Assembly (NCBI GenBank): GCA_965217775.1
Contig: CBDCJH010000002.1
Coordinates: forward strand, 5,632,001-5,696,000
Origin: Acidobacteriota bacterium
GTDB taxonomy: Bacteria; Acidobacteriota; UBA6911; RPQK01; JAJDTT01
Length of the DNA stretch: 64,000 nt
Direction: 5' to 3'
The position numbers and the translations under genes were made by a program. The notes under the pieces were generated by a model, which worked only from the letters and a program-made list of their open reading frames with translations, was not told where the DNA came from and did not search any database. Position 1 is the first letter of the stretch. Every line of letters begins with the position of its first letter. Shown in pieces: positions 1 through 64,000 of this stretch.

Positions 1-2
1 AC

Positions 3-1418
3 AACGACGGCTGGCCCGATCTCCACGTCGCCAACTTCGGCAAGGATCGCCTCTACCGCAACAACGGCGACGGGAGCTTCAGCGACGTCACGGACCGGGC
101 CGGGATCTCGATTCCGGGATGGTCGACAGCGGCGTCCTTCGGCGATTTCGATCGGGACGGGGACCTGGATCTCTTCGTCTGCGGGTATCTGGAATTCCCC
201 CCTTGCCCCGAATCGACTCCCAACCCTCCGGAGGAATGTCTGCGGGACCGGAAGGCGGAAATGGAGACGGCTCCGGAGATTCGGCTCTCGGAGAAGGCAT
301 TGGCCCGATCCTTCTCCATGATCCCCCAACATGCCTGCAGCTTCCGCGGCAAACGGGTCCTGTGCGGTCCCCTGGGCCTCATCGGAATCCGCGACTTCCT
401 CTTCCGCAACAACGGGAACGGCACCTTCACCGACGTAGCGGCCGACGCGGGCGTCCACGATCCGAACCGGTACTATGGGTTCGCCAGCACCTTCGTGGAC
501 GTGGACGGAGACCGTTGGGTGGACCTGGTGGTGGCCAACGACTCAAAGCCCAACTACCTTTACCGCAACCGGGGAGACGGGACCTTCGAGGACATGAGCT
601 ATCCGTCCGGTTTCGCCTTCAACCAGTACGCCAAGGCGCAGGCGGGAATGGGTTTGGCGGTGGGGGATTACGACAACGATGGGCAGGTCGACTTCTACGT
701 GACCAATTTCTCCGACGATCACAACACCCTCTACAAGAACGAGGGAGACAATTTTTTTCTGGACGTGACCTTCCAAGTGGGCCTGGGGGAAGCCACCTTC
801 CCCTTTCTGGGGTGGGGAACCGGTTTCGTAGACTATGACAACGACGGGTGGAAGGACCTGTTCGTCGCCAACGGACACATTTATGCGGCCGTGGATTCCT
901 ACGATTGGGGCACCACCTACTCCCAACGTCCGCTGCTTTTTCGTAACGTCGGGGGAAAACGCTTCCAGGCTGTTCCACCCGCCACGGGGAGCGGTCTGGC
1001 CGTCGTCGTCTCCGCCCGCGGAGCCGCCTTCGGAGACCTGGACAACGACGGACGCGTCGACGTGGTGCTCAACTGCGCCGACGGTCCGCCAGTGGTCCTG
1101 AAGAACGAGGCTTCGACAGCGGAGCATCACTGGTTGTCCCTGCGGCTGGTGGGCGGGGAGAAGAGTCCCCGCGACGCCATCGGCGCCACCGTCTTCGTGA
1201 CCGCCGACGGGCGACGGCAGCGGGGAGACGTCATCAGCGGAGCCAGCTATTCCTCTCACTCCGACTTCCGGCTGCATTTCGGCCTGGGTCGAGCCGAAAA
1301 GGTCGAGTTGGTGGAAATCCTCTGGCCCAGTGGCCGGCGCCAGACCCTGTCCGATCTGTCCGTGGACCAGATACTCACGATCCAGGAGGGAAAAGAACCG
1401 GCCAATCCGGGCAATTGA
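3..1418 (+). CDS. CRTAC1-family protein (FG-GAP/VCBS repeats + C-terminal ASPIC/UnbV domain), 5'-truncated by the window edge
   Basis: The frame is open from base 3 ([13 protein letters not shown]...) into ORF 261..1418. Repeated DxDxDGxxDL motifs; C-terminal [31 protein letters not shown] and EILWPSG. Confidence 0.88.
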
Positions 1419-3154
1419 GTCCGGTTCTCTGGAGAGGGAATGTGATCCGGGAATGGGTCAATACGAAGGCGGCCGGAAGGGTAGTCCGAGCTCGCAAGTG
1501 CGGGTACCGATGGAGGTGGGTTGCCGCGACGCTACTGTCGCTCACTCCCGTTACCGCCGCGCCAGAAGAGCCCACCAGTCCCGGGATCGTCTACGAGGAA
1601 GTCCCACCCCAGTCCAGCGGCATCCATTGGGTTCATGAGAATGCCATGTCGCCACAGCGGCACTTGCCGGAGACGGTGGGGCCCGGCTGCGCCATCTTCG
1701 ACTACGACAACGACGGATGGATGGATCTGTATTTGGTCAACAGCGGAATGTCCGACTTCTACACTCCCGCCACGCCGCTCCGGAACGCCCTGTACCGCAA
1801 CGGCCGGAATGGGACCTTCACCGACGTCACCGAAGCAGCGGGCGTCTCAGGCGGCCGATTCGGCATGGGCGTCGCGGTTGCCGACTACGACGGCGACGGC
1901 TGGCAAGACCTCTACGTCACCAACTACGGACCCAACGACCTCTATCGCAACAACGGCGACGGTAGCTTCTCCGAAGTGGCCACGGATGCGGGCCTCCTGG
2001 CTCCCGGATGGTCCACCAGTGGGGTGTGGTTCGATTACGATGGAGACGGAAGGCTGGACCTGTTCGTCTGCAGCTTCGTCCGCTACGACCAATCCCTCAG
2101 CCGGCTCTGCTTCGATCACCTGCGAAAACGGACCTACTACTGCTTGCCGACCCTCTTCGATCCCACCCCCAGTCATCTCTTTCGCAACGACGGCAACGGC
2201 CGCTTTACCGACGTCAGCCGGGAGTCGGGGATCGCCGGGCACCCGGGCAAGGCGTTCGGAGTGGTGGCCACCGACGTCAACAACGACGGGCATCTGGACC
2301 TGTTCGTCGTCAACGACACGGTGGCCGACTTCCTCTTCGTGAATCAGGGAAACGGGACCTTCCGGGAGATGGGCCTCTGGGCCGGAGTCGCGTTCGACGA
2401 CGGCGGCAAGCCGCGCTCCGGGATGGGCGTGGATGCCACCGACTACGACGGCGACGGCCTGCAGGACCTCTTCGTCTCCAATATCGACCACGAGGTGTTC
2501 AGCCTGTACCGGAATCAGGGAGACTTGACCTTCACCGACGAAGCAGCCGACGTAGGGAAACTGACCTGGCTGCTGAGCGGTTGGGGACTGCGCTTCTTCG
2601 ATGCCGACAACGACGGCGACGAGGACCTGTTCCTGGCCAACGGCCACCCGGACGACATGGTGGAGAAGTTCCGGCCGGGGCTGGGGTACAGGGAACCCCT
2701 CCTCTATTTCGAAAACGTCAACGGCCGCTTTCACGACCGCAGCCCCCAATCGGGAGCCGTCTTCTCTCGCACTTTCTCCGCCCGGGGACTGGCCACCGGG
2801 GACCTGGACAACGACGGCGATCCGGACCTGCTCATCACCGACAACGGCGGACCGCCGGTAATGCTCCTGAACCGGGGAGGCGACCGCAACCATTGGCTTG
2901 GCCTCGATCTGGTGTCCCGCCACGGCCACACCCCTGTCGGCGCCGTCATCACCTGGTCGGCGGGAGGGGTCGAGCGCCGTCGCCTGAAGCGGGCGGGTGG
3001 CAGCTACCTCTCCTCCAGCGATCCCCGGGAGATCCTGGGTCTGGGCCCGGCCAAAGCTCTCGACTGGGTGGAGATCCAATGGCCCAGCGGCGCCAAGACG
3101 AGGCTGACCGACCTCCAACCGAACCGCTACCACAAGATCCACGAGTCTCACTAG
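1415..3154 (+). CDS. CRTAC1-family protein (FG-GAP + ASPIC/UnbV); start codon uncertain
   Basis: [16 protein letters not shown], multiple DYDGDG repeats, [17 protein letters not shown] and EIQWPSG; hydrophobic signal-like segment near the N-terminus. Confidence 0.88.
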
Positions 3155-3177
3155 GAGGGGGGACATCCCTGTCCCCC
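3154..3177 (+). repeat. GGAG-type REP hairpin upstream of the RAYT
   Basis: GGAG-GGGGGACATCCCTGTCCCCC palindrome; the same motif recurs at 28714, 30517, 50404, 54976 and 59733. Confidence 0.75.
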
Positions 3178-3243
3178 ATACTCCAAGAGGCGGTTAAAAA
3201 CCCCCTATTTCGTCGAAACTAACCTGTAGTCGTTGGGATTATT

Positions 3244-3945
3244 GTGTCCAACGCTATGAAGATTCGGGGGTTGGAAAACCCCCACTCCCATTTCGACCCC
3301 TGCGGGAAGATCGACGTCACCGAAAACCGCCTTCCCCACTGGCAGCAACGTAACGTCTTCGTCTTCGTGACATGGCGCCTGGGAGACTCGCTGCCCCAAG
3401 TGAAACTGGATCAGTGGAAGGAGGAACAGGGTATCTGGCTGAAACGCCACCCTCGTCCTTGGGATGCGCGAACGGCAAAACGCTACCACAAGCGGTTTTC
3501 TCGACGAATCGAGGACTGGTTAGACCAGGGAAGTGGCTCCTGCATCTTGAAGGATCCGGTTCTGGCGAAGGTGGTGGCTGACGCGCTCCGTCACTTCGAC
3601 GGCGAACGCTATGAGTTGGCTTCCTTCGTCGTGATGCCCAACCACGTCCATGTGCTGTTTCGTCCTCTTGGTACCCACGAAATTCCAAAAATCGTGAAAT
3701 CCTGGAAGTGGTTCACAGCGCGGCAGATCAACAGGAAAACGGGAAATTCGGGCACCTTTTGGCAGGAAGACTATTGGGACCGTCTGATCCGGCACCCGCT
3801 GCACTTTTCCTGGTGCGTGGAATACATTAGTGAAAACCCAACAAAGGCCGGATTGCGAGATGGCCAGTTTCTTCTCTTCGAGAAAGCTGTGAGGACGGAC
3901 ATCCTTGTCCCCCAAGAGGCGGGGGTAAAATACCCCCGCTCCTAA
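3244..3945 (+). CDS. REP-associated tyrosine transposase (RAYT/TnpA-REP, IS200/IS605 Y1 superfamily)
   Basis: FVTWRL, HUH motif VVMPNHVHVL, FWQEDYWDRLIR and catalytic YISENPTKAGL; flanked by REP hairpins. Confidence 0.88.
   Translation: MSNAMKIRGLENPHSHFDPCGKIDVTENRLPHWQQRNVFVFVTWRLGDSLPQVKLDQWKEEQGIWLKRHPRPWDARTAKRYHKRFSRRIEDWLDQGSGSCILKDPVLAKVVADALRHFDGERYELASFVVMPNHVHVLFRPLGTHEIPKIVKSWKWFTARQINRKTGNSGTFWQEDYWDRLIRHPLHFSWCVEYISENPTKAGLRDGQFLLFEKAVRTDILVPQEAGVKYPRS
3892..3942. repeat. REP doublet overlapping the RAYT 3' end
   Basis: GGACATCCTTGTCC plus GCGGGGGTAAAATACCCCCGC-TCC (GGAG foot on the minus strand). Confidence 0.7.
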
Positions 3946-5522
3946 GGCAAACTCGGATCGATCTTCCGCATGCCCGGCTTGCGGCTCGATTTGGGCTTTC
4001 GCTTCTGCAGCAGGTCGAACCGGTCGAAGTACTTCCGGGCGGTGGCCGGATCTTTCAACCGGTGGTGGAGCCTTCCCATCAAATAGTGGGTCTCCACGTG
4101 GTCGGGATTTTGAGCCAGGGCCTTCTGGAGATGCCCGAGCGCCCCACCGGCCTCCTTCCCTTTCAACAGGATGCGGCCCTTCTCCAAGTGCAGCAGGAAG
4201 GAATCGGGATTCAACTCGATTCCTTTGTCCAGCCATTCCAACGCTTTGCCGGTCTGACCCGAACGGGAACGGGCACTGGACAACTGGTGCAAGATTTCCT
4301 CTTGGCCGGGTCTAAGCCGTAGCGCCTCGAGCAACCTTTCGGTGGCCTGGTCGAACTGGTCCAGGGAGTTCAGGGCGGCTCCCAGATAGTAATGGGTTTC
4401 CCAGTTACCGGGGTCCCGCACCGTCAGCCGTTGGAGGACCTCCTTGGAATCTTGGAATCGGCTCTGGTCTACATAGAGCATGCCCAGCCGCAACTGGGCC
4501 GAGGAGGAAGCGAGGGGCTTCAGAATCCGCTCCCCCTCGTCGTTGTACTTGAATCGAATGAGTATCCGGGCCGCTTCCTCTTGTTCGTCCGGACTGAGGT
4601 CCAGTCGGTTCAGGAAGGTGAGGGCATCGTCGGAGCGCGCCAACCAGAAGAGCTGCTCCGCCAGCCTCAAGCTCAATTTATTGTCGAGCTTATTCCGGTC
4701 TACCTTCTCCAGCACTGCCGAAGACAGTTCCAGATCGCCCCGCTCGAAGGACAGCCTGGACTTGAGAATGAGCAGCTTGGGATCGTGAGGATTGAGTTTC
4801 AGGGCTCGTTCCACCTGTCCCGCCGAGATCTCCACCACGGCGAGCTGGGTCAGGTCGGGGTCCAGATCCGCCGCGCTTCTCAAGTGCTCGGCGGCTTCCC
4901 GCAATTGTCCCTGCGAGACCAGAAACTTCCCCAAGGCGTAACGGACCCGGCCTGAATCGGGGGCGAGACGATAGGCTCGGAAGAAGGCCGTCCGGGCCTC
5001 TGACAACTTTCCGACCCAGGCGTAAGAGGAGCCGAGTTTGGCCAAGGCCTCGGCAAAGTTGGGGTCCAGTTCCAACGCGTCCCGGTACACTTTGATGGCT
5101 CGCTCCCACTCGCGCTCCTGGCGCAACCGGTCTCCCTCTTCCTCCAGACGGCGAGCCCGCTCCTGGAAATCAGCCGGCATGCGATAAAGCAGCGCGTAGT
5201 CGTAACCGGAACGGAAAATGGAACTGTAGGCGCCGGGACCCAGCCCCGCGGCGGCCTGTCGAAACTCGCGGTTCATCCGGGTCAGGGAAATACTTCCCAG
5301 ATAACCGCCGTCCGCAGCCGTACGGTCGATGGAATGTCGGCGCGCCAGATTCGCAAATGATGCCCCGCGGTTCAATTCCTGGAGGATCTGCTGGGCCAGA
5401 GACAGGTTGCTTACCACCAGAATGCGCAGGAAGATGCTCTTTCCGTCCGAAGAGGGAACCGCCGGGACGGAGACGAGCAAGACCAGAAGGCAAAACACAC
5501 CGGCACTGAACGGCCGTCTCAT
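3942..5522 (-). CDS. Exported parvulin (PpiC-type PPIase)-TPR fusion protein
   Basis: Signal peptide; rotamase-like LNRGASFANLARRHSID..ADGGYLG..MNREF..AA.LGPG.YS; then many TPR repeats. Confidence 0.78.
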   Translation of the reverse strand: MRRPFSAGVFCLLVLLVSVPAVPSSDGKSIFLRILVVSNLSLAQQILQELNRGASFANLARRHSIDRTAADGGYLGSISLTRMNREFRQAAAGLGPGAYSSIFRSGYDYALLYRMPADFQERARRLEEEGDRLRQEREWERAIKVYRDALELDPNFAEALAKLGSSYAWVGKLSEARTAFFRAYRLAPDSGRVRYALGKFLVSQGQLREAAEHLRSAADLDPDLTQLAVVEISAGQVERALKLNPHDPKLLILKSRLSFERGDLELSSAVLEKVDRNKLDNKLSLRLAEQLFWLARSDDALTFLNRLDLSPDEQEEAARILIRFKYNDEGERILKPLASSSAQLRLGMLYVDQSRFQDSKEVLQRLTVRDPGNWETHYYLGAALNSLDQFDQATERLLEALRLRPGQEEILHQLSSARSRSGQTGKALEWLDKGIELNPDSFLLHLEKGRILLKGKEAGGALGHLQKALAQNPDHVETHYLMGRLHHRLKDPATARKYFDRFDLLQKRKPKSSRKPGMRKIDPSLP

Positions 5523-5653
5523 TGGAGACTATTCTAGCAGTCCCAAATAAAGGTGGCTTTCCTCCTGTCGTCGACGTTTCCTCCAATGCCGCGACGCGCG
5601 GCCCCGGGAAGAAGGGGTTTCCCGGATCTGGTAGCCTCCTCCCCGGAGGCGCC

Positions 5654-6931
5654 ATGAGACACATCTCGTTTCCGGCCGTCGTTTTCCTGCTTGTCATCTC
5701 TCCCGCCTGTGATTCCGAGACGGAACCGAACGACGGGCCCGATCATCGGATCAAGATCAAACTGGGCAAGAGCCTGCAGATCCTGCCCGTGGGCAGAGCC
5801 GCCGGAATGATGAAGTTGCTCCGTCATCCCGACGGCACCCTCTACCTGAATACCCAGTCCGCAGATCTCTCGCGGGGATTGGCCAAGAGCACCGACGGAG
5901 GGAAAACGTGGACCGTCCTTCCCCTGAACTTCGAGGAGGCGCCGCCGCGGCAATTCGCGTCCGGTTTCGGCATCACTCGCGACGGACGCCTCTGGATGCT
6001 GCACCAGCAGTTGCGACTGTACGGGCAAAAAGAAGATCCGGACGAGGACAGGACGGTGTTTCTCTCCCATTCCGACGACGGGGGCATGACCTGGAAGAGC
6101 CGGCCGTTCGAGTATGGCCGGTTCTCCCCTGGAGCGCCCGAGGATCCCTACACTTCAATGGATGTGGCGGCCTGCTTCCCCAACTTCGTCCAGAGGCCCG
6201 ATGGGATGCTCATGTTCTCGGCCAGCATGCGCTATTCCGATTGGGAGGACTACGGACAAGAGGACCAGTCACGCCCCGGGATCCGCGACGTTCTGGTCCG
6301 GTCCCGGGACGGTGGAGAGACCTGGGACGATCCGACCATCGTTCACCTGCACGCCACCGAGACCGATTACGCCGTCGACCCCGCCGACCCGGATCGCATT
6401 CTGGCCATGACCCGAAAGCAGCGGCTGTTGCTCCCGGCAGAAGACCGGGAACAGGCGGAGAAGGAGGCCCTCATCTGGGGGACTCGTTTCTCCGGAGCCG
6501 AGTGGCTCTGGAAGGGGGGCTTGTTGCTGGAGTCGACCGACGGCGGGCGCAGCTTCCGGGAGATCCCGGGCAGCTACGCCGGCTACTATGCGCACCGCGG
6601 GGCCATCCTGTGGACCACGAACAACGTGGTTATCGTGACCCACAACACCGGCTACTACCATGACTCGGTACCGCCCGTCCCCGCGACCTGTGCCCGGATC
6701 AGCCTGGACGGAGGCCGGACCTGGGTGGACGGTACCCGGAGCGGGACCAAGCGGATGAATCAGTCCACGCAATTTCTGGAGATCGTCGGCGCGGCCACCA
6801 TCGAGCTGGAGCCCGATCGCTTCTTCACCGCGTACAAGATCATGGCGGAGCCCCGGGGGGACCGGACCCTGGGATCGGTGCAAGGGTTCTTTTGGGAGCT
6901 TGAGCGGGCCTCCGGAAAGCCCTCCCGGTGA
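5654..6931 (+). CDS. BNR/Asp-box (sialidase-like) beta-propeller lipoprotein
   Basis: GGAGG RBS before ATG 5654; lipobox-like ISPAC; Asp-boxes STDGGKTW, SDDGGMTW, SRDGGETW, STDGGRSF and SLDGGRTW. Confidence 0.8.
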   Translation: MRHISFPAVVFLLVISPACDSETEPNDGPDHRIKIKLGKSLQILPVGRAAGMMKLLRHPDGTLYLNTQSADLSRGLAKSTDGGKTWTVLPLNFEEAPPRQFASGFGITRDGRLWMLHQQLRLYGQKEDPDEDRTVFLSHSDDGGMTWKSRPFEYGRFSPGAPEDPYTSMDVAACFPNFVQRPDGMLMFSASMRYSDWEDYGQEDQSRPGIRDVLVRSRDGGETWDDPTIVHLHATETDYAVDPADPDRILAMTRKQRLLLPAEDREQAEKEALIWGTRFSGAEWLWKGGLLLESTDGGRSFREIPGSYAGYYAHRGAILWTTNNVVIVTHNTGYYHDSVPPVPATCARISLDGGRTWVDGTRSGTKRMNQSTQFLEIVGAATIELEPDRFFTAYKIMAEPRGDRTLGSVQGFFWELERASGKPSR

Positions 6932-8281
6932 TCACCCGGCCTCGGGCGGCTCCTCCGGGGCGTTCTCCAAGTGCCAGAACACCGCCCGCAGCCCCAACCA
7001 GGGGCAGTCTCCGACTTCAGTGCCCTGTGGACACGGACTCTTGGGCGCTTCGTAGTATCGCTTCAGCGACTCGTTCTCCCAGTAGGCGTACACCGACATG
7101 AAGTGATTGGGCGACAATTCCAACATGGGACTGGTGAAGGAGACGGTGAGGGGCGGCGTGAGGAGTGGGTGCCTCTTCGCCTGATTGAACTCCCGCGTAC
7201 CCTCTGAAGTCCCATCCACCCAGGTCCGGCCTCCGTCCAGGCTGATTCTCAAAACCCGGCTGGAGTTTTTGCGTTGAAAGTTGGCGGCGACCACGACCAG
7301 GTTGTTGCTGCCCCAGACGATGGTCGCCCGGTGCCCGTAGAACTCGGTCAAGCCGCCGGGCACTTCATGGAAGGTCCGTCCGCTGTCAGTGGATTCCATC
7401 AGCAGGCCGTTCTTGTAGATGGAAGGCATGTCGGAGGGCATGTCGGAGGGGGCGCCGGTTCTCTTGATGGTCGCCTCCCGGTCCTCGCCGGCCAGGAGCT
7501 CCCGCTGGGTTCGGGTCATGGAGAGGATCCGGTTGGGATCGAAGGGATCCAGGGCGTGGCCCACCTCGGTGACGTGGGGGTGCATGATACTCACGTCTCC
7601 CCAGGTCTTGCCCCCGTCGCTGGAGCGGAAGATCGTCTCGCCTCCGAAGTCCAGATCGGCACGCATGAGTCCGTCGATCCGGTTTTTGGGGTCCTTGTAG
7701 TAGGACCCGTCGTAGCGGAAACCCACCGAAAACATCAGGGTGCCGTCGGGCTGTTCGATGAAGGTGTTGTAGTCGTTGTAGCAGTAGACGTACGGCTGCT
7801 CCATGCCCCGCGATCCCAGAGGCCGGAAGTCGATGGGCGTCGTGTTCCAGGCCTCGACGTCGGCGGACCAGGAGACGAATAGCTCTTTCGGGGTGCTCTG
7901 ATGCAGGAGCCAGAGGCGTCCGTCTCGAGTGACCCCCGAACCGATCAGGCGTTGGCCGGGCGGAGCATCGGCGAGATTCAGCCGCACCGGTTCCCAGGTC
8001 TCGCCCTGGTCCGTGCTCTTGAAATATCCTAACGCCTCACCCGTCCCCTGGGTCTCGGTGTTCACAAAGATGGTCCCGTCCGGACGGCGGACCATTCCCA
8101 CCATCTCATGAGCCAGGCCGGTCTCGGGGCCGGGTTCGATGATGCTGACCTCCTTGTCGATCTTGAGGACCAACCGCTCGGGATCGAGTGCTTCGACCTC
8201 CTGAGCGGTTTCCGGCGGGGAGCAGGCGGTGAGAGACAGGAGCAGGGTCATGATGAAGATGCGATAAGTCGGCGAAGCCAT
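6932..8281 (-). CDS. BNR/Asp-box (sialidase-like) beta-propeller lipoprotein, paralog of 5654..6931
   Basis: GGAGG RBS before ATG 8281; lipobox LTAC; STDQGETW, SSDGGKTW, STDSGRTF and SLDGGRTW. Confidence 0.8.
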   Translation of the reverse strand: MASPTYRIFIMTLLLSLTACSPPETAQEVEALDPERLVLKIDKEVSIIEPGPETGLAHEMVGMVRRPDGTIFVNTETQGTGEALGYFKSTDQGETWEPVRLNLADAPPGQRLIGSGVTRDGRLWLLHQSTPKELFVSWSADVEAWNTTPIDFRPLGSRGMEQPYVYCYNDYNTFIEQPDGTLMFSVGFRYDGSYYKDPKNRIDGLMRADLDFGGETIFRSSDGGKTWGDVSIMHPHVTEVGHALDPFDPNRILSMTRTQRELLAGEDREATIKRTGAPSDMPSDMPSIYKNGLLMESTDSGRTFHEVPGGLTEFYGHRATIVWGSNNLVVVAANFQRKNSSRVLRISLDGGRTWVDGTSEGTREFNQAKRHPLLTPPLTVSFTSPMLELSPNHFMSVYAYWENESLKRYYEAPKSPCPQGTEVGDCPWLGLRAVFWHLENAPEEPPEAG

Positions 8282-8448
8282 GTTGCCTCCAGGGAAGGGC
8301 GGTGAATATTGGGCTCCAGTGTATGGACTTGGCGCAACCGGCACAACCTGAATGGAAACCTGGCTACAGAGCCTGACTTGTCCTGTATAGGGATGCTTGC
8401 TAACTTGAGCGCGAACCGTGAGTTCCCTTCTATCTCGATTTTCTTCGG

Positions 8449-9375
8449 ATGAACCGGACGATGACTGGCGCCCCAAGTTGTAGGAGACTCGGCGCGGCAG
8501 CCCTTCTGTCGGTGCTGTTGGCCGGAGCCGGTTCGGGCTCGTTCGCCCAGACGACGGCCGAAGAGACCGACGATCTCACCGCCGTCGGCCGGATCGTGGG
8601 CACCGATATCAATCGGATCGCGGCCGTCGTGCGTTACCACAGTGCCATCCTGATGACCCGGATGGAGCAGTTCGAATCGGCCTACGAGGCATTGCAGCAG
8701 TTCGTCTATCAGAACAACACCAGTCCGAAAGTGGTCGAGGCCCTGGGGCTGTCCATCCTGCGCATGCGGTATCTTCCTTCCGAGTATCCTCCGGCCAAAC
8801 GGGAACTCGTCATGCTGGCGGGACGGGCCGCGTACGAGACGGAGGCGCGGCGAGCGGAGAACGCCGATCGCCTCTATCAAGAGCTCGTCTCCCGCTACCC
8901 CGACGAAGCGACTGTGCACTATGCCTATGGGGCGTTCCTGATGGGCAGCAAGCCGGACCTGGCGGTCCAACAGTTCCAACAGGAGCTGAAGAAGAATCCG
9001 GATCATGTGCCGAGTCTCCTCCAGATCGCCATGGAGTACCTGCGTCAGGGCAGGTACCAGGAGGCTCTGCCCCTGGCGGAAAGAGCGCACCGGCTGCTGC
9101 CGAACTTCTTCACTTCCAGAAAGGTTCTGGGCAGGGTTCTGCTGGAGACGGGCCAGATCGAACGGGCCGTCCAGGAACTGGAAGCCGGAGTGCAACTGAA
9201 ACCCGAGGACTCCGAAATGCACTTCGCCCTGTCCCGGGCTTACGCGAGAGCCGGTCGAAAAGCGGAGGCGGAGCGGGCGCGGCGCGAATTCCTGCGGCTG
9301 GACCGGATCTACCGGAGCCAGCGAGAGGGTCCGCAGTCCGTCGGCGGTCAGGCGCAGCCTGGAAACTCACCTTGA
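8449..9375 (+). CDS. Exported TPR protein
   Basis: Signal peptide (AAALLSVLLAGAGSGSFAQ); TPR consensus repeats; C-terminal HFALSRAYARAGRKAEA. Confidence 0.78.
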   Translation: MNRTMTGAPSCRRLGAAALLSVLLAGAGSGSFAQTTAEETDDLTAVGRIVGTDINRIAAVVRYHSAILMTRMEQFESAYEALQQFVYQNNTSPKVVEALGLSILRMRYLPSEYPPAKRELVMLAGRAAYETEARRAENADRLYQELVSRYPDEATVHYAYGAFLMGSKPDLAVQQFQQELKKNPDHVPSLLQIAMEYLRQGRYQEALPLAERAHRLLPNFFTSRKVLGRVLLETGQIERAVQELEAGVQLKPEDSEMHFALSRAYARAGRKAEAERARREFLRLDRIYRSQREGPQSVGGQAQPGNSP

Positions 9376-10820
9376 GGCCGCCGGTCGTGGCTCGCGCGGT
9401 TCCCGCCATTTTTTCGCTTTTGTTCCTGTTGGCGCCCCTCCTTCCGGCCCAGAGCGAGCCGTTGCCTCCCGTTCCTGATTTGGTCCCTCGGCTCGACGAG
9501 TTCGACGCCACGAGCCGCAAGCAGATCCGGGAAGCCGGCGAGCAGGTCCGTCTGCATCCCAGGGATGCGGAAGCCAACGGCAGGATGGGCATGCTGCTGC
9601 ATGCTCATCAGCGCTACGAGTTCGCCGAACCGTTTTACCTGCGGGCCCGGCTTCTGGAGCCCGACTCGTTTTCGTGGGCCTACTATCTTGGGAACCTTCA
9701 GGGACGCTTGGGCAAGCCGGCTGAAGCGTTGGCATCGTTGCGGCTGGCGACGAAGCTCAATCCGGACTATCTGCCGGCTCGTTTGGCGCTGGCTGAGGCT
9801 TTGCGGAAACTGGGAAGATTGACGGAAAGCCGGGAACTCTACCGCCGGATCATAAAGGACCACCCCGAGTCCGCTTCGGCCTGGGCGGGTCTGGGCCGGA
9901 TCTTTTGGGAAGCGGGAAAGGCTTCTGACGCTGTCGAGAACTACCAGAAGGCCGTCGAGCGATTCCCCAGGTACGGCGCCGCCCATTACGCCTTGGGGCT
10001 GGCCCACCGGAGTCTGGGCAACCTGGAACAGACCCGGGAACATCTCTCGCAATTCCAGCGCCATTCGGCGCAACAGCCGCCGGTGGAGGACCCCCTGCTC
10101 GGAGCCGTCCAGGTCTTGGGGTCTCGCGCCGGACACTTTCTTCGGGAAGGCTTCGTTCTGAGAGAGGAGCGGAGATACAAGGAGGCGGCCGCCGCCTTCG
10201 AGGAAGTGCTGAAGCTGGAACCCGGCCATGCCATCGCGCATGCCAACCTGGTCTCTCTGTACATCGCTCTCCGGAACCCCGCCAAGGTGAAGCACCACTA
10301 TCGCGCGGCTGTCGCCGGCGATCCCGGCTTGTACAAGACGCACTACAATTTCGGCACCTACCTGGGGTGGCAGGGGCGCACGGCCGAGGCGATCGCCGCA
10401 CTCCGTAAGGCCGTCGAGATCAATCCGTTTCACGCGGACAGTCACAGCAATCTGGGACATCTGTTGGCGCAGTTGGGCAGAAGCGCCGAGGCGGAGAAAC
10501 ATATGCGGCTCGCCATCCGGCACCAGCCCAATTTTCCCCTGCCGCATTTCAACCTGGGACATCTGCTGCTGACGCAGGGAAAGTACGAAGAAGCCGTTCG
10601 GCATCTTCACAAGGCGCTCGACGGCCAGAACGACGGTGATCCCTTGCACGTCTACACCCTGGCTCTGGCCTATGCCCAACTGGGAGAGCTGGAGAAGGCC
10701 GAACACTATGCTCTGCAGGCGAAACGGAAAGCGGTTGCTCCAAACCACGCCGGAATCGCGCGCGACATCGAGAGCCTGCTGACCGAGCTCAAGAGAGCGG
10801 CCAATTCCCATGGGAATTAG
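9372..10820 (+). CDS. Exported TPR protein
   Basis: Signal peptide; about ten TPR-like repeats; overlaps both neighbours, suggesting an operon. Confidence 0.8.
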   Translation: MRPPVVARAVPAIFSLLFLLAPLLPAQSEPLPPVPDLVPRLDEFDATSRKQIREAGEQVRLHPRDAEANGRMGMLLHAHQRYEFAEPFYLRARLLEPDSFSWAYYLGNLQGRLGKPAEALASLRLATKLNPDYLPARLALAEALRKLGRLTESRELYRRIIKDHPESASAWAGLGRIFWEAGKASDAVENYQKAVERFPRYGAAHYALGLAHRSLGNLEQTREHLSQFQRHSAQQPPVEDPLLGAVQVLGSRAGHFLREGFVLREERRYKEAAAAFEEVLKLEPGHAIAHANLVSLYIALRNPAKVKHHYRAAVAGDPGLYKTHYNFGTYLGWQGRTAEAIAALRKAVEINPFHADSHSNLGHLLAQLGRSAEAEKHMRLAIRHQPNFPLPHFNLGHLLLTQGKYEEAVRHLHKALDGQNDGDPLHVYTLALAYAQLGELEKAEHYALQAKRKAVAPNHAGIARDIESLLTELKRAANSHGN

Positions 10821-12555
10821 GAAGCCGCCGTCCTCGTTCGCAATCAATTGCTTGCTCTCCGTCGCTGTCCTGGGAGCCTGCTCCCTCTCCCGGATTCTTT
10901 TCGCTACCGGCGGCTCGCCTGTCTTTCGAGAAGCCGCTCAAGAAACCGGTCTGGACTTTCACCACTTCATCGGAGCGACGGGCGAGTATTTCTTTCCTGA
11001 GATCATGGGCTCGGGGGTGGGCATGCTCGACTATGACGGCGACGGCGACCTGGACCTCTATTTCGTCCAGGGAGCGATGCTGGACCCGGCCAAGGAAGTG
11101 TCCCAATCGGTGTTTCCGTTTGCCGGAGAGGGAACGCCCCGGAACCGGCTGTTCCGCAATGAACTGAATCCGACGGGAGAACTCCGGTTCACCGACGTCA
11201 CCCGTGAGGCCGGGGTTGGACACCGGGGATACGGCATGGGCTTGGCCGTCGGAGACTACGACTCCGACGGCGATCCGGACCTTTATCTGACCAACTTCGG
11301 ATCCAACGTTCTGTACCGCAATGACGGCGATGGGACCTTCATCGACGTGACCCGTGACGCCGGAGTGGACGATCCTCGTTACAGCGCCAGCAGCACCTTC
11401 CTCGACTACGATTCCGACGGCGACCTGGACCTCTACGTCGCCAACTACGTCTCCTTTACCATCAAGGGAAACCGCAGGTGCGGCGGGGAGCGCCGCGACT
11501 ACTGCGCGCCCGGTGTCTACCAGCCGTTGCCTGACCGCCTCTTTCGCAACGAAGGAAACGGAAGCTTCACCGACTGGTCGGAGGAGGCCGGTCTGGGCCG
11601 GGCCTTCGGAGCCGGTCTTGGAGTCGTGGCCGTCGATCTGAATCTCGACCGCCGCGTGGACGTCTACGTTGCCAACGACGGGACCCCCAACCAGTTGTGG
11701 ATCAACCAGGGGGATGGGACGTTCCAGGACCGGGGCCTGGTGTCCGGGACCGCCTACAACATCGACGGAGTGGCCGAAGCGGGCATGGGGGTCACGGCAG
11801 CCGATTTCGACGGCGACGGCGACGAAGACCTCTTCGTGACCCACAACAAGAAGGAGACCAACACCCTCTATCTGAACGGACGAGCGGCAGGATTCGCGGA
11901 TGCGACCTCCCGCTTCGGGCTGGCCAACGCCAGTGTTCCCTATTCCGGTTTCGGGACGCTCTGGTTCGACTACGACAATGACGGGTGGTTGGACCTCTTC
12001 GTGGCCAACGGAGCCGTGGTCATGGACGATCGGCAGCCGGCCGATTCACCCTACCCGTACGCGCAGGAGAACCAGCTCTTCCGGGGCGACGGGACCGGCC
12101 GTTCTCGAGAGATCGGTTCCGACGTTGCGGGATCGGCACTGGATCTCGTGGAAGTCAGCCGGGGAGCCGCCTTCGGCGACATCGACAACGACGGGGACGT
12201 GGATATCGCCGTTGCCAACAACAACGGGCCGGCCCGGCTTCTCCTCAACCAGGTCGGCTCCCGCAACCATTGGCTGGGTGTCCGGTTGAAAGTGGAGGGG
12301 GGCGGGATGTCGGCCGTCTATCAGGCCCGGGTCGCGTTGATCCGGAAGGGCCACACGCCCCTGTGGCGCCGTTGCCGCTCCGACGGCAGCTATCTCAGCG
12401 CCAACGACAGCCGGATCCTCTTTGGTCTGGGCGCATCGAAGATTGTGGATCGAGTGGAAGTTCACTGGCCCGACGGCGGGTGCGAAGCGTGGGATGGCAT
12501 AGAGGTCGATCGATACGTCACTCTCCGGAGGGGGACCGGCCGACCTTGCGAATAA
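10810..12555 (+). CDS. CRTAC1-family protein (FG-GAP + ASPIC/UnbV)
   Basis: EIMGSGVGMLDYDGDGDLDL, SRGAAFGDIDNDGD, DGSYLSANDSRILFGLG and EVHWPDG. Confidence 0.9.
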   Translation: MGIRKPPSSFAINCLLSVAVLGACSLSRILFATGGSPVFREAAQETGLDFHHFIGATGEYFFPEIMGSGVGMLDYDGDGDLDLYFVQGAMLDPAKEVSQSVFPFAGEGTPRNRLFRNELNPTGELRFTDVTREAGVGHRGYGMGLAVGDYDSDGDPDLYLTNFGSNVLYRNDGDGTFIDVTRDAGVDDPRYSASSTFLDYDSDGDLDLYVANYVSFTIKGNRRCGGERRDYCAPGVYQPLPDRLFRNEGNGSFTDWSEEAGLGRAFGAGLGVVAVDLNLDRRVDVYVANDGTPNQLWINQGDGTFQDRGLVSGTAYNIDGVAEAGMGVTAADFDGDGDEDLFVTHNKKETNTLYLNGRAAGFADATSRFGLANASVPYSGFGTLWFDYDNDGWLDLFVANGAVVMDDRQPADSPYPYAQENQLFRGDGTGRSREIGSDVAGSALDLVEVSRGAAFGDIDNDGDVDIAVANNNGPARLLLNQVGSRNHWLGVRLKVEGGGMSAVYQARVALIRKGHTPLWRRCRSDGSYLSANDSRILFGLGASKIVDRVEVHWPDGGCEAWDGIEVDRYVTLRRGTGRPCE

Positions 12556-12556
12556 C

Positions 12557-12637
12557 GTAGGGGCACCTCTTGTGGGTGCCCTCTTACGTCATCACGCGTG
12601 CAAATAAGGAAGGGCAACCACAAGGGTTTGCCCCTAC
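12557..12637. repeat. GTAG-type REP doublet (inverted pair) between convergent genes
   Basis: GTAG-GGGCACC-TCTTGTG-GGTGCCC and the inverted GGGCAACC-ACAAG-GGTTTGCCC-CTAC. Confidence 0.8.
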
Positions 12638-12638
12638 G

Positions 12639-14351
12639 CTATTCTTCCGTGAGGGTCACGTAGGAGTCGACGGGCAAATCCTCGAACCTCCGGACCCGGT
12701 TGCTGGGAGCCGGCCAGTGGATCTCGACCCAGTCCAGCTTGATCGCCTTGCCCAACCCCAACACCTCGCGCGGATCGTGGGAAGCCAAATAGCTTCCCCC
12801 ACTCGTCTTCAAACGGCTTCGGACGACTCCGTCGGCCGACCACCGGATCAGCGCCCCGATGGCGTCCCGGTTACAGGTTTTCCCCACCAGCTCGAGACCG
12901 ATCCAGTGATTGCCGGCCCCCCACTGGTTCCGTAGAAGCACTGGCGCCTGCCCGTTGTTGGCGACCAGCACGTCGACTCTCCCGTCGTTGTCGACGTCAC
13001 CCACCGTCATCCCGCGGGCCGGATACTTCTCCGCGAAGACGGCGCCCGCCCGCTCGCTGATGTCCCGGAACCTCCCGTCCACGTTTTCGAAGAGCAGCAG
13101 CGGCATGGCGTAGGTGACCTGCAGGGAATAGGAGGGGATCATGTCGTCGGGATGCCCGTTGGCCAGGAACAGGTCCATGTCCCCGTCCACGTCGAAGTCC
13201 AGGAACTTCAGTCCCCAGCCGCTCAGGAGCCGGGTGGACTGCGCCACCTGATTGGGATGGGAGTGGTCGCGGAACAGCTCATTCCCCTGATTCTGGTAGA
13301 GCGCGAACATCTCCTGGTCCACGTTGGCCACGAAGAGGTCCTGCCGGCCGTCCTGGTCGTAGTCAGCGGCATCGACGCCCATGCCGGAGCGCGCCTTCCC
13401 GTTGGCGCTGAACCCCACCTCCGCCAGAAAGCCGATCTCGTCCCACCGGCCGTTCCCCCGGTTCACGAACAGGAAGTTCTGGACCGTGTCGTTGGCGACG
13501 AAGAGATCCATCCTGCGGTCGTTGTTGACGTCGGTGGCGACGACGCCCAACGCCTTGCCCAATGACCGGCCGATGTCGCTCTTGGCTCCGACTTCGGTGA
13601 AGGTGCCGTCGTGGTTGTTTCGGAAGAGCAGGCTCGGCGTCGGTTCGAAGAAGGTGGGGATGCAATAGTAGTTCTTTCCCAACTGGTTGTTGCCGCACCG
13701 CACCGGGTTGTCGATCTGGTATTTGACGAAGCTGCAGACGAACAGGTCGAGCCATCCGTCGCCGTCATAGTCGAACCAGGCGGCGCTGGTGGTCCAACCG
13801 GGAGCCGCCAGACCGGCACTGGGGGTCACGTCCCGGAAGGTCCCATCTCCCTGGTTTTCGTAGAGGATGGCGCGGCCATAGGCGGTGACGTAGAGATCAG
13901 CGTCTCCGTCGTTGTCGTAGTCGGCTGCTGCTGCTCCCATGCCGAAACTACCCGCGGAGACGCCCGCCTCGCGGGTGACGTCGCTGAAGGTTCCGTCGCC
14001 GTTGTTCCGGTAGAGAGCATTGCTGAGCTTCTTCTCCGGCGAGAAGAAATCCGAGCGGCCGTAATTGACCAGATAGAGGTCCACCCACCCGTCATTGTCG
14101 TAGTCGAAAAAGGCGCAGCCGGGTCCCAGGGTTTCCGGGAGATGCCGCATCTCCGACATGGCGTTCTCGTGCACCCAGACGATGCCGCTGCTGGAGGGCG
14201 GGATTTTCGTGAAGAGTCCCGGTCGGGACGGATCGGTCTCGTTCCCCGCCAATCCAGGGGTCAGGAACGCCGCCAGTAAAAGGAGTGGCAATCGGGAAGA
14301 GGGTGCAAGAGAGGAGACGAGGTCGAAGATGTCGGCCTCGATATCGTTCAT
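12639..14351 (-). CDS. CRTAC1-family protein (FG-GAP + ASPIC/UnbV), closest to 1415..3154
   Basis: The ATG overlaps the PhyH stop (ATGA). [19 protein letters not shown] is shared with 1415..3154; [17 protein letters not shown]. Confidence 0.88.
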
Positions 14352-15322
14352 GAAACTGGTTGGTTTCGTCTTCCAACCTCGGCAGCGAGTTCCTGGGCGC
14401 GTTCCAGGGACGTCGACTTCTCCTCCAGCATGATCCGGCGGACCTCCTGCAGCGTTTCCTTGTCCGCGTGGGTGGTCACGTAGAGCGCGCGGCTGGTGAT
14501 GACGGCGTCGATCTTCTGGGCAACCCGCCGCACGTCGGGCCCCGGCGTATGGGCGATCCAGTTGACCGTGTCTTTGACGGACTGGTAGCGGAAATCGCAC
14601 GAGAGCCGAATCCGGTCGGAGCGGTTCACCAGTCCGCGATGGGCCGTGACATGGCCGAAGAAAATGGCGTCGCCGGGATGGTAATCGGAGGTGCCCCAGG
14701 CGAATTCCGTCGAATCCAGTCCGAATCCCTTGGACCTCGCTTTCTTCGCATCGCTGGGACTGGAGCCCGCGTGTTCCAGGAATCCCATCTTGTGGGAGCC
14801 GACAGCGATGGCCAGACCCCCGATGTTGGGATCGATGTCCATGAGGGGCAACCAGCAGGTGTAGAATCGGTCGGCCTGGTACCCGAGGTTCCTGGCTCCG
14901 TCCTGGTGGGTGCCTACGCCGACGTCATCCGCCGCATCGGGGTCCGGAAACATGACCCGGATGAGTCGCTGTTCCCAGACCGTGACGGCTTCACCGATCA
15001 CGTTCTCCATGATCGCGACGATCTCCGGCGACTCCGCGAGGCGGTTGAAGGAATCGAGCCGTACGATCTTGTCGTAGTACCGCATGTGTTCCGCTTCCGA
15101 AGGGTGGGGGCCTCCGCTCCACATGGGGTCCTCGCTGTCTTTCTCTTCGATGATGTGAGTTTCGTGCAGGACCCCCACGATGTCTCTCTTGACCTGCAAC
15201 ACCCGATGGGGATCGAGCAGGCGCCGCAGGAGGAGGTAGCCGTCTTCGGCGAGGTTTTCCGAAAGGCGCTTGACATCGCCCAAGTGCCCGGTGGAATCCC
15301 TCAGCGCTCGATATTCCATCAT
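14348..15322 (-). CDS. Phytanoyl-CoA dioxygenase (PhyH)-family Fe(II)/2-oxoglutarate dioxygenase
   Basis: [37 protein letters not shown] and [11 protein letters not shown]. Confidence 0.85.
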
Positions 15323-15329
15323 GGCGGTG

Positions 15330-16106
15330 TCAACTTCCTTTCTCCGATTCGTGGAAGGCGTCGATTCCGGCCCGGACCGCATTCAGAACCAGGTAGTAGT
15401 CGGGACCGAAGCCCAGGAAGGTCAGGCCCTGGGCCTTGCGCATTTTCAATTCGTCAGGTGTCGTGGAACCGATCCCGATGGCGACCCCGTTCTTTTTCCC
15501 CATCTCCACCGCGTATTCGATCACCGCGTCCGTTTCCGGGAAGGGCATTCCCATGGGATCGAAGCCCATGGAGAAGCAGAGATCCCACATCCCCAGATAG
15601 AGGGCGTCGAGACCCGGAACCGACATGATCTCTTCCAGGTTCTCGACCGCTTCCGTGGTCTCCAACAGCGCGGAGACAATGATGTTGTCGTTGGCCCGGC
15701 TGATGTAGTCATCGGTGTCGATGGTGTACTGGCTGGCCCGCATCGGTCCCCAACCCCGGATTCCGTGCGGCGGGTAACGGGTCGCGGCTACCAGGGCCTC
15801 GGCCTCGGCCGCAGTCCTCAACATGGGAGCGATGATGCCCAGGGCGCCCATGTCCAAGGCGCGTTGAATGAACACATGCTCATGGGAGGGGACGCGGACG
15901 ATGGGTACGGTGTCCGTCCCCTTGATGGCCATGAGGAGGTGCTCGATCTCGGCCGAGTCCAAGCCGTTGTGCTCGGTTTCGATGACCAGGAAGTCGAGCC
16001 CCACCTGCGACATCAGCTCGGCGACATTGGGACTGCCCAGCCCCATGAAGGTGCCGAGAACGGCCTCCCCGGAATTCAGTTTTCCTTTTGCGCGGTTAGT
16101 TTGCAT
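15330..16106 (-). CDS. HpcH/HpaI-family aldolase
   Basis: GLDFLVIETEH, PIVRVP, RALDMGALGIIAP, RYPPHGIRG and LLETTEAVENLEEI. Confidence 0.9.
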   Translation of the reverse strand: MQTNRAKGKLNSGEAVLGTFMGLGSPNVAELMSQVGLDFLVIETEHNGLDSAEIEHLLMAIKGTDTVPIVRVPSHEHVFIQRALDMGALGIIAPMLRTAAEAEALVAATRYPPHGIRGWGPMRASQYTIDTDDYISRANDNIIVSALLETTEAVENLEEIMSVPGLDALYLGMWDLCFSMGFDPMGMPFPETDAVIEYAVEMGKKNGVAIGIGSTTPDELKMRKAQGLTFLGFGPDYYLVLNAVRAGIDAFHESEKGS

Positions 16107-16136
16107 TGTTCAGAAGAATCTCGGTTTGCCAAGTTC

Positions 16137-17111
16137 TCAATATTTAGTCCCGCTCTCGTCCACGTCCGCCGATCCCTCCCGGGTGACGTAACCAGCGCCC
16201 GAATCGTAGAGCCGCCGCTGGTAGTCGACGGAAGTTTCAACGGCCTTCAGAAAATTGATTTGTCTCTCCAGGGCCTCCTGGAGACCGGGTCTCGCCGCCT
16301 CTTCGCCGATGCCGGCCCGATACGAGATTTCCGGAGGAACCAAGCCCATGTAGATGGAAAGGTATCCGTCGAAACCGATCTCCTTCAGGGTACTCAAGAT
16401 GGCCGGATAGTCGGCGTGGCCCTCGCCCAGGAAGCAGTGATTGGTCTCGTTCACGTGCATGACCTTGATGCGATCGCCTGCCGCCAGGAGAGCGCTGGTG
16501 ATGGAGGCCTCGGAGATGTTCATGTGGTAGATGTCCGGCTGGATGCCGACGTTGGGCAGGTCCAGGTCGTCGATCAGGCTGATGGCGTCGAAGACGGAGG
16601 TCATGATGCCGGAATAGGCTTCATAGCGGTTCAGCGGCTCGAACAGGACGGTGATGTCCCGCTCTATCCCGTACTCACAGATTTCTCTTGCGCCCTCGAG
16701 AAAATTGCTTCTCAGAACGTGCATGGGCAACTTGGGGAAGGGGATCTGCGGGACAGGAGTCTGGGAAGCGCAGATCTGGTAGTACGTTGCCCCCAGGGCC
16801 GACGCCAGGTCGACGCAGGCCTTGCCGTAGTCGATGCCTCTCTGCCGGGCTTCCACGTCGTCGCCGGCCAGGTCCCTGCTTTCTCCGGCGTGATGATACG
16901 CCCAGGCACCCAGAATTTCGTTGACCTCAAGTCCCGTGGAATCCAGCAACCGCCGGAACTTGTCGACATCGAGCTTCTGCGGATTGCCCGGCAGGTCGAC
17001 GGCGTCGAACCCGGCCCGCTTGATGGCTTCCAGGATCGGCTGCGGCGTCTCGAGTATGTAGTGTCCGATTCTCCCGATGGTCTCGGAGATGACGGAGTAT
17101 TTGAACGCCAT
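16137..17111 (-). CDS. Sugar phosphate isomerase/epimerase (xylose-isomerase-like TIM barrel)
   Basis: EPLNRYE, DIYHMNI, HVNETNH..LGEGHADY and GFDGYL. Confidence 0.85.
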   Translation of the reverse strand: MAFKYSVISETIGRIGHYILETPQPILEAIKRAGFDAVDLPGNPQKLDVDKFRRLLDSTGLEVNEILGAWAYHHAGESRDLAGDDVEARQRGIDYGKACVDLASALGATYYQICASQTPVPQIPFPKLPMHVLRSNFLEGAREICEYGIERDITVLFEPLNRYEAYSGIMTSVFDAISLIDDLDLPNVGIQPDIYHMNISEASITSALLAAGDRIKVMHVNETNHCFLGEGHADYPAILSTLKEIGFDGYLSIYMGLVPPEISYRAGIGEEAARPGLQEALERQINFLKAVETSVDYQRRLYDSGAGYVTREGSADVDESGTKY

Positions 17112-17126
17112 TGGGGGATCCCTCCT

Positions 17127-18167
17127 TCAGTTGGATTCCAAGTCGACGGGTTTCCTCGTCCTCATGGACTCATAGACGGCGTCGATGACCCGCATGTTGC
17201 CGAGGCTGAACTCCGGGGAAACCCGGTGCGGCGTGTCCGTCTCGAGGCATTCCACGAGATGGTCGAGCTGCAGGGCGAACTGATCTACGGGGGCGAAGCC
17301 GTGAATTTCATGGTCGAAGTTGTCATGGAACACTTCGATGGTGGCGGGCAGGTCTTCCTTCTCGACGAACTCCTGTTCCCTCACGCTCCGTTGGTCGAAC
17401 GGCAGGTCGGCGCGGATCCACCCGGTCAGGCCCAGCACCTCCGTCGCCTGGCAGTAGCCGTATTGATAGCTGGTGGTCAGTTGGGCGGTTGCACCTCCCG
17501 GAAACTCAAGCTGGATGACGGCCGACATGTCCGCGTCGGAAGACTCGATAAACCGGCCCACCGCATAGGCCCGGTGGGGCTCCTCGCCGATGACGAGTCG
17601 CGAGAAATGAATCAGGTAGCAGGCCGTGTCGTAGACGGACCCGCCGCCCCGCCGCCGATCATAGCGCCAGTTGTCCGGCTTGGCGAATCGAACCAACGGC
17701 GAGGAGAATGTGGCCTGGACGGAGACGACCGGGCCGATCCCACCGGAGTCGACGATCTCCTTGATCCGGACATGTTGCGGATCGTGCCGCCACTTGAATG
17801 CTTCCACCAGCACGACGCCGTTCCCGCGGGCGGCAGCGACCATCGCTTCGCATTCGGCGGCGTCGCCGGCGATGGGTTTCTCGCACAGGATGGCCCGGAC
17901 GTTTCCCGAGTTCGCCGCGGCGATGCTGACCGGGGCATGGGCAGGTCCCCAGGTGGCGACGATGGCGATATCGAGCCGTTCTTCCGACAGCATTCGGTCC
18001 AGGTCCGTATAGCGATTGGGGACCTGGAAGCGGTCGCCGAAGGCGTTCACGGCCTCGGCGGAAAGGTCACAGGCGGCGGCCAACTCGACTTTGGGGTTGC
18101 CGAGGCAGGTGACCGCGTGGTCCAGTGCGATGGTCCCGGTGCCGATGATTCCTGCTTTCAAGGCCAT
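17127..18167 (-). CDS. Gfo/Idh/MocA oxidoreductase
   Basis: GIIGTGTIA, ILCEKP and GGGSVYDTACYLIH. Confidence 0.9.
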   Translation of the reverse strand: MALKAGIIGTGTIALDHAVTCLGNPKVELAAACDLSAEAVNAFGDRFQVPNRYTDLDRMLSEERLDIAIVATWGPAHAPVSIAAANSGNVRAILCEKPIAGDAAECEAMVAAARGNGVVLVEAFKWRHDPQHVRIKEIVDSGGIGPVVSVQATFSSPLVRFAKPDNWRYDRRRGGGSVYDTACYLIHFSRLVIGEEPHRAYAVGRFIESSDADMSAVIQLEFPGGATAQLTTSYQYGYCQATEVLGLTGWIRADLPFDQRSVREQEFVEKEDLPATIEVFHDNFDHEIHGFAPVDQFALQLDHLVECLETDTPHRVSPEFSLGNMRVIDAVYESMRTRKPVDLESN

Positions 18168-18307
18168 GGTCAGGTTCCGCACATTCTATTGGAATGCGCG
18201 CGCCGCCGATAGCTGCACCGGTGCCATTGCTGGGTCGAGGACGTATACTCGCTCCTAGCAAGGATGCAGGCGTCGTTCCGTTGTCATCCAGGAGGAGGAA
18301 TACGCAA

Positions 18308-19636
18308 ATGAAGTGGTTCTCGACGATATTCGGTCTCTTGCTCGCCGTCTCCATACAGCCGGACGCTGAAGCTGGTGACAAACCGAACGTTATCTTCATT
18401 CTGGTCGACGATATGGGATATGGCGACGTGGGTCCCTACGGCGCCACGGATCTCCAAACCCCTCACCTGGATCGCATGGCTCGGGAGGGAGTCAAGCTCA
18501 CGGACAATTACGCGGCGGCCCCTGTGTGCACGCCGACGCGTATCGCTTTTCTTACCGGGCGCTACCAACAGCGTAGTGGGATCGAATGGGCGTTCGCGGG
18601 CGCGGGGTCTCCGGGACTGTCCACGTCGGAGACATCCGTGGCCAGGATGGTGAAGAATAACGGCTATGCGACGGGACTTATGGGGAAGTGGCACGTGGGA
18701 ATCACCCCCGAGACGGGACCAAATGCCCACGGATTCGATGAGTTTTTTGGTTTCCTGGGTGCAAACATCGATTTCTACACCCATCGCGAGGTGATTCCGG
18801 AGAGAGGTCTTCCCGATCTCTACGAAAACGGCAAACCGGTGAAGAAAGATGGGTACATGACCGATCTCATCACCGAGCGGTCCGTCGACTTCATCGAACG
18901 CCACGCGGGCAAGCCGTTCTTCCTCTTCGTCTCCTACAACGCACCTCACTGGCCGTTCCAGCCACCGAACCGGCGCTGGGTTGCGACGGCGGAGAATCGG
19001 CTGGAAGGGACCCGCGAGGACTACAACGGCATGGTCGAGCGAATCGACGATGGGGTCGGCGAAATTTTGGATGTGCTCGATCGGAAGGGTCTGGCCGCCA
19101 ACACCCTGGTCATCTTCACCAGCGACAACGGAGGCGAGCGCCTCTCGCGCACCACACCTTTCTTCAATCACAAGGCCACATTGTGGGAGGGCGGGATTCG
19201 AGTTCCCGGCCTGGTCCGTTGGCCGAAACGCCTCCCGGCCGGCAAGACCTCCGATCAGCAGGTCATCACCATGGATTTCTCGGCCACCATCCTGGCGGCC
19301 ACGGGGAGTGCGCCGCCGGAGGGACGCACCCTGGACGGTATCGACATCCTCCCTATCCTGAACGGAGAGAAACCTCCACAGGAGCGCACCTTCTTCTGGC
19401 GCGTCCGGTTCGTGGGCGAATGCAATCCACAGCGGCCCTACTGGCAGTGCTATGTACAGAAGGCGGTCCGCAAGGGGCACTGGAAATACGTCTTGGACGG
19501 CGTTGAGCAGGTAGACATGTTGTTCGATCTGAGGACCGATCCGAGTGAGCGCCAGACGCTGACCTACGAGAAACCGGAAGTCGTGGAAGAAATCAAGCGC
19601 CTGTTCGCGAACTGGGAGCAGGACGTAGGCCAGTAG
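18308..19636 (+). CDS. Formylglycine-dependent sulfatase (exported)
   Basis: AGGAGGAGG RBS; PNVIFILVDDMGYGD, CTPTR..LTGR, GKWH and SDNG. Confidence 0.92.
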   Translation: MKWFSTIFGLLLAVSIQPDAEAGDKPNVIFILVDDMGYGDVGPYGATDLQTPHLDRMAREGVKLTDNYAAAPVCTPTRIAFLTGRYQQRSGIEWAFAGAGSPGLSTSETSVARMVKNNGYATGLMGKWHVGITPETGPNAHGFDEFFGFLGANIDFYTHREVIPERGLPDLYENGKPVKKDGYMTDLITERSVDFIERHAGKPFFLFVSYNAPHWPFQPPNRRWVATAENRLEGTREDYNGMVERIDDGVGEILDVLDRKGLAANTLVIFTSDNGGERLSRTTPFFNHKATLWEGGIRVPGLVRWPKRLPAGKTSDQQVITMDFSATILAATGSAPPEGRTLDGIDILPILNGEKPPQERTFFWRVRFVGECNPQRPYWQCYVQKAVRKGHWKYVLDGVEQVDMLFDLRTDPSERQTLTYEKPEVVEEIKRLFANWEQDVGQ

Positions 19637-19644
19637 GGGCGACG

Positions 19645-19701
19645 GGAGCGGCGACTTTCTTGTCGCCGACAGGGGGGCAGGGGGGACGGAGTCCCCACTC
19701 C
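19645..19701. repeat. GGAG-type REP doublet
   Basis: GGAG-CGGCGACTTTCTTGTCGCCG and the inverted GGGGACGGAGTCCCCA-CTCC. Confidence 0.7.
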
Positions 19702-19727
19702 GAGTCCTCCACATCACTGAGGCAAAT

Positions 19728-20888
19728 ATGAACAGACGCCATTTCATCACATCCACGGCCGGAGTCTGGGCGGCAGCCCATCTCACCGGCAACACGGCCA
19801 ATCTCTATTCGGGCAACAAAAAGTACCGTGCCGCCGTGATCGGTCACACCGGCGTGGGCGGCTACGGGCACGGTTGGGACACCGCCTTCAATCCGTTCGA
19901 CACCATCGACGTAGTGGCCGTCGCCGACCCGGACGACACCGGCCGAAAAGAAGTCATGAGCCACACGGGAGCAAAGCAGGGCTATCGGGACTATCGCGAA
20001 ATGCTCCGCAAGGAGAATCCGGATCTGGTGGCGATCTGTCCCCACGCGCTGGACCATCGCCTGGAGATGGTCACGGCCGTTGCGGAGTCAGGCGCCCATA
20101 TCCTGATGGAGAAACCGTTCGCACGCGATCTGCTGGAAGCGGACGCCATGGTGAAGGCCATCCGGAAGAGCGGCGTGAAGGTGCAGGTCGGTCTGGTCAC
20201 GGCGACGCTGCCCATGACCCGGCGCGTCCTTCAGATGGTCCGGCAAGGCGAGATCGGCGTGCTTCAGGAGATACGGGCCCGCGGCAAGGAAGACCGGCGT
20301 GCAGGCGGAGAGGATCTGATCGTGCTGGGGTGCCACCTGATGCATCTGTTGAGGATGTTTGCCGGTAATCCGAAATGGGTGTTCGCCCACGTGACGGACC
20401 ACGAGTCCGAGATGGAACGAAGCCACATCCGCGAGAAGCAGGGACCGGGAAGCATGGGATCGCTGGCGGGAGACCAGATCGCGGCCATGTTCTATCTGGG
20501 CCAGGGCGTCCACGCCTACTTCGGATCCAAGGTAAACGACGTCAAGACGGGACGGCGCTTTGGAATCTACCTCTATGGCAGCAAAGGAGTGATCTACCTG
20601 CCGACCGTTGCGGGCGCGGCGATACTTCGATCCCCCGATTGGCACAATGGAGCTTGGGAGCCCATCGAACTCACTGCGGAAGAGAAGGCTGGATCCGACC
20701 AGTTGGCTACCCTCATGGTCGCCGATCTGCTTCAGGCCATCGAGGAGGATCGTGAACCGGCCGTCAACGAGATGGACGGCCGCTGGACAACCGAGATGAT
20801 CTCATCCGTCTATCAATCCCAGTTGACGGGCGCGCGGGTGACGTTTCCGCTCAAGGATCGAAGGCATCCGCTAGAGAGAGGAGCGTGA
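19728..20888 (+). CDS. Tat-exported Gfo/Idh/MocA oxidoreductase
   Basis: MNRRHFI Tat motif; AVIGHTGVGGYGHG; ILMEKP. Confidence 0.88.
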   Translation: MNRRHFITSTAGVWAAAHLTGNTANLYSGNKKYRAAVIGHTGVGGYGHGWDTAFNPFDTIDVVAVADPDDTGRKEVMSHTGAKQGYRDYREMLRKENPDLVAICPHALDHRLEMVTAVAESGAHILMEKPFARDLLEADAMVKAIRKSGVKVQVGLVTATLPMTRRVLQMVRQGEIGVLQEIRARGKEDRRAGGEDLIVLGCHLMHLLRMFAGNPKWVFAHVTDHESEMERSHIREKQGPGSMGSLAGDQIAAMFYLGQGVHAYFGSKVNDVKTGRRFGIYLYGSKGVIYLPTVAGAAILRSPDWHNGAWEPIELTAEEKAGSDQLATLMVADLLQAIEEDREPAVNEMDGRWTTEMISSVYQSQLTGARVTFPLKDRRHPLERGA

Positions 20889-20949
20889 TGGGACCCGACG
20901 GCGACACCCTGGCCGCCGGCCGCTCCCGAATCTGGTTTCTCGTCGTTTC

Positions 20950-22332
20950 CTAGAACTTCTCCGGAATCACATAGGGCGAACGATAGTTGCGGGTCAGCAT
21001 GGCGTTGGCTTCTTCGTCGCCGATGTAGCGTTCCGTTACGGGGTCGAAATCCAGAGTGCGGCCGAGCCGGTACGAGGTATTGGCCATGTGAATCAGGGCA
21101 CAACTGCGATGCCCTTCGACAATGTCCCCTTCCATGATGGAGCGGTCATTGGCGCGGATGGCCTCCACGAAGTTGCGGAACATGTTGCCGCCGCCGCTGC
21201 CCGAAGGACCCGGTTCCCGTCCCTTACCCATGTACGTCCGCCAGTTCCCGCCTCCGTCGATCACCATGTATCCCTTGGAGCCGTAGAAGAGGTTGCCGAT
21301 GTTGTTGCCGGCCCCTTTCCCCAGTCCGCCTTCGTGATTGGTGGCCCAGTGGCGGACCTCGAACTGCATGATCTTCTTCTTGTCGCCGCCCCCCTGTTCG
21401 CTGGGGAACTCGAAGAGAGCCATCTGCGTATTGGGGGTCTCCTGATCGTCGTCGAACATGAAGTGGCCGCCCATGGAAGAGATCTTGGTGGGCAGGGTGA
21501 CGCCGAGGCCCCAGCGGGCGATATCCACCTGGTGGGCGCCCTGGTTGCCGATGTCACCGTTGCCGTAATCCCAGTGCCAGTGCCAGTTGTAGTGGAAACG
21601 GTTCCGGGTGAATTCGCGCTTGGGCGCGGGCCCTAGCCAGAGATCGTAGTGGACGCCGTCGGGAACCGGCTCGGGTCCCTTGCGTTTGATGGTGTTGCGC
21701 CACTTGTAGCACATCCCTTTCGCCAGGTAGACCTCGCCGAGTCCGCCCTCGTGCAGGAACTTCATGGCGGCTTTGTAGCCTTCGAAGGTCCGGCGCTCCG
21801 CGTGGTGCTGGATCAGGCGGTCGTATCTCTTGGCCGCCTTGATAAGCTGCTGCCCTTCGAAATAGTTGTGGGTGCCCGGTTTTTCCAGGGTGGCGTGCTT
21901 TCCGGCCTGAGCCGCCCAGAATCCGGCCAGGGCGTGCCAGTGGTTCGGTGTCGCCACGCTGATGGCGTCGATGGTGGGATCGTCCAGCACGCGGCGCAGG
22001 TCGTAATAGGTCTTGGGCCGCGGCAGGCCCATTTCATCCATTTCTTTGACCCGCTTGGCGCTGATGCTCTCGTCCACGTCGCAGAGGGCCGCCACCTCGA
22101 CGTTTTCGAGTCCCGCGTAGCCTTGGACGTGACCCCATCCCATCCCGCGGAGACCCACGACGGCGACTCGAACCCGGTCGTTGGCGTCCTTCACCTTGGC
22201 ATAGCTCGCCGCGTTGAAACCCATGGACAATCCGGCGCCGACCGTTCCGGCCGCCACCGATCTCATGAAGGTCCGGCGCGATTCCGTGGTGTCCTGGCCG
22301 GATTGGACATGATTGCTGTTTTTCGTCGTCAT
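20950..22332 (-). CDS. Tat-exported Gfo/Idh/MocA oxidoreductase
   Basis: SRRTFM Tat motif; VGLRGMG, ATPNHWH, EKP, YDLWLGPAP and GDIGNQGAHQVD. Confidence 0.9.
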   Translation of the reverse strand: MTTKNSNHVQSGQDTTESRRTFMRSVAAGTVGAGLSMGFNAASYAKVKDANDRVRVAVVGLRGMGWGHVQGYAGLENVEVAALCDVDESISAKRVKEMDEMGLPRPKTYYDLRRVLDDPTIDAISVATPNHWHALAGFWAAQAGKHATLEKPGTHNYFEGQQLIKAAKRYDRLIQHHAERRTFEGYKAAMKFLHEGGLGEVYLAKGMCYKWRNTIKRKGPEPVPDGVHYDLWLGPAPKREFTRNRFHYNWHWHWDYGNGDIGNQGAHQVDIARWGLGVTLPTKISSMGGHFMFDDDQETPNTQMALFEFPSEQGGGDKKKIMQFEVRHWATNHEGGLGKGAGNNIGNLFYGSKGYMVIDGGGNWRTYMGKGREPGPSGSGGGNMFRNFVEAIRANDRSIMEGDIVEGHRSCALIHMANTSYRLGRTLDFDPVTERYIGDEEANAMLTRNYRSPYVIPEKF

Positions 22333-22382
22333 AGGTTCTTCCTCGTTGTTCGGACCCGTAAACACACCATTTGTCGGCGCGG

Positions 22383-23789
22383 TCACCGCGCCGGTTTCAT
22401 ATCGGTTTCCCATTGTCCCAGGAGTCCCTTCAATCTCTCTGCGTCATCCGATCGGGATTGAAGCAGGTCGTTCTCCTCGTGGATGTCGGTGGACAGATTG
22501 TACATCCATTCCTCCGTCCGCTCACCCTCGTTCAGGCGGACGTACTTGAGATCGCTGTCGCGCACGGCTGCCCAGGTCCTCTCTCCGCGCCGGCCGCGCC
22601 AGAACAGGGTGCGGTCGAAATCTTCGCGGCCCTCCGCCACGTGACCGATGATGTCGTAGCCGTCCAGCCGTTCGGCCGGCACGCCGGCGCCGGCCAACTT
22701 GAGGAACGATCGAGTCAGGTCGAAGGTCGCCGAGACCTGTTCGCTCTTGGTCTCCGCATCGATGCGACCGGGCCAGCGAATGATGAGGGGGACGCGGATG
22801 CCCCCTTCCAGGGTCGTCCCCTTGGCGCCCCGCAAGGGAGCCATGTTGGCCGCCCCCTTCAGACCGCCGTTGTCCGAGACGAAGATGACGACGGTCTTTT
22901 CCCGGATCCCTGCGTCGTCGATGGCGGCCAGCAACCGGCCGACTTCCGAATCCATGTCCTCCAGCATGGCGACGTAGGTGGCCGGGTCCCTCTCCATCCA
23001 GTTCTCCTTGGTGACCACCTTGTCCTTGTCCTCAGGCCCCTGAAAAGGGAAGTGAGGGGTTTCGTGCGCCACGTACAGGAACAGGGGCCGGTCTTTGTGC
23101 CGCTGGATGAAGTCGATGGAGGCGTCGGTGATCAGGTGGGTCATGTAGCCCTCCCGATAGACCGGCATTCTTCCGTCGAAGAGGACGTGCAGGTCGCTCG
23201 TTTCCCGGTGGTTGAAGTAGTGCACGTTCCCGCCCAGGTAGCCGAAGAACTCGTCCCAGCCGTGTTCCAGCGGGTTGAAATGGGGTTCGTAACCCAGGTG
23301 CCACTTGCCGAAGGTGCCGGAGACGTAGCCGGATTCCTTCAACGCTCCCGGCATCACCGTCTGTTCCGAGGGGAGCCCCAGCTCCCGTTGTTCGGCCAAC
23401 CGGATCGCGTCGTCGTAACGGCCGACGTTGCCCGTGCCGATGGCGCACTCCAGACCGCCGGCCCGTTGCTGGTAGCGCCCGGTCAAGAGTGCCGTCCGGG
23501 TGGGAGTGCACTCCGGTCCATTGGCGTAATGCTGGGTGAAATGCGCGCCTTCTTTCGCCAAGCGGTCGATGTTGGGGGTCTTGGCCTCGGGATGACCGTA
23601 AAGTCCCAGGTCGCCGTAGCCCAGATCGTCCGCCAGGATCAGGACGATGTTCGGCTTTTCCGAAGTCTCAACGGATGTTTGTACGTCAGGGGCACTCGCG
23701 GGAGGATCGCAGGCAGCGAAACCAAGGAGCAGGAAGGCGAACGATGCAAGAAGGACGAATCTGGGGTGCTGTTTCCCTGGTCGAATCAT
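22383..23789 (-). CDS. Formylglycine-dependent sulfatase (probable lipoprotein)
   Basis: Lipobox FAAC; PNIVLILADDLGYGD, CTPTRTALLTGRY, GKWHLG and SDNG. Confidence 0.92.
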   Translation of the reverse strand: MIRPGKQHPRFVLLASFAFLLLGFAACDPPASAPDVQTSVETSEKPNIVLILADDLGYGDLGLYGHPEAKTPNIDRLAKEGAHFTQHYANGPECTPTRTALLTGRYQQRAGGLECAIGTGNVGRYDDAIRLAEQRELGLPSEQTVMPGALKESGYVSGTFGKWHLGYEPHFNPLEHGWDEFFGYLGGNVHYFNHRETSDLHVLFDGRMPVYREGYMTHLITDASIDFIQRHKDRPLFLYVAHETPHFPFQGPEDKDKVVTKENWMERDPATYVAMLEDMDSEVGRLLAAIDDAGIREKTVVIFVSDNGGLKGAANMAPLRGAKGTTLEGGIRVPLIIRWPGRIDAETKSEQVSATFDLTRSFLKLAGAGVPAERLDGYDIIGHVAEGREDFDRTLFWRGRRGERTWAAVRDSDLKYVRLNEGERTEEWMYNLSTDIHEENDLLQSRSDDAERLKGLLGQWETDMKPAR

Positions 23790-23891
23790 TGCGTCAGTCT
23801 ACAGGAATCAGGAAGGAGAGACTGTTCGTTTCGGAGGGGCGAAAATGACGTATCCTCTCCGACTGACGCACTCTCCTATGCCCGGTAGACT

Positions 23892-24920
23892 TCACGAGCG
23901 GTCCTCTTCGAATGGGTCGGCATCAACCGATTCGGGACGAGGGTCTGTGGATTCGAAGGCCACGGGCGATCTGGAGGACCGGTCCACGCTGAGCTTGAAT
24001 ATGTCGAACCGGTTGTACCCGCCCACCACGTCGTGGATCTGCTTGGGGGCCACCGTTTGGGAGAGATCGATCTCGGCGTAGAGGAGGCCTTCCTCGTCCT
24101 GCAGAATCTGGCTGACCGGGGTTCCCTCCGGACCCATGACCACCGAGATGCCTCTGGGGCTCCCGTCCAGAATGCTCCCGGCCTCCGGGGTCAATTGGCC
24201 CAGACGGTCCCGGGCCGCCGCATCCAGGAAGCCGGAGGCCACCACGTTGAAGACCTTGCCTTCGAAGGAATGGGCGCCGGCCCGAATCAGTATCGCCTGC
24301 TTGAGATCGTAGTTGCCGCCGGTGGCAGGATCGCGGGTGGGCCACAGGGGCGGGTAGGTGGATAGATGGACCTGCTCGCCCTGGGCCAGCAGGGCAAAAC
24401 GAGCCAGGGGATTGGTGTTCTCTCCGCAAATCAGCATCCCCACTCGACCCAGCCGGGTCTCGGACACCTGAAGTCCGCTGCCGTCCCCGGGCGCCCAGAC
24501 CAGTTTCTCGTAGAAGGTCGGAACCAGCTTGCGGTGGTGGCAGAGCATGTCCCCCCGGTCGCTCAAGAGCAGATTGGCGTTCCAGAGGCAACCGTCGCTG
24601 ATTGGCGAGACCTCGTTGAATCCCAGGGAGACGAAAATGCCGCTGCGGCGGGCCGCGTCTGCAACCTTGCCTATTTCCGGCCCGTCCACCCGCAGACTGC
24701 CGGCAGCGAGTTGGCAGAAAAGATCATGGTTTTCAATGGGGGCCTGCAGGGCGCACCAGAGCGGAAAGGCCGGTATGTAGGTCTCCGGGAAGACGATGAG
24801 CTGAGCCCCGTTGCGGGCGGCTTCCCCGATCAGGGCGCAGGCCTTTTCCAGCGTGGCGTCCTGGTCGAGGAACACCGGGGCCACGTGAGCGGCAGCCACC
24901 TTGTAGGCTGGAGGTTGCAT
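23892..24920 (-). CDS. Nitrilase (carbon-nitrogen hydrolase family)
   Basis: Glu-Lys-Cys triad contexts FPET, HRKLVPT and ICGENTNP; C-terminal DVVGGYNRFDIF. Confidence 0.9.
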   Translation of the reverse strand: MQPPAYKVAAAHVAPVFLDQDATLEKACALIGEAARNGAQLIVFPETYIPAFPLWCALQAPIENHDLFCQLAAGSLRVDGPEIGKVADAARRSGIFVSLGFNEVSPISDGCLWNANLLLSDRGDMLCHHRKLVPTFYEKLVWAPGDGSGLQVSETRLGRVGMLICGENTNPLARFALLAQGEQVHLSTYPPLWPTRDPATGGNYDLKQAILIRAGAHSFEGKVFNVVASGFLDAAARDRLGQLTPEAGSILDGSPRGISVVMGPEGTPVSQILQDEEGLLYAEIDLSQTVAPKQIHDVVGGYNRFDIFKLSVDRSSRSPVAFESTDPRPESVDADPFEEDRS

Positions 24921-25096
24921 GGTGAATGGGCGTCTTTTTCCCGCTCACTCCAGCCGGGTCGCCAGCCCCTCGAGAATTGGATCCAGGAGGCGATTCAGCC
25001 GGGCAAAGCGATGGGGGTCGGACAGCATCAGGTCGGCACTTTGAATAAACGGTCTGTCAACGAGCTCGTCGGCACAGCCGTGAGCCAGGTCCTCAA

Positions 25097-25255
25097 CAGC
25101 CCGTGGCAAAAGTCGTCACGGCATTCGACCGTCCCTGCATCCCGGCGGACTGCGTTGCTATCGGCTCACATACTCCCGGTATGCTCCCTCCGAAGCGCCT
25201 TGTCCGGCGGGCGCAGGACCGGTCTCGGTGCTCGTGAGACTTTCACCACGGACTG
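25097..25255 (+). mobile_element. MITE copy A (159 bp), 18-bp imperfect TIRs, 4-bp TSD TCAA
   Basis: CAGCCCGTGGCAAAAGTC...GACTTTCACCACGGACTG with TCAA on both flanks; homolog in inverted orientation at 29216..29373. Confidence 0.85.
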
Positions 25256-25287
25256 TCAAGGGCTTCCCGGGTGGTCTCAAGGTGGAA

Positions 25288-26301
25288 TCACTTATCCTCT
25301 CCATATTTTCGCAACATTTCCGCGATTCTTTTCGGGGACAGCTCACCCCGGTGGAGCAGCATTCTGTAACGCAGCCGGACCGGTGTCTCTTTGGAAATCG
25401 GGACCGGAACTCTTCCGGGGTAAACCTGGTTCTGCATGCTTCTGCCCCGGCGCAAAACCCAGCGGCGTGGCATTCCCGGGGTTTCCGGATGGCAGAGTAT
25501 GGTCAACCCGGAAACTCCGGTCTCGGCGTCGAAGGAGCCGGTCAGATCCATCCAGGGACCAGCCGTCAGCGGGGTCTCTATGGGCTCGAGCTCCCCTATT
25601 TCGCTGGTGAAACGGACGTCATCCGGCAAGCCGAGCCGGATCGTAAAGCCCCCATAGGCCTTCTTTCCCGCGGACCCGCCCAACCGGACACCGTCGACCA
25701 TGGCTTGCAACCGGATGTCGAAGTCGATGGGACGGACGTCGTCCCGGACGGCGCCGACTCGAACCTTCACCTTTTCCCGAACGATCGGTTTGGGATCGCC
25801 GTTGGATTCGCGCAGGAAATGTGATCTCCACCAGACATGGGTGGCGAGAGTCAGCCGATTCTTGTCATCGGACAGGATCTCGATGTCGCGCACATCGAAT
25901 TCGATATTCTCGGTCCGCCACGGGTTTCCCGCGGGCTTTCCGTCCACGGTGAGTTGGTGCCACCCGAGGAAGACCCCTCGGTGGTGAAGATGGTCTTCCG
26001 GAAAATCTTCCGTCAGTACATGGCCGTCCAGTCCGTACAGCGGATGAATGTAGTTGGCCCGGGGCATCTTGCCCTGATGAGACTTGGTGCGCCGCTGGTA
26101 GAAGAGGACCGGTTGGTCCCCGTCCGTGATCAAGACGCCCTCTTCGGTTTCCTTGGCATCGAGCGCGTCGAGATTGGCTCCCACAGCGGTGCCGTCAAGC
26201 GCCAGCAGAAGTGGGATCAGAGAGAGTCTGGCGAACCGATTCAAGGCAGTTGCGATCGCTCCTGAACTCCGTGGGGGTTGGTGTCGGCGTCGAGTATACA
26301 T
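25288..26301 (-). CDS. DUF6807/'PmoA-family'-like exported protein (not a methane monooxygenase subunit); start uncertain
   Basis: RANYIHPLYGLDGHVLTEDFPEDHLHHRGVFLGW, KAYGGFTIR and ILCHP motifs; hydrophobic signal-like stretch. Confidence 0.7.
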   Translation of the reverse strand: MYTRRRHQPPRSSGAIATALNRFARLSLIPLLLALDGTAVGANLDALDAKETEEGVLITDGDQPVLFYQRRTKSHQGKMPRANYIHPLYGLDGHVLTEDFPEDHLHHRGVFLGWHQLTVDGKPAGNPWRTENIEFDVRDIEILSDDKNRLTLATHVWWRSHFLRESNGDPKPIVREKVKVRVGAVRDDVRPIDFDIRLQAMVDGVRLGGSAGKKAYGGFTIRLGLPDDVRFTSEIGELEPIETPLTAGPWMDLTGSFDAETGVSGLTILCHPETPGMPRRWVLRRGRSMQNQVYPGRVPVPISKETPVRLRYRMLLHRGELSPKRIAEMLRKYGEDK

Positions 26302-26304
26302 CGG

Positions 26305-26400
26305 AGAGGAAAGAGGAAATAGGAAATTAGGAAAGAGAGAAGAGTTCGCGCCAATCCCACTCTTTTCTCTTTGCTCTTTTCTCTTTGCTCCCTTCCTTGC
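26305..26400. repeat. Purine/pyrimidine heptamer inverted array in a divergent intergenic region
   Basis: AGAGGAA AGAGGAA ATAGGAA... followed by TCTCTTT GCTCTTT TCTCTTT GCTCCCT. Confidence 0.55.
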
Positions 26401-26416
26401 TATTCTGACCCCGGTT

Positions 26417-28705
26417 TTGAAGTCCTCCCTGGCCTTGTTCCTGCTGATTCCAGCCTTCATCCTTGGTGCCGCTTTCTGGCAATCGGGTCCAACTCGGGAA
26501 CGTTTCTACGTCGGCGGGTCGGACGCCGGCTACGTCAGCGCCGATTCCTGCCGGCCCTGTCACTCGGACGTCTACGAGACCTACCAACATACGGGGATGG
26601 GCCGCTCCTTCTACCGTATGCGGCCTGAGAAGGCGGTCGAAGACTGGACCGGGAACAACGTTTACTACCACGCGGCCTCGAAACGCTACTACACCATGGT
26701 TGAGCGGGACGGCCGTTACTTCCAGCGGCGCCACCAGCTCGGGTACGGCGGCAAGGAAGTGAACGTGGTGGAGAAGGAGATCCATTTTGTGGTGGGTTCC
26801 GGCAACCGGGTGCGAACCTATCTCCACCACGCGCCCGACGGCAAGCTCTTCGAGCTGCCGGTGAGCTGGTACAGCGAGAAGGGGTCTTTCTGGGCCATGA
26901 GTCCCGGCTACGATTCCCGTTCCCACCATGGCTTCCAGCGGAGAATCCATCACGGTTGCATGTTCTGTCACAACGCGTATCCGGAAATCGAGCCGGGAAG
27001 CGACTCCTTCGGACGGGCCTCCTTTTTCAGGGGGAAGATTCCGGAAGGCATCGACTGTCAGCGCTGCCACGGGCCTGGGCAGGACCACGTCGCCGTGGCG
27101 AAAAAGGCCGAAGCCTCGTTGGAAGCGATTCGGACCAGCATTCAAAACCCCGGAAGGATGAGTCCGGAGCGTCAGATGGAAGTCTGCATGCAGTGCCACC
27201 TGGAGACCACCAGCGCCCGGCTGCCGCCGTTCATTCACCGCTTCGAACGGGGTGTGTTCTCCTTTCGGCCGGGCGAGGAACTTTCCGATTACGTCCTCCA
27301 TTTCGACCACGCACCGGGCGCCGGGCATGACGACAAGTTCGTCATCGTCAATGCCGCCTACCGGCTGCGCCGGTCGCTCTGTTTTCAGAAGAGCGGCGGA
27401 GCAATGACCTGCGTCACCTGCCATGATCCTCATGACATCCCCCGGGGCGAGGAGGCCGCTCGCCACTACGCGGAAGTGTGCCGGAGCTGTCACGCGTCGG
27501 CGCTCGACGAGCAGATCGCGTCGAGGGAACACACTTCTTCGTCGGACTGCCTGACCTGTCACATGCCGAAGCGCCGGACCGACGACGTCATACACACGGT
27601 GATGACCGACCACTACATTCAGCGCTTCAAGCCGGAGCGGGACCTTCTGGCCCCATTGGAGGAGGAACCCTTTTACCAGCGCCCATATCGTGGTGAAGTG
27701 AAGCTCTACTATCCGAGCCAGGTCGCAGCCCGCGAAAAGGACCTCTATCTGGCCGTCGCCCAGGTGGAGGACAAGTCCAATCTGGAAGCGGGGATCGCGA
27801 ATCTGGAGAAAGCCATCAAGACCCACCAGCCGTCAGAACCCGAGTTCTACCATCGTCTGGGGGAGGCCTATTTCGAGACGGGACAGTTCTCCAAGGCGAT
27901 TCCCATGTATGAGGAGGCCCTGCGCCGCCAACCCGATCTGTGGACTACCCTTCACCGGCAGGGTCTGGCCCTGGCCAGGTCCGGGCAGCTTTCCCGAGCC
28001 GTGACTGCGCTGGAACGGGCGTCACGGAACGATCCGGAGCCGGGGGCGATTCTGAACGATTTGGCTCTCCTCCACTGGGAAGCGGGGCGGGTCGAGGAAG
28101 CGGTGAAGACCTTGAGGGACGCCATAAAGCCCGACCCGGAGCGCTCGGAGGTTCACAGCAACCTGGGAGCGCTACTGCTGGAAACGGGGTTGTTCGGCGA
28201 GGCGGAAACGGTGCTGCGCGAGGCCGTCCGTCTGGAACCGGAACTGCCGGCCGCCCACCACAACCTCGCCACCGTCCTGGTGGCGCGGGGAGACTGGTCC
28301 GAGGCCGAATATCATCTCGAGAGGGCCATCGAGAACAATCCGTCCGACGTGCAGATCTACTTGGACTACGCGGCCATCCTGGCCCAGAGGGGACTCTACG
28401 AGCGAGCTCGAACGTATTTGGACGATGCCCTCAAGCTGGATCCCAGGCGGCCGGACGCTCACAGCTTGATGGCGGAGATACTGGCGTCAGACGGCAAGAT
28501 CGAAGAGGCCGTCACCCATTTCGAGAAGGCACTTGAAATGAATCCGGTGCATCATCGGACGCACTACAGTTACGGTGCCGTCCTCGCCCTCTCGGGAGAT
28601 GTGCAACGAGCCATGACCCATCTGCGGAAAGCGTCCGAGAGTCCGGATCCCGGAATTCGCCAAGCCGCGCTGGATCTGTTGAGGGAATTGGATCGAGCCC
28701 CGTAG
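26417..28705 (+). CDS. Multiheme cytochrome c (7 CxxCH)-TPR fusion protein; TTG start inferred
   Basis: CRPCH, CMFCH, CQRCH, CMQCH, CVTCH, CRSCH and CLTCH; signal peptide MKSSLALFLLIPAFILGAAF; C-terminal TPR array. Confidence 0.85.
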   Translation: MKSSLALFLLIPAFILGAAFWQSGPTRERFYVGGSDAGYVSADSCRPCHSDVYETYQHTGMGRSFYRMRPEKAVEDWTGNNVYYHAASKRYYTMVERDGRYFQRRHQLGYGGKEVNVVEKEIHFVVGSGNRVRTYLHHAPDGKLFELPVSWYSEKGSFWAMSPGYDSRSHHGFQRRIHHGCMFCHNAYPEIEPGSDSFGRASFFRGKIPEGIDCQRCHGPGQDHVAVAKKAEASLEAIRTSIQNPGRMSPERQMEVCMQCHLETTSARLPPFIHRFERGVFSFRPGEELSDYVLHFDHAPGAGHDDKFVIVNAAYRLRRSLCFQKSGGAMTCVTCHDPHDIPRGEEAARHYAEVCRSCHASALDEQIASREHTSSSDCLTCHMPKRRTDDVIHTVMTDHYIQRFKPERDLLAPLEEEPFYQRPYRGEVKLYYPSQVAAREKDLYLAVAQVEDKSNLEAGIANLEKAIKTHQPSEPEFYHRLGEAYFETGQFSKAIPMYEEALRRQPDLWTTLHRQGLALARSGQLSRAVTALERASRNDPEPGAILNDLALLHWEAGRVEEAVKTLRDAIKPDPERSEVHSNLGALLLETGLFGEAETVLREAVRLEPELPAAHHNLATVLVARGDWSEAEYHLERAIENNPSDVQIYLDYAAILAQRGLYERARTYLDDALKLDPRRPDAHSLMAEILASDGKIEEAVTHFEKALEMNPVHHRTHYSYGAVLALSGDVQRAMTHLRKASESPDPGIRQAALDLLRELDRAP

Positions 28706-28770
28706 GGGCGATAGGAGGGGGAACATTTCTGTCCCCCCTCTTCATTGTTGGCCGGGAATCGGCGGTTGGA
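28555..28770 (+). repeat. Direct repeat, left copy (cytochrome-TPR 3' end + REP)
   Basis: Near-identical to 30358..30572. Confidence 0.92.
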
Positions 28771-28830
28771 AAGCAGGCGCTCCCAGATACCTCTTTTTCT
28801 TCCGGGATTTCGCCGGAAGCCGACCGGTGG

Positions 28831-29200
28831 TGTCAGTGGCCATTGAAAACTGCACACTTCTGGCCGTCGAAAATTGCACACATCGCGGGAGTCCTCGTGA
28901 AGGGAGCGTAGCGACCGGGGGGCTCCTGCGGTCGGACTTGGTCCCCTCGTGTGCCCGTCCTTTCCGCGCCGGAGTTCTGTGCGGTGACTGCTCGGGAGGC
29001 GGTCGGATGGATCGCTTTGGAGAGTTCGGCGTGGCGGCGCAGCCGGTAGCTATTGCCCCGGATGTTGACGATGTGGCAACCGTGTAGGACCTGGTTCAAG
29101 AGCGCCGCCGCCACTACCTCGTCCCCCAGGATCCGGATCCACTCCTCGAAGCCCTTGTTTGCGGTCAATACCTTCGAGGCCCGCTCGTAGCGTATTCGCA
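28831..29200 (-). mobile_element. istB: IS21-family right-end remnant with istB 3' fragment
   Basis: End TGTCAGTGGCCATTGAAAACTGCACAC with a tandem repeat; minus-strand peptide YERASKVLTANKGFEEWIRILGDEVVAAALL..HGCHIVNIRGNSYRLR resembles the IstB C-terminus. Confidence 0.8.
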
Positions 29201-29215
29201 AGGCAGCTACGCTAT

Positions 29216-29373
29216 CAGTCCGTGGTGAAAGTCCCGCGAGCACCGAGACCGTTCCTGCGCCCGCCGGACAAGGCGCGATTCGGGTGCATACCGGGAGTAT
29301 GTGCCCGAATCGCAACGCCGTCCGCCGGGATGCAGGGACGGTCGAATGCCGTGATGACTTTTGCCACGGGCTG
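29216..29373 (-). mobile_element. MITE copy B (158 bp), 4-bp TSD CTAT
   Basis: Reverse-complement homolog of 25097..25255; CTAT at 29212-29215 and 29374-29377. Confidence 0.85.
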
Positions 29374-29404
29374 CTATACCCCCTGACAATCACCCATCAA
29401 CTGC

Positions 29405-29434
29405 TTGACCATGCAATTGCAGAATTGTTATTTT
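29405..29434 (+). promoter_or_regulatory. Putative sigma70 promoter of the hicBA-like pair, with a palindromic spacer
   Basis: TTGACC-N18-TATTTT with TGn extended -10; palindrome TGCAATTGCA (29412-29421) in the spacer. Confidence 0.4.
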
Positions 29435-29580
29435 GACTATCCTATTGGAGGAACCAGTCTCGCCAAAGCTCTTTCCGGGGGCACGCTGGTTGTGAAAGGA
29501 GGGGCCAACTCCGCATCTTTTCAAGACCCTGATTTGCTGAATGGGGTGGGTGTGGGGCTTACTGTCTCGGGAGGTTTGAG

Positions 29581-30084
29581 ATGACTCGATATCCGATTGT
29601 CTTTACCTACAGAGAGCTGATTGTGGGGAACGGCTTCGTGGCGACCGTGGAGTCCACTGGCAGATGCCTGATGGAAGACTTTGGGGACAACGATGTCTGG
29701 ATCACCGGAGTCCGTCCTTCCGGGTTTTCCGCCGGAGCAGACAACCAACAGTCCGCGTCGGAGGCCTTTCAGCGAGAGCACCGTGTTGCTCTTCTTGACA
29801 TGGTCCATGATGCTCCTGATTTCGATAGCTTCCAAGCCATGGTCCATGACTTCCATGCTCAAAAGAGCGAAGTCGGCGAGATGGAGTGGTGGGAAGCTGT
29901 TCACCAGGTCAGGGCTGGGACAATCACCTCGGACTGGCTGCAGAAAGTGTCGGCCAACACAGAGCCTACGCTCAGGGTCCGGTGCATTTCTTTGAATGAT
30001 TCCGAGGAGCGCGAAGAATATAGGGCCGAACCGAGCCCCTCGCTCAATCCGGACGAGCGCCAGATAGGGCTGCTTGCTGCCTGA
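29581..30084 (+). CDS. Putative HicB-like antitoxin (divergent)
   Basis: GGAGG RBS; acidic 167 aa; VWITGVRPSGFSAGADNQQSASEAF resembles the HicB partial RNase H fold; coupled by TGATG to a basic small ORF. Confidence 0.5.
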   Translation: MTRYPIVFTYRELIVGNGFVATVESTGRCLMEDFGDNDVWITGVRPSGFSAGADNQQSASEAFQREHRVALLDMVHDAPDFDSFQAMVHDFHAQKSEVGEMEWWEAVHQVRAGTITSDWLQKVSANTEPTLRVRCISLNDSEEREEYRAEPSPSLNPDERQIGLLAA

Positions 30085-30332
30085 TGCCGGCGAGAGGGCA
30101 GATTCCCTATCGAAAGGTCAAGAGGATGCTTGACGACTGCGCTCCCGGGTACACGACTCGACTAACACGCCACCGTAGGCAGTTCCGGTTCAATGGTAAG
30201 GTTCATCGACTCCAAAAAGGACCTCATGGCTCTTCAACGAATTACCCGGTCGCGATTGGCCAGGTCAGGGCTTTAGCCAAAGATTTTGAAATCCTGGATT
30301 GCGCCAAGGAGCACCTGCCGCAATTGCGTTGA
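30084..30332 (+). CDS. Putative HicA-like mRNase toxin (divergent)
   Basis: Basic 82 aa; pattern YRKVKRML..GY..R..RH..F..PHG..VAIGQVRALAKDF fits the HicA dsRBD-like layout. Confidence 0.55.
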   Translation: MPARGQIPYRKVKRMLDDCAPGYTTRLTRHRRQFRFNGKVHRLQKGPHGSSTNYPVAIGQVRALAKDFEILDCAKEHLPQLR

Positions 30333-30357
30333 TCGTCCCCCAGACCCGATCTTCAGC

Positions 30358-30572
30358 TCGGACGCACTACAGTTACGGTGCCGTCCTCGCCCTCTCGGGG
30401 GACGTGAAACAAGCCATGAGCCATCTGCGGAAAGCGTCCGAGAGTCCGGATCCCGGAATTCGCCAAGCCGCGCTGGATCTGTTGAGGGAATTGAATCGAG
30501 CCCCGTAGGGGCGATAGGAGGGGGGACATTCCTGTCCCCCTCTTCATTGTTGGTCGGGAATCGGCGGTTGGA
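30358..30572 (+). repeat. Direct repeat, right copy (orphan duplicate of cytochrome-TPR 3' end + REP)
   Basis: Encodes RTHYSYGAVLALSGDVKQAMSHLRKASESPDPGIRQAALDLLRELNRAP, a few substitutions from the intact C-terminus. Confidence 0.92.
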
Positions 30573-30680
30573 GAACTCTGCTCCCACGCCGAAATGCGGA
30601 GGGGGGACTGCCGTCCCCCCTATACCCCCCAAGAGGGCGACTGGAAATCGCCCCTCCCGGCGGTTGGAAACCGCCGCTCC
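30517..30680. repeat. Cluster of about five GGAG-type REP hairpins (BIME-like)
   Basis: GGAG-GGGGGACATTCCTGTCCCCC, GGAG-GGGGGACTGCCGTCCCCC, GGGCGACTGGAAATCGCCC-TCC and CGGCGGTTGGAAACCGCCG-CTCC. Confidence 0.78.
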
Positions 30681-32056
30681 TACCCAAGAAGTTCCGGAAT
30701 GGGCTTCCCGGTCTTGTCCTCGAAGGAGTTGGCGATCTTCACGGGACGTCCGACCGGGGTCATGTACTCCTTGGTCCAGTCGATTCCCATCGCCTTGTAC
30801 ACGGTCGCGAAGATGTCTCCGATGGAAACCTCGCGCTCCGCCACATGGGCGCCCTTCTCATCGCTGGCTCCGAGCACCTGACCTCCCTGGACTCCGCCGC
30901 CGGACATGAGCAACGTCCAGGCATGGGGCCAGTGGTCCCGTCCACCGCTGGCGTTGTGGTTCGGTGTCCGGCCGAACTCGCCCATGACGATGACCATCGT
31001 CGAGTCCAACATTCCCCTCTCGTCCAGGTCGACCAACAGGGCGGACAGGGCCTGATCGAGCGGCGGAACCAACGCATCCTTGTGCTGCTTGTCGTTGTTC
31101 CCGTGCGTATCCCACTCGTTGAACTTGTAGCCGGCCGCCGTCACGAAACGGGATCCCCTTTCCGCCAGGCGCCGAGCCAGGAGCACGCTCTGGCCGAAGC
31201 CGTTCCTGCCGTAGGCGTTTCGGACCTTTTCCGGCTCCCGGGTCAGTTCGAACGCTTCCCGGACCTCCGGTGTCAGAATCATCTGCAGCGCCTTCTCACG
31301 GAACCCGTCCATGGCGTTGAACTCGGCCAATTCCACCTTCTTGCGGTAGGCCGAGTCGACCATCTGCAACATCGAAAGCCGGGACTCCAACCGCTCGACC
31401 GGCAATCCCTTGGGGAGGGTCAGATCCGCGACGGCGAAGTTGGGGTCGCAAACCGTGGTGATCTCCTTGAAGCTGCAACCCGTCGGGTCGCCCAGGATCA
31501 GGGGATCGTATTTCGCCCCCAGGTGCGCGCTCTTGAAGAGCTGCTCGTATTGCCGGTCCACGTCGAACTGGGGGGCCAGGACGTACGGGGGCATGGTGTT
31601 TATCGGACCCAACTCCTTGGTGATGATGGAGCCGACGCTGGGGAACGCCATGGCCGCACTGGGACGATGCCCGGTGAGCACGTTGTGTGCGCCCTCGAGG
31701 TGGTTGGCTTCCTCCGTACGGACGGACCGGACGACGGCGATCTTGTCCATCTGCTGCGCGACGAGAGGACAGAGCTCCGTCACCTGAATCCCCGGAACGT
31801 TGGTGGAAATCGGCTTGAACGAACTGTTCGGCTTGGGGTCGTATGTGTCGATATGACTCGGCCCACCCTCCAGCCAGAGCAGGATGATCGATTTCGCCGT
31901 GGCCTCCTTCTCGATATCCACTCCCGCACTCGCCATCAGGCTCTTGAACTGAAGGTAATGCGTGAGGTTGGCTCCCAGCAGGCTGAGAGAGCCCAATCGC
32001 AAGAAGTCTCTTCGACTGGCGAGCCGGTAATCGAGGCAACCCACTTTTCTCAACAT
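30680..32056 (-). CDS. DUF1501-domain protein (Tat-exported)
   Basis: SRRDFL; LLWLEGGPSHIDTYDPKP; LLARRLAERGSRFV; WDTH; GEFGRTP; GRDHW. Confidence 0.9.
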   Translation of the reverse strand: MLRKVGCLDYRLASRRDFLRLGSLSLLGANLTHYLQFKSLMASAGVDIEKEATAKSIILLWLEGGPSHIDTYDPKPNSSFKPISTNVPGIQVTELCPLVAQQMDKIAVVRSVRTEEANHLEGAHNVLTGHRPSAAMAFPSVGSIITKELGPINTMPPYVLAPQFDVDRQYEQLFKSAHLGAKYDPLILGDPTGCSFKEITTVCDPNFAVADLTLPKGLPVERLESRLSMLQMVDSAYRKKVELAEFNAMDGFREKALQMILTPEVREAFELTREPEKVRNAYGRNGFGQSVLLARRLAERGSRFVTAAGYKFNEWDTHGNNDKQHKDALVPPLDQALSALLVDLDERGMLDSTMVIVMGEFGRTPNHNASGGRDHWPHAWTLLMSGGGVQGGQVLGASDEKGAHVAEREVSIGDIFATVYKAMGIDWTKEYMTPVGRPVKIANSFEDKTGKPIPELLG

Positions 32057-32100
32057 CGTTGGCTTCTCCTTGGGCGACTTCGCAAAAAGCCTAAAGGCGC

Positions 32101-34698
32101 TCAATGGTTATATGCAAACTCCCGGGAACTGATCAAAGCCCAGGTCAGATCCTGCAGGGTCGTCTTCCGGGACGGGCTCTCCTCGAGCAAACGCTCCAGG
32201 CGATCGAAATCATCCTGGCTCGGAAGTCTGGTAAACGCCAGCAGATAAAGTTCTTCCACGATCTCTCTATTGGAGCGGCCGCTCCGGATCATCTGGTCCA
32301 GCCGTCCGCCTTCGCGTCCCAGTTTTTCGTTGTAGGTCCGTCCCGAAAAGGAGTGCAGGGCCTGCAGCAGGGTGGGGCCGGTCCGGTTCGGCTTACCGGC
32401 CCGGTCGTAGCGGCCATGGACTTCCATGAACATGCTGTGGTCGATGGACCAATTCTTCAGGTTCATGGCCCGGGTTCCCACCGGCTCATGACCTCTCGTC
32501 GTATCCAGGTACTCCTCGTCGGTCACTCCGGTCACGAAAGAGATGGCATCGAGGAACAGCTCGGCGTCCAGCGGCCGGGGTTGGAAGTGGGAGTAGTTCG
32601 TGGTGTCGTGCCGGTTCGTCTCGTTGGGGACCGAAGTCAGTTGATAGGCTCGTGAGCGGACGATGGTCCGGATCAGTTTCTTCAGATCGTGCCCCTGGTT
32701 CCTGAAGTCATCAGCCAGGGCGGTGAGCAGATCCGGGTGCGAGGGGGGATTGGTGGACCGGAAGTCGTCCACCGGATCAACGATCCCTCGCCCGAAGAAA
32801 TAACTCCAAATCCGGTTCACCGTTGCTTCCGCGAAGTGGGGATGTTCGGTGATCCATTCCGCCAGGGCCATCCGCGGATCGAACTGCCTTTCCGGGGGGA
32901 GAGGGGTGCCGTCGGGCAAGGTCGCTTTCACTTCTTTCTTGGTGCGCGGATGAATGACCTTGGCGACATCCTCGGACTGGCCCCAGGCATAGTCCCGGCC
33001 GGCGGGGTTGTCGAAGATCACCATGTCGGACTCGTCAGACCATCCGACTTGAACCAGGCTGCCGAAGAACGCCGTCAGCCCCCAGAACTGGTCCTGGCTC
33101 CAACTGTCGAAGGGGTGGTTGTGACACTGAGCGCAATCCAGCCGGCGGCCCATGAAGAGTCGGATCTGCTCTCCCATCACCTGTTGGGGACCGGTGGGAT
33201 CGTTCTCGGTGGCGAACCTGGAGAAGTGCCGGGAGGGCCCGTCCCATCCCTGCGCGGAGATCCGTTCCCGAGCCATCTGGTCGTAGGGTTTTCCATCGAT
33301 GACGCTGTCTCGGATCCATTCCCAATACGCCGCGTTGAACTCGGTCGTGCCGCCGTTCACAAGGCGTCCCACTCGAAAGAGCTGGGAAAATCGGTACGTC
33401 CAGTAGTCGACGTATTCGGGGGAATCCAGCAGCGTCTCGATCAGTTTGTCCCGCTTCTGCGGGTCCTGCGAGGCCAGGAACTCGCGGACGCGGTTGGGCG
33501 GCGGCAGCGAGCCGGCCAGATCGAGACACACGCGCCTCAGAAACTCGGTGTCGCTCGAAAGGTCGGAAGGAACGATGTTGAAGCGCCTGAGTTTGCCGAA
33601 GACGTATTCGTCGATGTAGTTCTCTTCGGAAACGGCCGGATAGTTCGGAATCAGGTCCGTGATCACGCCGGCGAGCGCGCTGACCGCCTGGCCCGCAGCG
33701 CGGATCATGATTGCCGTCTCGCCTTTGGCGACCGCCTTCACCGTTCCGTCGCCGCCCACGCTCACGATCGCCGGATTGATGGAGGAGTAGAGCACCTGGT
33801 CGCTGATATCCTGGCTCCGGCCGTCCGAAAGGTGAGCCATCACGACGAGTTGCTGGGTTCCTCCCGGCTCCAGCACGAACTTCCTCGGGAACACCTCAAC
33901 GCCGTCGACTCCGGCGGACCCTTTATCGGTCTCCTCACCGAAGGGGGCCCCCGCTTGAATCCAACCCAGTATGGTCCGGTAATCGGGAGAGTCGAGGGAA
34001 AACTTGGGCCCGCCGCCGTGAGCCACGGCCATGGTCGGCTTCGCCAGCAGCAAGCTCTTCTCCGGTTCCTTCAAGTCGATCCGGGGAACCTTCGGGTCGT
34101 CCGATTTGTCCGTGAGGACATGGAAGATGCCGCCCTCCAGGATCCACTTGTAGTCGTCCTCGGGGTAGAGGGAGTTCTGCGAGAGCTTGAATCCGCCCTG
34201 CCCCTTGACGCCGCCGTGGCAGTCGCTGCTGTTGCAGCCGTGTTTGGTGAGAATCGAGCCGACGTCCCGGGTGAAACTGAAGGTCTTCTCCCGGACCAGG
34301 TCCTGGACCCGGATCGCCGCTTCTGCGGCGTGTCCCTCGATCTCCACCCGGACTCGGGTCTCGCCCTGGGAGACGCCGACGATTCGGGAAGATCCCTCGA
34401 TCTTGGCGACCTCGTCGTCCGCCACGTCGAAACTGCTACGCGACGTCACGTCTCGTTGCAGCCCGTCGGAGAAGGTGCCGAGCACCACGAATCGCTGTGA
34501 AGGATCCGCTCCCCTCAGGTCCACATCATCGGGGAACATTTCGATGGAGACGAGGGTCAGGGCGTGGCTGCTGGCCGGCCGCAACGGTTCTCCCTGGGGA
34601 GAGGCCGCCGACAGGCCCAGGACGACGGCCAGCACCAACAGCATGACCGTTGGTGATCCGTCGAAGCCGGTCGCGAATTTCAGCTTTTCCAGTCTCAC
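32101..34698 (-). CDS. DUF1549/DUF1553 protein with Ig-like (Big_2) domains
   Basis: GCNSSDCHG, FLRRVCLDLAGSLP, CAQCHNHPFD.W, VNRIWSYFFGRGIVDPVDD, PSHPDLL and WALISSREFAYNH. Confidence 0.88.
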   Translation of the reverse strand: MRLEKLKFATGFDGSPTVMLLVLAVVLGLSAASPQGEPLRPASSHALTLVSIEMFPDDVDLRGADPSQRFVVLGTFSDGLQRDVTSRSSFDVADDEVAKIEGSSRIVGVSQGETRVRVEIEGHAAEAAIRVQDLVREKTFSFTRDVGSILTKHGCNSSDCHGGVKGQGGFKLSQNSLYPEDDYKWILEGGIFHVLTDKSDDPKVPRIDLKEPEKSLLLAKPTMAVAHGGGPKFSLDSPDYRTILGWIQAGAPFGEETDKGSAGVDGVEVFPRKFVLEPGGTQQLVVMAHLSDGRSQDISDQVLYSSINPAIVSVGGDGTVKAVAKGETAIMIRAAGQAVSALAGVITDLIPNYPAVSEENYIDEYVFGKLRRFNIVPSDLSSDTEFLRRVCLDLAGSLPPPNRVREFLASQDPQKRDKLIETLLDSPEYVDYWTYRFSQLFRVGRLVNGGTTEFNAAYWEWIRDSVIDGKPYDQMARERISAQGWDGPSRHFSRFATENDPTGPQQVMGEQIRLFMGRRLDCAQCHNHPFDSWSQDQFWGLTAFFGSLVQVGWSDESDMVIFDNPAGRDYAWGQSEDVAKVIHPRTKKEVKATLPDGTPLPPERQFDPRMALAEWITEHPHFAEATVNRIWSYFFGRGIVDPVDDFRSTNPPSHPDLLTALADDFRNQGHDLKKLIRTIVRSRAYQLTSVPNETNRHDTTNYSHFQPRPLDAELFLDAISFVTGVTDEEYLDTTRGHEPVGTRAMNLKNWSIDHSMFMEVHGRYDRAGKPNRTGPTLLQALHSFSGRTYNEKLGREGGRLDQMIRSGRSNREIVEELYLLAFTRLPSQDDFDRLERLLEESPSRKTTLQDLTWALISSREFAYNH

Positions 34699-34719
34699 GG
34701 TGCCTTTTCCTGGGAACTC

Positions 34720-36579
34720 CTACCGCTTTGAGGCGAGCTGTTGCTTTTCCTCATTTCCATCCACCAGCAGAGGGAGCGTGGCGATGGCGAAGGCCTCGCC
34801 CAGCTTGCCCCCCTTGATCGGCCGGGCCGTCAAATCGATGAGCCAGGGGCTGCGCGACGGCAAGGCGTTGGAATCCGCCAGCAGCGCGACTGTGGCCTTC
34901 TGGTTGGATGCCCTGAAACGTTTCTGATCCTTCAATGGGGGCAGGTCCTCCGTCGACCGGCTCTGTTTCGGGCTTGCAACCACCGGAAACGCCTTCACGC
35001 CGGGTGGAAGGTTTTCGACGCTGAGCAGGACGTCGCCTTGGAATCCCTCTTCCAGATCCACCGACAGTTCCAGCGTACTCACCTGTCCCGGAGTGACCCG
35101 AACGTGATCTTCTTCGGGACGAATCGCTCCGACATGTGGAACCTGGTCCCGGACCAGCAGTCTGTACCTGAAATCGGAGCCTCCCTTCCGGGAGGTTATG
35201 TCGCGAACCTGGAGGGTGTACTCGCCCCCCTTTTCGAAGCTGTAGGTGGTCTTGGCCTCCAGGTACTTGACGACGAAGTTCCCGCTCCTGCCCCAGACTT
35301 TATTGAGGTTTTCGACGACTTCCTCGCCGTCGGCGCTCATGACCTTCATCCAGGGGACGAAATAAGAGGGTTTCCTGAGCGAGGTCTCGATCTCGAAGGC
35401 CACGAGGGCTCCGTCGGCGACTTTGAACTTGAAGGTGTCGATGTCACCAGGCCCGCCGATGGTCCCTTCCAGAGCCGCGGGGATGGCCCGCACGTCGAGG
35501 GCTTGAGCCAACTGGTCATTCGGCTCTTGCTCGGCGAACGATTCGAACGAGATGCCTCCGCCGGAAGCCTCGTCCGGTTCTTCCCGGACGCTCCTGGCCT
35601 GCAGTCTCTCGATCCAATCCGCTTCGATCTTCCGGCCGAAGTCCCGTTCGGAAACCATGGGCACGAGGGACTGGGCAGCTTCTCCCGCCCAGGTCCATTT
35701 CAGGGGGCCCTCGTGGGCCGGCCGATCGGGTTGGAAGGCACAGGATGCCTCCCCGGAATTCCCGCCGGGGAAAACCTTCAACTGGTAGCCGGGATTGTCG
35801 AACATCCCGACCTTGCCCGAGACCTCCGCCACGGCCAGAAAGAATTCGCCGTCTTTGGGGAATCTGTAGACCAAGGTCGGCCGATGCTGCATGGGGTCAT
35901 TGATGACCAACCGATGATCGCGGTTGGGGTCGAACCAACTGCCTCCCCGCTCATGGATGCTCAGCTTCGGCCGCATCGTCCAAAGGCCGAGCGGAGCGGT
36001 ACTCGAGAAGAAGTCCACTTGGAAACAGAGGACCTCGTCGCGGGTTGCCTGCAAACGATAGAAGTCCACTTCGCCCAGTTCCGGCAGGCTGCCCTGAACC
36101 ACGGAAGGAAAGGAGTCGATGGGTTGGGCGGTGTCCAACTCGTTGTGTTGGGTGCCGATTTCGCGAACGTTGGGCTCGGACGTGACGCGGAACCTCAGGG
36201 GATTGGAAATCCCGCCGGGGGTCACGGCCCGGAAATAATGGGCTCCAAATTCGGCGTCGGGGGCGATGCGAACCTTCAGGAGCGCCCGGTATTTCCCCTG
36301 ATAGGGACCGGCCTCGGAGCCCTTTTCCGGTTCGGCGCCGTCTTTTTTGGCTTCCTCGGTCCGTTCCAGATTCAGGATCTCCGCCTCCACCTCATCGCAA
36401 TAGAACCAAGCCACCTGAAGCGGGTCCAGAAACTTGCCGCGAAGCTCGACTTCGAGCGTCTCCCCGGCCTGTCCTCCCAGGGGATACAGGGAGATCAGCT
36501 TGGGCCTGGCAGGTGGATCCGCGGCTTCGAGTTGAACCGAAAGGAAAGCCAGAATCAGAAGAGCTGGAATGGACCGCAT
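34720..36579 (-). CDS. Exported PPC (pre-peptidase C-terminal)-like repeat protein accompanying DUF1549/DUF1501
   Basis: Signal peptide; YPLGGQAG, GISNPLRF, EQEPND, GDIDTFKF and GEYTLQVRD..GGSDFRYRL. Confidence 0.75.
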   Translation of the reverse strand: MRSIPALLILAFLSVQLEAADPPARPKLISLYPLGGQAGETLEVELRGKFLDPLQVAWFYCDEVEAEILNLERTEEAKKDGAEPEKGSEAGPYQGKYRALLKVRIAPDAEFGAHYFRAVTPGGISNPLRFRVTSEPNVREIGTQHNELDTAQPIDSFPSVVQGSLPELGEVDFYRLQATRDEVLCFQVDFFSSTAPLGLWTMRPKLSIHERGGSWFDPNRDHRLVINDPMQHRPTLVYRFPKDGEFFLAVAEVSGKVGMFDNPGYQLKVFPGGNSGEASCAFQPDRPAHEGPLKWTWAGEAAQSLVPMVSERDFGRKIEADWIERLQARSVREEPDEASGGGISFESFAEQEPNDQLAQALDVRAIPAALEGTIGGPGDIDTFKFKVADGALVAFEIETSLRKPSYFVPWMKVMSADGEEVVENLNKVWGRSGNFVVKYLEAKTTYSFEKGGEYTLQVRDITSRKGGSDFRYRLLVRDQVPHVGAIRPEEDHVRVTPGQVSTLELSVDLEEGFQGDVLLSVENLPPGVKAFPVVASPKQSRSTEDLPPLKDQKRFRASNQKATVALLADSNALPSRSPWLIDLTARPIKGGKLGEAFAIATLPLLVDGNEEKQQLASKR

Positions 36580-36810
36580 AATAGGGATCTCCACACGCGT
36601 ACGACTGAGCGGAATTTTATATCAGCAGCCGTGGGGAATACAACCAGGGGCGTCCGGCGTCAAATCCCGGATCCCGGTGGCTGGATATCCACCGTCGCGG
36701 CCCTCTTCACGCAGGCTTGATTCCGTCGCCGAAAGCCGGGGCGGAAAATGGGTGCGGTCACCGCTCGCCCGGGGGCCGCCTTCCCAATGAGATCTCCCGT
36801 AGGGAGATCG

Positions 36811-37056
36811 TAATTTTGAATTAATAACAGCAGATCATCGGAGGAAAGAATTATAAAAAGAGGTATAAGTACAACTATAATAAATCTCGGAATAAATATT
36901 TGTACATATAATAAAAGAAAGGGCAGATCGATTAATATCGTGCGTCTTAAACTTCGATCCAGACGATGTTCATCAGAAATTAGTTAAACATGAACTGAAT
37001 ATTATGTAGGAATCGACTCACTTATCGAATAGAGTCGTAAAAACAATTATAATTGT
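36811..37056. promoter_or_regulatory. AT-rich intergenic tract upstream of the PPC-DUF1549-DUF1501 operon
   Basis: Abrupt drop in GC; bounded by hairpin GATCTCCC-GTA-GGGAGATC (36791-36809) and perfect palindrome ACAATTATAATTGT (37043-37056). Confidence 0.45.
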
Positions 37057-38079
37057 CTATCTCGAGGTTCCAGCCAGGCGGTAGATTCGCTGGACGTTCC
37101 CTCCGAGGATGAGGCTCAGATCCTCCTGGGACATGTAGGGGCAGTTGTTTTTCAGGTAGTGGAAACGCCGGGAGTACTCGGCCGGACTGCGCAGGCCCGT
37201 CTTGACGAATTCCGAACCCCAGGCCAGCCGCCTGGGACCGAAGTTGTCGTAGAAGCTCTTGAGGACGACGTCGTTGGGTCCATAATTCAGGTGCACCGGG
37301 AGAATCCCAAGGATCACGTTGTGTTCCTTGACCAGCCGGACGGCCGCTTCCGGGAGCTGGACCGAGTTGTCCGGCTGCAGGCACGGCTTCGGTGGGATGC
37401 CATGGACGATCATGACCGTAAGGTCGGGAAATTTCTTGAGGAGCCGCAGGAGAATGGGCCACAGACTCTCGAAATTGGACCCGTAGCCGATGGAGGGACT
37501 GCCGGTGTAAGTGACGAAGGAGACGGGAATCTTCAGTGAGGTCACCGCCTTCCACAGGGGATCGTACTTGGAAGTGGCCAGGCTGTCGTGGCCATCGGAG
37601 CCCGGAGGAGGATCGTAGTACAACCCTCGGAACCCCCAATCTTCGACGTAGTGGTGAAGCTTGTCGACTTGTTCACTCGTGTATGCCTTCTGCTCGTCGA
37701 GCTTGCACACGGCAATGAATCTGTTGGGGAACTCTCGCAGGACTCGGGCCTGATACTTGTTGGCCCACACTCTGAGCGTGTGAAGCACCGCCATGTCCAC
37801 GCCGGTTGCATCCATCACTTCAATCAGTTCGCGGGCAGACAGCCCGAGCTTGGAGTTGGTGATCTCGAAGATGGTGCGATCCAGTTGTGGATCGTAGCCC
37901 TCCACGAGGTCCTCGGGCTTCAGGGCGCCGACGTGTCCGTGGTTGTCGATGACCAGGGCGGGTTTTCCAACAGGCCCTTTAGCAGACGCCCGTGTCGTGA
38001 ATGACCTCCCGTACATCGCAGGGGTGAGGAAAGCGGTCCCGAGAAACCTGCGGCGGTTCCATCCCGGTTTCGGATTCAT
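37057..38079 (-). CDS. Amidohydrolase_2-family protein with Tat signal
   Basis: NRRRFL; IDNHGH metal motif; FPDLTVMIVHG; RLAWGSEF; ILGGNVQRIY. Confidence 0.8.
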   Translation of the reverse strand: MNPKPGWNRRRFLGTAFLTPAMYGRSFTTRASAKGPVGKPALVIDNHGHVGALKPEDLVEGYDPQLDRTIFEITNSKLGLSARELIEVMDATGVDMAVLHTLRVWANKYQARVLREFPNRFIAVCKLDEQKAYTSEQVDKLHHYVEDWGFRGLYYDPPPGSDGHDSLATSKYDPLWKAVTSLKIPVSFVTYTGSPSIGYGSNFESLWPILLRLLKKFPDLTVMIVHGIPPKPCLQPDNSVQLPEAAVRLVKEHNVILGILPVHLNYGPNDVVLKSFYDNFGPRRLAWGSEFVKTGLRSPAEYSRRFHYLKNNCPYMSQEDLSLILGGNVQRIYRLAGTSR

Positions 38080-38336
38080 GTTCTGGCCTCCTTGAATGGT
38101 TGGACTCCCTTTCCGTCCCCGCTGCCCTGGGCCGCGGCCACGATGCCTTTCCCGAGTTCCGATTCTACGCGATTGCGGATGGGATCAGGCAACTGTTGTG
38201 CGGCCGGAGCGACGTAGGTGCCCGCTGTCGCCCCTTACTGCTCGGCCCGGGGAGGGCGACCACACAAGTGTTTGGTATCAAGACATCCTTTACAAGTTGT
38301 ATCAGGACATCCTTTACAGCTGGTCCATGGCCGTTG

Positions 38337-39867
38337 TGTCAATGACCATCGAAAATTGCACACTTCGGGCCATCGAGAACTGCATACATCGCAGGAGCCC
38401 CGCCTTCTCGGTCCGGAGTCCTCTGGGCGAACCGCTCGCGCGGTCGTCGGATGGATCGTCCTGGAGCGTTCCGCGGGGCGGCGTCGCCGGTCGCTGTGGC
38501 CGCAGGACAAGTCTCGGTCCAGAAGGGCCGCCACCACCCCCCAGGATCTGGTCCCAGGGCGCAAGACCCGGGTTCCAGGTCAGCTCCGTCGAGGTCGGCT
38601 CGTCACGCCGGTTCCCCCGTTGGACCAACCGAACCGCGCCGCTCGGGCGGACCGGTAGGTTGAAGGGATCGCGTTTGGGTGGACGGTTGGGTCATCTGGT
38701 TCAAGTGGGTCTCGGTGGTCATTCCGCTTCGGTCAGGGGGAGGCAGGGCGGCTGCCGGTTGCAGCCAAGGGCGGGATCACGTCCATGCAAAACAGAGCCG
38801 GCGGGGGTCTGCAACAGCGAGCCTGGGGCGCCGGGTGCACCCGGCGCCCCAGGCTCGCTCCGAATCGCACCGACGGCCGGCGTGACGGTTCCGGACGCTG
38901 GGGACAGGCCGGAATCCCGGCCCTGTCAATCGGCCGCAAAAATGGCATCCATCGCGGGAGACCCCGTAGCCGGCCGGGGTCCCGTCATGCCCCCCTCCTT
39001 CCCGCTCCCGCAGCCCTGGGCGGACCGTGTCCATGGCCATTGAGAAGGGACGGCCTTCAGGACACGGTTGCTCCGACGGCGAGAGCTTCACCCCATCTTC
39101 GGAGGGCGCCCGGATGGCGCCCCCTTGGAGAGCTCGGCGGCACGGCGCCGCCGGTCGCTGTGGCCGCAGGGCCGAACCCGGTTCACCAGCACCGCCATCA
39201 CCTGCTCTCCCAGGATCTGGCCCCAGGGCTCAAGAGCCGGGTTCCAGGTCAACTCCGTCGAGGTCGGCTCGTCACGCCGGTTCCCCCGTTGGACCAACCG
39301 AACCGCGCCGCTCGGGCGGACCCTAAGGGTGCCGATCTCCTCCCCCTCCAGGGGTGCCGGACGGATCCGGGTCTTGGACGTTGGCCCCGCGGAGGGCTCG
39401 AGACGTTGGGCCCACCCCGGGCGGACCCCGCAAGACGAGGTTCTCCCTTCGCTCCACGAAGCCCAGCTCGTCGAGCGAGTCGATCGGCTCCCGCTGAATC
39501 GATCGCTGGAGGCTGAAGTCGAAGTCCGGGGACGGCGTTTCGCGTCCACCCTCCTCGGCCGCTTCGTCGCCGGTGACGGGAACGCCCTCGGCTCCGGCAG
39601 TGAAACGAACCTGAGTCCGGCCAAGATGCCCCAGCAGTTCGCCATTCCCGCTCCCGTTCGAACCGGCCCCCCGGCCGCTCCGCCACGCCGAGCTCTCCAG
39701 GGCGATCCATCCGACCGCCGCCCGAGCGGTCGGCGCACAGGAATCCGGAGCCGAAAGGAGGGAGGCATGAAGGGACCAGATCCGGCCGCTGGAGACCCCG
39801 TGGCGGTCGCGGCCGCGACCGCCACGGGGTCTCCAGCGATGTGTGCAATGTTCAGTGGCCATTGACA
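38337..39867. pseudogene. istB: Scrambled IS21-family remnants (several right ends, istB fragments)
   Basis: IS21-type ends at 38337 (+), 38924 (+) and 39867 (-) resemble 28831. Peptides FDFSLQRSIQREPIDSLDELGFVERRENLVLRGPPGVG and WGQILGEQVMAVLVNR. Direct repeat of about 113 bp at 38540-38653 / 39209-39322. Confidence 0.72.
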
Positions 39868-40247
39868 TTCAGGTCCCCCATCACCTCCATGAGCACCGAC
39901 GGCTGGCCCCACGGCAACCGGAAATCCGCTGCGGCCACACCGGGCGGGTGACCCCCAGGCGGCTTGATCCAGTGACCGACCGGCCGGCGGCGGACTCCCC
40001 ACGGCCATGCGATCGCGGCCTGGCGCCTCCCCCGTCCCCGATCGTCTCGCACCAGCCCCCTCTCGTCGCTCCCCAACCGGGCGTCTCCTGCGGGTCCTCC
40101 AGACGCTCCGCAGCCCCATCCCGGCCCCTCGGCGAATCTCTCGAACCCCTCCTTGTGGCTCCCCCCCCGAACGGCCTCGCCAGGAACCGGAAGGGGACCG
40201 TTCTCGACGGCCACTTCGGTGCCCTCCTCCCGCGCCGCCCACACCCT

Positions 40248-41399
40248 TCAGTCCTGCCCCACCCGCCAGACCAGAGCTCGCGTCTGCCGGGTCTGCAAGT
40301 GGACTTCACGGATGTACAGGTGCCGGTAGCGGACCAGCAGCTTGTCTTCCAACTCTTCCACGCCCACCCACTCCTCCGCCAAGGACTCACACACAAAGTA
40401 ACGGTCCCCGCCCGCGCTCAAACACCCCCGGCGATTGAGCCGTTTCACCTGCAGCCCCCGGGGATACTCCCAGGGAGCCGGGTCCCGATCGTAGCCACGC
40501 GTACTGCGACGGTAGTGTTGGGCCGGGACCTCCATCCGCAGCGACTCATGGGGTCGAACCTGATTGTATTCCTGGCGAAAGTCCTGCAGAAATCGCTCCC
40601 ACTCCTGCCACCGTTGCGGTCGCCCCCGGTGCGCCACCGAGTCGCTCAAAGTGCGATGAAATCGTTCCACCTTCCCCTGCGTCTGCGGGTGCCGGACTCG
40701 CCCGTAGATCAGGTCGATCCCTTGCTTGATCAATTCCACGCTCAATCGCGTCAGCCCCCATCCATTGCTGGTACTCCACCAAGGGGCCCCATGGTCCATC
40801 AGCATGGCCTCCGGCACTCCGTAGCCCTCAAAGGTCCTTCGTAGACAGGTTTGCACCGGATCCATTTGCGTGGTCGGCAAACCATACAACCCCACCGAAT
40901 ACCGCGAGCAGTCGTCCAGGATCGAGAGCGGATGACACGGCCCTTCGGGGCCCTGAAACGGCCCCTTGAAGTCCATTTGCCACAACTCGTTGGGCTGGGA
41001 TCGTTCGAATCGTTGCGGTGCCGGCCGTTGCGCCTGGTATTCCCCCAACTCGCCCTGCCGCCGCAGAATCCGATTCACCGTCGGGACACTCAAGGACACG
41101 CCTTCGCGCTCCAGCAGCACCTGCAGCTTCTTGCCTCCCCACCCGTATTGCCGCCGCAGTTCCACCACCCGAGCTTCCACCGCCGCCGCCGTTCTCGCCG
41201 GACTGTGCCGGGGCCGCCGGGAGCGCTCCTCCAGTCCGGTCACGCTGTGGGCTTCCCGATACCTCTTCAGCCACTTGTAACCTGTCGGCCGACTGATCTG
41301 AAACTCCCGACACAGGGCGCTCATGTTGGCCCCAGGCTGCACGGCCCGAAGTACGAAACGGATCTTCTGATCCATCACATTCGTCACTTTCCAGGGCAT
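40248..41399 (-). CDS. IS481-family DDE transposase (apparently intact)
   Basis: GGAGG RBS; MPWK..HTH ISRPTGYKWLKRY; WQMDFKG, LMDHGAPW and PQTQGKVERFHRTL; YNQVRPHESL. Confidence 0.93.
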   Translation of the reverse strand: MPWKVTNVMDQKIRFVLRAVQPGANMSALCREFQISRPTGYKWLKRYREAHSVTGLEERSRRPRHSPARTAAAVEARVVELRRQYGWGGKKLQVLLEREGVSLSVPTVNRILRRQGELGEYQAQRPAPQRFERSQPNELWQMDFKGPFQGPEGPCHPLSILDDCSRYSVGLYGLPTTQMDPVQTCLRRTFEGYGVPEAMLMDHGAPWWSTSNGWGLTRLSVELIKQGIDLIYGRVRHPQTQGKVERFHRTLSDSVAHRGRPQRWQEWERFLQDFRQEYNQVRPHESLRMEVPAQHYRRSTRGYDRDPAPWEYPRGLQVKRLNRRGCLSAGGDRYFVCESLAEEWVGVEELEDKLLVRYRHLYIREVHLQTRQTRALVWRVGQD

Positions 41400-41571
41400 C
41401 TTCACCTCCTACCCAAAGAAGGCTACTTCTCACCCTGATGTGTAAAGGATGTCCTGATACAAACTGTAAACGATGTCCTGATACCGTACACACACAAGGG
41501 TCGCCCCTACATCTTCCCGTTTGGAGGGGGTTTTGGTAAAATCGCGGCAAATCCATATCGTTGAGTGACTT

Positions 41572-44500
41572 ATGTTGATTTTTCGACGGCGGTATTCGGG
41601 ACTGGTTCTGCTCTCCCTCGCCCTCTTGGCTGCGCCCGGCCTGGGTCAGAACCAGCCGGCGGGAACACTGGATTTCAAGCGGGACATCGAGCCCATCTTC
41701 AGCCAGCGATGCCACCATTGCCACGGGTCCGGCCAGGCGGCCGGCGGACTGCGGCTCGATCTCCGGGAATCGGCCCTCAAGGGCGGCTCCTCGGGTCCCG
41801 CGATCATCCCGGGCGACAGCTCGGCCAGCCGGCTGATCGACCTGGTCTCGGGGACCGGCGGCATGATCATGCCGCTTCAAGGCGAACCTCTTAGCGCCGA
41901 TCTGGTCGACCGGCTCCGCGCCTGGATCGATCAGGGAGCCCCCTGGCCGGCGGAGAATTCCGGCGGCGACACCGAACTTCAGGCGAAAGGGAAGGGCCAC
42001 TGGTCGTTTCAGGAAATCGGCGACCCGGCGGTCCCAAAGGCGGGAAACCCGGACTGGATCCGGAATCCCATCGACTCGTTCGTGCTGGAAACCCTGGAAA
42101 AACGGGAACTTCGGCCCTCCCCCCGGGCTTCGCGGGAGACGCTGGTCCGCAGATTGCACCTGGATCTGCTGGGTCTCCCTCCCACTCCCGCCGAGGTGGA
42201 GGCGTTCGTGAGCGATCCGTTTCCCAACGCCTATGAGCGTCTGGTCCGGCAGTTGCTCGCATCGCCTCATTTCGGAGAACGCTGGGCTCGTCACTGGTTG
42301 GACTTGGCCCGTTACGCCGACAGCGACGGATTCGAGAAGGATCGTCCCCGCCCCCACGCCTGGCGTTACCGGGAGTGGGTTATCCAGGCCATCAATCGGG
42401 ACCTCCCCTATGATCGATTCGTCATCGAGCAGATGTCCGGGGATCTACTGCCGGATGCCGGCACGGAACAGCGCGTGGCGACCGGATTTCACCGCAACAC
42501 CCTCACCAACCGCGAGGGCGGAGTCGACAAGGAGCAGTTCCGGATCGAACAGATCGTGGATCGGACCAACACTACGGCCTCCGTCTTTCTCGGTCTGACC
42601 ATGGCCTGTGCCCAGTGCCACGATCACAAGTACGATCCGCTCTCTCAACAGGAGTATTACGAGCTCTTCGCCTTTCTCAACGAGGCCGAGGAAAAGAACA
42701 TCCCGGCGACCCTGGAACCGGAGCTGGCGGCCTATCGGCGAGCCAAGCAGGAATGGGATCTGAGGCAGGAAATGCTGGTCGGGAAGATGGAGGCCGAGAG
42801 GAAGCCTCTGGTGGAGGAACTGGGCCCGAAGCTGGCCGCTTGGGAAGCCCGCAACCCGTATCCTCTGCTGGGCCAGTGGCAGGTGCTCGATCCCGTCAGC
42901 TCCACCACTACCGACTCCAAGGAGACCGAACTGGTCAAGCAGGAGGACGGCAGCCTGTTGGCCCGGGGCGCCAATCCCGCCCACAACAACTACAAGGTCG
43001 AGGTCAGGAGCTCGCTGGCCGGGATCACCGCGTTTCGAATTGAGGTTCTCAAGGACCCGACGCTCCCGAATTCGGGTCCTGGCCGAGCCGCTCAAGGGGA
43101 ATTCGCACTCTCGGAAGTGCGCATCGAAGTTTCGACCGGTGAAGCCGGCAAGGAGCCTCGGAAACTGGAGATCGATTCGGCGGTGGCCTTGCAGGAACTG
43201 GACGGGTTCGAGGTCTCTCGAGCCGTCGACGGGGAAGAGGTGACGGGCTGGTCTCCGGGTGGACTCGACGGACCCAACCACAATCGTCAGATCGTCGTGA
43301 TCCTCAAGGAGGACGCCGGCTCGTCTGCCGGCACCACTTTCAATTTCACGTTGGAACAGCGCCTCGGCGACCACCGGACCATGGGACGGTTCCGGCTCTC
43401 GGCGACGACAGCTCCGAGGCCGACGCTGCAGTCCCTGGTCCCCATCGACGTGGAGCGGGTGCTGGCCCTGGAACCTCAGGATCGGTCCGATAATCAGAAG
43501 GCTTTGTTGCTCGACTACGCCGTCGACCAGCAGCCTCGGATGCGGGAATGGCACGCCGCTCTGGAAGGGCATCACAAGGCGATGCCGCAGGTCCCCGAAA
43601 CGCTGGCCCAGACCATCGCTCAGAACCCCGAGCCACCCAAGACCCACATCCATGGCCGGGGCGATTTCCTGCGCAAGGGCCGGCAGGTGATGCCGGGAAC
43701 CCCAGGCGTTCTGCCTCCCTTGCGTTGGCGGGAAGAACGGCCGGACCGGCTCGATCTGGCCCGGTGGATCGTGGATCCCTCTCATCCGCTCACGGCCCGC
43801 GTGGAAGTCAATCGAATCTGGGAGAAGCTTTTCGGAAGAGGGCTGGTGGCGACCAGTGACGACTTCGGGACGCGCGGCGAGAAGCCCTCCCATCCCGAAC
43901 TGCTGGACTGGCTCTCCCGCGAGTTCGTGAATCTGGGCTGGAGCCGCAAGGATCTGATCGAAACGATCGTCCTTTCATCCACCTATCAGCAGTCCTCGCA
44001 GGTGGACCCGGAGCGTCTCAAGACCGATCCGAACAACGTCTGGCTGACCCGGCAGAATCGGTTCCGCGTGGAGTCGGAAGTCACCCGGGACCTCTTCCTG
44101 GCCGTGGGAGGGCTGTTGGAACGCCGGGTGGGGGGGCGGAGCATTCGTCCGCCGCTGCCGAAAGACGTGGCCAAGGTGGGCTACAGCTCGGGCGTTAAAT
44201 GGCCCGAGAGTCCGGGGACCGACAAGTACCGCCGCGGGCTCTACATCCACTTTCAGCGCACCGTTCCCTATCCCATGCTCATGACCTTCGACAGCCCGGA
44301 CTCCAACACCGCCTGTCTCCGGAGAACCCGGTCCAACACGCCGCTGCAGGCGCTGACGTTGCTCAACGACGACGTCTTCGTCGAATGCGCCCGGTCGTTC
44401 GCCCAGAAGGTCACCTCCGAGGTGAAGTCCACGGACGAGGATCGGCTTCGCTACGCGTTTCGGAGGGCGCTGGCGAGAGAACCGGACCCGGTCGAGATGA

Positions 44501-44676
44501 GCGTGTTGACAAAGCTGTTGGACGATCAGGAACAGGTATTCGCGGCAGGGGAGGGGTCGGCGCCCAAGGTTGCCGGTCCGGGCTTTCCGGGCGAGCTGTC
44601 CCCGGAAGAGGCCGCCGCCTGGACGACGGTGGCGCGCACCATCCTGAACTTGGACGAATTTGTCACTCGGGAGTAG
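41572..44676 (+). CDS. PSD1/planctomycete cytochrome c-DUF1549-DUF1553 protein
   Basis: Signal peptide; CHHCHG; HWSF; RNPIDSF; [19 protein letters not shown]; [11 protein letters not shown]; [10 protein letters not shown]; SNTPLQAL; [10 protein letters not shown]. Confidence 0.92.
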
Positions 44677-44679
44677 GAC

Positions 44680-46164
44680 ATGAGCTCTTGGAACGAAAAA
44701 ATTCTTGAATCGCGTCGAGATTTCCTGACCAGCAGCGCCAGCGGTCTGGGCGGTATCGCCCTGACGGCGATGCTGGCCGAGCAGGGACTCCTGGGGCAGG
44801 CCAATGCCGCCGGGGCCGTCCGGAAGCGGATGAAGTCCACCCATTTCCCAGCCCAGGCCAAGAGCTGCATTTTCCTCTTCATGGCCGGCGCTCCCAGCCA
44901 GATCGACCTCTTCGATCCGAAGCCGAAACTGACGGAGCTGAACGGCCAGCCCATGCCCGAGTCCATGCTGGAGAAGGTCCGGTTCGCCTTCATCAAGAAG
45001 GAGTCGGCCGTGCTGATGGGCAGCAATGCCGGGTTTCGCAAGCATGGCGAATCGGGCACCCGGATCTCCGACTATCTTCCCAACATCGGTGGCTGCGCCG
45101 ACGACATCGCCTTGATCCGGTCCATGCATACCGAGGCCTTCAACCATCACCCGGGGCAGTTGATGATGAATTCAGGGGTGCCCACGTTCGGGCGTCCGTC
45201 AATGGGGTCCTGGCTCAACTACGGCCTGGGCAGCGAGTCGGAGGACCTTCCCGGTTACGTCGTCCTGACCGCCGGTAAGGGCACCAGCGGGGGAGCGTCC
45301 AACTGGTCCAGCGGCTTCCTGCCCTCAAGTTACGAGGGCGTGCTTTTCCGCAACCAGGGCGACCCGGTGCTGCACCTGTCCAATCCCGAGGGTCTGCCGC
45401 ACGAGTGCCAGCGCCGGAGCCTGGACGCCTTGAAGCAGCTCAACCAGCAGCACTACAAGCAGTCCCGCGATCCCGAAATCCTGTCTCGCATCGCCTCCTA
45501 CGAATTGGCCTACCGAATGCAGGCCGCGACGCCGGAACTCATCGACCTCTCCCAGGAAAGCGAGAAGACCTTGGAGATGTATGGAGTCAACCGGAACGAT
45601 CCCGACGGCAGCCACGGACGCGGCTTCACCAGCGGGGTGTTCGGCACCTACGCCCGCAACTGCCTGTTGGCGCGCCGCCTGGTGGAACGGGGCGTACGAT
45701 TCGTCAATGTCTATCACGCGTCATGGGATCATCACAGCGGACTGGACAAACAATTGCCCGTCAACTGCCGGATCGTCGACCAGCCGGTCGCCGCGCTCAT
45801 CCAGGACTTGAAGCAACGGGGCATGCTGGACGAAACGCTCGTCGTCTGGGCGGCGGAATTCGGCCGGACCCCATTGGCGGAGAACAATGGAGGAGAAGAC
45901 GAAATCAACACCGGCCGGGATCACCACCCCTTCGCCTACAGCGTCTTCATGGCCGGCGGGGGCATCCAGGGAGGGCAGGTCATCGGCAGGACGGACGACA
46001 TCGGCTGGGGAGTGGAGGAGGAGCCCGTCTCCATCAACGACTTCCATGCCACGATCCTCCATCTCTTCGGCATCGACCACCTGCGGCTGACCCATCGTTT
46101 TCAGGGACGGGACTTCCGGTTGACCGACGTGGGCGGCGAGGTGGTGACCAAACTGTTGGCGTAA
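44680..46164 (+). CDS. DUF1501-domain protein (Tat-exported)
   Basis: SRRDFL; FMAGAPSQIDLFDPKP; CLLARRLVERGVRFV; WDHH; EFGRTP; GRDHHP; GRDFRLTDVGG. Confidence 0.92.
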   Translation: MSSWNEKILESRRDFLTSSASGLGGIALTAMLAEQGLLGQANAAGAVRKRMKSTHFPAQAKSCIFLFMAGAPSQIDLFDPKPKLTELNGQPMPESMLEKVRFAFIKKESAVLMGSNAGFRKHGESGTRISDYLPNIGGCADDIALIRSMHTEAFNHHPGQLMMNSGVPTFGRPSMGSWLNYGLGSESEDLPGYVVLTAGKGTSGGASNWSSGFLPSSYEGVLFRNQGDPVLHLSNPEGLPHECQRRSLDALKQLNQQHYKQSRDPEILSRIASYELAYRMQAATPELIDLSQESEKTLEMYGVNRNDPDGSHGRGFTSGVFGTYARNCLLARRLVERGVRFVNVYHASWDHHSGLDKQLPVNCRIVDQPVAALIQDLKQRGMLDETLVVWAAEFGRTPLAENNGGEDEINTGRDHHPFAYSVFMAGGGIQGGQVIGRTDDIGWGVEEEPVSINDFHATILHLFGIDHLRLTHRFQGRDFRLTDVGGEVVTKLLA

Positions 46165-46184
46165 GGGCGCCCCTTGTGGGTGCC
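46161..46184 (+). repeat. GTAG-type REP (degenerate)
   Basis: GTAA-GGGCGCCC-TTGT-GGGTGCCC, similar to 12557. Confidence 0.6.
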
Positions 46185-46255
46185 CTCTTGGGCCGTCTCA
46201 GGAGCGGCGTCCTTCCCATGGCCGGAGGTCCCGAAATCATGTAGATTTGGACATC

Positions 46256-47248
46256 ATGTTGAATCACCCGCGATTGCTTTTCTCCGCTCTTTTGTTGGTC
46301 ATTACGGTGGCTGCCACGCCAGCCAACCCGTTCTCGCCTCAGGACAAGAAACAGTCTGAGGGTGACCAGGCAGGGCAGTTGGTAGAAGACCAGATGCTGG
46401 ACGAAGCCCGCACCGTGGGCAAGCCCCGGTCTCGAGCGGAATTCAGTGCGTGGCAGGAGATCAGTGAGGCGACTGATGTTCGCAAGCAGGCCCGGCTGGC
46501 GGAGAGATTCCTGAAGAAATTTCCCGATAGCGGACTGACTGCGTGGGCCCACCTTGCGATTGCCAACGCGGCTTTTTCGCGCAACGATATCGATCGTTTC
46601 ATTCGGCACGGAGAAGACGCTCTGCTCGAGCTTCCCGACACCCCCGAGCTGCTGGCGCCGTTGGCCAATATCTACTCCGAAAGCAAGAGGACCGACCGGG
46701 CGACCGACTACGCCACCCGAGCCCTCCAACTGTTGGACCAGATGGAGAAACCGATGGGCCAGGCCACGGTCGATTGGATTGCCATGAAGCAGGGGTGGGC
46801 GGGGGACGCACACTATGCATTGGGTCGATCCATCCTGGAAGTGTGGACCAAGTCTCCCAACAAACCGGTCAAGGATCTTGAAGTAGCGGTGGAACACCTG
46901 AAGCAGACTCTGAAGATGAATCCGGGACACGGTTATGCCGCGTTCCGTCTCGGATTTGCCGCGTCCCGGACCCACGACTACGATACCGCCCTGTTGGCCT
47001 ATGCTCGCGCGGCGGTGGTGGAGGGGCCGGCCGCGGAATCGGCCAAGGGGCATGTGAGGAGGCTCCACGACGGTCTGCGAAACGTTCCCAATTCCCGATG
47101 GGCCTCGACCAACGCCAGCAATATCATCCGGGACGATAGAGAGCGGCTCGCGGCGGAGATGGACGCGAAGGAGCAGGAGTACTCGCGCCTGGCCGCGGAG
47201 TACGACAGTGCCGCGCCTGAAATCGCCGCCCCGCCGTCTCTGCAGTGA
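46256..47248 (+). CDS. Exported TPR-like hypothetical protein
   Basis: Signal peptide; FLKKFPDS; helical TPR-like repeats (AHYALG, AAFRLG). Confidence 0.65.
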   Translation: MLNHPRLLFSALLLVITVAATPANPFSPQDKKQSEGDQAGQLVEDQMLDEARTVGKPRSRAEFSAWQEISEATDVRKQARLAERFLKKFPDSGLTAWAHLAIANAAFSRNDIDRFIRHGEDALLELPDTPELLAPLANIYSESKRTDRATDYATRALQLLDQMEKPMGQATVDWIAMKQGWAGDAHYALGRSILEVWTKSPNKPVKDLEVAVEHLKQTLKMNPGHGYAAFRLGFAASRTHDYDTALLAYARAAVVEGPAAESAKGHVRRLHDGLRNVPNSRWASTNASNIIRDDRERLAAEMDAKEQEYSRLAAEYDSAAPEIAAPPSLQ

Positions 47249-47288
47249 CTCGCCGCAAGCAGTTTTCTTTCCTGCAGGACCGATCGAC

Positions 47289-48029
47289 ATGAAACTGACG
47301 GAAGACGTCTATCTGGTGGGCGGCGGCGACACCGGTTTCAACATTTCCAATCGCATGGACTGCCACGTGTTCGTGATTGGAGGGGAAGACGAACTGGCCC
47401 TGGTGGACGCCGGATTCGACGGGCCCGGGAAGATCCTGAGCAACATTGAGAACGATGGTCTGGATCCGGGGAAGATCCGCCGGATCTTCGTCACCCACTA
47501 TCATGCCGATCATGTGGGGGCCCTGGCCCAGTTGAAGCGCGAATTGGGCGCCACCGTCATCGCCGGAAAGGAAGCGGCGCCGACGATCCGAAACGGGGAC
47601 GCGGAGCAGACCGGTCTGGCCTGGGCTCAAGAGTTCGGCTTTTATCCGCCGGAGTTCCGCTGGGAGGCTTGCGAAGTCGAGGAGGAAATGGAGGACGGGG
47701 ACAGGTTCGAGGTTGGAGGTCTGGAACTCACGTCCATCGCCACCCCGGGTCATTGCAGCGGCCACTATTCCCTCCTCTTGAAGGGCCGGGACCGAACCTG
47801 TCTTCTGGCCGGGGACCAGGTGTTCTGGGGCGGTGCGGTGGTCCTCCAGAACGTCCGTGATTCGAGCATTCAGGATTGTGCGGCCTCCATGCAGAAGCTG
47901 CTGAACTACGACTTTGACGCTCTGCTTCCGTCTCACCTGGCCTTCTCGCTGGAGCGCGGAAAGCGCCACGTCGAGGCGGGAGCCAAGGCGTTCGAACAGA
48001 CCGGTCTTCCCAGAAATCTGTTCGGTTGA
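47289..48029 (+). CDS. Metallo-beta-lactamase-fold hydrolase
   Basis: LVDAG, THYHADHVG, TPGHCSGH, LAGD and LLPSH. Confidence 0.9.
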   Translation: MKLTEDVYLVGGGDTGFNISNRMDCHVFVIGGEDELALVDAGFDGPGKILSNIENDGLDPGKIRRIFVTHYHADHVGALAQLKRELGATVIAGKEAAPTIRNGDAEQTGLAWAQEFGFYPPEFRWEACEVEEEMEDGDRFEVGGLELTSIATPGHCSGHYSLLLKGRDRTCLLAGDQVFWGGAVVLQNVRDSSIQDCAASMQKLLNYDFDALLPSHLAFSLERGKRHVEAGAKAFEQTGLPRNLFG

Positions 48030-48568
48030 TTCAAATGGTCTGGTGCCTTCCCATTCTGATGCTGGCCGCGTTGGCCACCTCCGAAGGCGCAGGGCAGAAG
48101 TTGTCCGCCAAGGGCTTCTTTTTGGAAGTCCCCTATGTCAGACAAGCGGAGAACTATTGTGGTCCCGCAGTGCTCGCCATGCTCCTGCGCTACTGGAATC
48201 ATCCGGCCGATCACCGGGAACTGGCGGGACGTTTCCGGCCCTTTCCGAAAAAGGGCCTGAGCGGTCTCGAACTGAAGAAGCTGGCGGCCGGGGAGGGATT
48301 CCAGGCCTACTCGTTTGCCGGCGACACGCCCGAAATGCTCGAGCACCTGCGGCAGGGACGGCCTCTGATCACCGTGATCGCCCCCTCCGTCCTGACGGCC
48401 AACAATCACTACGTGGTGCTGGTCGGGTGGGACGAATCCCGCCGGGAATGGATCGTGCATGATCCGGTGAAGGGACCCTATCAGCGGCGGCCGGCGGGGG
48501 AGTTGGCGCGGCAGCGGTCGCGGCTGGAAAACTGGACGCTTCTGGTCATCCCCGAAATTCCATCCTGA
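48026..48568 (+). CDS. Secreted stand-alone C39-like cysteine peptidase (PA2778-like)
   Basis: Signal peptide; VPYVRQAENYCGPAVLAMLLRYW (Q..C), HYVVLVGWD (H) and VHDP (D); no ABC-transporter domain. Confidence 0.85.
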   Translation: MIQMVWCLPILMLAALATSEGAGQKLSAKGFFLEVPYVRQAENYCGPAVLAMLLRYWNHPADHRELAGRFRPFPKKGLSGLELKKLAAGEGFQAYSFAGDTPEMLEHLRQGRPLITVIAPSVLTANNHYVVLVGWDESRREWIVHDPVKGPYQRRPAGELARQRSRLENWTLLVIPEIPS

Positions 48569-48617
48569 GCCGGCTCCGGCAACAACCGCAATTGAGACTG
48601 ACTACAATGTCCGGCGT

Positions 48618-50348
48618 ATGTTCGGGCACGTCCGGCCGGCGCCGATTTCCGTCCGCGTCTCCCTGGCGGTATTGCTGAGCCTGCTCCTCGCTCCGCCCGC
48701 CTTGGCCGCCGGCACGGGTGAGCTTCTGGCCCGGGGCCGAACGGAACTGGAGGCGGAACGATACCAGGCCGCCGAGTCGCTCTTTCGGGAGGTTCTGGAG
48801 CAGGAGGCGTCCAACGGCGAGGCCTCCTTTCTACTCGGTCTGGCTTTGGCCAAGCAGGAGCGTTGGGCCGACGCCGAAAGGGAGCTGGAGCGTGCCATCC
48901 GGCTGAAGCCCGGCTACGCGGCGGCTCATGCGGAGCTGGCCGGCGTCTATTTCAAGCAGGACAGAAGGGATCAGGCCCGAGTCAGCCTGCGAACGGCGCT
49001 GAAGCTGGATCCTCAGAACAGCTATGCGCGGAGCTTTCTGGCCATCCTCTCCTATCTCCAGGACAGGCGGTTGGAGGCCCTTCACCACTGGAATCTGTTG
49101 GGCGAGCCGCACGTCGCTCAGATCGAAGTCGCGACTTCGGAAGACGCGGAGCCGAAGCTGGTGGAATCCCTCTTCCGATTAAACGAAGGCGAGGTTCTGG
49201 ACCGGAAACAGCTCCTGCAGTCGTATTGGGTGCAACACCGGTTCCGGCTGGGGCCGAGGTTCGGTTGGCAACTCGACCCGCAGCCGGGGGGACGATGGAA
49301 TCTGCGGGTCGACCTTCCTCCAGGTAGCGACTCTTTCTCCAACAAGACCGGGTCTCTGATCGAGAATTCCTCCCGAGCCGTCTTCAATCGGGAGATCGGT
49401 CTCGGGTTGCGGGACGGCCGAGGGCGGCGATTGGCGGGAGGGGTTCGGTGGGACGCTCCCCGGAAGCGGGCCGGGGCGTCCGCGTGGTTCCCCTTCTTTT
49501 CGTCCTCATCCGACCTTTTGCGTGTCGGCTTCGATCTCCGGGACGAGGATTGGAGCCATACCGCCTCGGGCACCGAATATGCTTATCGGACGGAAAAGGT
49601 CTTCGGCGCCTACGAATGGTTGATGTCCGACCGCAGGTCCCTTTCCTTCCATGGCGGGTACCAGCGCCAGTCTTTTCGATTCGACGGGGACACGACCGCT
49701 CTTCCACAGAGTCCTCACCTCTTGGCCGTGGGACTGGAATGGAATCAACTGTGGGGTCTGGACGCCGGGGAAAACGCGCGGTTGAGTTGGATGGCCCGGT
49801 TCGACGCCTTTTCGCCTCTCGCCGAAGCCGGAGAACCTTCCCACAGGATGATGTCGGGTCTGGGTATCGATTGGATGATGGCCAAGCGATCGGAGACGCG
49901 GCTGAGATTGTCGCTTCAGGGTGGAGTCTCGGGCCGGAACCTGCCGCTGGATCACTATTTCCTGTTCGGGATCGGGCCCGATGCCCGGCTGCCCCTCAAG
50001 GCCCATCCCGAACTGCGGGACGGCCGGAGAGGGAATAGTCCCATGGGGCGTGATTTCGTCCTCCTGAGTGCGGAACTGGGGCGGAGGCTCTGGCGGTGGA
50101 GGTTCCTCGAAGTGGGAGGATTCGTCTTCAGCGATACGGCGTTCGTCTCGGGCAGGCCGTTTCTTTCGGCAACGGGGGATTGGTTTCAGGACGTTGGAGT
50201 GGGGTTGCGTTTCAAGGTGTTGGGTCAGGAATTCCTGAATGTTTTCCTGGGGCTGGATGCTCGGAGCCGGACCTTTCATCACTGGGCCGGGCTTCCCAGC
50301 AGCCAGTTCGGCGGCGTTGGAACGGCGGCTGGGAGCGGTGGCTTGTAG
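48618..50348 (+). CDS. TPR + putative Omp85/BamA-TamA-like outer-membrane beta-barrel protein
   Basis: Signal peptide; 3-4 TPRs; amphipathic beta-strands; C-terminal FVFSDTAF..WFQDVGVGLRF..LNVFLGLD resembles the terminal strands of Omp85-type barrels. Confidence 0.6.
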   Translation: MFGHVRPAPISVRVSLAVLLSLLLAPPALAAGTGELLARGRTELEAERYQAAESLFREVLEQEASNGEASFLLGLALAKQERWADAERELERAIRLKPGYAAAHAELAGVYFKQDRRDQARVSLRTALKLDPQNSYARSFLAILSYLQDRRLEALHHWNLLGEPHVAQIEVATSEDAEPKLVESLFRLNEGEVLDRKQLLQSYWVQHRFRLGPRFGWQLDPQPGGRWNLRVDLPPGSDSFSNKTGSLIENSSRAVFNREIGLGLRDGRGRRLAGGVRWDAPRKRAGASAWFPFFSSSSDLLRVGFDLRDEDWSHTASGTEYAYRTEKVFGAYEWLMSDRRSLSFHGGYQRQSFRFDGDTTALPQSPHLLAVGLEWNQLWGLDAGENARLSWMARFDAFSPLAEAGEPSHRMMSGLGIDWMMAKRSETRLRLSLQGGVSGRNLPLDHYFLFGIGPDARLPLKAHPELRDGRRGNSPMGRDFVLLSAELGRRLWRWRFLEVGGFVFSDTAFVSGRPFLSATGDWFQDVGVGLRFKVLGQEFLNVFLGLDARSRTFHHWAGLPSSQFGGVGTAAGSGGL

Positions 50349-50428
50349 CCGCCGAACTCCGGAGGAACGGTGGGGGTAGGAAGGAACGGGTGAAAGAAAG
50401 AATGGGGGACAAGACTGCCCCCCATTCC
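50332..50428. repeat. REP doublet at the boundary of TBDR unit 1
   Basis: GGAG-CGGTGGCTTGTAGCCGCCG ... GGGGGACAAGACTGCCCCC; homologous to 54904-55000 and 59679-59756. Confidence 0.75.
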
Positions 50429-50467
50429 GAGCGGAAAGCAAATGGTGCGTCTACCCGCGGGAAAGCG

Positions 50468-50884
50468 TCAGGGCTCGCCCCGATCGTACGTATGTACCAG
50501 GACGACCACGACGAAGACGATGAGGCCCGTGATGACCACCCAGCTCATAAAGGACAGACCCAGCAGGCCGGCCTGGAACTGCTCGTTCATCTGCTCGCTT
50601 TCCCAGGCCAGCCGGGCCAGCGTCTCGTCGTCCAGCGTGGGTACCGCGACCGCGATCTGCTCCAGGTCGAAAAGGTGTCCCAGACGATCCTGAACCGCCG
50701 GGTGACGAAGCAGGGTCTGAACTTCACGAATATTGTCGGCGCGTGCGGCCGTCCGTTCCGAGATCCGGCCCTTCAGCTCCTCGATCGATACCAGGTGGAC
50801 CGCCTTCTGAGCCGGGATGGGACCGGCCTGCAGGCTCGTCGAGAAGACCAGGAGGACCGTAAGGAACAAAGAGATGGCTTTCAT
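50468..50884 (-). CDS. PA2779-family-like protein, copy 1 (signal peptide, AG motif, C-terminal TM helix)
   Basis: HLVSIEEL..ADNIREVQTLL..AVPTLDDETLARLA..FQAG followed by a hydrophobic tail. Confidence 0.7.
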   Translation of the reverse strand: MKAISLFLTVLLVFSTSLQAGPIPAQKAVHLVSIEELKGRISERTAARADNIREVQTLLRHPAVQDRLGHLFDLEQIAVAVPTLDDETLARLAWESEQMNEQFQAGLLGLSFMSWVVITGLIVFVVVVLVHTYDRGEP

Positions 50885-50964
50885 TGTTTATGACCTTTGC
50901 ATCTGAATGGTGACAACCCTGTTTCCATGGACCCGTCCACGGCGCAGCCCGCCGCCGGCGATCC

Positions 50965-53900
50965 TCAGAAGTTGATCTTCCAGTAGAGCTGGATGATCCG
51001 CGGATCCAAGGTGTTGCCGATTTTTCCGAAGCCCTGGGGACTGTCCACGCTGTTGCCCGCCTCGCGCCAGTTGACCCGGTTGAAGGCGTTGAACATCTCC
51101 GCCGCGAAGCGGAAACTCACACCTTCGCTGATCTGGAAATCCTTCATGAGCGAAATGTCTTCCTGCATGAATCCGCAGTTCTGCGCACTGGGATGGACGC
51201 GGAAGTTCCCCAACGTGAAATTGGCCGGCGGACTGAATGCGGCGGGATTGAAGATACGGTCCCGTCCCGATTGGTTGGGATCGAAGTCGCCGCAACTGAC
51301 GCCGGTCGTGGGCTTGACGCCGTGATTCCAGACCGCCCACGCGGGACCCATATAGGGAAGGAACTGTCCCGTGCCGACGGTCAGGGGATTGCCGGCGTGG
51401 TAGACGATGTGACCGGCAACTCTCCAGCCGCCGACCAGAAGGTTGGCCAATCGGCCGACGCCGCCGCCGAAGGTCTTGCCTCTTCCGAAGGGCAACTCCC
51501 ACGAAAAGCTCGCCTTGGTCGCCCAGGAGCGGTTGAACGGCACAATTGTCTTGGAGGAACTCCAGGTATCCCAATGCTGCAAGGATGACCCGGCGCGGGG
51601 CGCGAAGCTGCCCCTCTCCCGGACGTCCCCCGAAGTCAGCGATTTGGCAATGGTGTGCGACAGCATGAAGTTCAACCCGGTGGAGAACCGCTTCTGCAGA
51701 ATCAGGATGGCCGAGTGGTAGAGGTTGTAACCCGAGTGGGAGTTCAACTGGGCCACCCAGTTGTACTGGGGAAAGCGCCGCTGGGACTGCCCCACGGTTC
51801 CGGTGAATCCCGGATAAGGCCGGGTGTAACCGGCGTCTCTGGCGGCCTGGGAATCGATATCCTGCAGCAGGAGGTTTCCGAGAGCGAGATAGCTCAGGGG
51901 CAGTTGGTTGTAACGGGCGATCTGGGTGCCGACGACTCCGTGGCCCAACAGTCCGATGTATTCGGCAGTGAACACCATATCCCAGGGGAGCTCCCGCTCG
52001 ATGGCCAGACCCAACCTCTGGGCGGTCCCCTGCTGGGTCTCGTTGACGTCCACGAAACCGACCGAGGAGCCGTTGATCAGGGAAGGGTTCAGGAACGGAA
52101 GGTTGGTGGGCAGAATGTTGATGCCCTGATCCCAGTTGAGGGCCGGCGTCAGACCGAAGTCCGGGGTCGTCGCCGTCACCGACGCGCCGAAACCCTGGTT
52201 GGGCATGCCGGCGCCGTTGCCCATTTCCCCGTTCAGGGGGAAGTGCATCAGCCCGTAATAGCCTCGCGCCACGGTCTTGTCGTTCAATTGATAGGCCAGA
52301 CCCAGCCGCGGCCCCAAACTCCTGAAGCCGACGTTGAACGCCCGGACCCGGCCGTTGCGTCCCTCTCCCTCTCCGTAGAAGGTGAGCGCGCCCGGGAGGC
52401 CGCCCGCCTCCGGATTGGGAGTGTGGATGTCCATGAGGCCCCAGCGCCGGTAGGACTCATGGAAGGGTATGGGAATCTCCCACCGGAGGCCGTAGTTGAT
52501 GGTCAGCTTCGGCGTCGTCCGCCAGGAGTCCTGAACGTAGAAGGCCCAGGAGTAGCTGGTGACCTTCCTGCCGCTGGCGGTCTCTTGGAGGACTTCGTCC
52601 ACGTCGCCCATGAGGAAGGAGGCGAACCCGTCACCCGTCGAAGGAAAACCGGGCAGGCCGCTGGTGCGGTTGCGGAAGGTCCAGGTGCCCGCCGTGTGGT
52701 TTTCCGTGAGGAATTTCCCAGCCCAGATGCTGAGCTGGGCGCCGACCTTCACATTGTGGTTCCCGCTGGTCCAGGACAGGTCCATGAAGACGGGAACCGT
52801 CGCCTGGTAGTGAATGGCCGTGTCGGTGTTGTCACCGAAGCCGCCTCCTACTGCGCTCTGGATCCTCAGTCTGGGAATTGCGGGTGTCAACGCGCCCTTG
52901 ACGCAACCACCCGGACAATAGTTCGAATCGGGCGGCAATTTCCCCCATCCGAAGTTGATCCGGTTGATCCCGAGCCGGGTGCTGAAGAGGAGAGACGGGG
53001 ACACCGTCCAAAGGTGATTGAGTCGAAGCCGGTAGCCGCGGCTGTCGGCCCCACCGGACTGCAGCCGGTTGGGCGGCGTCAGAAAGCTCAGCTTCATATT
53101 GGGAGTGTCTTCGTAGCCGATCGTGACCTTGTGGTCCTCATGCTCGATGTCGGTCTTGAGATAGACCTTGTCGATGTCGAAGATGTCCGAACCCTCCCCC
53201 GAATAGTTGTTGGTCAGTCCGGCCCCGGGGATGTTCGGTCCTGGATACACGGTCATGAGGTGCTTGGCGACGCCGCCGATGCGGGCGTCGGGAATCGTGT
53301 TGTTGGGAAAGGGATCCCGCAGGAAGCCCCCCTGCCCATCCGGGCGGGTGGTGAGGGGGTCGTAGATCATGCCGGCCCGGATATCCCGGCCCATGACGTC
53401 GGTCCCGAGAGACGCACCGAGGATTTCGGTGAAGTTCCCACTTCGCATGAGCTCGGTCTGGACGGTTCCGATCCTTCCGGACGGTTGCGTGGACCACTCA
53501 TAACCGGTGTAGTTCATCATGAAGAAGGCCTTGTCCTTCACGATGGGGCCTCCCAGAATGAACCCCCACTCGTTCTGGATCTGTTCGCCTCTCTCCCGGG
53601 CGGTCCAGCGGCGCGCGTCCAGGATGTCGTTGCGGTGAAACAAGAAACCACTCCCGTGGAAATCGTTGGTTCCCGACTTGGTGATCATTTCGACGGACAC
53701 CCCGGAGTTGAAACCCTTCTCGGCATCCTGATTGGTCTCGATGCGAAACTCTTCGATCAGCTCGGGCGCCGGTCCGGTTTCGTCGCGCAGCCCCTGATGC
53801 CAGTTGATGCTGCTCTGGTGGCCGTCGGTGTTGTACCCGATGGGGTTCCGTTGAGGCCCGTTGTCGCCCACACCGTGGATGGTCCCCTTGTTCCCATCCC

Positions 53901-54438
53901 AGGTGGGTTTGAAGATCACGCCAGGCAGGGTATTGATCAGCACCATGGACTGCCGGACGAAGAAGCTCATGTGGACCGGAAGGACTTCGAGTACTTCCGA
54001 GTCCTGGGCGTGAGCCACGGTGGTGTCGGTGGTCTTGATCAGTGTCGCCGTACCCGCGACGGTGACCGTTTCCGTCACATCGCCGACCTCGAGCACGATG
54101 TTCACCGTCCGGGTCGTGTCCGAGGTGACTCGCTGTCCCGTGACCGTTTTGGTCTTGAACCCGGTCAGGCCGCCCGTGACCTCATATTCGCCGATCCCGA
54201 GGGCCTGGATCAGGTAGTAGCCGCTGTCGTTGCTCACCGACATTCTCTCGATGCCGGTGGCCGCGTTTCGAGCGGTCACCTCCGCACCGGGGATCACCCC
54301 GCCCGATGCGTCGGTGACGGTCCCCTGGATGTTGCCGGCGCCCTGCTGGGCGCGTTGCGCCTGAACCGGTCCACCGAGATGGAAGCCGAGGATCAGTACC
54401 AGTAGAAAGCAGAAAAGCAGGTGGGTTTTCGGTCTCAT
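50965..54438 (-). CDS. TonB-dependent receptor (Oar-like, N-terminal carboxypeptidase-regulatory-like domain), copy 1; alternative start 54531
   Basis: IQGTVTDASGGVIPGAEVT, TKSGTNDFHGS, YVQDSWRTTPKLTINYGLRWE, GPRLGLAYQ, FAAEMFNAFN and a terminal Phe. Confidence 0.92.
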   Translation of the reverse strand: MRPKTHLLFCFLLVLILGFHLGGPVQAQRAQQGAGNIQGTVTDASGGVIPGAEVTARNAATGIERMSVSNDSGYYLIQALGIGEYEVTGGLTGFKTKTVTGQRVTSDTTRTVNIVLEVGDVTETVTVAGTATLIKTTDTTVAHAQDSEVLEVLPVHMSFFVRQSMVLINTLPGVIFKPTWDGNKGTIHGVGDNGPQRNPIGYNTDGHQSSINWHQGLRDETGPAPELIEEFRIETNQDAEKGFNSGVSVEMITKSGTNDFHGSGFLFHRNDILDARRWTARERGEQIQNEWGFILGGPIVKDKAFFMMNYTGYEWSTQPSGRIGTVQTELMRSGNFTEILGASLGTDVMGRDIRAGMIYDPLTTRPDGQGGFLRDPFPNNTIPDARIGGVAKHLMTVYPGPNIPGAGLTNNYSGEGSDIFDIDKVYLKTDIEHEDHKVTIGYEDTPNMKLSFLTPPNRLQSGGADSRGYRLRLNHLWTVSPSLLFSTRLGINRINFGWGKLPPDSNYCPGGCVKGALTPAIPRLRIQSAVGGGFGDNTDTAIHYQATVPVFMDLSWTSGNHNVKVGAQLSIWAGKFLTENHTAGTWTFRNRTSGLPGFPSTGDGFASFLMGDVDEVLQETASGRKVTSYSWAFYVQDSWRTTPKLTINYGLRWEIPIPFHESYRRWGLMDIHTPNPEAGGLPGALTFYGEGEGRNGRVRAFNVGFRSLGPRLGLAYQLNDKTVARGYYGLMHFPLNGEMGNGAGMPNQGFGASVTATTPDFGLTPALNWDQGINILPTNLPFLNPSLINGSSVGFVDVNETQQGTAQRLGLAIERELPWDMVFTAEYIGLLGHGVVGTQIARYNQLPLSYLALGNLLLQDIDSQAARDAGYTRPYPGFTGTVGQSQRRFPQYNWVAQLNSHSGYNLYHSAILILQKRFSTGLNFMLSHTIAKSLTSGDVRERGSFAPRAGSSLQHWDTWSSSKTIVPFNRSWATKASFSWELPFGRGKTFGGGVGRLANLLVGGWRVAGHIVYHAGNPLTVGTGQFLPYMGPAWAVWNHGVKPTTGVSCGDFDPNQSGRDRIFNPAAFSPPANFTLGNFRVHPSAQNCGFMQEDISLMKDFQISEGVSFRFAAEMFNAFNRVNWREAGNSVDSPQGFGKIGNTLDPRIIQLYWKINF

Positions 54439-54596
54439 GAACCCTCCCACTAATGAATTGCGGAACCGAGGATTTTTCGTCCGCCCAAACAGCAGAAGGG
54501 CGTTCCTGGCTGAACTTAGGGAAGTCTGCATCGTCCTATCCTCCTTGGCGGGCATGCGGGCAGGTGTGGAAAAAAATCTCCCACTAGTTGCGGACG

Positions 54597-54626
54597 ACAC
54601 TACAGGAATTTGTCAGCAGAGGTCAA
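54597..54626 (-). promoter_or_regulatory. Putative sigma70 promoter of TBDR copy 1
   Basis: Minus strand TTGACC-N18-TAGTGT; homology with copy 2 ends just upstream of the -35. Confidence 0.45.
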
Positions 54627-54738
54627 GAACAGGACGTTCCCCATTGTTCTGGGAGTTCGCGAGAACAGGGGAAGCAGGGTTGAACGAGGATCGCGACGAA
54701 GCGGTCCCATTCCCGTGCTCCGGCCTAACCGAAGCGAC

Positions 54739-54788
54739 GTAGGGTGCCCGCTGTCGCCTCTTACGGCCCGGGGAGGGCGACCACAAGG
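54739..54788. repeat. GTAG-type REP doublet interrupted by an IS481 end
   Basis: GTAGGGTGCCCGCTGTCGCC...AGGGCGACCACAAGG|TGT; same context as 38214-38268. Confidence 0.7.
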
Positions 54789-54903
54789 TGTTTGGTGTCA
54801 AGATATCCTTTACAGGTTAGTCTTGATCCACCCGCCAGACCAGACGCGCATGAGCCTTTACGCCCTGGACCTGGTGCGGATGTACCTTCTGCGCGGCGAC
54901 TTT
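54789..54903 (-). mobile_element. IS481 right-end remnant (IR + last transposase codons)
   Basis: TGTTTGGTGTCAAGATATCCTTTACA matches the IR at 38269; the minus strand ends LVWRVDQD* versus LVWRVGQD* in the intact transposase. Confidence 0.82.
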
Positions 54904-55000
54904 CGAGCGGCGGCTTCCTAGCCGCCGAACTCCGGAGGAGGGGTGGAGCAGGGAGAGAAGTTGCGAAGGAAAGTATGGGGGACAAGACTGTCCCTCATTC
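54904..55000. repeat. REP doublet at the boundary of TBDR unit 2
   Basis: CGGCGGCTTCCTAGCCGCCG-AACTCCGGAGGA ... GGGGGACAAGACTGTCCC. Confidence 0.75.
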
Positions 55001-55290
55001 TAGCTGCCTTGGACTTGGAAGTTGTCCTGGACCCGGGTCCTGACGTCTTTGACCTGGTCCCAGACCTCGACTTCGAGCCGGTATTTCCCGGGTTCCAGGC
55101 TGCGCAGGTTCAACCTCTTGAGCAGGACCATTCTCCGGTCGGAGAAGAACTGGATCGATTCTCCTCGGCTGTCCGTGGCTTCCCCGATGACTTCGCCGTC
55201 GCGTGAAATTCGGTACGCCACCTGCATCTGGGGAGTATTGGAAGACTGGTCCATGCCGAAGTTTTAGAGGTGCAGGTAGACACCCAGCGG
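55000..55290 (-). pseudogene. 3' remnant of the GWxTD-domain gene
   Basis: Near-identical to 59767..60057; TAC->TAA nonsense change near 55264; 5' part deleted at an AGCGG microhomology. Confidence 0.9.
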
Positions 55291-55323
55291 AAAGCAAAGG
55301 GTGTGTCTACCCGCGGGAAAGCG

Positions 55324-55740
55324 TCAGGGCTCTCCCCGATCGTACGTGTGAACCAGAACGATCGCGACGAAGACGATGAGGCCCGTGATTACGACCCAGC
55401 TCATAAAGGACAGACCGAGAAGGCCAGCCTGGAACTGCTCGTTCATCTGCTCGCTTTCCCGGGCCAGCCGGGCCAGCGTCTCGCCGTCCAGCGTGGGTAC
55501 GGCGACCGCGATCTGCTCCAAGTCGAAAAGATGTCCCAGACGATCCTGCACCGCCTGCTGACGAAGCAGGGTCTGAACTTCACGAATATTGTCGGCGCGT
55601 ACGGCCGTCCGTTCCGAGATCCGGCCCTTCAGCTCCTCGATCGATACCAGGTGAACTGCCTTCTGAGCCGGGATGGGACCGGCCTGCAGGCTCGTCGAGC
55701 AGACCAGGAGGACCGTAAGGAACAAAGAGATGGCTTTCAT
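55324..55740 (-). CDS. PA2779-family-like protein, copy 2
   Basis: Paralog of 50468..50884 with a few substitutions. Confidence 0.7.
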   Translation of the reverse strand: MKAISLFLTVLLVCSTSLQAGPIPAQKAVHLVSIEELKGRISERTAVRADNIREVQTLLRQQAVQDRLGHLFDLEQIAVAVPTLDGETLARLARESEQMNEQFQAGLLGLSFMSWVVITGLIVFVAIVLVHTYDRGEP

Positions 55741-55820
55741 TGTTTATGACCTTTGCATCTGAATGGTGACAACCCTGTTTCCATGGAACCGTCCACGGCG
55801 CAGCCCGCCGCCGGCGATCC

Positions 55821-58800
55821 TCAGAAGTTGATCTTCCAGTAGAGCTGGATGATCCGCGGATCCAAGGTGTTGCCGATTTTTCCGAAGCCCTGTGGACTGT
55901 CCACGCTGTTGCCCGCCTCGCGCCAGTTGACCCGGTTGAAGGCGTTGAACATCTCCGCCGCGAAGCGGAAACTCACGCCCTCGCTGATTTGGAAATCCTT
56001 CATGAGAGAAATGTCTTCCTGCATGAATCCGCAGTTCTGCGCACTGGGATGGACGCGGAAGTTCCCCAACGTGAAATTGGGCGCCGTGCTGAATGCCGCG
56101 GGATTGAAGATACGATCCCGTCCCGTTTGGTTGGGGTCGAAGTCGCCGCAACTGACGCCGGTCGTGACCTTGACGCCGTGATTCCAGACCGCCCATGCGG
56201 GACCCATATAGGGAAGGGACTGTCCCGTGCCGACGGTCAGGGGATTGCCGGCGTGGTAGACGATGTGACCGGCGACCCTCCAGCCGCCGACCAGCAGGTT
56301 GGCCAATCGGCCGACGCCGCCACCGAAGGTCTTGCCTCGTCCGAAGGGCAGTTCCCACGAAAAGCTCGCCTTGGTCGCCCAGGAGCGGTTGAACGGCACT
56401 ATCGTCTTGGAGGAACTCCAGGTATCCCAATGCTGCAAAGAGGATCCGGCGCGGGGCGCGAAGCTGCCCCTCTCCCGGACGTCCCCCGAGGTCAGCGATT
56501 TGGCAATGGTATGGGACAACATGAAGTTCAACCCGGTGGAGAACCGCTTCTGCAGTATGAAGATGCCCGAGTGGTAGAGGTTGTAACCCGAGTGGGAGTT
56601 CAACTGGGCCACCCAGTTGTACTGGGGAAAGCGCCGCTGGGACTGCCCGACGGTTCCGGTGAATCCCGGATAGGGCCGGGTGTAGCCGGCGTCTCTGGCG
56701 GCCTGGGAATCGATATCCTGCAGCAGGAGGTTTCCGAGAGAGAGATTGCTCAGGGGCAATTGGTTGTAACGGGCGATCTGGGTGCCGATGACCCCATGGC
56801 CCAACAGGCCGATGTATTCGGCAGTGAACACCATATCCCAGGGGAGCTCCCGCTCGATGGCCAGACCCATCCTCTGGGCGGTCCCCTGCTGGGTCTCGTT
56901 GACGTCCACGAAACCGACCGAGGAGCCGTTGATCAGGGACGGGTTCAGGAACGGAAGGTTGGTGGGCAGAATGTTGATGCCCTGATCCCAATTGAGGGCC
57001 GGCGTCAGACCGAAGTCCGGGGTCGTTTTGGTCACCGAGGCGCCGAAACCCTGATTGGGCATGCCGAAACCGTTGGCCATTTCCCCCGCCACGGGGAAGT
57101 ACATCAGCCCGTAATAGGCCCGCGCTACGGTCTTTTCGTTCAATTGATACGCAAAACCCAGCCGCGGCCCGAAACTCCTGAAGCCGACGTTGAAGGCCCT
57201 GACCCGGCCGTTGCGTCCCTCACCGTCTCCGTAGAAGGTGAGACCGCCCGGGAGGCCGCCCGCCTCCGGATTGGGAGTGTGGATGTCCATGAGGCCCCAA
57301 CGCCGGTAGGACTCATGGAAGGGAATGGGGATCTCCCACCGGAGGCCGTAGTTGACGGTCAGCCGCGGCGTCGTCCGCCAGGAGTCCTGAGCGTAGAAGG
57401 CCCAACTGTAGCTGGTGACCTTCCGGCCGCTGGCGGTCTCCTGGAGGACTTCGTCCACGTCGCCCATGAGGAAGGAGGCGAACCCGTCACCCGTCGAAGG
57501 AAAACCGGGCAGACCGCTGGTGCGGTTGCGGAAGGTGTAGGTGCCCGCCGTGTGGTTTTCCACGTTGGCTCTCCCGGCCCAGATGCTGAGCTGGGCGCCG
57601 ACCTTCACATTGTGGTTCCCGCTGGTCCAGGACAGGTCCATGAAGACGGGAACCGTCGACTGGAAGTGCTCGGCCGTGTCGGTGTTGTCACCGAAGCCGC
57701 CTCCGACCGCGCTCTGGATCCTCAGTCTGGGGATCGCGCTCGTCAACGCGCCCTGGACGCAACCACCCGGACAATGGTCCGACGCGGGCGGCAATTTCCC
57801 CTCGCCGTAGGTGATCCGGTTGATCCCGAGCCGGGTGCTGAAGAGGAGCGACGGGTTCACCGTCCAAAGGTGATTGAGCCGAACCCGGTAGCTGCGGCTC
57901 TCAACCGCGACACTGTTCAGCCGGTTGGCCGGCGACAGGAAGCTCAGCTTCATATTGGGGGTGTCTTCATAGCCGATCGTGACCTTGTGGTCCTCATGCT
58001 CGATGTCGGTCTTGAGATAGACCTTGTCGATGTCGAAGATGTCCGAACCCACCCCCTCATAGTTGTTGGTCAGTCCGCCTTTGTTCGGTCCCGGATACGC
58101 GGTCATGAGGTGCTTGGCGACGCCGCCGATGCGGCTGGCGGGAATCGTGTTGTTGGGAAAGGGATCCCGCAGGAAGCCCCCCTGCCCGTCCGGCCGGGTG
58201 GTGAGGGGATCGTAGATCATGCCGGCCCGGACCTCCCGGCCCATGACGTCGGTCCCGAGAGACGCGCCGAGGATCTCGTTGAAATTCCCTTGTCGCATGG
58301 CCTCGGTCTGGACGGTTCCGATCCTTCCGGACGGTTGCGTGGACCACTCATAACCAGTGTAGTTCATCATGAAGAAGGCCTTGTCCTTGACGATGGGGCC
58401 TCCCAGAATGAACCCCCACTCGTTCTGGATCTGTTCGCCCTTCCCAGAGGCGGTCCACCGGCGCGCGTCCAGGATGTCGTTGCGGTGAAACAGGAAACCA
58501 CTCCCGTGGAATTCGTTGGTTCCCGACTTGGTGATCATTTCAACTGACACTCCGGAGTTGAATCCCTTCTCGGCGTCCTGATTGGTCTCGATGCGAAACT
58601 CTTGGATCAACTCGGGGGCCGGTCCCGTTTCGTCGCGCAACCCCTGATGCCAGTTGATGCTGCTCTGATGGCCGTCGGTGTTGTACCCGAGGGGGTTCCG
58701 GTGAGGTCCGTTGTCGCCCACACCGTGGATGGTCCCCTTGTTCCCACCCCAGCCGGGCTTGAAGATCACGCCGGGAAGGGTATTGATCAGCACCATGGAC

Positions 58801-59288
58801 TGCCGGACGAAGAAGCTCATGTGGACCGGAAGGACCTCGAGTACTTCCGAGTCCTGGGCGTGAGCCACGGTGGTGTCGGTCATCTTGACCAGTGTCGCCG
58901 TACCCGCGACGGTGACCGTTTCCGTCACGTCGCCGACCTCAAGCACGATGTTCACCGTCCAGGTCGTGTCCGAGGTGACTCGCTGTCCGGTCACGACCTT
59001 GGTCTTGAACCCGGTCAGGCCGCCCGTGACCTCGTATTCGCCGATCCCGAGGGCCTGGATCAGGTAGTAGCCGCTGTCGTTGCTCACCGAAATTCTCTCG
59101 ATGCCGGTGGCCGCGTTTCGAGCGGTCACCTCCGCACCGGGGATCACCCCGCCCGATGCGTCGGTGACGGTCCCCTGGATGTTGCCGGCGCCCTGCTGGG
59201 CGCGTTGCGCCTGAACCGGTCCACCGAGATGGAAGCCGAGGATCAGTACCAGTAGAAAGCAGAAAAGCAGGTGGGTTTTCGGTCTCAT
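55821..59288 (-). CDS. TonB-dependent receptor, copy 2; alternative start 59381
   Basis: Collinear paralog of 50965..54438 with clustered substitutions. Confidence 0.92.
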   Translation of the reverse strand: MRPKTHLLFCFLLVLILGFHLGGPVQAQRAQQGAGNIQGTVTDASGGVIPGAEVTARNAATGIERISVSNDSGYYLIQALGIGEYEVTGGLTGFKTKVVTGQRVTSDTTWTVNIVLEVGDVTETVTVAGTATLVKMTDTTVAHAQDSEVLEVLPVHMSFFVRQSMVLINTLPGVIFKPGWGGNKGTIHGVGDNGPHRNPLGYNTDGHQSSINWHQGLRDETGPAPELIQEFRIETNQDAEKGFNSGVSVEMITKSGTNEFHGSGFLFHRNDILDARRWTASGKGEQIQNEWGFILGGPIVKDKAFFMMNYTGYEWSTQPSGRIGTVQTEAMRQGNFNEILGASLGTDVMGREVRAGMIYDPLTTRPDGQGGFLRDPFPNNTIPASRIGGVAKHLMTAYPGPNKGGLTNNYEGVGSDIFDIDKVYLKTDIEHEDHKVTIGYEDTPNMKLSFLSPANRLNSVAVESRSYRVRLNHLWTVNPSLLFSTRLGINRITYGEGKLPPASDHCPGGCVQGALTSAIPRLRIQSAVGGGFGDNTDTAEHFQSTVPVFMDLSWTSGNHNVKVGAQLSIWAGRANVENHTAGTYTFRNRTSGLPGFPSTGDGFASFLMGDVDEVLQETASGRKVTSYSWAFYAQDSWRTTPRLTVNYGLRWEIPIPFHESYRRWGLMDIHTPNPEAGGLPGGLTFYGDGEGRNGRVRAFNVGFRSFGPRLGFAYQLNEKTVARAYYGLMYFPVAGEMANGFGMPNQGFGASVTKTTPDFGLTPALNWDQGINILPTNLPFLNPSLINGSSVGFVDVNETQQGTAQRMGLAIERELPWDMVFTAEYIGLLGHGVIGTQIARYNQLPLSNLSLGNLLLQDIDSQAARDAGYTRPYPGFTGTVGQSQRRFPQYNWVAQLNSHSGYNLYHSGIFILQKRFSTGLNFMLSHTIAKSLTSGDVRERGSFAPRAGSSLQHWDTWSSSKTIVPFNRSWATKASFSWELPFGRGKTFGGGVGRLANLLVGGWRVAGHIVYHAGNPLTVGTGQSLPYMGPAWAVWNHGVKVTTGVSCGDFDPNQTGRDRIFNPAAFSTAPNFTLGNFRVHPSAQNCGFMQEDISLMKDFQISEGVSFRFAAEMFNAFNRVNWREAGNSVDSPQGFGKIGNTLDPRIIQLYWKINF

Positions 59289-59445
59289 GAACCCTCCCAC
59301 TAATGAATTGCGGAACCGAGGATTTTTCGTCCGCCCAAACAGCAGAAGGGCGTTCCTGGCTGAACTTAGGGAAGTCTGCATCGTCCTATCCTCCTTGGCG
59401 GGCATGCGGGCAGGTGTGGAAAAAATCTTCCACTAGTTACGGACA

Positions 59446-59475
59446 AATCTACAGGAATTTGTCAGCAGAGGGCAA
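59446..59475 (-). promoter_or_regulatory. Putative sigma70 promoter of TBDR copy 2
   Basis: Minus strand TTGCCC-N18-TAGATT, same spacer as copy 1. Confidence 0.4.
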
Positions 59476-59521
59476 GAACAATTTCCCCGGTGTCGTTAGT
59501 ATGTGAAGTATCCGCACCTAT

Positions 59522-59664
59522 TAGCACGCACTTCTCACCAGGGGGTGCGATGATTGCGCCCAGCGCAGTCTGTGCCGGAGAAACGTTGACAAAAATCGAG
59601 TAAATGGCTGACGATAAGTTTTTTTTCATAATAATCTCAGCGACCTGGTGAGAAATGCGGGCTA
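59522..59664. mobile_element. Putative MITE with 21-bp TIRs beginning and ending in TA
   Basis: TAGCACGCACTTCTCACCAGG versus (reverse complement) TAGCCCGCATTTCTCACCAGG, 19/21 identical; AT-rich non-coding interior. Confidence 0.65.
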
Positions 59665-59678
59665 TGGGGCAGCAGCGC

Positions 59679-59756
59679 GGAGCGGCGGTTTCCTAACCGC
59701 CGGACTCCCATACACGTTGCGAAAAAAAGAATGGGGGACATCCCTGTCCCCCCTCC
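59679..59756. repeat. REP doublet at the boundary of TBDR unit 3
   Basis: GGAG-CGGCGGTTTCCTAACCGCCG and the inverted GGGGACATCCCTGTCCCCC-CTCC. Confidence 0.8.
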
Positions 59757-59766
59757 TACTGCCCTC

Positions 59767-61407
59767 CTAGCTGCCTTGGACTTGGAAGTTGTCCTGGACC
59801 CGGGTCCTGACGTCTTTGACCTGGTCCCAGACCTCGACTTCGAGCCGGTATTTGCCGGGTTCCAGGCTGCGCAGGTTCAACCTCTTGAGCAGGACCATTC
59901 TGCGGTCGGAGAAGAACTGGATCGATTCTCCTCGGCTGTCCGTGGCTTCCCCGATGACTTCGCCGTCGCGTGAAATTCGGTACGCCACCTGCATCTGGGG
60001 CGTATTGGAGGACTGGTCCATGCCGAAGTTGTAGAGGTGCAGGTAGACACCCAGCGGGAGCTTCTTGGAAAAGCTCTTGTCGATGCTGGGCCGGATCTTG
60101 ACGTCTCCCAGGACGAACATCTGGTCCTGATTGGGCGCCTCGGGAAGCTCCTGCATGTGGTTGGAAAGCAGCATTGAACTGCTGCTCAGCTTCTCCCTTT
60201 CCCGCATGCTGGGCGGTGGAATGATGCCGTGTTTGACGGCGCCGATGTTGTTGCTGGACAGGTCCTTCATGATTAGGTCGAGCTTGTAGCGGGTCCCACT
60301 GTCCAGTAGCAGCACCTTCTGGTAGGTGGCCCGCCCCTCCAGACCCCTCATCAGCCGTTCGGGTCCGAACGAAATCACCAGATCCTGATCGAATTCTTCG
60401 ATGAACTTGTTGCTGAGGCTGGTGACCACGCCGTAGAGTCCGACCCGGGCCGAGTGCGCCTCGCCGTCGGGTTCGAATGACAGGAATCTGTTTCGTATCT
60501 CGACCGTGATCGGAACCAGAACCTGCCCGTCGTTGAGCTTGAAGTAGTCGCTCCGAACGCGGAAGGGGAGGTTGGAATAGCCGACCTCCACCTTGACCAA
60601 CTCCTTGAGGTCCTTGTACTTGATCTTCTTGGGGACCATGACCCGGGAGAAGATCTCGTAACGCCGGAAGGGGTTGTTGTTGTGGAGCCGGGTCTCGTAG
60701 GCGGTGCTCCTGCCGCCGATCAGGGAAGGACGATGCTGCTTGTCGCTGATGCCCAACTGCTCCGACATGGTCAGGCCATATCCATCGAAATGGAGCAGAG
60801 CGTCCTTTTCGTCGGGGAACAGGGCCAGCTTGTACGTCCCCGTGTAGGTGCGGTCCACGAATTCCAGAACGATGTCGTCCCCGACACCCTCGAGGTGCCG
60901 GTAGCGCCACACCTCCAAGGGGTGGACCACCGTACTGCCCCCGCCCTCGCTGAAGGAGCGATTGTAATTGCCCCCAGTCACATAGCTCTCAATTTCATGA
61001 GGTGGTCCGTGGAGGATGTAGATCATCCCCCGGTCCGTCTTCCAGCCGGGCTTGCCGGCGTAGAATCGCTCGTTGACGTAGGCGATGCGCCGATAGTGTT
61101 CTTCCTTGAATTCGTTGATGGCCGTCCTCAGGTCCGGGTCCCGGCGGCGCCAGAACTGTTCGATGAACAACTCCTTCTCCTCGGGACTGGTCAGGCTCTT
61201 GAAAACGGATTCCTCCTCGTCGCTGATGATGTAGGTGACGTCCTGGTTCAGCCAGCGCTGGTAGTAATCCTCCGCTTCCTCCTGTTGAACGGCGGAGGTG
61301 TCCCTGTCGTCCTTTTTCTCTTTGGCCAGTGCCTGGTCAGGCAAGGAGAGTGACGCGATGAGCAAGAGGAGCAGCGACAGCAACGGAGGGTGGTGTTGCT
61401 TCTTCAT
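59767..61407 (-). CDS. GWxTD-domain protein (exported)
   Basis: Signal peptide; WLNQDVTYIISDEE, FIEQFWRRRDP, EEHYRRIAY, PGWKTDRGMIYILHGPP and EVWRY. Confidence 0.92.
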   Translation of the reverse strand: MKKQHHPPLLSLLLLLIASLSLPDQALAKEKKDDRDTSAVQQEEAEDYYQRWLNQDVTYIISDEEESVFKSLTSPEEKELFIEQFWRRRDPDLRTAINEFKEEHYRRIAYVNERFYAGKPGWKTDRGMIYILHGPPHEIESYVTGGNYNRSFSEGGGSTVVHPLEVWRYRHLEGVGDDIVLEFVDRTYTGTYKLALFPDEKDALLHFDGYGLTMSEQLGISDKQHRPSLIGGRSTAYETRLHNNNPFRRYEIFSRVMVPKKIKYKDLKELVKVEVGYSNLPFRVRSDYFKLNDGQVLVPITVEIRNRFLSFEPDGEAHSARVGLYGVVTSLSNKFIEEFDQDLVISFGPERLMRGLEGRATYQKVLLLDSGTRYKLDLIMKDLSSNNIGAVKHGIIPPPSMREREKLSSSSMLLSNHMQELPEAPNQDQMFVLGDVKIRPSIDKSFSKKLPLGVYLHLYNFGMDQSSNTPQMQVAYRISRDGEVIGEATDSRGESIQFFSDRRMVLLKRLNLRSLEPGKYRLEVEVWDQVKDVRTRVQDNFQVQGS

Positions 61408-61581
61408 GATCGCGATTGGTCGAAGCGTCCCCGGACCCGCGATCGGAACCGGACGCCTATCGGTACGAACGCCGTTTCACACGACTATAACAAATATCGG
61501 GCTGGCCGCGACATGCGCGGCCAGCCCGATGGTGAGGTTTCCGAGCGGAAAGCAAAAAGCGCGTCTACCCGCAGTGAAGCG

Positions 61582-62001
61582 TTAAGGCTCTCCCCGATCG
61601 TAGGTGTGAACCAGAACGACCACGACGAAGACGATGAGGCCGGTGATGACCACCCAGCTCATGAAGGACAAACCGAGCAGCATGCCGGCCTGGAACTGCT
61701 CGTTCATCTGCTCACTTTCCCGGGCCAGCCTGGCCAATGTCTCGTCGTCCAGCGTGGGTACCGCGACCGCGATCTGCTCCAGGTCGAACAGGTGTCCCAG
61801 ACGATCCTGCACCGCCGGGTGACGAAGCAGGGTCTGAACTTCACGAATATTGTCGGCGCGTGCGGCCGTCCGTTCCGAGATCTGGCCCTTCAACTCCTCG
61901 ATCGATACCAGGTGGACCGCCTTCTGAACCGGGATGGGACCGGCCTGCAGGCTCGTCGAGAAGACCAGGAGGACCGTAAGGAACAAAGAGATGGCTTTCA
62001 T
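61582..62001 (-). CDS. PA2779-family-like protein, copy 3
   Basis: Paralog with one extra Met directly after the AG motif (FQAG-MLLG). Confidence 0.7.
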   Translation of the reverse strand: MKAISLFLTVLLVFSTSLQAGPIPVQKAVHLVSIEELKGQISERTAARADNIREVQTLLRHPAVQDRLGHLFDLEQIAVAVPTLDDETLARLARESEQMNEQFQAGMLLGLSFMSWVVITGLIVFVVVVLVHTYDRGEP

Positions 62002-62081
62002 TGTTTATGACCTTTGCAGCTGAATGGTGACAACCTTGTTTCCATGGAACCGTCCACGGCGCAGCCCGCCTCCGGCGATCC

Positions 62082-64000
62082 TCAGAAGTTGATCTTCCAG
62101 TAGAGCTGGATGATCCGCGGATCCAAGGTGTTGCCGATTTTTCCGAAGCCCTGGGGACTGTCCACGCTGTTGCCCGCCCCGCGCCAGTTGACCCGGTTGA
62201 AAGCGTTGAACATCTCCGCCGCGAAGCGGAAACTCACACCTTCGCTGATCTGGAAATCCTTCATGAGCGAAATGTCTTCCTGCATGAATCCGCAGTTCTG
62301 TGCGCTGGGATGGACGCGGAAGTTCCCCAACGTGAAATTGGCCGGCGGACTGAATGCGGCGGGATTGAAGATACGATCCCGTCCCGATTGGTTGGGATCG
62401 AAGTCGCCGCAACTGACGCCGGTCGTGGGCTTGACGCCGTGATTCCAGACCGCCCACGCGGGACCCATATAGGGAAGGAACTGTCCCGTGCCGACGGTCA
62501 GGGGATTGCCGGCGTGGTAGACGATGTGACCGGCGACCCTCCAGCCGCCGACCAGCAGGTTGGCCAATCGGCCGACGCCGCCGCCGAAGGTCTTGCCTCT
62601 TCCGAAGGGCAGCTCCCACGAAAAGCTCGCCTTGGTCGCCCAGGAGCGGTTGAATGGCACAATTGTCTTGGAGGAACTCCAAGTATCCCAATGCTGCAAG
62701 GATGACCCGGCTCGCGGCGCGAAGCTGCCCCTCTCCGCGACGTCCCCCGAAGTCAGCGATTTGGCAATGGTGTGCGACAACATGAAGTTCAACCCGGTGG
62801 AGAACCGCTTCTGCAGGATCAGGATGGCCGAGTGGTAGAGGTTGTAACCCGAGTGGGAGTTCAACTGGGCCACCCAGTTGTACTGGGGAAAGCGCCGCTG
62901 GGACTGTCCCACGGTTCCGGTGAATCCCGGATAGGGGCGAGTGTAGCCGGCGTCTCTGGCGGCCTGGGAATCGATGTCCTGCAGCAGGAGGTTTCCGAGA
63001 GAGAGATAGCTCAGGGGCAGTTGGTTGTAACGGGCGATCTGGGTGCCGACGACTCCGTGGCCCAACAGTCCGATGTATTCGGCAGTGAACACCATATCCC
63101 AGGGGAGCTCCCGCTCGATGGCCAGACCCATCCTCTGGGCGGTCCCCTGCTGGGTCTCGTTGACGTCCACGAAACCGACCGAGGAGCCGTTGATCAGGGA
63201 AGGGTTCAGGAACGGAAGGTTGGTGGGCAGAATGTTGATGCCCTGATCCCAATTGAGGGCCGGCGTCAGACCGAAGTCCGGGGTCGTCGCCGTCACCGAG
63301 GCGCCGAAACCCTGGTTGGGCATGCCGGCGCCGTTGCCCATTTCCCCGTTCAGGGGGAAGTACATCAGCCCGTAATAGCCTCGCGCCACGGTCTTGTCGT
63401 TCAATTGATAGGCCAGACCCAGCCGCGGCCCCAAACTCCTGAAGCCGACGTTGAAGGCCCGGACCCGGCCGTTGCGTCCCTCTCCCTCTCCGTAGAAGGT
63501 GAGAGCGCCCGGGAGGCCGCCCGCCTCCGGATTGGGAGTGTGGATGTCCATGAGGCCCCAGCGCCGGTAGGACTCATGGAAGGGTATGGGAATCTCCCAC
63601 CGGAGGCCGTAGTTGATGGTCAGCTTCGGCGTCGTCCGCCAGGAGTCCTGGACGTAGAAGGCCCAACTGTAGCTGGTGACCTTCCTGGCGCTGGCGGTCT
63701 CCTGGAGGACTTCGTCCACGTCGCCCATGAGGAAGGAGGCGAACCCGTCACCCGTCGAAGGAAAACCGGGTAGACCGCTGGTGCGGTTGCGGAAGGTGTA
63801 GGTGCCCGCCGTGTGGTTCTCCACGAGGAATCTCCCGGCCCAGATGCTGAGCTGGGCGCCGACCTTCACGTTGTGGTTCCCGCTGGTCCAGGACAGGTCC
63901 ATGAAGACGGGAACCGTCGACTGGAAGTGTGAGGCCGTGTCGGTGTTGTCACCGAAGCCGCCTCCGATTGCGCTCTGGATCCTCAGTCTGGGAATCGCGG
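62082..64000 (-). CDS. TonB-dependent receptor, copy 3 (5' part beyond the window)
   Basis: The frame is open to the window end; collinear with copies 1 and 2. Confidence 0.92.
   Translation of the reverse strand, partial: AIPRLRIQSAIGGGFGDNTDTASHFQSTVPVFMDLSWTSGNHNVKVGAQLSIWAGRFLVENHTAGTYTFRNRTSGLPGFPSTGDGFASFLMGDVDEVLQETASARKVTSYSWAFYVQDSWRTTPKLTINYGLRWEIPIPFHESYRRWGLMDIHTPNPEAGGLPGALTFYGEGEGRNGRVRAFNVGFRSLGPRLGLAYQLNDKTVARGYYGLMYFPLNGEMGNGAGMPNQGFGASVTATTPDFGLTPALNWDQGINILPTNLPFLNPSLINGSSVGFVDVNETQQGTAQRMGLAIERELPWDMVFTAEYIGLLGHGVVGTQIARYNQLPLSYLSLGNLLLQDIDSQAARDAGYTRPYPGFTGTVGQSQRRFPQYNWVAQLNSHSGYNLYHSAILILQKRFSTGLNFMLSHTIAKSLTSGDVAERGSFAPRAGSSLQHWDTWSSSKTIVPFNRSWATKASFSWELPFGRGKTFGGGVGRLANLLVGGWRVAGHIVYHAGNPLTVGTGQFLPYMGPAWAVWNHGVKPTTGVSCGDFDPNQSGRDRIFNPAAFSPPANFTLGNFRVHPSAQNCGFMQEDISLMKDFQISEGVSFRFAAEMFNAFNRVNWRGAGNSVDSPQGFGKIGNTLDPRIIQLYWKINF

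Follow-up and report, generated by a model that had tools for sequence, protein, structure and literature searches.

A conserved module of a small protein, a secreted C39-like peptidase and a predicted Omp85-type barrel beside tandemly duplicated receptor genes in an Acidobacteriota genome

Results

Organisation of the locus

The window, a stretch of 64,000 nucleotides from an Acidobacteriota genome, carries an operon for a secreted cysteine peptidase and an outer-membrane protein, facing genes on the opposite strand for three small proteins, three TonB-dependent-receptor-like proteins and a GWxTD-domain protein (Table 1). The open reading frame (ORF) list of the window places all genes where a preliminary description of the sequence had put them. 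Small gene 1 is convergent with the barrel gene, 120 bp apart, and in each of the three pairs exactly 80 bp separate the receptor stop from the start of the small gene. An RNA-library contig (X2 record 9) terminates at position 50425, within the hairpin at 50399-50428. The ORF of the peptidase P0001 starts at a TTG (48026) which overlaps the stop of an upstream metallo-beta-lactamase-fold gene, and the ATG at residue 4 is the likelier start.

Table 1. Genes and other features of the locus, in window coordinates
Feature	Coordinates	Strand	Evidence
C39-like cysteine peptidase P0001, 180 aa, free and secreted	48026..48568	+	ORF, Pfam
Outer-membrane protein P0002, 576 aa: signal peptide, TPR, POTRA-like domain, Omp85-type barrel (predicted)	48618..50348	+	AF2, Foldseek
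Terminator-like hairpin, 13 pairs, 3' of small gene 1, between two convergent operons	50399..50428	-
Small protein copy 1, P0003, 138 aa	50468..50884	-	translation, NF033919 match
TonB-dependent-receptor-like gene 1, probable Oar-type architecture	50965..54600	-	Pfam
Duplication scars	54905..55290	none	DNA self-comparison
Small protein copy 2, P0004, 138 aa (94% identity with copy 1)	55324..55740	-
Receptor-like gene 2, protein 93% identical to that of gene 1	55821..59405	-
GWxTD-domain protein P0006, 546 aa, signal peptide	59767..61407	-	TIGR04514, 112.3 bits
Strong terminator-like hairpin of 15 pairs, 12 of them G-C, separating small gene 3 from the GWxTD gene	61496..61530	-
Small protein copy 3, P0005, 139 aa, extra Met straight after AG	61582..62001	-
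Receptor-like gene 3, continues past the window end	62082..64000	-	638 aa seen, 98% identical to gene 1

Small proteins resembling the PA2779 family

Proteins of the PA2779 family combine a signal peptide, a helical body and a C-terminal membrane helix, and their gene lies beside that of a PA2778-type peptidase. The small proteins share this design, and in more distant genomes their gene adjoins the peptidase gene on one strand. As previously described, all three translations of 138-139 aa have signal-peptide-like N-termini, the motif FQAG and a hydrophobic C-terminal stretch ending in HTYDRGEP; their sole indel lies right after AG, where copy 3 has a single extra Met. The sequence of copy 1 suggests a signal peptide, a helical periplasmic part of ~85 aa, the pair A105-G106, a C-terminal membrane helix and an 8-residue tail. 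A low-confidence AF2 model (pLDDT 57.8) comprises helices, an unstructured segment at 105-111 and a helix at 112-134.

Scores against NF033919 (24.9 bits, E 1.7e-5, for copy 1; 23.4 bits for copy 3) fall below the curated cut-off of 40, and the window's small protein has no match to Pfam DUF6627. Among 38 aligned relatives, 34 match NF033919 at E <= 1 (best relative E 1.1e-23) and 20 match DUF6627. The pair AG or GG stands 0-12 residues ahead of the anchor in 38/38 small proteins. The glycine of the AG motif singled out by the preliminary description, G106, belongs with L84 and L89 to the only three columns that are nearly invariant across the 38 family members. The putative P2 column holds Ala in 18 and Gly in 6 of the 34 non-redundant aligned rows. 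The best conserved part is residues 83-106, with a mean pairwise identity of 0.37 against 0.24 for the membrane helix, and many members terminate directly after the membrane segment. Paralogues outnumber the peptidase 4:1 in this genome and in genome G021, and 3:1 in G026.

A free C39-like peptidase

P0001 matches Peptidase_C39_2 (PF13529; 59.4 bits, cut-off 24) and Peptidase_C39 (PF03412; 49.1 bits, cut-off 22), which upholds the earlier assignment of a free C39-like peptidase upstream of a TPR and barrel gene. NF033920 is matched at 53.1 bits (cut-off 150) by the peptidase half only, profile positions 4-146 of 255. The suggested relationship with PA2778/PA2779 is thus borne out by real matches to both NCBIfam models, but at scores below the curated cut-offs. 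Residues C45 and H128 are invariant in all 30 peptidase homologues. Searched against the PDB, the family profile retrieves ComA, PCAT1 and double-glycine protease domains (3.5e-15 to 1e-08), and the nearest solved relatives are double-glycine peptidase domains. The protein has an N-terminal hydrophobic signal, and transporter families are matched only at E ~1e-3, on the peptidase part alone. A peptidase-containing ABC exporter (PCAT) was ruled out as an identity for P0001, a 180-aa exported protein without a fused transporter. The genome encodes a single copy of the peptidase.

The TPR-POTRA-Omp85 protein

For P0002, a confident prediction gives a TPR region at ~33-160, one POTRA-like domain at ~165-233 and an Omp85-type beta-barrel at ~259-558. 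The AF2 model, built on a 28-row alignment (pLDDT 86.1, pTM 0.81), shows a beta-alpha-alpha-beta-beta unit over residues 165-233; DSSP assigns it 15 strands, the tail being unmodelled. Its best 50 Foldseek matches are TamA, BamA, FhaC and Sam50, with TamA 8us2 (1.1e-14), BamA entries, FhaC 4ql0 and Sam50 7e4h as the best PDB entries, in agreement with the barrel fold originally proposed for this gene. [quoted passage not shown] Pfam recognises the TPR only in P0002, with no match to Omp85 (PF01103); the homologue P0175 matches the latter at 1.7e-6. Omp85 proteins carry the motifs (V/I)RG(Y/F), in loop 6, and FxDxG, to which the conserved columns H463 (in 'LRAH'), F504 and D506 of P0002 could correspond. 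The TPR of P0002 also matches positions 166-255 of the PA2778 profile NF033920 (24 bits). In a large library the barrel family comprises 602 clusters at E <= 1e-30, and an N-terminal Peptidase_C39_2 domain was found in 7 of the 10 long barrel homologues tested. P0002 is the only barrel of its type in the genome, and no TpsA-like or TamB-like partner gene was seen adjoining its gene.

Conservation of the three genes

Co-occurrence was assessed in 41 tool-chosen genomes of the order. The small protein is present in 17, and the peptidase and a long barrel match in 18 each, all in the same genomes; the barrel of G008 was counted from its first 217 residues only, at a contig end, and the small gene of G028 was detected by HMM alone. 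The six genomes from the sister genus have none of the three. The genes are adjacent on one strand, in the order small protein, peptidase, barrel, in G021, G026, G019, G033, G022 and G028, and the same order is interrupted by a contig break in G027. In an all-against-all comparison of neighbours, only these three genes are common to most of the loci, while a receptor gene is shared by three of them.

Across the phylum, 43 genomes have a PA2779 match, and in at least 23 of them it is followed directly downstream by a peptidase-domain match. Twenty such loci include 5 split as in the window, 5 with peptidase, TPR and barrel in one ORF, and 9 with a peptidase-TPR protein and no barrel within the flank. 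Other forms in the phylum are a peptidase-barrel fusion and a TPR lipoprotein peptidase without a barrel, the latter being the catalogued PA2778/PA2779 pair. A TPR always accompanies the peptidase, in the same protein or in the next gene. Both the 41-genome sample and the phylum loci strongly support the expected co-occurrence.

The receptor, which the preliminary description had made part of the system, was seen linked to the module in this genus and, beyond it, in just three other genomes of the order. Its gene immediately precedes the small gene in this genus and in G027 and G028, and no receptor match was found at the module loci of G021, G026, G019, G033, G022 and G039, or at any of the 20 loci from elsewhere in the phylum. 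The conserved core consists of the small protein, the C39 peptidase and the TPR-POTRA-Omp85 barrel, and the receptor is outside it.

Receptors, the GWxTD gene and tandem duplication

The window's receptors match CarboxypepD_reg, OMP_b-brl_4 (E ~1e-161) and TonB_dep_Rec_b-barrel (32.8 and 38.9 bits, cut-off 27), all above cut-offs, and have no Plug match at E <= 0.01; among linked receptors, Plug scores 21.6 bits in G028 (below the cut-off of 23.9) and 27.9 bits in G021 (above it). Oar-type TonB-dependent transporters combine a CarboxypepD_reg N-terminal domain with a plug and a 22-stranded barrel. Receptor-like gene 1 (50965-54600), with a CarboxypepD_reg N-terminal domain, a large barrel and an uncertain true start, accounts for one of the genome's 61 OMP_b-brl_4 matches.

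Positions 50427-54631 and 55283-59480 share 94.0% DNA identity over 4211 nt, and 50425-52883 and 61539-64000 share 96.4%. Of the scars, 54905-55000 is a copy of the barrel gene 3' end plus spacer (81%), and 55000-55290 (291 bp) is a remnant of the GWxTD gene 3' end (98.3% identical). Neither the GWxTD gene nor its remnant figures in the preliminary description. The three small-gene/receptor pairs, previously read as three associations of a substrate with its receptor, are a recent tandem duplication of one unit, 94-96% identical in DNA; the apparent 1:1 pairing follows from this recent amplification to three copies in the strain. Elsewhere in the genus, genomes carry 1-2 copies of the unit at high identity. 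The GWxTD gene occupies the same position in 5/5 other genus genomes examined and is the third gene of an ancestral receptor-small-GWxTD unit. In this genus the main small gene lies between a probable Oar-type receptor gene and the GWxTD gene, convergent with the peptidase-barrel operon.

Discussion

An even chance is given to the reading in which the window holds the split three-gene form of the PA2778/PA2779 module, with the peptidase cutting the small protein after [A/G]-Gly and thus freeing its periplasmic domain. The small protein would be exported by Sec and stay in the inner membrane through its C-terminal helix, leaving a helical domain of ~85 residues in the periplasm. There the free C39 peptidase would cooperate with the TPR-POTRA-Omp85 protein and most likely cut after the conserved [A/G]-Gly, here A105-G106, with recognition through the conserved helix N-terminal to the site, as double-glycine peptidases do with leaders. 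The products would be the freed domain and an anchor peptide of ~32 residues. At the outer membrane, the TPR may hold peptidase and substrate, or the freed domain may be passed across; since the lipoprotein form has no barrel, translocation through the barrel cannot be the core function. A single peptidase would serve several paralogues, four in this genome.

Some features speak against this reading. At canonical double-glycine sites P2 is Gly, and the site is found close to the N-terminus of a precursor in the cytoplasm; in the present family Ala predominates at P2, and the putative site is close to the C-terminal end of a protein that is exported. The [A/G]-Gly beside a membrane helix could be a mere hinge. 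With a fused or lipoprotein peptidase held at the outer membrane and the proposed site at the inner-membrane surface, reach would depend on long linkers. The module assignment itself is weakened by the position of the window's proteins under the curated cut-offs of NF033919 and NF033920.

Possible, if somewhat unlikely, is a role of the small protein as a membrane-anchored tether, regulator or inhibitor that binds the TPR, the true substrates being other envelope proteins. The constant company of peptidase and TPR, a protein-binding module, would suit this, as would the helix that forms the small protein's best conserved part and may be a binding surface. Nevertheless, an invariant Cys and His in 30/30 peptidases with [A/G]-Gly in 38/38 partners is the pattern expected of enzyme and site, and several paralogues per peptidase fit substrates better than a stoichiometric regulator. 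It is improbable that the active product is instead the hydrophobic C-terminal peptide, membrane-active in a bacteriocin-like or holin-like manner, with the exported helical domain in the role of a long Nif11-like leader. The relatives of known structure closest to the peptidase do cleave leaders off bacteriocin-type precursors, the conserved 'L-S/D-D-x-x-L...A-G' is similar to leader consensus sequences, and weak matches exist to Nif11 (2/38, best E 0.015) and Phage_holin_2_3 (3/38, E 0.051). Those matches are, however, at chance level, the membrane segment is kept in composition only and is less conserved than the preceding helix, many members finish right after it, and a Sec signal ahead of a leader departs from the known arrangement.

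The fold matches to the insertases TamA and BamA, and the position of receptor genes just ahead of the small gene in this genus and in G027 and G028, could point to P0002 as a dedicated assembly factor for the adjoining large receptor barrels, helped by the peptidase and the small protein. This too is improbable: no receptor match was found at the 20 phylum loci or at the module loci of G021, G026, G019, G033, G022 and G039, the genome has 61 OMP_b-brl_4 matches but a single such barrel, and the module also occurs without any barrel. The chance is slighter still that the genes encode a toxin with its immunity protein, linked to type VI secretion, as raised for PA2778 and a small neighbour in Pseudomonas aeruginosa; a passage of a preprint names PA2778 as one of several putative enzymes encoded upstream of small genes that lost transposon insertions under active H1-T6SS, but the preprint did not take this pair further (10.1101/733030). 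The signal peptide here, and the lipoprotein or outer-membrane-barrel fusion in relatives, make the peptidase a resident envelope protein rather than cytoplasmic cargo.

Among known systems, PA2778/PA2779 (NF033920, NF033919, DUF6627) is the closest in design, with a small protein of signal peptide, helical part, [A/G]-Gly and C-terminal anchor beside the same peptidase domain. In the window, by contrast, the peptidase lacks its own TPR, which is on the next gene with POTRA and Omp85 barrel, and the small gene now belongs to a receptor operon, to which it has moved, on the opposite strand. The C39 domains of ABC exporters (ComA, PCAT1, LahT-type) share a homologous catalytic domain with conserved Cys and His and a presumed substrate with a small-residue pair after a conserved helix; the window's enzyme differs in being exported and having no ABC transporter, and its putative site in being near the C-terminus of an anchored protein, with P2 mostly Ala rather than Gly. 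P0002 resembles TamA, BamA and the two-partner-secretion protein FhaC in its predicted POTRA and barrel fold, but has one POTRA-like domain after a TPR and is fused to the peptidase in relatives.

In sortase/LPXTG, exosortase/PEP-CTERM and rhombosortase/GlyGly-CTERM systems, dedicated enzymes cut C-terminal sorting signals. These likewise place a short motif, a membrane helix and a short tail on exported proteins, with one enzyme for several substrates; the enzyme family is unrelated, many diverse substrates stand against one small protein family here, and there is no sign here of transfer to an acceptor. Oar is a TonB-dependent transporter required for PopC secretion in Myxococcus xanthus (PMC6434023), and sets a precedent for outward transport of a periplasmic protein by a receptor. 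The window's receptors likewise have a CarboxypepD_reg N-terminal domain ahead of the barrel, but their gene linkage to the small protein is limited to a few lineages. A doubtful extension would be a two-membrane sorting pathway not described before, in which Sec-exported proteins, kept in the inner membrane by a C-terminal anchor, are released at [A/G]-Gly by an outer-membrane-associated C39 peptidase, possibly by transfer rather than plain hydrolysis, and then pass through, or are displayed on, a dedicated Omp85 barrel; in this lineage the neighbouring Oar-type receptor would make use of the freed domain of ~85 residues, which might be its cargo or a capture protein secreted for it.

The architecture had been considered undescribed. 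The pair itself is already catalogued, as NCBIfam PA2778/PA2779 and Pfam DUF6627, but no study of its function was found in the literature. Its hosts include bacteria of soil, of the sea and of host-associated habitats, and the family name comes from Pseudomonas aeruginosa; the small protein, secreted cysteine peptidase and Omp85-type barrel form a widely conserved bacterial envelope module. The series of forms, from a lipoprotein peptidase-TPR through free peptidase and TPR-Omp85 to a fused peptidase-TPR-Omp85, together with the invariant catalytic pair and the invariant [A/G]-Gly, leads to the hypothesis of a double-glycine-type peptidase acting in the periplasm on a C-terminally anchored protein. 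If true, this would extend C39 enzymes beyond ABC exporters and give the Omp85 superfamily a member with a new accessory domain. The locus adds a connection in evolution with two poorly understood groups, Oar-type receptors and GWxTD proteins, and an example of copy-number change, from one to three units within a genus.

Organisation of the locus

The locus combines plus-strand genes for a metallo-beta-lactamase (MBL)-fold protein, a C39-like peptidase and a 576-aa protein with three convergent minus-strand units, each made of a gene for a TonB-dependent-receptor-like protein of ~1200 aa and a gene for a small protein of 138-139 aa. The small gene lies exactly 80 bp downstream of the receptor end in all three units, and a GWxTD-domain gene is placed between units 2 and 3. 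The peptidase and barrel genes, the three receptor-small pairs facing them and the small-protein features had been claimed in the preliminary description, and the ORFs and translations in the window show these to be correct. The small proteins share a plan of signal peptide, helical body, FQAG at residues 103-106, hydrophobic helix and a final HTYDRGEP tail; they differ in length only by an additional Met, which follows AG in copy 3. The plus-strand genes before the peptidase (window 41572-48029) code for a 1034-aa protein, a DUF1501 protein, a TPR protein and the MBL-fold protein; the 1034-aa, DUF1501 and MBL-fold genes keep adjoining the module throughout the genus, and also in the compared genome G027, in which they and the barrel gene converge.

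Features of the locus (window positions)
Feature	Position	Strand	Remark
MBL-fold gene	47208-48029	+	first of the plus-strand genes
C39-like peptidase gene	48026-48568	+	180 aa, N-terminal signal
Barrel protein gene	48618-50348	+	576 aa, signal peptide
Sigma-54-like match	49231-49246		
Predicted hairpin	50399-50428	-	behind small gene 1
Unit A	50427-54631	-	
Small gene 1	50468-50884	-	
Receptor-like gene 1	50965-54600	-	
Promoter-like site 1	51020-51047	-	TGGACA, 16 nt, AAAAAT
Scar	54905-55000		barrel gene 3' end and spacer copied, 81% identity
Scar	55000-55290		291-bp remnant of GWxTD gene 3' end, 98.3% identity
Unit B	55283-59480	-	
Small gene 2	55324-55740	-	
Receptor-like gene 2	55821-59405	-	
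Promoter-like site 2	55876-55903	-	as site 1
GWxTD-domain gene	59767-61407		between units 2 and 3
Predicted hairpin	61496-61530	-	between small gene 3 and GWxTD gene
Unit C	61539 onward	-	
Small gene 3	61582-62001	-	
Receptor-like gene 3	62082->64000	-	
Promoter-like site 3	62137-62164	-	as site 1

A three-gene core and its forms across the phylum

An order-level sample of 41 genomes chosen by the tool, with the genome that holds the window (G000) and also the unpublished G016 counted in, yielded the small protein in 17 genomes, the peptidase in 18 and a long barrel-protein match in 18, and these were the same genomes; the last tally includes G008, whose match stops at a contig end after the first 217 residues. 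The one mismatch, the small gene of G028, was recovered with the PA2779 model. None of the three module genes was found in six of six genomes of the sister genus. The order small protein, peptidase, barrel, on one strand and with short gaps, recurs in six genomes (G021, G026, G019, G033, G022 and G028), and G027 keeps it, broken by a contig end. All-against-all comparison of neighbouring ORFs left the three families of the module as the only ones common to most of these loci, the receptor family recurring at three of them. The conserved core consists of three genes: small protein, peptidase and barrel.

Of 301 genomes across the phylum, 43 gave a match to the PA2779 model, 23 of them above the cut-off, and among the best 150 matches at least 23 of the 43 had a hit to the peptidase half of PA2778 directly downstream. 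Twenty phylum loci, a sample biased by being picked for adjacency of the two matches, were fetched and scanned with profiles made from the order-level genes. Five have the split form of the window, five encode peptidase, TPR, POTRA-like region and barrel in one frame of ~700-790 aa, nine encode a peptidase joined to TPR and lack a barrel in the flank (eight of the nine with a lipobox-like Cys after the signal), and one is interrupted by a contig end. Moreover, a profile of the barrel part retrieved 602 clusters at E <= 1e-30 from a library of 1.84 billion proteins, and an N-terminal Peptidase_C39_2 domain was present in seven of ten tested matches, nine of which were at least 608 aa long and one 478 aa. 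The existence of such natural fusions argues strongly that the separate peptidase and barrel genes of the window would act together. The fused proteins (loci L043-L047) carry an Ala/Pro-rich stretch of roughly 50-80 residues between peptidase and TPR, in principle long enough for an outer-membrane-anchored peptidase to extend far into the periplasm.

Peptidase and barrel protein

The peptidase scores above both Pfam C39 thresholds, and all 30 homologues compared retain Cys45 and His128. The nearest solved relatives of its profile are the double-glycine peptidase domains of ComA, PCAT1 and a LahT-type enzyme (3.5e-15 to 1e-08).

TPR is the sole Pfam match of the 576-aa protein, and a word-based homologue search returned close relatives almost exclusively. 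An AF2 model built from 28 sequences is confident (pLDDT 86.1, pTM 0.81) and comprises TPR helices (33-160), a beta-alpha-alpha-beta-beta unit (165-233) and a barrel; its best PDB fold matches are TamA, BamA, FhaC and Sam50. The earlier assignment as a TPR-Omp85-like barrel is thereby borne out at the level of prediction. A TPR-porin polysaccharide exporter of the PgaA or BcsC kind was rejected, the matches being weak and confined to the TPR part. Slam-type lipoprotein transporters combine TPR with a 14-stranded barrel and their genes adjoin receptors, which was the ground for considering one here; this candidate was also discarded: a lipobox Cys is missing from the small proteins, and every one of the 50 fold matches listed is to an Omp85 protein.

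Receptor context and triplication

Unit A is 94.0% identical to unit B at the DNA level over 4211 nt and 96.4% identical to unit C, and the three receptors share 93-98% protein identity. The three receptor-substrate pairs of the preliminary description are a single pair that has been amplified. The scars between units A and B show that the amplified unit formerly took in the GWxTD gene and its junction with the barrel gene. In five of five other fetched genomes of the genus, the MBL-fold, peptidase and barrel genes follow one another and converge on a receptor, small and GWxTD series; four of them carry a single unit, G005 carries two. Near-identical small genes number one to three per genome in nine genomes of the genus. 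Rearrangement at the module locus recurs within the genus: in G007 a second, partial barrel gene copy (C21:43692-45026, minus strand; residues 132-576, 92% identity) adjoins a second small gene.

The small gene directly follows a receptor gene of the same architecture in the genus of the window, in G027 (64% identical), where the linkage probably reflects the same ancestral arrangement, and in G028 (about 27% identical); in G021 a receptor lies 3 kb upstream of a small-gene paralogue. No receptor was found at the module loci of G021, G026, G019, G033, G022 and G039, nor at any of the 20 fetched phylum loci, and receptor linkage is not a defining part of the system. In G039 (locus L033, C245), the minus-strand interval 3529-8910 holds an orphan small gene directly behind the gene of a 1435-aa protein with five CarboxypepD_reg repeats, the domain that also leads the receptors with which the small gene is linked at other loci. 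G000 contains 61 OMP_b-brl_4 matches and 24 GWxTD genes, several of the latter, by coordinates, a few kb or less from a receptor gene (e.g. 3315482-3317980 with 3318237-3318593). Receptor and GWxTD may form a module of their own, into which the small gene would have been placed in this clade.

Transcription signals

The sigma-54 consensus TGGCAC-N5-TTGCA, with up to two mismatches, gave 7 matches vs 12.6 expected, and a sigma-54 promoter was rejected, the only match in the locus falling within the barrel gene. Sigma-70-like (4 vs 2.7) and terminator (14 vs 15.2) scans were at chance overall; two long terminator-like hairpins were used, as hints only. All three receptor genes carry the same promoter-like site within their 3' end, ~135 bp ahead of the ATG of the small gene that follows, in a scan that was overall at chance; transcription of the small genes may start from a promoter of their own. 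RNA-library contigs from two studies cover receptor and small gene at 90-99% identity, and one of 1058 nt spans the receptor 3' end, the 80-bp gap and the entire small gene, ending at 50425 at the predicted hairpin; such contigs are no proof of a single transcript, and the libraries may contain DNA. Peptidase and barrel genes are covered by sparse, low-depth contigs in four RNA runs, which have no bearing on their expression.

The small protein as a putative substrate

The small proteins form a divergent branch within PA2779/DUF6627. When 38 family members representing all three forms are aligned, only L84, L89 and G106 are near-invariant, and AG or GG occurs 0-12 residues ahead of the membrane helix in all 38. 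The small protein would be a substrate cut at [A/G]-Gly by the peptidase; against this, P2 is mostly Ala, whereas the canonical residue is Gly. The best-conserved stretch is 83-106 (mean pairwise identity 0.37), while the membrane helix (0.24) is conserved in composition and not in sequence, which argues against the hydrophobic peptide as a sequence-specific product. Such a pattern would be expected of a peptidase that recognises the helix N-terminal to its cut, with a generic anchor. AF2 gave a poor model of the small protein (pLDDT 57.8, pTM 0.27), unfit for fold search, and the predicted complex of peptidase (24-180) and small protein (21-118), both supplied as alignments, scored 0.00 in two runs without controls and is uninformative. 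Homology to Nif11 or NHLP leaders, seen in two of 38 members at E 0.015, was too weak to retain.

A fourth paralogue, 64% identical and with FRAGG before the anchor, is found in G000 (C2:4311324-4311710, plus strand; locus L001:9816-10244) between a 923-aa ORF with no Pfam match and an Abhydrolase_10 gene, at a locus remote from any peptidase; each of the other eight genomes of the genus also has copies, at 59-66% identity.

Discussion

No functional study of PA2778 or PA2779 was found in the literature searched, and the two top-ranked Pseudomonas aeruginosa papers name these genes in passing only, most of the remaining matches being, by title, on unrelated subjects. Searches for DUF6627 and for GWxTD found no literature, and for a periplasmic C39 with tetratricopeptide or Omp85 none of the matches listed looked relevant by title or abstract. 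The PA2778 and PA2779 families are already catalogued by NCBIfam and Pfam; what is new here is the receptor/GWxTD context and the triplication. Oar provides a precedent for the export of a periplasmic protein by a receptor of this kind (PMC6434023), and by analogy the linkage between receptor and small protein may have functional meaning.
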